Positions 1-32,000 of a stretch of 32,000 bases of DNA are shown in pieces. The notes beneath the pieces are model-generated. The model was not told the DNA's origin and ran no database searches. It saw only the letters and a program-made list of their open reading frames with translations. The stretch comes from Acidothermus cellulolyticus 11B (GTDB taxonomy: Bacteria > Actinomycetota > Actinomycetes > Acidothermales > Acidothermaceae): assembly GCF_000015025.1 (NCBI RefSeq), contig NC_008578.1, positions 1 through 32,000 of the forward strand. The letters run 5' to 3'. Position 1 is the first letter of the stretch, and every line of letters starts with the position of its first letter. Both the position numbers and the translations under genes were made by a program.

Positions 1-30
1 GATTCCTAATCGGCGACAAAAGACATGCAG

Positions 31-39
31 TTCTCCACA
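31..39 (+). promoter_or_regulatory. DnaA-box-like 9-mer TTCTCCACA upstream of dnaA (possible autoregulatory site)
   Basis: Read directly. One mismatch to the actinobacterial DnaA-box consensus TTGTCCACA. Lies 36 nt upstream of the dnaA start. Confidence 0.45.
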
Positions 40-74
40 GACAACTACCTGGTGCCGAAGGGAGGGTCGACGGG

Positions 75-1517
75 ATGGCAGAGCGGGTCGCCGGCGATCC
101 GGAGCTCGCCATCTTATGGTCACGTACGGTCGATCGCCTGCAGCGCCAAGGCGATCTCTCCCCCCAGTACCAGGCATGGATCTCACTCATCCAGCCCTTG
201 GCGTTGGTCGAAGACACCGCCGTCCTCGCAGCGCCACACAGCTTTGCGAAGGAAGTTCTTGAGACCCGGCTCCGGCCGGCACTGCTCGCCGCCCTCGCAG
301 CGGAAGCCGGCCGCGAACTACGCATCGCCGTCAGCGTCGAGACACCTGCCGATGTCGCGGCCGAGACGGCATCCACCAGCACAGCGACCGAAGCCGATGA
401 CGTCGATGAGATGGACGAAGCGGCTCACGAACCAGCGTCGGGTCGATCCAGTATCGATCTTGCGAGCCAGCGGCGGGCACACGAGGCCGCTCGATTGAAC
501 CCGAAGTACACCTTCGAGACCTTCGTCATCGGAGCAAGCAATCGGTTCGCTCATGCCGCCGCTTTTGCCGCCGCCGAGTCCCCCGCCAAGGCCTATAACC
601 CCCTTTTCATCTACGGCGACTCCGGATTAGGCAAGACGCACCTTCTGCACGCCATTGGGCACTACGCGTTGAGCCTTTTCGGCAACATACGTGTCCGCTA
701 CGTGAGTTCCGAGGAATTCACCAACGACTTCATCAATTCAATCCGGGACGGAAAAGCGGAGGGATTCCGCCGACGGTACCGTGACGTCGACGTCCTCCTT
801 GTCGACGACATCCAATTCCTTGAGAACAAGGAGCAAACGCAGGAAGAGTTCTTTCACACCTTCAACACCCTGCACAACGCCAACAAGCAAATCGTCATCT
901 CGAGCGATCGGGCACCAAAACAACTGGTGACGCTTGAAGACCGGCTTCGGAACCGATTCGAATGGGGGCTCATCACCGACGTTCAACCACCGGAGCTCGA
1001 GACGCGGATCGCGATCCTCCGCAAGAAGGCGGCGCAAGAAGGCCTGGACATACCCAACGAGGTACTCGAGTACATCGCCAGCAAGATTTCCAGCAATATT
1101 CGCGAGCTGGAAGGCGCGCTGATCCGCATCAGCGCCTTCGCGAACCTCAACCGTCAACGAGTCGACCTCGCCTTGGCTGAGGTGGTCCTAAAGGACCTGA
1201 TCCCTGACAGTCAGACACCGGAGATCACCGCAGCCCTCATCATGGCGGAAACCGGTGCCTACTTCGGCGTGTCAATCGAAGATCTCTGCGGGTCATCCCG
1301 CAGCCGGGTTCTCGTCACCGCCCGGCAGGTTGCCATGTATCTCTGCCGGGAGCTGACTGATCTTTCTCTTCCGAAGATCGGCCAGCACTTTGGCGGACGG
1401 GATCACACGACGGTCATGCACGCAGACCGGAAGATTCGAGCCCTTATGGCGGAGCGTCGATCGATTTACAACCAGGTCACTGAGCTGACCAACCGGATCA
1501 AGATGCGGGCGCGATGA
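75..1517 (+). CDS. dnaA: Chromosomal replication initiator protein DnaA
   Basis: 480-aa ORF. GGAGGG at 61-66 precedes the ATG at 75. Walker [15 protein letters not shown]+ core (LLVDDIQFL, sensor motifs) and C-terminal DNA-binding domain (HTTVMHA). Canonical position upstream of dnaN. Confidence 0.97.
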
Positions 1518-1920
1518 TCCCCTGGCTCTTCCATCCGCGACAGTGTGCACAGGCTGGGGACAATCCTGTGGACGACGAGTCGACCATTGCGGAAGACTTC
1601 ACAGGATCATTGGACAAGCCGCATACGTTCTGGCCAGAATCCGCATCAACCCGCACTATCTCACGATCTTTGGTTCAATCATCCACAGAGATCGCGATGC
1701 TCAGCACCCAAGCTGAGCTGCGGAAACACACGTCGTCCACACTTTCCCCTGGACCTATGACGATGACGAACAAGATCTCACAAGGCAATACAGGACAAGG
1801 TCTTCAACCCCACAGCGCACCACGCCAGGCTCGCACGTGCCTGCCCCGCACGGGCGTAGGCTCAAGCACAACTCACCGAGCGACCCTTGTCGCGTCCCAG
1901 ATTGATCAGGCAGGTGGACA
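1518..1920. other. Putative oriC (dnaA-dnaN intergenic spacer with multiple DnaA-box-like 9-mers)
   Basis: 403-bp non-coding spacer in the position oriC occupies in actinobacteria. Box-like 9-mers with 1-2 mismatches to TTGTCCACA, either strand: 1544-1552, 1555-1563 (rc TTGTCCCCA), 1567-1575 (rc TCGTCCACA), 1609-1617, 1679-1687 (TCATCCACA), 1733-1741 (TCGTCCACA), 1913-1921. Confidence 0.75.
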
Positions 1921-3084
1921 GTGAGATTCCAAGTTGACCGAGGCCTCTTCGCAGACGCGGTCGCATGGTCGGCGCGGACGTTGCCTGCTCGTCCGTCGAT
2001 GCCGGTACTAGGCGGATTGCTGATCGAGGCGATGGACGAGCTGCGGATCGCAAGCTTCGATTACGAGGTGTCAGCCAGTGCGTCAATTGACGCGACAATT
2101 GCGGAGACGGGACGGGCGCTGGTCTCTGGGCGCTTGCTGGCGGAGATCAGCCGGAACCTCCCTGCGCAACCCGTGGACGTCGAACTCGACGGCTCCCGCC
2201 TCGTGATCGCCTGTGGGGCTTCCCGTTTCACCCTTCCGTTGCTGCCGATCGAGGAGTACCCGAACCTGCCGCCCCTGCCTACGCTCGCGGGTACCATCGG
2301 GGCTGATCTTTTTGCCACGGCTGTTTCTCAGGTCGTGGTGGCGGCCGGACGCGACGACACACTTCCCGTTCTGACCGGCGTCCGGATGGAAATTGATCGA
2401 GACGTGATGACGTTGGCGGCAACGGATCGGTATCGGCTCGCGGTGCGTGACTTTCACTGGCAGCCGGCCCGCGGCGATCTCACCGCGGCGGCGCTGATTC
2501 CAGCGCGCACTCTCGGCGAGGTTGCCAAGGCCTTGACGACCGGGGCGGAAGTGACGATCTTTTTGTCGACGGAATCGACGTCGAACGAGAATCTCATCGG
2601 CTTCTCCGGCCGTGGCACCTCAGGAGAACGGCAAACGACGACGCGCCTGATCGATGGTGAGTACGTCAAATACCGGTCACTCCTGCCGGCGGAAGCCGCT
2701 GCGACTGCACAGGTTGCGACCGCGGCTCTGATCGAGGCAGTACGCCGCGTGTCACTTGTCGCACCGCGCACGTCCCCGGTACGGCTGACGTTCAATCCGG
2801 ATCGGCTGACGCTGGAAGCCGGGACCGGCGATGACGCTCAAGCATCGGAGTGGATCGACGCGCGGTTCGAAAGCAGCACCGGCGATGACGAGTTCGTCAT
2901 TGCGTTCAATCCCGCGTATCTCCTCGATGGTCTTGGCGCGGTGGAGTCCGAGACGACGACGCTGTCGTTCACCTCACCCAACAAGCCGGCGGTCCTGCGT
3001 GCCGGGAAAGATGCGGATACGTCAGCGGATGCCGGTTCCGACGACTACCGGTATCTGCTCATGCCGGTCCGTCTTGGCGGCTGA
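1921..3084 (+). CDS. dnaN: DNA polymerase III beta sliding clamp
   Basis: 387-aa ORF with GTG start. Typical DnaN N-terminus (MRFQVDRGLFADAV...) and three-domain length. Sits between dnaA and recF. Confidence 0.96.
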   Translation: MRFQVDRGLFADAVAWSARTLPARPSMPVLGGLLIEAMDELRIASFDYEVSASASIDATIAETGRALVSGRLLAEISRNLPAQPVDVELDGSRLVIACGASRFTLPLLPIEEYPNLPPLPTLAGTIGADLFATAVSQVVVAAGRDDTLPVLTGVRMEIDRDVMTLAATDRYRLAVRDFHWQPARGDLTAAALIPARTLGEVAKALTTGAEVTIFLSTESTSNENLIGFSGRGTSGERQTTTRLIDGEYVKYRSLLPAEAAATAQVATAALIEAVRRVSLVAPRTSPVRLTFNPDRLTLEAGTGDDAQASEWIDARFESSTGDDEFVIAFNPAYLLDGLGAVESETTTLSFTSPNKPAVLRAGKDADTSADAGSDDYRYLLMPVRLGG

Positions 3085-3096
3085 CATTCACCCGCT

Positions 3097-4212
3097 GTGT
3101 ATCTGAGCCGTCTCGAATTGACCGACTTTCGGTCATATCGACGCGCCGCGCTTGAGCTCGACCCGGGAGTGAACGTCTTCGTCGGATCCAACGGGCAGGG
3201 CAAGACGAATCTCGTCGAGGCCGTCTGCTACCTGGCCCTGTTGCGCAGCCACCGGACGGCGACCGACGCGCCGCTTGTTCGGCAGGGCAGCGAACGCGCC
3301 GTCCTGCATGGGGAAGTCCTGACCTCCGGCCGCCGCATTGACCTGGATGTGGAAATCGTCCCCGGTCGGGCGAACAGACTCCGTGTCAATGGACACGCAA
3401 CCCGCCGCGCCCGGGACCTGGTCGGAATTCTGCGGGTCGTCATCTTTGCCCCGGAGGATCTCGCCTTAGTGAAAGGCGATCCCGCGGCGCGACGGGACTA
3501 TCTCGATGATGTTCTCGTGGAGTTGCGTCCGCGGCTGTTCGCCGTCCGTGCCGAGTACGAGAAGGCCTTGCGGCAGCGCAATGCATTTCTTCGTGCCGTG
3601 GCGCAGGACGGCCAGCAGGTCGATCGCAACAGCCTCGACGTGTGGAACCTGCACTTTGCGCGGGCGGCCGCGGCACTTCTCGACGCACGACGACGGCTGG
3701 TTCACGAACTGGCGCCTTTCGTCGAGAAGGCGTACGCCGCAATCTCAGGCGGCAGTGGAGCTGTTCGCCTGGAATACCGGAGCACTGTCCCGGAAGAAGT
3801 GTTGCAGGACGCCGACGAGGAGACACGGATCGCCGGTATTCTCGCCGCACTCCGCAAGGTCCAGGACGCCGAACTGGCCCGCGGGCTCACCCTCGTCGGG
3901 CCGCATCGCGATGATCTCAACTTGGAGCTGGATAGCCGCCCGGCCCGGGGTTATGCCAGCCACGGTGAGTCGTGGTCGTACGCTCTCGCGCTGCGCCTAG
4001 GGGCGTACGAGCTGCTCCGCTCGGATGGGGAGACACCGGTGATGATTCTGGACGACGTGTACGCCGAGCTGGATCAGCAGCGCAGGCGCAGGCTGACCGG
4101 ATGTGTCAGCGGAGCCGAACAATTGCTCATCACGTCAGCGGTTGACGAACCCGACCTTCCGGTCGGGCGCCGCTACGTCGTCCATGAGAGCCAGGTGCAC
4201 GTTGCCGACTGA
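3097..4212 (+). CDS. recF: DNA replication and repair protein RecF
   Basis: 371-aa ORF with GTG start. N-terminal RecF signature LELTDFRSY plus Walker A GSNGQGKTNLVEA. Walker B ILDDVYAELD near the C-terminus. Confidence 0.95.
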   Translation: MYLSRLELTDFRSYRRAALELDPGVNVFVGSNGQGKTNLVEAVCYLALLRSHRTATDAPLVRQGSERAVLHGEVLTSGRRIDLDVEIVPGRANRLRVNGHATRRARDLVGILRVVIFAPEDLALVKGDPAARRDYLDDVLVELRPRLFAVRAEYEKALRQRNAFLRAVAQDGQQVDRNSLDVWNLHFARAAAALLDARRRLVHELAPFVEKAYAAISGGSGAVRLEYRSTVPEEVLQDADEETRIAGILAALRKVQDAELARGLTLVGPHRDDLNLELDSRPARGYASHGESWSYALALRLGAYELLRSDGETPVMILDDVYAELDQQRRRRLTGCVSGAEQLLITSAVDEPDLPVGRRYVVHESQVHVAD

Positions 4213-4696
4213 TCACACCAAGTCGGCTGATCACGCCGACGGCCCGGACCTTGCCCGGGCGGCACTGCGCCGCGCTCGGGAAAGGGCTCGGCGGGCAGGC
4301 CAGCCGCCACTCTGGTCGACGCGCCGCGACCCGCAAACGTCGACTGGTGAGCCGGAACTTCTTGGTGCGTCGGTGCACCGCATTCTGCGCGACCTCGGCT
4401 GGCTGGACCGGATCACCATTACGCGCCTGGTCGATGAGTGGCCAAAGATCATCGGACCTGAGCTGGCCCAGCACTGCCGGCCGGAGAGCTACGACCGCGG
4501 CGTGCTCCACATACAGGCGGATTCGACCGCCTGGGCAACACAGCTTCGGCTTCTTCTACCGCAGTTGACCGCCCGGGTCCAGGAGGCCGCCGGCGATCTT
4601 ATTCGGCTGGTCGATGTCAGAGGACCGACCGCGCCGTCATGGCGCCACGGCCCGCTCCGGGTCCGCGGCGCCGGGCCACGCGACACTTACGGCTGA
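4184..4696 (+). CDS. DUF721 (DciA-like) domain protein, Rv0004-type
   Basis: Conserved recF-gyrB position. The ORF 4103-4696 overlaps recF. I chose the in-frame ATG at 4184, with TTG at 4202 as an alternative. C-terminal half fits the DUF721 pattern (WPKIIGPELAQHCRPESYDRGVLHIQADSTAWATQLR). Confidence 0.8.
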   Translation: MRARCTLPTDHTKSADHADGPDLARAALRRARERARRAGQPPLWSTRRDPQTSTGEPELLGASVHRILRDLGWLDRITITRLVDEWPKIIGPELAQHCRPESYDRGVLHIQADSTAWATQLRLLLPQLTARVQEAAGDLIRLVDVRGPTAPSWRHGPLRVRGAGPRDTYG

Positions 4697-4835
4697 CCAG
4701 GCGCCTCGTTCCCCACAGTCCTGAAACCGGCTGGTCACAGCGCCGCGATTTGCCATCCACAGCCTTGCTGAGCGTCTGCCATGGCCGGCTGGCGGTGAGG
4801 TACGACGTAAAATGAAAAAGACGTTTGACCGTTAG

Positions 4836-6944
<2,109 letters not shown>

Positions 6945-6982
6945 GCTTCAGCAGTTCCGACGACTGAACGAAAGGCCCATCC

Positions 6983-9487
6983 GTGACGCAGGACACCACG
7001 CTTCCCCCCGAAGGCGGCCGGATCGAACCGGTCGACCTTCAGGTGGAGATGCAGCGCAGTTACCTCGACTACGCGATGAGCGTCATCGTCGGGCGGGCGC
7101 TGCCTGATGTCCGCGATGGTCTCAAGCCGGTGCATCGCAGGGTCCTGTATGCGATGTACGACGGTGGTTACCGCCCCGACCGGGGTTACGTCAAGTGCGC
7201 CCGGGTGGTCGGGGACGTCATCGGGAGCTACCACCCTCATGGCGATGCTGCGGTCTATGACACGCTGGTACGGCTCGCCCAACCGTGGGTGATGCGCCAT
7301 CCTCTCGTCGATGGGCAGGGAAATTTCGGCTCGCCGGGTAATGACCCGGCGGCGGCGATGCGCTACACCGAGTGCCGCTTGACACCCCTTGCCATGGAGA
7401 TGCTGCGGGACATCGGGAAAGAAACCGTTGACTTCGTCCCGAATTACGACGGCCGCCAAATGGAGCCGGTCATTCTGCCGGCCCGGTTCCCGAACCTCCT
7501 GGTGAACGGATCCGCCGGCATCGCCGTCGGCATGGCGACCAACATTCCGCCGCACAATCTGCGCGAAGTGGCGGCCGGCGCCCAGTGGGCGCTGGAACAT
7601 CCGGATGCGACCCGCGAAGAGCTCCTGGCTGCCTTGCTGGAGCGGATCAAAGGCCCCGATTTCCCGACCGGGGGCGTCATCGTGGGACACGCTGGCATCG
7701 AAGAGGCATACCGCACCGGCCGCGGCTCGATCGTGATGCGGGCCGTCGTCGAGGTCGAGGAAGACGCCCGCGGCCGGCAGAGCCTCGTGGTCACGCAACT
7801 TCCGTACCAGGTAAACCCGGACAATCTCGCGGTCCGTATCGCTGAATTGGTCTCGGAAGGAAGAATCCCGGGAATCGCGGACATCCGCGATGACTCGTCG
7901 TCCCGCACCGGCCAGCGGCTCGTCATCAGCCTCAAACGGGACGCCGTCCCCAAGGTTGTCCTCGCCAATCTGTACAAGCACACGCAACTGCAGGACACCT
8001 TCGGCGCGAACATGGTCGCGCTCGTGGACAATGTCCCGCGGACGCTCTCCCTTGACGCGTTCATCCGGCACTGGGTGGCGCATCAGATCGACGTCATCGT
8101 CCGGCGGACCCGATATGACCTCCGCGAAGCGGAACGCCGGGCCCACATCCTCCGAGGCCTGGTCAAGGCGCTTGACCAACTGGACGCCGTCATCGCCCTC
8201 ATCCGCGGTTCCGCCTCTGCGGACGAAGCCCGAAGCGGCCTCATGGAATTGCTCGACGTCGACGAGGTGCAGGCAACCGCCATTCTCGACATGCAGTTGC
8301 GGAAGTTGGCCGCGCTTGAACGCCAGGCCATCATCGACGATCTGGCGAAGCATGAGGCGGAGATCGCCGATCTCAACGACATTCTCGCCAACGAATCCCG
8401 GCAACGCGCGATCGTCAGCGAGGAACTCAAGGAAATCGTTGACAAGTACGGCGATGAGCGGCGTACCGCCATCGTGCCGGCGGACGGCGACGTCAGCATC
8501 GAGGATCTCATTGCTGAAGAAGACGTCGTCGTGACCATTACGCGGGGCGGATACGCGAAACGCACAAAAACGTCCCTTTACCGTTCACAACGCCGCGGCG
8601 GTAAAGGCATTCAGGGCGCCCAATTACGGCAAGACGACGTTGTCGAGCATTTCTTCGTGACCACCACTCACCACTGGCTGCTGTTCTTCACCGACAAGGG
8701 CCGGGTGTATCGCCTCAAGGCGTACGAAATACCGGAAGCGGCACGGAGCGCGCGCGGGCAGCACGTCGCGAACCTCCTCGCGTTCCAACCGGATGAGAAA
8801 ATCGCCCAGGTCCTTGCCTTGCGGGATTACGACGCCGCGCCGTACCTCGTCCTTGCGACCCGATCCGGATTGGTGAAGAAGACCGCGTTACGGGAATTCG
8901 ACTCCAATCGCACCGGCGGCATTATCGCGATCAATCTTCGCGACGACGACGTCGTCATTGGCGCACGACTCGTCTCCCCGGACGACGAATTGCTGCTGGT
9001 GAGTCGGAAAGCGCAGGCCATCCGCTTCCGGGCCGACGACGAGGCACTCCGGCCGATGGGGCGTGCGACGTCCGGTGTCATCGGCATGCGGTTCCACGAC
9101 GACGACGCGCTTCTTGCCATGATGGTCGTCCGTCCGCAGGCCTACGTCTTCGTCGCGACGACAAAGGGATACGCAAAGCGGACGCCGATCGAGGAGTATC
9201 CGCTGCAGGGCCGCGGAGGATACGGCGTCATCACGGCGAAAATCACAGCGGAGCGCGGGGACCTGGTCGGTGCCTTGATGGTCGACGAGGAGGACGAGGT
9301 GCTCGCGATAACCGTACTGGGCGGGGTGATCCGCACCCGGGTCTCCGAAGTACGGCCGACGTCACGCGCAACAATGGGCGTCCGGCTCATGGATCTCGCG
9401 GAGAACGACGCTCTGGTCGCCATCACCAGAAACGCCGAGCGGGGCGGCGACGCCGGGATCGGCGAGGAGGAGTCACCGGCCCGCTGA
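6983..9487 (+). CDS. gyrA: DNA gyrase subunit A
   Basis: 834-aa ORF with GTG start. Contains DGLKPVHRR, the QRDR-type segment [17 protein letters not shown], active-site AAMRYTE, and C-terminal beta-pinwheel repeats. Confidence 0.97.
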
Positions 9488-9581
9488 CGGGTGCGTTCTC
9501 GCCTGACAACGGGCAGGATGGGAGGAAGCAGCCGTCCGGCGGAGGACGCCGGTCGGTGGTCGTGGCGCAAGGAGTAAGCAG

Positions 9582-10040
9582 GTGGCCGACGCCGACGTAC
9601 CTACAGCCGTGCCAGCGCGCGGCGTCTCCGCGCGGAACCCCCAGCAGCCGGCGATTCGCGTCGGACCGCCGTCCCGCGGCCGACGGCGCGCTCGGCTCGT
9701 TATCAAGCACATCGATCCGTGGACGGCGATGAAAGTGACCTTCGTCGTCAGCCTCGCGCTCCTCGTCATCGGGGTGGTGGCCGTGGCAATCGTCTACGCC
9801 GTGCTCGGCGGGATGGGGGTCTGGGATCAGATCAACAACTTGGTCAACGAAGTGGCACCGACGACAGCGAGCCAGGCGCTGCGGAATCCCTTCTCCGCGT
9901 CCCGGGTCATCACGATCACCGCAGCGGTTGGAGCGATCAATGTGATCATTCTGACCGCGCTGGCGACGCTTGGTGCGGCTATTTATAACGTGATTGCCGA
10001 TCTCGTGGGGGGCATCGAGGTGACCCTCACCGAGCCGTAG
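9582..10040 (+). CDS. DUF3566 membrane protein (Rv0007-type)
   Basis: AAGGAG lies upstream of the GTG at 9582. Arg-rich N-terminus, then IKHIDPWTAMKVTFVVSLAL and C-terminal LTALATLGAAIYNVIADLVGGIEVTLTE. Conserved position after gyrA. Confidence 0.85.
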   Translation: MADADVPTAVPARGVSARNPQQPAIRVGPPSRGRRRARLVIKHIDPWTAMKVTFVVSLALLVIGVVAVAIVYAVLGGMGVWDQINNLVNEVAPTTASQALRNPFSASRVITITAAVGAINVIILTALATLGAAIYNVIADLVGGIEVTLTEP

Positions 10041-10110
10041 TCCCCCGGCCACCGACCCCGCGGGAGGTGCCCAACGGCCCTCGGTGGATGCGGTACCCTC
10101 AGCAAGGCAT

Positions 10111-10184
<74 letters not shown>

Positions 10185-10208
10185 CTCACGTCCGAGAGAG
10201 GTGATCGC

Positions 10209-10340
10209 GTGCGGAAGGCACTCCTCGCAGTGGCGATTCTCGCCGGCGTACTGTTCATCTACCGGCGGCTGCGCGCCGCGCGCGCCGAAGAAGATCTGTG
10301 GATTGAAGCGACCCGCGCTGAGCCGGTCGGAGCGGAATAG
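10209..10340 (+). CDS. Small single-TM protein, DLW-39-like micro-ORF (43 aa)
   Basis: GTG at 10209, preceded by GAGAGAGGTGA. Sequence is VRKALLAVAILAGVLFIYRRLRAARAEEDLWIEATRAEPVGAE: one TM helix, a basic stretch, then a DLW motif. It lies between tRNA-Ile and tRNA-Ala. From memory this resembles the small actinobacterial DLW-39 family. Not verified by search. Confidence 0.6.
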   Translation: MRKALLAVAILAGVLFIYRRLRAARAEEDLWIEATRAEPVGAE

Positions 10341-10370
10341 CCGAAGAACCGGTCAGGTCGGTCACGCGAA

Positions 10371-10443
10371 CGGGGCCATAGCTCAGCTGGTAGAGCACCG
10401 CCTTTGCAAGGCGGGTGTCCGGGGTTCGAGTCCCCGTGGCTCC
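10371..10443 (+). tRNA. tRNA-Ala (anticodon TGC)
   Basis: Acceptor GGGGCCA/TGGCTCC including the G3:U70 Ala identity pair. Anticodon loop CTTTGCAAG, T-arm CCGGGGTTCGAGTCCCCG. CCA is not encoded. Confidence 0.95.
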
Positions 10444-10466
10444 ACAACCGGCGGCGGTCACGAGCG

Positions 10467-10511
10467 TAGGGCGGCCCAACTGCACCGGCGTCCAGCTGCG
10501 TGGCGGGCGGC
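10467..10511 (+). repeat. Left copy of the 45-nt imperfect direct repeat bracketing the cassette
   Basis: AGGGCGGCCCAACTGCACCGGCGTCCAGCTGCGTGGCGGGCGGCC. 40/45 identical to 12092-12136, aligned by hand. Both copies are preceded by CACGA. Begins 24 nt after tRNA-Ala. Confidence 0.85.
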
Positions 10512-10676
10512 CCTCGTGGCCAATGACTCATCGGGTATCGGCTACGCCGCCAGCGCCACAGCAGGTGGGATATTCGCCTTCGCTTCCCACTGCTTGCGGT
10601 ATGGACGCTTGATAAGTAGTACTATTTCGGTTGCAATACGTTCCTGACGGAAGACCTCAAGATCGGGATTGAAGAC

Positions 10677-11309
10677 ATGCGTCCGTTCGTGTTGCGGTTG
10701 GGTGGCGCCGCCGTCCTGTCCGTGGTCTTATCTATCGCCGTCGTCTCCGTGGCCCAGGCTGCGCCCACGCCAAGTGCCAGCGTGCCGCCTGGCGAATCAT
10801 CGGCGTCGAACGTCCTACTGCTTGGTGACGGTGACGTCACGGTCGTCCCGTCGGCTCTTCCAACGAACGTGAGTACTACAAAGCTTGTGGCCTCCTGGGA
10901 CAAAACGCTGCCCGCGCTGAAGAAGGCTCTAGCTAGCGGCGCCTCGCTGTCGACCGCACTGCAACAAGCCGGGTTGCCGGCTCTTACCGGCAGCATGGTG
11001 TCCGGAACCGTGAGTAGTGGCGGCATCCACCCCGATGGCGTATCGTGCCAGAACTGGACGTGCGGCTGGAAGTTCTCCGCACTGAGCTCGTTCGAGATTG
11101 CGTGGTTAGTCTGGGCAGGAACGATCACCGGCCCAGGTGCGATCTGCTTCTTCCTCGGCTCGGAAACCGCCGGCTTGGCCTGTACGGCGGCAAGCGCGCT
11201 GTGGGGGATCGTCAGTGCCTACGTAGATTTCCCTCCGTCCTACAATCCACACCGCTGCCTGTACATCGGGGTGGGCTGGCGCATTGTAGCGAAGTGGGAA
11301 TCCTGCTAA
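10677..11309 (+). CDS. Secreted hypothetical protein: signal peptide, Ser/Ala-rich region, C-terminal hydrophobic Cys6 domain
   Basis: 210-aa ORF. N-terminal signal peptide (basic n-region, hydrophobic core, AQA-AP cleavage-like site). All six Cys lie in the last ~90 aa. Two TTA codons, other A/T-ending codons and a TAA stop. I recognise no family. Confidence 0.65.
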   Translation: MRPFVLRLGGAAVLSVVLSIAVVSVAQAAPTPSASVPPGESSASNVLLLGDGDVTVVPSALPTNVSTTKLVASWDKTLPALKKALASGASLSTALQQAGLPALTGSMVSGTVSSGGIHPDGVSCQNWTCGWKFSALSSFEIAWLVWAGTITGPGAICFFLGSETAGLACTAASALWGIVSAYVDFPPSYNPHRCLYIGVGWRIVAKWESC

Positions 11310-11337
11310 CCGACGATCCGACGACGAGAACGGTGGT

Positions 11338-11703
11338 GTGGCGCACGTGATCCCTTCAATCCGCAGCTACTGGCGGCGCTCGTCCGCGGAACGGTTGCTT
11401 GCTCGCCGGGCGCTGGTTAGGTCGGAACCCAGCGAGTCGCGGACAATCAATGAGGCGGCCGAGGGGTGGGCGTGGTTCGCCGTTCTGCTGATCCTCGCAA
11501 TGGCCGCCGTTGTCATTGGATTCGCGGTTGACCAGGCACTGACCGCAAACCAACGCGCCATCCCGTTGTTGATTCTTGGAGCTGTGGAGATCGCGACGGC
11601 TGGCCGACTCACGTACAGCTGGGTGCGGTTTCGCCGGCGGTCCGTCGGCAAAACCACGTCCGACCTCCTACGGCAGGCATCTACCGGCAAGGAGAAACAA
11701 TGA
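11338..11703 (+). CDS. Hypothetical small membrane protein (2 predicted TM helices)
   Basis: 121-aa ORF with GTG start. Two hydrophobic segments (WAWFAVLLILAMAAVVIGFAV and IPLLILGAVEIATAG) with basic flanks. Its stop overlaps the next ORF start (ATGA at 11700-11703). Confidence 0.5.
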   Translation: MAHVIPSIRSYWRRSSAERLLARRALVRSEPSESRTINEAAEGWAWFAVLLILAMAAVVIGFAVDQALTANQRAIPLLILGAVEIATAGRLTYSWVRFRRRSVGKTTSDLLRQASTGKEKQ

Positions 11704-12020
11704 CCGAAGCGGGAAACACATATTGGGGCTACCTATGTGGCGCCTTCTACATAGCAGCGGGCCTCTTGACGGCAGGCTACGGCGTGGCGAGCCTGCATGC
11801 CGACCAAGGCCGAGCCATGCTCGCGTTGCCTGGTGGTATCGCAATCGCCATTGCCGTTCTCAGCGCGGTTCGCGAGCATTGGCGCCAAAACCACATTCCA
11901 GCAACGTCAACGATCGCCGATTTGGTCAGCGAGCGGCAGGCTACAGCCGTTACGGGGTCGGCGGAGACGGCGCGAAGCTCGACACGCCAAGTCAGTGTAA
12001 TCCTCGGCAGCGTGCATTGA
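11700..12020 (+). CDS. Hypothetical small membrane protein (2 predicted TM helices)
   Basis: 106-aa ORF. ATG overlaps the upstream stop, suggesting translational coupling. Hydrophobic segments are YLCGAFYIAAGLLTAGYGV and LALPGGIAIAIAVLSAV. Uses ATA, CTA and GTA codons. Confidence 0.5.
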   Translation: MTEAGNTYWGYLCGAFYIAAGLLTAGYGVASLHADQGRAMLALPGGIAIAIAVLSAVREHWRQNHIPATSTIADLVSERQATAVTGSAETARSSTRQVSVILGSVH

Positions 12021-12091
12021 AGAACGCGGGGCCAAGGTTCGACATGTCCGTCCCAGTGCTGGGGTGGCTGCCTTGTGGCCCTGCCCCACGA

Positions 12092-12136
12092 AGGGCGGCC
12101 CAACTGCACTGGCGTATACCTGCGTGGCGGGCAGCC
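12092..12136 (+). repeat. Right copy of the 45-nt imperfect direct repeat
   Basis: AGGGCGGCCCAACTGCACTGGCGTATACCTGCGTGGCGGGCAGCC. Lies about 70 nt beyond the stop of the minus-strand CwsA-like gene. Enclosed by a 9-bp inverted repeat, GTGGCTGCC (12064-12072) and GGCAGCCAC (12130-12138). Confidence 0.85.
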
Positions 12137-12205
12137 ACGGACGATTCGTCGCGCCCAGCTGAATGATTGCGGCGTATGCCTGCTTCAGGCCGCCGCGCGG
12201 GCGAT

Positions 12206-12655
12206 TCAGTCCGAATCGCTCTCGTCGTGCGCCACGGAAGCCGGCTGCTCCCCTGTCCCGTTCATCCCGGCGGAGTCGTCGACGCGGGGCGGCGCCGGGT
12301 AAGGCGCCAATTGCACCGGCTTCCCCGCTTGGAGAACCCAGGCCACGGCCGCACCAATGGCACTGCCGATTCCCAGGAACACCGCCGCCATCGGCCAGCG
12401 CCGGCGCGGCGCCGGTGCAACGACCGCGCCGTCCATGCCACGGAGCGCCCGGCCTACCAGGCGAGTGCGGCGTACCGCCTCTTGGCGGATCGGTCCGGAT
12501 GCCGCCTGCGCTGTCCGAACCCACGTCGCGGCCGTGGGCAGTACGCGATCGGCAACAAATGCCCGCGCGCGGTCGAGCTGGCTGGCCACTTGTTGAGCTC
12601 CACGAGCCGAGAGCTCCCGAGCAGCGGTTCCCCGGCTCAGCACACTGACACGCAT
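12206..12655 (-). CDS. CwsA-like membrane protein (Rv0008c positional and architectural equivalent)
   Basis: Start set at the ATG at 12655, preceded by GGAGGT. 149 aa. Soluble Arg/Ala-rich N-terminal part, a single C-proximal TM (WPMAAVFLGIGSAIGAAVAWVL), and a Pro-rich acidic tail. Divergent from ppiA, as cwsA is in mycobacteria. Assigned from synteny and architecture, not from a sequence search. Confidence 0.6.
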   Translation of the reverse strand: MRVSVLSRGTAARELSARGAQQVASQLDRARAFVADRVLPTAATWVRTAQAASGPIRQEAVRRTRLVGRALRGMDGAVVAPAPRRRWPMAAVFLGIGSAIGAAVAWVLQAGKPVQLAPYPAPPRVDDSAGMNGTGEQPASVAHDESDSD

Positions 12656-12859
12656 TGCCACCTCCCTCTGGTCGTCCGGTAGCTTCCCCATTCCCCAACG
12701 ACCTACCACTAATGCCTCGCCCATCGCCGAACCTGCCGGCTCGGCGGTGGTTACGGCGTACGGCGGCGTCTAGGTTCCACGGTACGTCGGCACGCTGTTC
12801 GCCGCGTGTCAAGATGGAACGCATTCGCACTGCGGGCAAGGCCCGGTACAGAGGAGATC

Positions 12860-13405
12860 ATGGTGACAGCACTGCCGGAGGCTGTTCTGCACACCAGCCT
12901 GGGTGACATCACGGTTCGGCTCTTCGCTGACCACGCACCACATACCGTGCAGAACTTCGTGGACCTTGCCCTGGGAAACCGGGAGTGGCTGGATCCCCGA
13001 TCCGGCCGGCGCGTGCACCGTTCGCTGTACAGCGAAACGGTCTTTCACCGCGTCATTGCCGGTTTCATGATCCAAGGAGGAGATCCGCTCGGCACCGGTT
13101 ACGGCGGGCCCGGCTACACCTTTGCCGACGAGCTGCATCCGGGCCTCGTCTTCGACCGGCCGTACCTGCTCGCCATGGCGAACGCGGGACCGCACACCAA
13201 CGGATCGCAGTTCTTCATCACCGTCGCACCGGCTCAGTGGCTGAACCACAAGCACACGATTTTCGGAGAAGTGATCGCCGGTACTGAGGTCGTCGAGCGC
13301 ATCGCGCAGGTTCCCACCGACGAAGCGGATCGTCCATTGAATCCGGTCTGGCTGCATTCGGTGGCGATTTCCGAGCAGGGCGGCTCGTCAGCGGAGACGG
13401 TCTAA
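12860..13405 (+). CDS. ppiA: Peptidyl-prolyl cis-trans isomerase, cyclophilin type
   Basis: GAGGAG upstream of the ATG at 12860. Cyclophilin motifs FHRVIAGFMIQGGDP, LAMANAGPHTNGSQFFIT and HTIFGEV. Confidence 0.93.
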   Translation: MVTALPEAVLHTSLGDITVRLFADHAPHTVQNFVDLALGNREWLDPRSGRRVHRSLYSETVFHRVIAGFMIQGGDPLGTGYGGPGYTFADELHPGLVFDRPYLLAMANAGPHTNGSQFFITVAPAQWLNHKHTIFGEVIAGTEVVERIAQVPTDEADRPLNPVWLHSVAISEQGGSSAETV

Positions 13406-13408
13406 GGC

Positions 13409-14272
13409 ATGGACGGCAACGGCTACGCACCGCCGGCGTCTCCCCCGACCTGCTACCGTCACCCGGACCGCGAAACCTGGGTCCGTTGTGTCCGCTGTGA
13501 TCGCGCGATTTGTCCGGATTGCATGGTCGAGGCGTCGGTTGGCTTTCAGTGCCCGGAGTGTGTCCGCCGCGGCACCCGGTCACAGGCGATCACCCGGACG
13601 GCGCTGGGCGGACGACTCCGCCCCCAGCAGACCGCCGTCACCTACCTGCTCATCGCCATCAACGCGGTGGTGTTCCTGCTCGAGCAGGTGAGCCCGCGAT
13701 TCGAGCTCCGCTATGCCCTGATTCCCGGCGAGACCGGTTTTGCGCATCCCTACGCGGGCGTCGCGGGCGGCGAGTTCTACCGGCTCATCACGGCAATGTT
13801 CCTACATGCCAGCGTCCTGCACATCGTCTTCAACATGTGGGCGCTCCTTGTCGTGGGCGCACCACTCGAGGCGCTGCTCGGCCGGTTGCGCTTCCTCGTG
13901 CTGTACTTTCTTGCCGGGCTCGGCGGCTCGACAGCCGTCTACCTTTTCGCGCCCCGCGGATCCGCCACCCTGGGCGCATCTGGAGCGATCTTCGGGCTCT
14001 TTGCGGCGTTGTTCGTCTTCGGCCGGCGGTTGAATTTCGACATCCGGCCGATCGGCCTCGTCATCGTCATCAATTTGGCGCTCACGTTTGTCCTCTCCGG
14101 CGTCAGCTGGCAAGGCCACATCGGCGGTCTGCTCAGCGGCGGTGCTCTGGCTGCCGCGTGGTCATATGCCCCTCGCGCCTGGCGGACGCCGGCTCAACTC
14201 CTCTCGTCGATCGCACTCTTGGCGATTTTGCTGATCGCTGTTGCGATCCGGACGACGCAGCTCACCGCTTGA
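13409..14272 (+). CDS. Rhomboid-family intramembrane serine protease with N-terminal zinc-ribbon
   Basis: 287 aa, starting 3 nt after ppiA. N-terminal CxxC...CxxC...CxxC. Rhomboid motifs HxxxN (LHIVFNMW), catalytic GASGAIFG and GHIGGLLSG. Multiple TM segments. Confidence 0.9.
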   Translation: MDGNGYAPPASPPTCYRHPDRETWVRCVRCDRAICPDCMVEASVGFQCPECVRRGTRSQAITRTALGGRLRPQQTAVTYLLIAINAVVFLLEQVSPRFELRYALIPGETGFAHPYAGVAGGEFYRLITAMFLHASVLHIVFNMWALLVVGAPLEALLGRLRFLVLYFLAGLGGSTAVYLFAPRGSATLGASGAIFGLFAALFVFGRRLNFDIRPIGLVIVINLALTFVLSGVSWQGHIGGLLSGGALAAAWSYAPRAWRTPAQLLSSIALLAILLIAVAIRTTQLTA

Positions 14273-14297
14273 CGGTGCTCGTCGCCGGCTTCTCCCT

Positions 14298-14345
14298 CGC
14301 GCGATCGCGGCTGACTGGTCCCCCGCGCGATCGCGGCTGATTTTC
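14298..14345 (+). terminator. Candidate intrinsic terminator for ppiA-rhomboid
   Basis: CGCGCGATCGCGGCTGA occurs at 14298-14314 and 14324-14340. Each copy contains the perfect palindrome CGCGATCGCG, so the two copies can also pair as a long GC stem. TTTT follows at 14341-14344, 26 nt downstream of the rhomboid stop. Confidence 0.45.
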
Positions 14346-14357
14346 GCGTGCGACACG

Positions 14358-14389
14358 TTGTCCCCAATGTGGACAACCGCTGTGGAGAA
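14358..14389. promoter_or_regulatory. Cluster of three DnaA-box-like 9-mers; two of them form a 7-bp hairpin
   Basis: TTGTCCCCA (14358-14366), TGTGGACAA (14368-14376, rc TTGTCCACA, a perfect consensus match) and TGTGGAGAA (14381-14389, rc TTCTCCACA, identical to the box at 31-39). The first two form GTTGTCC-ccaatgt-GGACAAC. Confidence 0.4.
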
Positions 14390-14415
14390 TTACGTCGGTG
14401 TAGTTTCCCGACACG

Positions 14416-14673
14416 TCATCGCCACTGGGTCGCGAGACCCAGCCCGATGACCAACAGTCCAAAACCTTCGATCAGATTGCCCGCCTGACCACCGAGGACG
14501 TCCATTCCCGGGAATGTGTACTGGGTCACGTACCCGATGACCAGCCAGATCACACCGACGATCAAGCAGGCGACCATCGTGGGGGCAAGCCACGGCGGGC
14601 TGACCCGCTTCTTCGGCGAGCGGGTCGGTGGTGGGATGTAGTCCACCGTTTTGCGCACCCGAGATTTCGGCAC
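14416..14673 (-). CDS. crgA: Cell division protein CrgA
   Basis: 85 aa. GTG start preceded by GGGAGGG. N-terminal MPKSRVRK, a basic region, and two TM helices (WLAPTMVACLIVGVIWLVIGYV and GFGLLVIGLGLATQWR). Confidence 0.9.
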   Translation of the reverse strand: MPKSRVRKTVDYIPPPTRSPKKRVSPPWLAPTMVACLIVGVIWLVIGYVTQYTFPGMDVLGGQAGNLIEGFGLLVIGLGLATQWR

Positions 14674-14702
14674 GATCCAGCCCTCCCGGCGGAGACTGAT
14701 AG

Positions 14703-14718
14703 GCGAGGTTCACCTCGC
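14703..14718. promoter_or_regulatory. Palindrome GCGAGGT-tc-ACCTCGC in the crgA/DUF881 divergent region
   Basis: Perfect 7-bp arms, 30 nt upstream of the crgA start. The half-site ACCTCGCGG recurs at about 14776-14784. Confidence 0.3.
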
Positions 14719-14803
14719 GGTCATGACGGCTTCGCTCTGGCCGCTAGCGTAATCGCGGTGCTCAACGCAGCGGAAGTGACCTCGCGGAAGGGGTGAGCCG
14801 CCG

Positions 14804-15595
14804 ATGCGGCGGACGACCGGCTGGCGGGTCGGCGTACCTGTCGTTGCCGCCCTCGCGGGGCTTCTCTTCGCGACCTCCGCGACGACCGCGCACGGCGCCG
14901 ACCTACGGGTGATCGGCCGGAGTGACCTCGCGGATCTGGTCGCACGCATGCAGCGCACGGTGAACGGTGAGACCAAGAAGTTGGCCGCGCTGCAGCAGCG
15001 GGTTCGTGATCTCACTGACCAGGCTGCCCGCACGGATGGTCGCGTCGCGCAGCTTCGGACGGCTGCGGATGAGCTGGCGGGCAGTGTGGGTCTGCGACCG
15101 GAGACCGGTCCCGGTCTCATCGTGACCTTGGACGACGCTCCGCCGCTGCGCGGTGCGGCAGCGAACGCCGTCCCCCCGGACTACCTCGTCGTTCACCAGC
15201 AGGACATCCAGGCCGTGGTCAATGCGCTGTGGGCTGGCGGCGCCCGCGCAATCAGCCTGCAAGGCAAGCGCCTCGTCGCCACCAGCGCGGTGCGCTGTGT
15301 CGGCAACACCCTGCTGCTGGAGGGTGTGGTGTATTCACCCCCTTACGTGATCGCCGCTGTCGGCGACCCGGATCGACTCCGTGCGGCGTTGGATGCCGAC
15401 CCCAACGTGACGATCTATCGTCAGTACGTGGCCGCCTACCATCTGGGTTACCAGGTTCGCACCGCCCAGCACCTCACGGTTCCCGCGTACGACGGAAGCC
15501 TGACCCTCGTCCACGCCGCGGTGCTGCCGCCGCAGACCGGCGGTCAACCCCCCCGAACTCCTGCTGCTCCACTCGCCGGCGGGTCGTCGCCATGA
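14804..15595 (+). CDS. DUF881 domain membrane protein (Rv0012-type)
   Basis: 263 aa. N-terminal TM, coiled-coil-like segment, and DUF881-like core (GPGLIVTLDD, LVVHQQDIQAVVNALWAGGARAISLQGKRLV, PYVIAAVGDP). Divergent from crgA, as in other actinobacteria. Confidence 0.85.
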   Translation: MRRTTGWRVGVPVVAALAGLLFATSATTAHGADLRVIGRSDLADLVARMQRTVNGETKKLAALQQRVRDLTDQAARTDGRVAQLRTAADELAGSVGLRPETGPGLIVTLDDAPPLRGAAANAVPPDYLVVHQQDIQAVVNALWAGGARAISLQGKRLVATSAVRCVGNTLLLEGVVYSPPYVIAAVGDPDRLRAALDADPNVTIYRQYVAAYHLGYQVRTAQHLTVPAYDGSLTLVHAAVLPPQTGGQPPRTPAAPLAGGSSP

Positions 15596-16341
15596 CCCGC
15601 ACGCTGCAGAAATCACCGGTTACCACGATCCGCGGCTCGGCGCCCCGGCGGGTCCTGGGAGTGGCGGGGGAAATTCTCATCACCCTGGGCGTGGTCGTGC
15701 TTCTCTTTGTCGGCTACGACTTGTGGTTCACCGGGCTGTACACGGCATCGGCGCAGCGCGAGCTCAAGCACGAGCTTGCGATTACCTGGCAGACCGCGAC
15801 GGCGAATCCGGCTCCGCCGCCTGCCCCGTCGGCCGTGCCGAGTCCCGATGGGGTGCTCCCGGACGACGTCGTGCCGGGCAATGCGCTCGCACTCATCCGT
15901 ATTCCGCGGCTGGGCCGGCACTACGTGTACGCCATTGTCGAGGGTGTCTCGACTGCGGATCTCAAAAAGGGACCGGGTCACTACCCGGGGACCGCCATGC
16001 CCGGCCAGGTGGGAAATTTTGTCGTGTCCGGGCACCGCACGACGTACCTCGCCCCGTTCAACGGCTTGGACAAGTTGCGCCTCGGTGATCCGATCGTCAT
16101 TGAGACGGCGACAATGTGGTACGTCTACCGCGTCACTCAGATGGAAACGGTCTTGCCGACCGATGTCGCCGTCATCCTCCCGGTCCCCGATCACCCGGGT
16201 GAACGGCCGACCGAAGCCCTTATCACTCTCACGACCTGCACCCCGAAATACTCCGCGTCCCACCGGCTCGTCGTCCACGGCCGGCTCGAAACGGCTCAGC
16301 CGAAATCCGCCGGAATCCCGGCGGTGCTGCGGGAGGGATGA
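15592..16341 (+). CDS. Class E-type sortase (transpeptidase)
   Basis: ATG at 15592 overlaps the DUF881 stop (ATGA). N-terminal TM. Catalytic His region FVVSGHRTTY, Cys motif LITLTTCTP, and a downstream Arg (HRLVVHGRL). The track ORF from 15229 is an upstream extension in the same frame. Confidence 0.9.
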   Translation: MTRTLQKSPVTTIRGSAPRRVLGVAGEILITLGVVVLLFVGYDLWFTGLYTASAQRELKHELAITWQTATANPAPPPAPSAVPSPDGVLPDDVVPGNALALIRIPRLGRHYVYAIVEGVSTADLKKGPGHYPGTAMPGQVGNFVVSGHRTTYLAPFNGLDKLRLGDPIVIETATMWYVYRVTQMETVLPTDVAVILPVPDHPGERPTEALITLTTCTPKYSASHRLVVHGRLETAQPKSAGIPAVLREG

Positions 16342-16345
16342 GCTC

Positions 16346-16606
16346 ATGTACGGCTGGCTCTGGCGGAAACTGCCCGGTGGCGCGGCGGAGAAAATCCTCA
16401 GCGTGACGCTGCTGGCGGCGGCGTTTCTCGCGCTGCTCTTTTTCGTCGTCTTCCCCTGGGTGGAGCCGCGGCTGCCGTGGAACGACGTCACGATCACCTC
16501 ACCGCGGCCGCACAGTTCCTCAGCCGCTGCGTCGCCGGCAGCCTCACCGACGCCGTCCGCCGGCTTCCCGCCTGACGGCGGACCCTCGGCTGGGTCGGGA
16601 CGCTGA
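16346..16606 (+). CDS. Small membrane protein downstream of sortase (86 aa), Ser/Pro/Ala-rich tail
   Basis: ATG lies 4 nt after the sortase stop, preceded by GGGAGGGA. Contains MYGWLWRKLPGG, then one TM (LLAAAFLALLFFVVFPWV). Its stop codon lies inside the 31-bp tandem duplication. Confidence 0.55.
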   Translation: MYGWLWRKLPGGAAEKILSVTLLAAAFLALLFFVVFPWVEPRLPWNDVTITSPRPHSSSAAASPAASPTPSAGFPPDGGPSAGSGR

Positions 16607-16644
16607 CGGCCGGCCCTCGGCTGGGTCGGGACGCTGACGGCCGG
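16583..16644 (+). repeat. Perfect 31-bp tandem duplication (2 copies)
   Basis: CCCTCGGCTGGGTCGGGACGCTGACGGCCGG occurs at 16583-16613 and again at 16614-16644, read directly. A partial third copy lies upstream (CTGACGGCGGACCCTCGG from about 16572). Confidence 0.95.
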
Positions 16645-16667
16645 CCGGTGTGCACCATGCCGGCCGG
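16641..16667 (+). terminator. GC-rich hairpin CCGGCCGG-(11 nt)-CCGGCCGG, possible terminator of the sortase operon
   Basis: 8-bp self-complementary arms. No U-tract follows. Overlaps the 3' end of the tandem duplication. Confidence 0.3.
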
Positions 16668-16721
16668 TGCCGCGAGGACGACGCCGTCGTGGACGGGCGC
16701 GGTTTCTGCGACAATCAGCCC

Positions 16722-17351
16722 ATGCGCATCCTCGTGGTGGACAACTATGACAGCTTCGTGTTCAACCTCGTGCAGTATCTCGCCCAGCTGGGCGCGGAGT
16801 GCACCGTCGCGCGGAACGACGAGATCGAACCAGCCGATGCGCTTCCCTATGACGGGATTTTGCTGAGCCCTGGTCCAGGCACACCGGAGGAGGCCGGCGT
16901 CTGTATTCGGCTGATTCGGGAAATTGCGGGTCAGAAACCGATTCTCGGCGTCTGCCTTGGCCACCAGGCGATTGCGGTAGCTTTCGGCGGTGTCGTAACC
17001 CGCGCGCCGGAATTGCTGCACGGCAAGACCAGTGAGATTTGGCACGACGGGGCAGGCGTGCTCGACGGATTGCCGAATCCGTTCACCGCTACTCGGTACC
17101 ATTCCTTGGCCGTGGACGAAACCACCCTGCCGGCTGACCTGGAGGTCACCGCGCGAACCGCAAGCGGCGTCGTCATGGCTCTGCGGCACCGGAATCTGCC
17201 TGTCGAAGGGGTGCAATTCCATCCGGAGTCGGTGCTCACGGAGGGCGGACATCGGCTGCTGGCCAACTGGCTCGCTCGCTGCGGCGACCCCGATGCGATA
17301 GCGCGGGTCGCGGCGATTCGGACGCCGCTTACGCCGACCGCGCTACGGTGA
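16722..17351 (+). CDS. trpG: Glutamine amidotransferase component of anthranilate/aminodeoxychorismate synthase (TrpG/PabA, Rv0013-type)
   Basis: 209 aa from the ATG at 16722 (MRILVVDNYDSFVFNLVQYL). Class I GATase triad region GVCLGHQ and QFHPES. Its 3' end overlaps the convergent pknB by 9 nt. Confidence 0.9.
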   Translation: MRILVVDNYDSFVFNLVQYLAQLGAECTVARNDEIEPADALPYDGILLSPGPGTPEEAGVCIRLIREIAGQKPILGVCLGHQAIAVAFGGVVTRAPELLHGKTSEIWHDGAGVLDGLPNPFTATRYHSLAVDETTLPADLEVTARTASGVVMALRHRNLPVEGVQFHPESVLTEGGHRLLANWLARCGDPDAIARVAAIRTPLTPTALR

Positions 17352-19091
17352 GCTGCTCGCCGACGGCGACGGCGCTGGACTCGACGGCGACCCGCTCGGT
17401 GACGGTGAGGCGGAGGCCGACGACGACGGCGACGCCGACGGCGTACCGGACGACACGTAGAGCGTCACGGTGGACCCAAGCGGTGCGGTGCGTCCAGGTC
17501 CCGGCACTTGGTTGATGACGAATCCCTGTTGGACGTCGTTGCTTGGTTCTTCGACGACGTTGTAGGCATAGCCGGCGCTGGTCAGTTCTTGTTCGGCGTC
17601 GCTGGTCGGCAGGCCTCGGACATCGGGAACGGTGCCGGTTCCGCTGGCGACGACAAGGTCGACGCGCGAGCCGGCGGCGGCTGGGGAGCCGGGTTTCGGA
17701 TTCTGATCGAGCACCGTGCCGGCCGGTTGCTGCGAATCGCGCTGCGTCACATTCCCCACGGTGAGACCGAGCGCCCGAAGGGCAGCCCGGGCGTCCTCCA
17801 ACGATTTGTTGGTCAGGTCAGGTACGGTCACCGTCTTTGGCCCAGCGGACACCGTGATTGTGACGACCGAGTTCTTCGGCAGCCGTGTCCCCGCGGTCGG
17901 GTTTTGATCGAAGACGATCCCCTGCGGCACCGAAGCGTTCGGCTGCGTCTCGACCTTGACCTTGAACCCGTCGCTGGTCAATGTCTGCTCGGCTTGCGAT
18001 TGGGTCATGTTTATCACGTTGGGTACCGGAAGCGTCGGCGTGGCGTGTGAACCGGTGATCAGTTGGCGGGCGAGTAGACCGAGTGCTACTAGGAGGGCGA
18101 GGACGGCGACCGCGAGCAGGGTGTAGATGAGACCGCGCCGGGTCCGGGGCTGAGCAGGGCGGATCTCCTCCGTGACAGCGGACAACCGCTCCGTCGGGTC
18201 GAGGAGCAGCGGTGTTGCTTGGACGGGTTTACCCAGCAGCGCCCGCTCGATGTCCGCTCGCATCTCCGCAGCACTCTGGTACCGGTTCGCGGGGTTCTTC
18301 GCCAAGGCCTTCATGACGATCGCGTCAATGTCCGGTGTGACGTCGGGATTAAGTCGTGACGGAGGCACCGGATCTTCCCGGACGTGCTGGTAAGCGACCG
18401 CTACCGCGGATTCCCCGGTGAACGGCGGGGTACCGGTGAGGAGTTCGTAGAGAACGCAGCCGGTCGAGTAAATGTCGCTGCGGGGGTCCACCGGCTCGCC
18501 GCGGGCTTGTTCGGGCGAGAGGTACTGCGCGGTTCCGATGACGGCGGCGGTCTGGGTCACAGTCGCCGTGGATTGAGCGACGGCGCGGGCGATGCCGAAA
18601 TCCATCACCTTGACCTCGCCGTTGTGGGTCAGCATGATGTTGCCGGGCTTGATGTCCCGATGCACGATGCCGTTGCGGTGGCTGTATTCGAGTGCGGCAA
18701 GAATGTCGGCGACGATTTCCAGTGCGCGGCGGGGAAGAATGTGCGACTCGCTTTTCAGGATGTCCCGCAGCGTCCGCCCCTCGACGTACTCCATCACGAT
18801 ATAGGGCACCGGGACGCCGTCCAGCATGCTCTCACCGGTGTCGTAAACAGCAACAATCGACGGGTGATTGAGCGCGGCGGCTGCTTGCGCTTCCCGGCGG
18901 AAACGTGTCTGAAATGACGTGTCGCGGGCGAGGTCGACACGGAGCGTCTTGATGGCAACGTCGCGGCCCAAGCGGAGATCACGGCCCCGGCGTACCTCAG
19001 CCATCCCGCCGTAGCCGAGGATTTCGCCGAGTTCATATCGGTCGGCGAGGATGCGCCGCGGCTGGTTTGTCAGCGAGTCGTTGCTCGTCAC
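17343..19091 (-). CDS. pknB: Ser/Thr protein kinase PknB with three PASTA domains
   Basis: GTG at 19091 overlaps the pbpA stop (GTGA). Hanks kinase motifs GYGGMAEV, VAIK, HRDIKPGN, DFGIA and SPEQ. One TM, three PASTA repeats, and a Ser/Pro-rich tail. The track ORF extends upstream to 19241. Confidence 0.95.
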   Translation of the reverse strand: MTSNDSLTNQPRRILADRYELGEILGYGGMAEVRRGRDLRLGRDVAIKTLRVDLARDTSFQTRFRREAQAAAALNHPSIVAVYDTGESMLDGVPVPYIVMEYVEGRTLRDILKSESHILPRRALEIVADILAALEYSHRNGIVHRDIKPGNIMLTHNGEVKVMDFGIARAVAQSTATVTQTAAVIGTAQYLSPEQARGEPVDPRSDIYSTGCVLYELLTGTPPFTGESAVAVAYQHVREDPVPPSRLNPDVTPDIDAIVMKALAKNPANRYQSAAEMRADIERALLGKPVQATPLLLDPTERLSAVTEEIRPAQPRTRRGLIYTLLAVAVLALLVALGLLARQLITGSHATPTLPVPNVINMTQSQAEQTLTSDGFKVKVETQPNASVPQGIVFDQNPTAGTRLPKNSVVTITVSAGPKTVTVPDLTNKSLEDARAALRALGLTVGNVTQRDSQQPAGTVLDQNPKPGSPAAAGSRVDLVVASGTGTVPDVRGLPTSDAEQELTSAGYAYNVVEEPSNDVQQGFVINQVPGPGRTAPLGSTVTLYVSSGTPSASPSSSASASPSPSGSPSSPAPSPSASSSP

Positions 19092-20545
19092 GAGGACTCC
19101 CTTAGCGCTGCTTGGAGAACGGCCCTTGCGATCGGTCCAGCGACGCTTGCCCCGGTCGCGTCGTTGATTCCGCCCCCGTTCTCCACGAGGACGGCGAGGG
19201 CAATCTTCGGGTGCTCCGCTGGGGCAAAGGCGACGAACCACGCGTGGGGGGGTTGCCCGACGGCGTTCTGCGCCGTCCCGGTCTTTCCGGCGACGGTGAC
19301 ACCGGGCAGCTGGACAACCGTGCCGGTACCCTTGGCTACCACGCTTTCCATCATCTGGGTCAGCTCCGCGGCCACCTCGGCGGAAACCGCCTGGCGAACC
19401 GGTTGCGGTTTCGTCGTCTCCAGGATCGACAAATCCGGTGCGACGAGCTGTTTGACGAGATACGGACGCATGAGAACTCCATGATTGGCGATGGCAGCGG
19501 CGACAACGGCCATCTGCAGCGGTGTGGCACGGACGTCGAACTGACCGATCGCTGATTGGATGGTCTGCGCGGCGTCCAAGCCGGTGGGGAAGACGCTCGC
19601 CGCGGATTTCACCGGCACCGCGAACGGCGCATCGAAGCCGAAGGCTTCCGCTTGTTTGCGCAGTGCATCCTGTCCGAGGGCTTCACCGAGGTCACCGAAC
19701 GCGGTGTTGCAGGAAATCGTGAGCGCCTGGATCAGCGTCGTCGTCCCTGTCGAGCTGCAGCTCTCTCCGGCGAAGTTGGTCAGCGACTTGGTGGAATTCG
19801 GATACGGCAGGATATTTGGCGCCGGGATCTGTGACTGGGGCGTGTACCGGCCGCTGGCGAGCGCCGCAGCGGCGGTGATGAGCTTGAACGTGGATCCCGG
19901 CGGATAGGTCTGGTCGAGGGCCCGGTCCAGCATCGGCTGATTCGGGTTGGCCGTCAGCGAACTCCAGGCCGTGCGGACGGTCGCGGTGTCGTGCGCGGAG
20001 AGGAGATTCGGGTCGTACGACGGTGTGCTGACGAGGGCGAGGATGGCTCCGGTCGACGGATCGAGGGCGACGACGGCGCCCTTGCGGTTACCGAGCGCCT
20101 GGTATGCCGTCTGTTGCAGCAGCGGATCGATGGTCAGTACGACGCTGCCCCCCTGCGGTGTGCGGCCGGTGACGAGATTGGACAACTGGCGCACGAACAG
20201 GCGATCGTCTGTTCCGGCGAGGATCGAGTTCTCCGCCGCCTCGATGCCGCCGGCTCCGTAGATAAGGGAGTAGTAACCGGTTATCGGTGCGTACAGGGGT
20301 CCGTTCGCATACACCCGAAGGTATTTCAGGGCGTCGTTCGACGGCTTTGACGACGCGAGGATGGTCCCGTCGGATGCGACGATATCCCCCCGCTTGCGGT
20401 CGTACTGGGCGTACAGTGTCCGCGTATTACCCGGGTGGTCCCGCAGGCTCTTGGCTTGGGCGAACTGGAGGACATTGTCGTTCGCCAGGAGCGCCGCGAA
20501 AAGGACGAGGCACACCAGGGCTACGCGGCGGATCGGTCGATTCAC
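19088..20545 (-). CDS. pbpA: Penicillin-binding protein A (class B transpeptidase)
   Basis: 485 aa. GTG start overlaps the rodA stop (GTGA). Motifs STFK, SCN (TISCNTAF) and KTGTA. N-terminal TM anchor. Confidence 0.93.
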   Translation of the reverse strand: MNRPIRRVALVCLVLFAALLANDNVLQFAQAKSLRDHPGNTRTLYAQYDRKRGDIVASDGTILASSKPSNDALKYLRVYANGPLYAPITGYYSLIYGAGGIEAAENSILAGTDDRLFVRQLSNLVTGRTPQGGSVVLTIDPLLQQTAYQALGNRKGAVVALDPSTGAILALVSTPSYDPNLLSAHDTATVRTAWSSLTANPNQPMLDRALDQTYPPGSTFKLITAAAALASGRYTPQSQIPAPNILPYPNSTKSLTNFAGESCSSTGTTTLIQALTISCNTAFGDLGEALGQDALRKQAEAFGFDAPFAVPVKSAASVFPTGLDAAQTIQSAIGQFDVRATPLQMAVVAAAIANHGVLMRPYLVKQLVAPDLSILETTKPQPVRQAVSAEVAAELTQMMESVVAKGTGTVVQLPGVTVAGKTGTAQNAVGQPPHAWFVAFAPAEHPKIALAVLVENGGGINDATGASVAGPIARAVLQAALRESS

Positions 20546-21921
20546 GAGCCCACCACCACCGTCGCGTCATCGATCCGGGTCGGTGCAGGCCGGCGGGCCG
20601 CATCACTGATTTTCAGCAACAGGGCAATAACCGCCCAGTTGGAGACCAGCGACGAGCCGCCGTACGAGAGGAACGGCGTCGTGATGCCGGTGAGCGGAAT
20701 CAGCCGGGTCACCCCACCGACGACGACGAACACCTGCAGGGCAAGGGAGACCGACAGGCCGGCGGCGAGCAGTTTCCCGAATGCGTCCCGTACCGAGAGC
20801 GCCGCGCGCATTCCGCGGGAGACGATGACGACGTACAGGAGCAGAATCGCGGTGAGACCGGTGAGGCCCAGCTCCTCGCCGATGGTTGCGATGATGAAGT
20901 CGCTCTTGGCGAACGGTACGAGATCCGGGCGGCCGTTGGCGAGTCCGGTGCCGAGCAATCCGCCGTTCGCAAAGCCATACAAGGCCTGGACCAGCTGGTA
21001 ACCGGTCGTCTGGGCGTACCGGAACGGGTGAAGCCAGATTTCGAAACGCTCCCGGACATGCCCGAAAAGGTGGTAGGCGCCGAACGTGCCTGCAGCGAAG
21101 AGCAGAGCGCCGATGACCACCCAGGAGAACCGCTCGGTCGCAATGTACAGCATGATGACGAAGAAACCGAAGAAGAGCATCGACATGCCGATATCGCGTC
21201 CCCGCACGAGAAGACCGACGCTGACCAGCCAGGCGACGAGCACCGGTCCAAGGTCCCGCCCCCGCGGCAGATTGAGCCCGAGGAAACGCCTGCTGGCGAG
21301 GGCTAACGCGTCCCGCTTCGCGACGAGGAATCCCGCGACGAAAATGACGAGCAGAATCTTGGCGAATTCCCCCGGCTGAATGGAGAAGCCCGCAAAGCGA
21401 ATCCAGTTCCGCGCACCATTGATCTCGCTGAATCGGGCCGGCAATAGTGAAGGAGCAGCGAGGAGCAGCAAGCCCATGAGCATCGACGTGTACATGTAGC
21501 GCTGCAGTCGGCGGTGGTCTCTGATCAGCGCGAGGACGGCGATGAAAAGGGCGATGCCGACGGCACTCCAGATCAGCTGCAGGGTTGCGTCGGAGCGCTG
21601 CGTCTTTGGGCCGGCAAGGTCGAGCCGATGGATGAGAACGAGACCCAAGCCGTTGAGCAGCGCCGCGCACGGCAGCAGGAGCGGGTCGGCGTACCGGGCG
21701 AATTTCCGCACGGCGAGGTGAGCGACCACGAGAACAGCGCCGAGACCGAGCCCGTAGGTGAGAACGTCAGCCGGCACGTGCCGACTCCGGGTGAGACCGA
21801 CGATCGTGTATGCGGCGAGCGGGATGATGACCGCGAGGAGCAGCATCGCGAGCTCCACGCCGCGGCGGGTACGGGGTCGGCGCGGGCGGAGGATCCGCAG
21901 CACCTCGGTCGTGGCCGTCAT
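20542..21921 (-). CDS. rodA: FtsW/RodA/SpoVE (SEDS) family peptidoglycan polymerase
   Basis: 459 aa and polytopic. SEDS-like segments (IQPGEFAKILLVIF, ELGLTGLTAILLLY, LIPLTGITTPFLSYGGSS). ATG overlaps the pstP stop (ATGA). Confidence 0.93.
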   Translation of the reverse strand: MTATTEVLRILRPRRPRTRRGVELAMLLLAVIIPLAAYTIVGLTRSRHVPADVLTYGLGLGAVLVVAHLAVRKFARYADPLLLPCAALLNGLGLVLIHRLDLAGPKTQRSDATLQLIWSAVGIALFIAVLALIRDHRRLQRYMYTSMLMGLLLLAAPSLLPARFSEINGARNWIRFAGFSIQPGEFAKILLVIFVAGFLVAKRDALALASRRFLGLNLPRGRDLGPVLVAWLVSVGLLVRGRDIGMSMLFFGFFVIMLYIATERFSWVVIGALLFAAGTFGAYHLFGHVRERFEIWLHPFRYAQTTGYQLVQALYGFANGGLLGTGLANGRPDLVPFAKSDFIIATIGEELGLTGLTAILLLYVVIVSRGMRAALSVRDAFGKLLAAGLSVSLALQVFVVVGGVTRLIPLTGITTPFLSYGGSSLVSNWAVIALLLKISDAARRPAPTRIDDATVVVGS

Positions 21922-23183
21922 GGTGATCCTGCCGCTGGCGTCGCCGTGGCCGGTGGAGTGGGTGACGGTGCCGCGCTCTGCGGCGCGCCGGGTGGGGAGG
22001 GCAGCGAGGCGCGAAGCTGCTCGACGATCCGCTCCGCTGCGGCCCGGTTGGGGACGCTGATCGTGTCCATTACGCGCTCCCGCTGGTAGGCGGGAAGTTG
22101 GGCGACGGGAATGGTCGTCCGCTCGATGACGGAGGAGAAATCCAAGCCGAGCACATCACCCTTGATGCCCCGATAAACGACGACGACGCCGTCCGCGGTT
22201 CCCACATAGTACTGATGCTGGGCATACCACCACGTTCCGCCGAAAAGGGCGGCGGCAACGGCGATGATGAGCGCCACCGCAAGGACCGGCCCGCGCCACC
22301 GCCGGCCAGGCTGATCGTCGACGACGACCCGCTTCACGAACGATTGCCGCCGCGGGCGCAGGGCCGCCGCCCGGGCTGCCGCGCTGTCTGACACGGTGTT
22401 GGTGGACGTCGTCTGGCCGGCGACTGAGCCGCCGATGATTGGCTCGGACGGTATCGATTGGTCGGTATCGTCGACGACGTCACAGACGATGCAGGTCACG
22501 TTATCCGGTGCTCCGGCCCGCAGCGCCAGTTGAATCAGTGCGTCGGCGGCTTCGTCGGGATCGGGTATTTTCAGCGTCTCGCGCAGCGTCTCTTTGCTGA
22601 CGACTCCGGAAAGCCCGTCGCTGCAGAGTAAAAACCGATCGCCGGCCCGGACTTCGCGGATGGACAAGTCGGCGACGTCGTCCGGACGGCCGGTCAACAC
22701 GCGAAGAATGACGGAACGCTGTGGATGCGTTGCGGCTTCGGATTCGTCGATTTGACCCTCGTCGATAAGGCGCTGGACCAGCGTGTGGTCCTCGGTGATT
22801 TGTGTGAGTTCTCCGTCGCGGAGCAGGTAGGCGCGGGAGTCGCCGATGTGCGCGAGGGCGACCCGGTTGCCGTTCCACAGCAATGCGGTGAGGGTGGTGC
22901 CCATGCCCTCCAATTCACTGTCCGCTTCGGTCATGAGCCGCAAATGCTCGTTCGCCCGCCGAATTGCTTGGTCAAGCGCACCGAGCATGTCAGCAGGCGG
23001 CTCATCCTCGTCGAGCGGCGCCAGACTCGCAATGGCCACCGCACTGGCGACGTCCCCGGCGGCGTGCCCACCCATACCGTCGGCCACCGCGAGCAGATGG
23101 GGCCCGGCGTACACGGCGTCCTGATTCGACGCCCGAATCAGGCCGACGTCAGAACGTGCCGCGTAGCGGAGCGTCAACGCCAC
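21918..23183 (-). CDS. pstP: PP2C-family Ser/Thr phosphatase PstP
   Basis: PP2C motifs LRYAARSDVGLIRASNQD, AVADGMGGHAAG and LLCSDGL. One TM (VLAVALIIAVAAALFGG) and an extracellular tail. Start set at the GTG at 23183 to give the usual N-terminus (V)ALTLRY. An ATG at 23222 is an alternative. Confidence 0.9.
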   Translation of the reverse strand: MALTLRYAARSDVGLIRASNQDAVYAGPHLLAVADGMGGHAAGDVASAVAIASLAPLDEDEPPADMLGALDQAIRRANEHLRLMTEADSELEGMGTTLTALLWNGNRVALAHIGDSRAYLLRDGELTQITEDHTLVQRLIDEGQIDESEAATHPQRSVILRVLTGRPDDVADLSIREVRAGDRFLLCSDGLSGVVSKETLRETLKIPDPDEAADALIQLALRAGAPDNVTCIVCDVVDDTDQSIPSEPIIGGSVAGQTTSTNTVSDSAAARAAALRPRRQSFVKRVVVDDQPGRRWRGPVLAVALIIAVAAALFGGTWWYAQHQYYVGTADGVVVVYRGIKGDVLGLDFSSVIERTTIPVAQLPAYQRERVMDTISVPNRAAAERIVEQLRASLPSPPGAPQSAAPSPTPPATATPAAGSP

Positions 23184-23229
23184 GGTCCACCCCGTGTCGT
23201 CCCGTCGGTCATCGGCGCACAATCGCTTC

Positions 23230-23691
23230 TCATCGGCGGAGTTCCAGAACGGTCTTCCCGATGCGGATAGGGGTACGCAGCGGGACGCTCATCGGCTGAG
23301 TAACCTTCACCCGGTCGAGGAACGTGCCATTCGTCGAACCTAAATCCTCCACGTACCATTGACCGTCGCGCGGAAACAATCGCGCGTGCCGGTTGGATGC
23401 GTATTCGTCGGTGAGGACGAGCGTCGAGTCATTCGCCCGCCCGATGGTGATGGGCGTCGTGCCGAGCGTGATGCTGGTGCCGGCGAGTGAACCCGCTACG
23501 ACCACGAGCTTGCGCGCGCCTTTGCCCGCGGTCTGCTGTCGTCGCGCTGGTTTCCTTGGCCGCGGCTGTCCGACTCTGCAGGTGGCGCCGACGGTTAAAT
23601 CCGAGCGGACGATGCCGAAGGCGATGATGACGAAAATCCAGAGGAGAGCGAGAAACCCTACGCGCAGGAGAAATAGCGAGAGCTCGGACAT
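23230..23691 (-). CDS. fhaB: FHA-domain membrane protein FhaB/FipA
   Basis: 153 aa. N-terminal TM and C-terminal FHA domain (ITIGRANDSTLVLTDEYASNRHARL, DLGSTNGTFL). Confidence 0.88.
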   Translation of the reverse strand: MSELSLFLLRVGFLALLWIFVIIAFGIVRSDLTVGATCRVGQPRPRKPARRQQTAGKGARKLVVVAGSLAGTSITLGTTPITIGRANDSTLVLTDEYASNRHARLFPRDGQWYVEDLGSTNGTFLDRVKVTQPMSVPLRTPIRIGKTVLELRR

Positions 23692-23699
23692 CGCTCGAC

Positions 23700-24542
23700 T
23701 CAGCCCTGCCGCTGCGGAGGTGCCGGTGTGTGGTAGACCAGGAGGGTCTCGCCGACGGCAATGCGGTCACCGTCAGCAAGCGGCGCGGTATTAACCAGGA
23801 CGCCGTTCAGCCGGGTGCCGTTGGTTGAGTTGAGGTCGGTCACGACCGGGGGGTCGGTATCCAGCCGGAGCTCGGCATGCCGGCGGGACACCGCTGGGTC
23901 GGAGAGCCGGATATCCGCCTGCGGTCCGCGGCCGATGAGGACGACGGGACTGCGCAGCTGAACCTCTCGGGCAAGCCCCGCGCCCTCGCGGATGATCAGC
24001 CGGCCGTAGTTCACGGCCGTGGCGGCACTGTCGGCCGGCTTGCCGAGGTACGGATTACCGACGGCGGCCGCGGGAACGGGAGCCGGTTCCGGACCCGTGC
24101 TCGAAGGGGACGGCGGCGGAACGCCCGCTCCCTCTGCTGGGCTAATCGGCCGCACCGCGGCTGGCGCCTCGGCGGCGACGACCTCGCTCCGCACCCGGAA
24201 CACCCCCGTGTCCAACGACGGCTCATGGGCGAGCTCAACGGTGACGGGACCGACGAAGCTGTACCGCTGCTCGTCGGCGTACTCCCGAACCATCTCGATC
24301 AGCTCGTGGACGAGCGGGCGGGTGTACGGCGCAAGCCGGGCGTGGTCGTGGTCGCCGAGCTCGACAATGAACCGGTTCGGCACGAGCGTCCGCTCGGGTC
24401 CAACGATGGCGGCTTCGTTGTCTAGTTCGCGTTGCAACGCCGCGGCGATTTCCACCGGTTGTACCTCCGAGCGGAACGCGCGCGCGAACAGACCCTCGAC
24501 CAGACCACTGAGCCGTCGCTCGAAGCGCTGGAGCACCCCCAC
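23700..24542 (-). CDS. fhaA: FhaA: DUF3662 N-terminal domain plus C-terminal FHA domain
   Basis: 280 aa. AAGGAGGG precedes the GTG at 24542. N-terminus MGVLQRFERRLSGLVEG, a Pro-rich linker, and FHA (VLIGRGPQADIRLSDPAVSRRHAEL, DLNSTNGT). Confidence 0.88.
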   Translation of the reverse strand: MGVLQRFERRLSGLVEGLFARAFRSEVQPVEIAAALQRELDNEAAIVGPERTLVPNRFIVELGDHDHARLAPYTRPLVHELIEMVREYADEQRYSFVGPVTVELAHEPSLDTGVFRVRSEVVAAEAPAAVRPISPAEGAGVPPPSPSSTGPEPAPVPAAAVGNPYLGKPADSAATAVNYGRLIIREGAGLAREVQLRSPVVLIGRGPQADIRLSDPAVSRRHAELRLDTDPPVVTDLNSTNGTRLNGVLVNTAPLADGDRIAVGETLLVYHTPAPPQRQG

Positions 24543-24697
24543 GCACCCTCCTTCGAGCGGCTTCGGCTTGTACCTGCTGCGATGCTACCGAGGGTGCCCG
24601 GTTCCCCGGATCCGTGAACCGATCGAGCTCGGTTCCTGCTACGCTGGGCGGTCGCCGGGACGCGTGGACGGTTGTTCTGCGCGGAGTCCCGGCCGAC

Positions 24698-24783
24698 GGG
24701 CGAGTGGCGGAATGGCAGACGCGCACGGTTCAGGTCCGTGTGTCCGGAAGGACGTGGGGGTTCAACTCCCCCCTCGCCCACCA
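24698..24783 (+). tRNA. tRNA-Leu (anticodon CAG), CCA encoded
   Basis: Acceptor GGGCGAG/CTCGCCC, anticodon loop TTCAGGT, long variable arm, T-arm GGGGGTTCAACTCCCCC, followed by ACCA. Confidence 0.95.
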
Positions 24784-24804
24784 CGAGAGTGAATGCGCTC
24801 GCAC

Positions 24805-26808
24805 TCAACCGGTCCACGGATGCGTCGGCGTGGTGCCGCCGGGTCCGAGCAGGTCGAAACCGTCGGGGGTGTTGAGGAGACCGGGTGCGGTCCCGGATGT
24901 GTCGTCGATCCCGTACTGCCAGACGATCTGCTGGCTGGACGGGTCGATGATGACGACGCGGTGCCGGTAGTCGTCGTTGACGCAGATGAATCCGGTGGGC
25001 AGTACTTCGGCGAGGCTTGGGTGGTCGAGCATTCCCCGGCCGGCCGTGACGCGATACTCCCAGAGGATGCGCCCGGCCCGGTCGAACTCGATGATCGCGC
25101 CAGGTTTGGCGTAGTCGGCCACGATGTAGCGGTCTGGGCCGATTTGTTGCGGGTCCGATGGATAGGTCAACGGGAGGTGCACCGTCCAAACTAGTCGGTC
25201 AGTGAGGGTGTACTCGCTGATCCACGAGCCGTTGACCTCGGAGATCAGCAGGTTCCCGTCCTGCAGCGGCGTGTCGCCGTTGGGATAGCCGAGGGAGACC
25301 GGGGGTCGGTGCACACAGTCGCCGGTGCGGCCGATCTGGTGGACGATCCGGCCGTCTTGGCCGATGACGAGGACCCGGCAGTTGTTGGCGTCGGCGACGG
25401 TGGTGAGCCCATTGGCCAGCCGGTAGGCGTCGTCGGGTTCGTGCAGGAGGCCGGCGCCGCTGCCGGCGACCCCGGGTTTTCCATAAGACCGGAGGGTCTG
25501 GCCGGTCGGATACGCGATCTCGATGATCGTGTTGTTTCCCTCCTGGTTGGAAAGAATCGCCCGGCCGTGGTCGACGAAGAACGCGTCGTCGGGAAAGTAG
25601 AACGACGACGCGGCGGCGCCTTGTGCGGGAAACTGCCACACGATGTGGCCGCGGGCGTCGACGAGAAGCAGCCGGTTGTTGCCGCGGTCCGCGATGAGCA
25701 GGTGACCGTCGAACGGTGGATTCGGCGAGCCGGTCGACTGCGCGGCTGGGGTGACATCGCGGTACGCGACGGCGACGATGGCGGTCGTCGGCGCGACGGT
25801 CTGTTCCGCGGTGAGCGCTTCGCCGCCGATGATGTAGGCCGTCTGATCGACGACACTGACCCCCATGTCCGAGACGGCCTCCGGCAGGGAACCTACGACG
25901 GTGACGGCGCCGGTCGTCGGATCGAAGGAGTAGATGGTGTTCTGCGGGTGTGAACCGTCCGTGCCGCCGAGGAGCAGAATGTGACCTCCGATCACGGCCA
26001 CCCCTTCGTGGGCGAGCGGTCTGGGGAGGTGGGCGGCAATGGAGGTCTGCCCGGTCTGTCTATTGAACCGTTGTATATCGGTCGTCGGTTGGCCGTTGTG
26101 CTCACCGCCGAAAATCCATAATGAGTTGCCGTCGACGTACGCGGCGGCGTATCTCACGGTTACGGCGAGGCGGCCGACCGGGCGAAACGTTCGGCCGTCG
26201 GTGGTCGCGAGGATGTCAGGCAGTTCGCGCGCGCCGTCGTAGCCTCCGACAATGTACAGCGTGGCGCCATCGGACGCCGCGGCGTCATCGGAGCGTGGTG
26301 CGGGAAGGTTCCCCGAGATCGACGCCGTTCCCGTCAGGCTCACCGCCTGAACCGTCGAGGTGGAGCTGGCGGACCCACCGCCAACGATCATTGCGTGATC
26401 GCCGAGCAATGCTGAGCCGGCGTCGTGTGTCGGAGTGGGCAGGTGACCCGCGGAGCTGACGGTCATCGCGCGTGGATCGAAGACTTCGATGCTTGACGTC
26501 GTCTGTTGATTCGCCAAGAGACCGCCGACGAGGAGAATGCGGTGATTCACGGGGACCGCGCCGAGTCGCGACAGCGGAGTCGGCAATCGGACTGGGAGGG
26601 TGGTCGCGCCGAGGGCTGGCTCGGGGCCTGGATTGGCGTTCGCCGTCGGGGTCGGTTGCGGGGCAACCGGTGCTGTGGGCGCATGCTGCTCGACGGTGGC
26701 GGCCGAATGCTGCCGGGACGCCGTACACCCGGTCACCGCAAGGCTCAATCCCACCGCGGCAGCGATGCTCGTCCGTATCAATCGACCGTGCTCAGATCGG
26801 TGTGGCAT
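24805..26808 (-). CDS. Lipoprotein with two tandem beta-propellers (six Kelch-like blades, then six NHL/arylsulfotransferase-like blades)
   Basis: Start set at the ATG at 26808 (GGAGAG upstream), giving MPHRSEHGRLIRTSIAAAVGLSLAVTGC, a lipobox-like signal. Six blades of ~48 aa carry GG motifs (LLVGG, MIVGGG, LYIVGGYDG, LWIFGGE, LLLGGTDG, YIIGGE). Six more blades fit the pattern hhh-D/N-x-x-N/G-x-hhhhD-x-x-G-x-hhW (LLIADRGNNRLLLVDARGHIVWQF ... VVIIDPSSQQIVWQYG). The track ORF extension to 27024 overlaps the ATPase. Confidence 0.8.
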   Translation of the reverse strand: MPHRSEHGRLIRTSIAAAVGLSLAVTGCTASRQHSAATVEQHAPTAPVAPQPTPTANANPGPEPALGATTLPVRLPTPLSRLGAVPVNHRILLVGGLLANQQTTSSIEVFDPRAMTVSSAGHLPTPTHDAGSALLGDHAMIVGGGSASSTSTVQAVSLTGTASISGNLPAPRSDDAAASDGATLYIVGGYDGARELPDILATTDGRTFRPVGRLAVTVRYAAAYVDGNSLWIFGGEHNGQPTTDIQRFNRQTGQTSIAAHLPRPLAHEGVAVIGGHILLLGGTDGSHPQNTIYSFDPTTGAVTVVGSLPEAVSDMGVSVVDQTAYIIGGEALTAEQTVAPTTAIVAVAYRDVTPAAQSTGSPNPPFDGHLLIADRGNNRLLLVDARGHIVWQFPAQGAAASSFYFPDDAFFVDHGRAILSNQEGNNTIIEIAYPTGQTLRSYGKPGVAGSGAGLLHEPDDAYRLANGLTTVADANNCRVLVIGQDGRIVHQIGRTGDCVHRPPVSLGYPNGDTPLQDGNLLISEVNGSWISEYTLTDRLVWTVHLPLTYPSDPQQIGPDRYIVADYAKPGAIIEFDRAGRILWEYRVTAGRGMLDHPSLAEVLPTGFICVNDDYRHRVVIIDPSSQQIVWQYGIDDTSGTAPGLLNTPDGFDLLGPGGTTPTHPWTG

Positions 26809-26836
26809 CGCTCTCCGCTCGATGTTCGGGAGTTCT

Positions 26837-29221
26837 TCATTCGCTGACGCCCGTGGGAGCCGTCGACGTGAGAACGCGCTTCTGGTCCTGCGTGTTGCGC
26901 TGACCGGCATCCGGTAGTAGTGCGAAGGCGATCTCGTCTTCTTCAGCGTTGTGCAGGTCGAGTACGGCGTGCAGACCGTAGAGCAACCGACGAGCTTCGA
27001 TGACGTCGTCTGACTCCGGCTCACCCCCTACCATCGTCAGCAAGCGCCGAAGTCTGCGTACGTAGTGTTCAATCTCCGCATGGGCCCGGCTCAGGCCGGC
27101 GACGACATCGGAACTGCGCAGCGCACGCGCGACGATCGGCAGCAATTGGTCTTCCTCGGCACGTTCATGCGGGAGGAGTACGGCTTCGAGCTCTCCGACG
27201 AGATCCTCGAGAGCCGAGAAGTCTTCTCGGCATGGCGCGAGAGCATCAGCCACGACTCGCAATCGTTGACCAACGCTGCGGACGACGTCGTGTTCGGCGC
27301 GGAGCCGCTCGGCTACCGCTTGGTCCGCCGTCGCGAGTCCGACGGTGTGTCGCGTACCCGGCAGGAGGGCCCGGAGCGCCAGAGCGATTGCCAAGAGGTC
27401 AATACCCTCTTGAAGTAGCGCCCCTGCTGCGGGCGGCAACAGGCCCAGTCCTGCGGCCGCCATTGCCGCTAGGGACAAGCCCATGCCGGTACCTGCGGCC
27501 TGACCGGCGATCCGCTTCGTTCGTCGTGCCGTAAGAACGGCGTCTGCAAGCGCGTCGACGCGATCGGCGACGAGAACGACGTCGGCTGCTTCCGACGAGG
27601 CCGTCGCCCCACGCCCGGCCAAGGCCACCCCGGCACCTGCGGCGGCTAGCGCAGGTGCGTCGTTGATCCCGTCACCGACCATGATGGTCGGTGCGACGCT
27701 GGATTCTTCTCGAACGACAACGAGCTTGTCGGCCGGATCAGCATCAGCGATAACGGCGTCTATGCCAACCACGCGCCCGACGGATTCCGCAACATCCGGC
27801 CGATCACCGGTGAGCAGCACGATGCGGGTGAGCCCCGCCTTGCGCAGCGTACGGATCATGCGTGGTGCATCTGAGCGGACCGGGTCACGGAGAAGAAACG
27901 CTCCTGCAGGACGGCCATCGACGGCGATGAAAGCAACAGACGAGCCATCCATCTCTGCTCGCCGCTGGGCACGTCGCGCCCACGCTGGTGTTGCCCCGTC
28001 GAGAACCCAGTGTGCTTTGCCGATCCGCACCTCACGACCGTCCACGACGCCGACAACTCCACACCCGGGGATCTCTGCCACGTCGGATGCAACCGGGACC
28101 GACAACTGGGACCGGCCGCTCGCGCGCGCAAAGGCGGCGGCGAAGACATGTGCGGAGAACTGCTCGACAGCAGCAGCCAGGCGAAGCAAGTGACGCGGAT
28201 CGATTGACGTGTCCGCCACGATGATTTCAGCGATCTCTGGCTCACCGCGCGTCAATGTGCCCGTCTTGTCGAAGAGGATGGTTCGCCCGCGTGCGAGCTT
28301 CTCGAGCGCACCGGCACCTTTCACGACGACACCACTCGCCGCAGCACGGGACACCCCGGAAATGAGCGCGATGGGTACGGCGAGGAGAAGCGGGCACGGG
28401 GTCGCGACGACCAGCACGGCGACCGCACGAACAGCGTCACCGCTGAACGCCCATGCGCTTCCGGCCACAGCAAGAGTGAGCGGAACGAAGAAGACCGCAA
28501 GTCGATCAGCCAGCCGTACGAACGGAGTGGCGACACGTTGTGCCTCAGCTACCAGCTGCACCAGCCTGGCGTAGGTCGATTCTGCGGCAGGCGCTGTCAC
28601 CGCCAGTTCGACCGGCGAACCGATGTTGATTACTCCGCTGCGAATTGGCTCGCCGGCTTCGCGCTCGACTTCGCGTGACTCTCCGCTCAGGCTGGATTCG
28701 TCGAAGACACCAGGAGTGAGGAGTCGTCCGTCGACGGGCACGACTTCGCCTGGACGGACCACGACGCGGTCGCCGACTTGGACAGCATCGATCGGTACTT
28801 CCTCGATCACCTCTGCGTCGGAGTCGACGGCTTCGCCGGCGGCCGGTGTTGTACCAGACGTGCGGTACCGACGAGCCTGTTGAGGCGATCGAGCGACAAG
28901 TGCACTGAGTGTCCGGCTAGCCCGCGCCGATGCCCGCTCCTCAAGGAGTTGACCGCTTGCCAGCATGACTGCGATCACAGCACCAGCGAACGGTTCCCGA
29001 ACGGCAAGAGCGCCGGCGAGGGCGAGGAGCGCAATGACGTCGACCGTGGGACGCCGTTTCGTCACCGCTTTGATGGTGGTGGCCAGTGACACCGCAAGAC
29101 CAAGGCTGGTAGCGAGCACCCAGAGGACGACGGCCGCCTTGTGCATGTGCACGAGCCATGCAAGTCCGCCGAGGGCGAGGAAGGCTGTCGAGGTTGTGAA
29201 CAGCCAATGTTCGCGCCGCAT
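26837..29221 (-). CDS. P1B-5-type heavy-metal P-type ATPase with C-terminal hemerythrin-like domain
   Basis: Motifs LSGES (actuator), TPCP in the TM4 position (VVATPCPLLLAVP), DKTGTLT, TGD, GDGINDAPAL, and QEGID in the last TM. No N-terminal metal-binding domain. The last ~170 aa carry an H/HxxxE/H/HxxxE pattern (RAEHD, LPHERAEED, AHAEIEH, LHAVLDLHNAEED). Start set at the ATG at 29221 (GAGGAA upstream). The track ORF start at 29332 adds 37 codons with visibly lower third-position GC. Confidence 0.92.
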   Translation of the reverse strand: MRREHWLFTTSTAFLALGGLAWLVHMHKAAVVLWVLATSLGLAVSLATTIKAVTKRRPTVDVIALLALAGALAVREPFAGAVIAVMLASGQLLEERASARASRTLSALVARSPQQARRYRTSGTTPAAGEAVDSDAEVIEEVPIDAVQVGDRVVVRPGEVVPVDGRLLTPGVFDESSLSGESREVEREAGEPIRSGVINIGSPVELAVTAPAAESTYARLVQLVAEAQRVATPFVRLADRLAVFFVPLTLAVAGSAWAFSGDAVRAVAVLVVATPCPLLLAVPIALISGVSRAAASGVVVKGAGALEKLARGRTILFDKTGTLTRGEPEIAEIIVADTSIDPRHLLRLAAAVEQFSAHVFAAAFARASGRSQLSVPVASDVAEIPGCGVVGVVDGREVRIGKAHWVLDGATPAWARRAQRRAEMDGSSVAFIAVDGRPAGAFLLRDPVRSDAPRMIRTLRKAGLTRIVLLTGDRPDVAESVGRVVGIDAVIADADPADKLVVVREESSVAPTIMVGDGINDAPALAAAGAGVALAGRGATASSEAADVVLVADRVDALADAVLTARRTKRIAGQAAGTGMGLSLAAMAAAGLGLLPPAAGALLQEGIDLLAIALALRALLPGTRHTVGLATADQAVAERLRAEHDVVRSVGQRLRVVADALAPCREDFSALEDLVGELEAVLLPHERAEEDQLLPIVARALRSSDVVAGLSRAHAEIEHYVRRLRRLLTMVGGEPESDDVIEARRLLYGLHAVLDLHNAEEDEIAFALLPDAGQRNTQDQKRVLTSTAPTGVSE

Positions 29222-29817
29222 CGAATTCCTCGTCTCGGGACGGTTCGCTTCAATCTTCTCCAGAAGGTTCGGTGCGCCGTCGAGCGGGGTCGCATAATGA
29301 GCCGCAGCTGCAACGCGGTGTCCGACTCGCAACGGCGGGTTTCTTTGGCAATGCTTGTGCTGACCGTTTCAGGTGAGGGGCGGCGTATGCCCCCGTGCGC
29401 TGACAACGCTTGCCGCCGCTGAATTCTTGATGGCTAAAGTGAGCCTTTCCTTTCCGGCATTGCGCCGATCGTGCACGCGGGGTTGGATATGGGGAAAGGT
29501 GCATCACGCCAGCTGCCGCCTGCGTGGATTTTCGCCCGGACAGCCGCCGACTCTCGGCGCTGCTCTTTGGAAATGTCGAGGACACATGCCTCCGTGTGCC
29601 CACGGAGCACAATGGCGTCTCAGCAGCAATTTCGGCGTACGGCTTCCCGGTTAGCTGCCGCCTAGCGGTTGAGACGGGTTCGCTCATCCCGCCGAGGACG
29701 GTGACCAGGGTCTGGCTGGGAGTGCGTCGACGGGGTCGGTCCATCCATCCCGCCGAGGACGGCAAGCGCGCAACGCGCGCGGTTAGTGAGCACCGCGGCT
29801 CGTAAGGGATTCCCCGG
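29222..29817 (-). other. Long (~600 bp) non-coding region upstream of the ATPase, with internal repeats; candidate leader or ncRNA
   Basis: No convincing ORF in any frame. Locally lower GC (for example 29340-29460). Perfect 17-nt direct repeat CATCCCGCCGAGGACGG at 29685-29701 and 29746-29762. 11-mer AGCTGCCGCCT at 29510-29520 and 29653-29663. GC hairpin GCGCGC-aac-GCGCGC at 29766-29780, just after the upstream lipoprotein gene. Confidence 0.5.
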
Positions 29818-30420
29818 TCAGTAGTTGTAGCCGTAGCCGCCTGAGCTGCTGGGCATTGTGATGATCGGGGTCCCACTGGGCGCGACGATCCACCACGGGG
29901 CACCGAATCCGTTGCTGCCCTGCCCGGCCATCTCACCCGGCTTGGTGTCTTTGTAGAAGTAGTACAGCGGATGGCCGTTGTAGGTCACCTGCGTTGTGCC
30001 GTCCGTGCGCTTCGAGACACCCAATTTGCTTGCGTCGGCTCCCCCTGCGGCGGTCGGCGCGCCGTTGGTTAGCAACGGCGGCCATGCTTTTGCGCACGCG
30101 TTGTAGCAGGTGGACGCGGTGCCACGGTCGGCGTCCCATAAATACAGCGTCATCCCCCGCCCGTCGACGAGATACGTCCCGAGGGGGCCGGTTGCCGTTC
30201 CGACGACCGCAGCTCCGGCCGAAGCAGCGCCGGCCGAAGCAGCGCCGGATGACGCGGCGCCGCCGCCGGCGGCCTGGGCGGTGGATGTGGAGGCGGTCGA
30301 ACCGCCGCCGTACGACGAACTGCTGCACCCAGCCGTGAGCAGGGCGGCGAACGCTACAGCGGCTAGGGCAATCGGTCGGCGGGCGCGCATCGCGGTCGAG
30401 AGTGTCAGTCGGTCAAGCAT
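29818..30420 (-). CDS. Lipoprotein of the secreted-repeat family (COG4315 / PF03640-like, Yx(FWY)xxD motif)
   Basis: 200 aa. GGAGG lies 7 nt upstream of the ATG at 30420. Lipobox LLTAGC, a Gly/Ala/Ser linker encoded partly by a 15-nt tandem repeat, then two repeats of the type GxxLYxWDxD and GHPLYYFYKD. Confidence 0.8.
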   Translation of the reverse strand: MLDRLTLSTAMRARRPIALAAVAFAALLTAGCSSSSYGGGSTASTSTAQAAGGGAASSGAASAGAASAGAAVVGTATGPLGTYLVDGRGMTLYLWDADRGTASTCYNACAKAWPPLLTNGAPTAAGGADASKLGVSKRTDGTTQVTYNGHPLYYFYKDTKPGEMAGQGSNGFGAPWWIVAPSGTPIITMPSSSGGYGYNY

Positions 30421-30611
30421 TGTGTGCCTCCGAGGTGAGGAGCGACCGGGGCCGGTTCCTCAGCAGTAACGAGCGGTCGGAGGCCGCGGTTCAGCCGGGT
30501 CGACGGGCGACATCGCGCCCGTTCACATGCGCACGGGATCACCGCGCGCCAGCGTGTCACCGGTGTTCCGGAAACCCGCACGTTCAGACAGGCAATGGAT
30601 CACCGTATCCG

Positions 30612-31544
30612 CTACTGATCGCGATCGTCGCGGTGACGGCGAGCCTGCTCGGCCAGGAACCGCTCCAGTTCGGCGGCGAGTTCGTCGGCGCTTGGGAGAT
30701 TGTCTGTTCCGCCGCCCAGCGGGGATTCACCGCTTCTGGCGTGCAGGAAAGCGTCGTACTGTTGCTCGAGCGTGGAGACCATCGCCATCGCATCGGTCGA
30801 CTCGCCAACCTGGCGGTCGATCTCGGCAAGCGTCGCCGCTGCGGCTGTTGCGATCGGCTCGCGGGGAAGGTCAAGGCCGGTACGTTCACGCAGCTCGTCG
30901 ATGAGGCGCAGCGCCGCGGGTGGAAATTCGCTCTGCGCCACGTAGTGCGGCACGTGCACGGCGATTCCCATCGCCTTGCGGCCTTGTTCGCCGAGCCGGA
31001 ATTCCAGCAGATGCGCCGCGCTTGCCGGCACGTGCACCTGCTGCAGCCACGGCCGGTTGCCCGGAATGAGGTCCTGCGACGTCGCGTGCCGGGTGACGCC
31101 GATCGGCCGAGTGTGCGGCGTAGCAAGGGGAATCGCGTTGAGTCCAACAGTAACGTCGACGCCGTAACGCTCGAGGAGCGTGCACACGGCGGCGACGAAA
31201 CGCTCCCATTGCGTGTCCGGTTCCGGGCCGGTAAGCAGAAGAAACTCCCGCCCGCCGCCGTCCGTCACCGCGTGGACGACGAGCTCAGGGGCGTCGTACG
31301 CGGCCCAGTGGTCTTCGTCGAAGAGCATCGGCGGACGCCGCGCCCGGTAGTCGAACAGTTGATCGATATCGAACCGGGCGATTTCCCGGTGATCGAGGGT
31401 GTCCAGCAGGTGCCGGGCGGTCAACCGTACCGCGTCGCCGGCGTCGACGTACCCGGACAACGCGTGAACGAGAATCAGCGGCGCATCCGGCGCGCGCGCA
31501 GGCGGTGTGCCGCTGATGGTGTACAGGTCCGTGGGATCCAGCAC
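30612..31544 (-). CDS. PAC2 (proteasome assembly chaperone 2-like) family protein
   Basis: 310 aa. The N-terminal pattern PLILVHALSGYVDAGDA and overall length and composition fit actinobacterial PAC2-family proteins. Assigned from memory of the family, not searched. Confidence 0.8.
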   Translation of the reverse strand: MLDPTDLYTISGTPPARAPDAPLILVHALSGYVDAGDAVRLTARHLLDTLDHREIARFDIDQLFDYRARRPPMLFDEDHWAAYDAPELVVHAVTDGGGREFLLLTGPEPDTQWERFVAAVCTLLERYGVDVTVGLNAIPLATPHTRPIGVTRHATSQDLIPGNRPWLQQVHVPASAAHLLEFRLGEQGRKAMGIAVHVPHYVAQSEFPPAALRLIDELRERTGLDLPREPIATAAAATLAEIDRQVGESTDAMAMVSTLEQQYDAFLHARSGESPLGGGTDNLPSADELAAELERFLAEQARRHRDDRDQ

Positions 31545-31642
31545 GATGCCTCCTGACAGTCATTCTCCCCGATCTCGCGTCTGGACGCAGGGTTACGGTT
31601 CGCCGGCCGGAACCCGCGCTGCGGGTCGGACGCGGCGCCGCC

Positions 31643-31710
31643 GATCCCAGCCGCGGCACGACGTGACGGATCCCAGCGGCAGTGGGTCGCGGATCCCAGT
31701 CGCGGCACGG
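31643..31710 (+). repeat. Three tandem-ish copies of a GATCCCAG-containing ~23-26-nt unit in the PAC2/glpD divergent region
   Basis: GATCCCAGCCGCGGCACG (from 31643), GATCCCAGCGGCAGTGGGTCGCG (from 31669) and GATCCCAGTCGCGGCACGG (from 31692). They lie 70-135 nt upstream of the glpD start. Confidence 0.7.
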
Positions 31711-31778
31711 TCGCCGCGGCTCGACGTAACCGCCCAACCACCATGCCAGGGCGGATGATGGGATCGAGGAGGTCGCCC

Positions 31779-32000
31779 GTGACACGTGCAGCGCAGGTTC
31801 GCCGGCAGCTCACCCGTACGACGCTTCAGCACGGCATCTTCGACGTCCTCGTCGTCGGCGGCGGGATCATCGGCCTCTCCACGGCGTGGCACGCCGCGCG
31901 CTCCGGCCTGCGGGTCGCGTTGGTGGAGGCAGGCGACTTCGCCGGCGCCACGTCAAGTGCGTCGACGAAATTGGTGCACGGCGGGCTGCGCTATTTGGCG
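31779..32000 (+). CDS. glpD: FAD-dependent glycerol-3-phosphate dehydrogenase, 5' partial (runs off the window)
   Basis: Hand translation from the GTG at 31779 (GAGGAGG upstream): VTRAAQVRRQLTRTTLQHGIFDVLVVGGGIIGLSTAWHAARSGLRVALVEAGDFAGATSSASTKLVHGGLRYLA. Shows the Rossmann GxGxxG and the GTSSxSSKLxHGGLRYL-type signature. In-frame ATGs at 31755 and 31758 are alternative starts. Confidence 0.85.
   Translation, partial: MTRAAQVRRQLTRTTLQHGIFDVLVVGGGIIGLSTAWHAARSGLRVALVEAGDFAGATSSASTKLVHGGLRYLA

Follow-up and report, generated by a model that had tools for sequence, protein, structure and literature searches.

Near the replication origin of Acidothermus cellulolyticus 11B, a model thermophilic cellulolytic actinobacterium, about 1.6 kb encoding three hypothetical proteins separates tRNA-Ala from a cwsA-like gene. 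In Mycobacterium tuberculosis (Rv0007-Rv0009), tRNA-Ala is followed directly by cwsA, as in the empty layout described below. This raises the question of whether the interval was inserted, what it carries and how it came to lie beside the tRNA. We analyzed positions 1 to 32,000 of contig NC_008578.1 (the window). A sequence-only reading had described the interval as a repeat-bracketed insertion; the observation was confirmed, and its interpretation as an insertion is supported. The 1.6-kb interval is a strain-variable island, absent from sister strains. It probably carries toxin-immunity cargo that was brought or moved by a tyrosine-integrase element. The features of the locus are as follows.

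10111-10185: tRNA-Ile
10372-10445, forward strand: tRNA-Ala(TGC), the left landmark
10465-10512, no strand: direct repeat copy 1 (attL-like), starting 20 nt past tRNA-Ala
10513-12136, no strand: indel unit (cassette plus one repeat copy), 1624 bp, found in 11B-type strains but missing in L088, L089 and L090
10605-10640, forward strand: AT-rich stretch upstream of ORF1, a putative promoter region
10677-11309, forward strand: ORF1 (probably Acel_0008), 210 aa, with Sec signal, linker and C-terminal Cys6 domain of putative toxin type
10677-10760, forward strand: Sec-type signal peptide (ORF1 aa 1-28), a hydrophobic N-terminus ending in AQA
11037-11306, forward strand: C-terminal Cys6 domain (ORF1 aa 121-210, about 90 aa), common to RHS protein C-termini
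11338-11703, forward strand: ORF2, 121 aa, two hydrophobic segments, candidate primary immunity protein
11700-12020, forward strand: ORF3, 106 aa, two hydrophobic segments, candidate accessory immunity protein
12089-12136, no strand: direct repeat copy 2 (attR-like), between the convergent ORF3 and cwsA-like genes
12206-12724, reverse strand: cwsA-like gene (Acel_0011), the right flank, outside the insert

The bracketing repeat and its empty site

The two repeat copies are 48 nt each and 42/48 identical (88%), with a start-to-start distance of 1624. Their local alignment score is 66, against a mean of 18.3 for shuffled sequences (sd 2.7, maximum 33), and a 23-mer common to both copies occurs twice in the window, with 0 occurrences expected. 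The longest run of identical bases between the copies is 18, and local alignment detected no similarity between their surroundings beyond the 48 nt. The repeat had been given as 45 nt with 40 identities; the duplication is real, but the coordinate of the second copy was one base off register. Similarly, the CACGA said to precede each copy abuts AGGGC at copy 2, but lies 4 nt farther upstream at copy 1. The repeat is locus-specific, as a 20-mer search of the metagenome collection returned the same locus only. In the Acidothermaceae relatives, a search for the 48-mer gave no match, and none of their tRNA-Ala intervals is bracketed by repeats; the 3' end of tRNA-Ala is the exact limit of nucleotide homology with all of them. 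Both 48-mer copies are open in one frame, with three of seven changes synonymous. Two other identities for the 48-mer were rejected: a small-peptide gene, because the frame would begin inside tRNA-Ala, and a dif/XerCD-type site, to which no resemblance was seen by eye.

The sequence-only reading had predicted an empty site with a single repeat copy, and such a site was found on three independent contigs (L088, L089 and L090) from short-read assemblies of runs SRR12718350, SRR12718342 and SRR15214128. These contigs are 95-98% identical to the window, the strains as a whole being about 96-97% identical, and have their own consistent SNPs over up to 8.5 kb (97.3% identity). Their order is tRNA-Ala, 16 nt, a single 48-mer and the cwsA-like flank; the corresponding spacer in the window is 19 nt, as three nucleotides (GGC) are missing from the empty-site strains. 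The indel unit could with equal right be drawn at 10465-12088. The single copy is identical to copy 1 at variable positions 3, 22, 29 and 31, while the sequence on its right corresponds to the right flank of copy 2; this is consistent with a crossover within positions 32-44, where the copies agree over 13 nt. As a one-crossover hybrid it is imperfect: position 28 agrees with copy 2 and position 45 with neither copy. Over its left 31 positions, copy 2 has four differences from the empty-site copy, more than the strain divergence of about 3% accounts for, and this excess is what an attP-derived arm would show. The cassette-bearing strains of the species all have identical flanks, some of them differing by 1-2.4% in nearby DNA. 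That the region is accessory was borne out on two further counts: farther relatives have other genes at the site, and homologous three-gene cassettes are found elsewhere in other genomes, once within an integrase-bearing element.

Gene content of the island

As had been described from the sequence, the island encodes a secreted Cys6 protein and two translationally coupled proteins with two hydrophobic segments each. ORF1 has cysteines at 124, 129, 157, 169, 194 and 210 and ends in a TAA stop. ORF3 overlaps ORF2 by ATGA and has the ribosome-binding site AAGGAGA. The AT-rich stretch upstream of ORF1, also noticed before, has about 39% GC, against 65% for the window. It contains a candidate promoter, TGGACG-N17-TACTAT, read by eye; a sigma-70 scan found nothing. 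The stretch can be loosely aligned to the DNA that precedes the L091 and L087 homologues. The GC3 values of ORF1, ORF2 and ORF3 are 0.74, 0.74 and 0.66, against 0.72-0.82 in core genes, and their CAI is 0.57-0.62, compared with 0.63-0.73. Rare codons account for 3.0% of the cassette and about 1.3% of core genes. Overall GC likewise does not set the cassette apart from core genes. The unusual codon usage claimed earlier is thus weakly present as an excess of rare codons, but fails as a mark of foreign origin, because the cwsA-like gene, though part of the core, deviates as much (CAI 0.58, rare codons 4.7%).

ORF1 matches just 16 proteins among 1.84 billion representatives, including the RHS proteins P0012 (1451 aa) and P0014 (1807 aa), both with Pfam RHS_repeat. 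The Cys6 domain lies at the extreme C-terminus of these two actinobacterial proteins and of the RHS-end fragment P0013, and behind Sec signal peptides in ORF1, P0003-P0008 and P0011. All six cysteines are conserved. In P0012, DPSGQ is followed after 16 residues by DPNGL, directly past which the Cys6 domain begins (GFHCQDWTCGW); P0013 has GSDPLGL and then a linker, and P0014 a degenerate version of the motif. Two hallmarks of polymorphic toxins are seen here, namely one C-terminal domain on differing N-terminal carriers and, in P0012, a toxin start past DPxGL in an Rhs carrier. The C-terminal domain of ORF1 is most likely a polymorphic-toxin module, its toxicity being predicted from this domain context. 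The earlier judgement that none of the proteins could be recognized consequently does not hold for ORF1.

The domain is predicted to fold as a beta-hairpin, two long hydrophobic helices and a second beta-hairpin (model pLDDT 79.7, moderate confidence); the AlphaFold model of full-length ORF1 is unusable (pLDDT 39.9). Its hydrophobicity is moderate, with Kyte-Doolittle peaks of about 1.6. A Foldseek search of the PDB with the domain model gave no fold match (best E = 1.7, TM <0.4), nor did a PDB sequence search match the ORF1 domain. Pfam, NCBIfam, PHROGs and PADLOC gave nothing above thresholds for ORF1-3; SLATT-like profile matches to ORF2 are below threshold. Relatives of ORF1 are absent from the viral contigs, phage records and plasmid records searched, and the signal peptide is the sole delivery element in ORF1. 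The domain probably represents a very rare new C-terminal toxin type, with 16 members and no relative in Pfam or the PDB.

An ORF2 homologue lies directly downstream of the Cys6 domain at all six loci compared (window, L011, L013, L085, L086 and L091), and an ORF3 homologue is present at four (window, L011, L085 and L091). L085 has the same ORF2/ORF3 ATGA overlap as the window, and the homologous cassettes of L011 and L013 have no bracketing repeats. A downstream gene that travels with the C-terminal domain is a criterion for polymorphic-toxin immunity genes, and the constant linkage of the Cys6 domain to genes for small membrane proteins is the signature expected of a toxin with membrane immunity proteins. 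ORF2 and ORF3 are thus putative immunity proteins.

Origin of the island and alternative explanations

The sequence-only reading had seen no integrase or transposase at the locus, and none was found among the large ORFs scanned with Pfam. In agreement, tblastn across the window with the integrases of L091, L015 and L085, Xis and RepSA as queries gave nothing below E = 0.2, and neither search picked up a remnant of such a gene. Elsewhere, the three genes do lie on an integrase element. In L091, from another actinobacterium, they are the sole cargo of a decayed pSAM2-like element of 4.2 kb, which occupies a tRNA-Leu(taa) site between 55-nt att repeats that are 98% identical. Apart from the cassette, this element comprises a RepSA (pSAM2) fragment, an Xis-like gene with an HTH_17 domain and a tyrosine integrase. 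L015 has an integrase and a relaxase past the orthologous tRNA-Ala, and L019 has the remnant of an integrase there. An IS element or transposon was rejected for the window, as there is no transposase, no inverted repeat at the insert ends, and a duplication of 48 nt against 2-15 bp. The att-like duplication proposed beside the tRNA holds as a duplication with an empty site, but not as a classical tRNA att site, as the repeat does not overlap the tRNA.

It is extremely improbable that the empty site is an artefact of assembly, in which the repeat collapsed. The contigs come from short-read assemblies in which each variant stands on one or two contigs, but the identical junction recurs in three runs with their own consistent SNPs, and the 18 identical bases that the copies share would not suffice to collapse the graph at k=31, the value used in the Logan pipeline. 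The 48-mer could also be a functional hairpin, either a terminator or a protein-binding site, instead of a recombination site. Its copies sit where terminators are expected, past the tRNA and between convergent genes, and each can fold as a GC-rich hairpin of -39 to -42 kcal/mol. We consider this very unlikely, as for both copies on both strands these energies are those of shuffled controls (z = 0.01 to -1.68), the outer stems are unlike between the copies, and the joining of the flanks exactly through one copy at the empty site is not predicted by a pure functional duplicate. A promoter/terminator scan, otherwise uninformative, showed no T-tract at the repeats, and an Rfam scan returned the two tRNAs as its sole matches, with no family match for the repeat. 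Loss of the cassette is a more serious alternative, which we regard as possible but doubtful. The cassette would be ancestral to the species and would have been deleted in the sister lineage between the 48-nt repeats, by site-specific excision or by homologous or slipped recombination. The hybrid single copy observed is just what a crossover within positions 32-48 would give, the same flanks are found in all cassette-bearing strains, including the ones that are 1-2.4% divergent nearby, and the nearest outgroup, L014, cannot polarize the event. However, deletion leaves the origin of the bracketing duplication unexplained, so that an earlier insertion is still required; the longest identical run of 18 nt is short for RecA-dependent recombination, and the empty layout matches the mycobacterial tRNA-Ala-cwsA order. 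These points suggest gain rather than loss.

With respect to the cargo, ORF1-3 could instead encode a secreted structural or signalling protein and two membrane partners, the RHS link being a non-toxic module. The family is tiny, the toxicity of its members is predicted from sequence, no catalytic motif is present, and Pfam, NCBIfam, PADLOC and PDB give no toxin-family match. We nevertheless consider a non-toxic role unlikely. It is by their place past DPxGL that the toxin domains of RHS proteins are defined (PMC9637101), the tight linkage to the same small membrane-protein genes persists whatever the context, as in immunity genes, and in L091 the genes ride a mobile element without other cargo.

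We therefore favour a strain-variable toxin-immunity island that a tyrosine-integrase element probably brought or moved. ORF1 would be exported by Sec, and its disulfide-capable hydrophobic C-terminal domain would act as the toxin module, which in RHS proteins elsewhere would be the cleavable C-terminus. The toxin may attack the membranes of competitors by pore formation or depolarization, and ORF2 and ORF3, as small two-segment membrane proteins, would shield the producer. The cassette would owe its arrival or its movement to a tyrosine-integrase element of the actinomycete integrative kind, through recombination between the 48-nt attB-like site and a similar attP, and the integrase/Xis/Rep module would since have been lost or would be provided in trans. 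A circular excised form would read ...CCCCACGA-[48-mer]-CTCGTGGCC... Three hypothetical proteins beside a replication origin thus become a testable toxin-immunity system. The natural pair of occupied and empty alleles makes it possible to study how small integrase-less cassettes insert beside actinobacterial tRNA genes, and to test for an advantage among Acidothermus strains in hot composts and springs.

Comparison with known systems

The closest functional parallel may be the Rhs effector Tse5 of Pseudomonas aeruginosa, which has a pore-forming C-terminal domain past DPXGL, the conserved motif after which Rhs toxin domains begin; the cognate immunity protein, Tsi5, is located at the cytoplasmic membrane, with two transmembrane regions predicted (PMC9637101). 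By analogy, the Cys6 domain resembles the Tse5 C-terminal domain as a terminal RHS module with long hydrophobic helices and no predicted enzymatic motif, and the neighbouring gene, like that of Tsi5, encodes a small protein with two putative membrane segments. In contrast to Tse5, ORF1 lacks an RHS cage, a PAAR domain and any T6SS/T7SS signal; with its Sec signal peptide alone, it resembles a free secreted bacteriocin. The six conserved cysteines, the frequent presence of two candidate immunity genes and the monoderm thermophilic actinobacterial host also set the system apart from Tse5/Tsi5.

AICEs range in size from 9 to 24 kb. The examples cited measure 10.9-17.3 kb; AICE attB sites overlap the tRNA 3' end, and the att identity segments are described as identical (PMC2440964). 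The cassette shares with these elements the bracketing direct repeats beside a tRNA and the existence of an empty-site allele with a single repeat copy. It differs in its size of 1.6 kb, far below that of AICEs, and in its content: the window lacks genes for integrase, Xis, Rep and Tra, and between the repeats only ORF1-3 are found, with no RepSA-type replication gene or FtsK-like transfer gene. The repeat also lies 20 nt beyond the tRNA, which ends at 10445 while the repeat starts at 10465, and its copies are 88% identical instead of identical.

Integron cassettes and IMEX, which use XerCD, are moved in trans without an integrase of their own and offer a further comparison. Like them, the 1.6-kb interval is a small unit of promoter and genes that lacks its own recombinase; a recombination-site-like repeat bounds it, and one copy remains at the empty site. 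Unlike in integrons, there is no IntI or attI nearby, and the repeat does not appear to be an attC-type imperfect palindrome with significant structure: its hairpins were no stabler than shuffled ones, and no integrase is present in the window. Unlike in IMEX, the repeat does not resemble dif by eye, and it lies at the origin rather than the terminus. There is a small chance, which we rate as low, that the 1.6-kb unit is a toxin-immunity cassette complete in itself but without an integrase, still capable of excision and integration at the 48-nt site just past tRNA-Ala. The tyrosine recombinase would then be supplied from another locus, either on the chromosome of the host or on a resident AICE. 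If so, such a trans-mobile cassette would be the actinobacterial counterpart of integron cassettes and IMEX, spreading an undescribed membrane-active Cys6 toxin fold between strains.

Organisation of the interval between tRNA-Ala and the cwsA-like gene

The window is the origin region of the 11B chromosome and opens with dnaA, dnaN, recF, a DciA-family gene, gyrB and gyrA. Beyond the cwsA-like gene, the order is ppiA, a rhomboid gene, crgA, a DUF881 gene and a sortase gene. Between tRNA-Ala and the cwsA-like gene there is a strain-variable insert with an att-like duplication beside the tRNA, composed of three genes (ORF1-ORF2-ORF3) that, from the locus numbering, should be Acel_0008 to Acel_0010.

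Features of the interval and its flanks (window coordinates)
9582-10040, DUF3566 gene, after gyrA
10111-10185, tRNA-Ile
10209-10340, + strand, 43-aa ORF between tRNA-Ile and tRNA-Ala
10372-10445, tRNA-Ala
10465-10512, direct repeat, copy 1
10677-11309, ORF1
11338-11703, ORF2
11700-12020, ORF3
12089-12136, direct repeat, copy 2
12206-12724, - strand, cwsA-like gene, protein identical to Acel_0011

The direct repeat, reported in the sequence-only reading as 45 nt at 10467-10511 and 12092-12136, is real and comprises 48 nt, 42 of them identical, with a spacing of 1624. Its local alignment score is 66, compared with 18.3 ± 2.7 (maximum 33) for shuffled sequences, and the similarity stops at 48 nt, with none further outward. 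A 23-mer common to both copies occurs twice in the window against zero expected. When a 20-mer of the repeat was searched in the metagenome collection, only two contigs were found, both from this same locus; the repeat is thus locus-specific rather than dispersed.

The cassette had been described as a secreted six-cysteine protein and two coupled proteins with two transmembrane segments each, and this description holds: ORF1 has a hydrophobic N-terminus ending in AQA and six cysteines, while ORF2 and ORF3 share an ATGA overlap and have two hydrophobic segments each. The claim of atypical codon usage is weak. The codon adaptation index and rare-codon load of the cassette deviate slightly, but the core cwsA-like gene is off to the same degree, and GC3 values of 0.74, 0.74 and 0.66 for ORF1, ORF2 and ORF3 are close to the 0.72-0.82 of core genes. 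The AT-enriched stretch at 10605-10640 is present as reported. Regarding this upstream region, positions 10595-10650 align loosely with 7090-7150 of L091 and 260-330 of L087, upstream of homologous cassettes; judging from these alignments, it may be a common promoter or operator.

Some other genes of the window also deserve mention. The 43-aa ORF has a hydrophobic segment and 54-83% amino acid identity across nearly all Acidothermaceae loci covering that position, with DUF5326 as a weak match only; a protein-coding gene retained between two tRNA genes is unusual. A search of 5.8 billion proteins at E <= 1e-10 gave just two clusters of homologues for the cwsA-like protein, and Pfam and NCBIfam scans gave no match; the name "CwsA-like" reflects its position and C-terminal membrane segment only. 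On the - strand, 26837-29332 encodes a P-type ATPase with a C-terminal hemerythrin domain, a fusion described previously in A. cellulolyticus, and 24805-27024 encodes a large Kelch-repeat protein; because their ends overlap, one start codon is probably mis-set.

Occupied and empty alleles

Within the species, the cassette is found with the same flanks on at least 12 contigs, with 0-1 SNP. By alignment, three sister-strain contigs (L088, L089 and L090) are empty sites. L088, found via the cwsA-like protein, carries a 97%-identical variant of it (P0019); window positions 10132-10512 and 12089-13997 both align to this contig, and the alignments overlap in exactly one 48-mer. Another variant, P0025, led to L089 (9 kb, 97.3% identical over 8.5 kb) and L090, which come from other runs and have the same junction. 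The two alleles thus differ by a 1624-bp unit, and the single repeat copy predicted for an empty site is seen in all three contigs. The proposal of a small insertion with att-like duplication near a tRNA is largely right, and these empty sites are the decisive result.

Among the six positions that differ between the repeat copies, the single empty-site copy matches copy 1 at 3, 22, 29 and 31, copy 2 at 28, and neither at 45, and it has one private change. Such a mixture is consistent with a crossover within positions 32-44, where the two copies are identical, and would suit integration (attB x attP) and later excision or deletion equally well. In the left arm of copy 2, 4 of the 31 positions depart from the empty-site copy, which is more than the strain divergence of about 3% and is expected of an arm supplied by a foreign attP.

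Strain divergence is itself mosaic. Over window 646-11697, L005 is 97.6% identical across dnaA-gyrA and 100% identical from 8970 on; against window 12137-13391, L088 has 23 mismatches in 12137-12533 and none in the following 845 nt. The mosaic points to recombination tracts or to metagenome contigs that are chimeric.

The tRNA-Ala site and integrative elements

The same region was fetched from 15 Acidothermaceae genomes via the DUF3566 protein. In all 15, nucleotide homology to the window ends exactly at the tRNA-Ala 3' end and, where the contig includes the cwsA-like gene, restarts only within its coding sequence; none of the 15 has ORF1-3 or the 48-mer. The eight contigs reaching the cwsA-like gene have 1.5-3.3 kb of other genes in the interval. 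The closest Acidothermus MAG, for example, has genes for an O-methyltransferase, a LuxR-type regulator and a lipoprotein there, and further relatives have one for an aldo-keto reductase or for a Clp_N-repeat protein. Two MAGs, L015 and L019, have integrase DNA directly after the orthologous tRNA-Ala. Together, the varied genes and the integrase DNA mark the site as a recurrent integration hotspot in Acidothermaceae.

Integrase-related loci (contig coordinates)
L015, 10909-16558, full tyrosine integrase, TrwC relaxase/helicase, PLD-type nuclease and duplicated integrase fragment adjoining the tRNA
L019, 8232-8996, integrase C-terminal remnant after the orthologous tRNA-Ala
L091, 4770-9053, 4.2-kb decayed pSAM2-type actinomycete integrative element (AICE) in tRNA-Leu(taa)
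L091, 4770-4856, tRNA-Leu(taa)
L091, 8999-9053, 55-nt repeat, 98% identical to the tRNA-Leu 3' part

L091, a 969-kb contig reached via the ORF2 profile search, has between its att repeats an integrase of the tyrosine type, an HTH_17 Xis-like gene, a fragment from the C-terminal end of a pSAM2-type RepSA gene and, as sole cargo, the three-gene cassette (54%, 54% and 41% identity for ORF1, ORF2 and ORF3), showing that integrase elements do carry the cassette. In the window, tblastn throughout and Pfam on large ORFs detected no integrase, Xis or Rep remnant, and the gap between copy 1 and ORF1 is just 165 nt. AICE attB sites overlap the tRNA (PMC2440964), whereas the window repeat starts 20 nt past tRNA-Ala. 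Searches of phage, plasmid and viral-contig collections gave no relative of ORF1. Two readings are considered: the recombination module was lost by deletion following integration, or the cassette was mobilised in trans.

Candidate toxin and immunity genes

ORF1-3 have no match in curated libraries (Pfam, NCBIfam, PHROGs, PADLOC). Three relatives of ORF1 turned up among 5.8 billion clustered proteins, and 16 matches when 1.84 billion representatives were searched with a profile; all six cysteines are conserved throughout the family. Most of the 16 matches are proteins of about 200 aa that carry signal peptides. Two others, P0012 (1451 aa) and P0014 (1807 aa), are identified by Pfam as RHS-repeat proteins; the Cys6 domain forms their final ~90 residues and starts in P0012 directly after ...DPNGL. 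The same tail is present on P0013, a fragment of an RHS end. What Rhs toxins release as the toxin is the part that follows DPXGL, and immunity is encoded by the adjacent downstream gene (PMC9637101). At L085 the RHS gene is immediately followed by ORF2 and ORF3 homologues with the window's ATGA overlap, and at L086 by an ORF2-like two-segment protein. In L011, L013 and L091, ORF2 likewise comes after a free-standing ORF1 homologue, and ORF3 is there too in L011 and L091. The linkage of ORF2 regardless of context is the signature of an immunity gene. In the L085 stretch 5956-7813, a XerC/D-type tyrosine recombinase (Phage_int_SAM_1 and Phage_integrase domains) lies about 165 nt beyond the two immunity-like genes of the RHS locus.

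The AlphaFold model of the Cys6 domain alone (pLDDT 79.7) predicts a beta-hairpin, two long hydrophobic helices and a second beta-hairpin, with no match in PDB fold and sequence searches. From the absence of a catalytic motif, the hydrophobic helices of the model and the membrane-protein candidate immunity proteins, we infer that ORF1 is a membrane-directed candidate toxin. ORF2 has sub-threshold similarity to SLATT two-transmembrane effectors (E = 0.077 in Pfam, 0.0083 in NCBIfam), probably only a common two-helix topology.

To the first reading this analysis adds the empty-site alleles, an integrase-bearing relative of the cassette, and a function for the cargo, which is predicted to combine a new domain of the polymorphic-toxin type with genes for membrane immunity proteins. 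The closest published analogue of ORF1/ORF2 is the pore-forming Rhs toxin Tse5-CT together with Tsi5, an immunity protein for which two transmembrane regions are predicted (PMC9637101); the proposed likeness is in mode of action, not homology. The cassette belongs with the toxin-immunity cassettes and integrative-element remnants already known and does not represent a new type of system.
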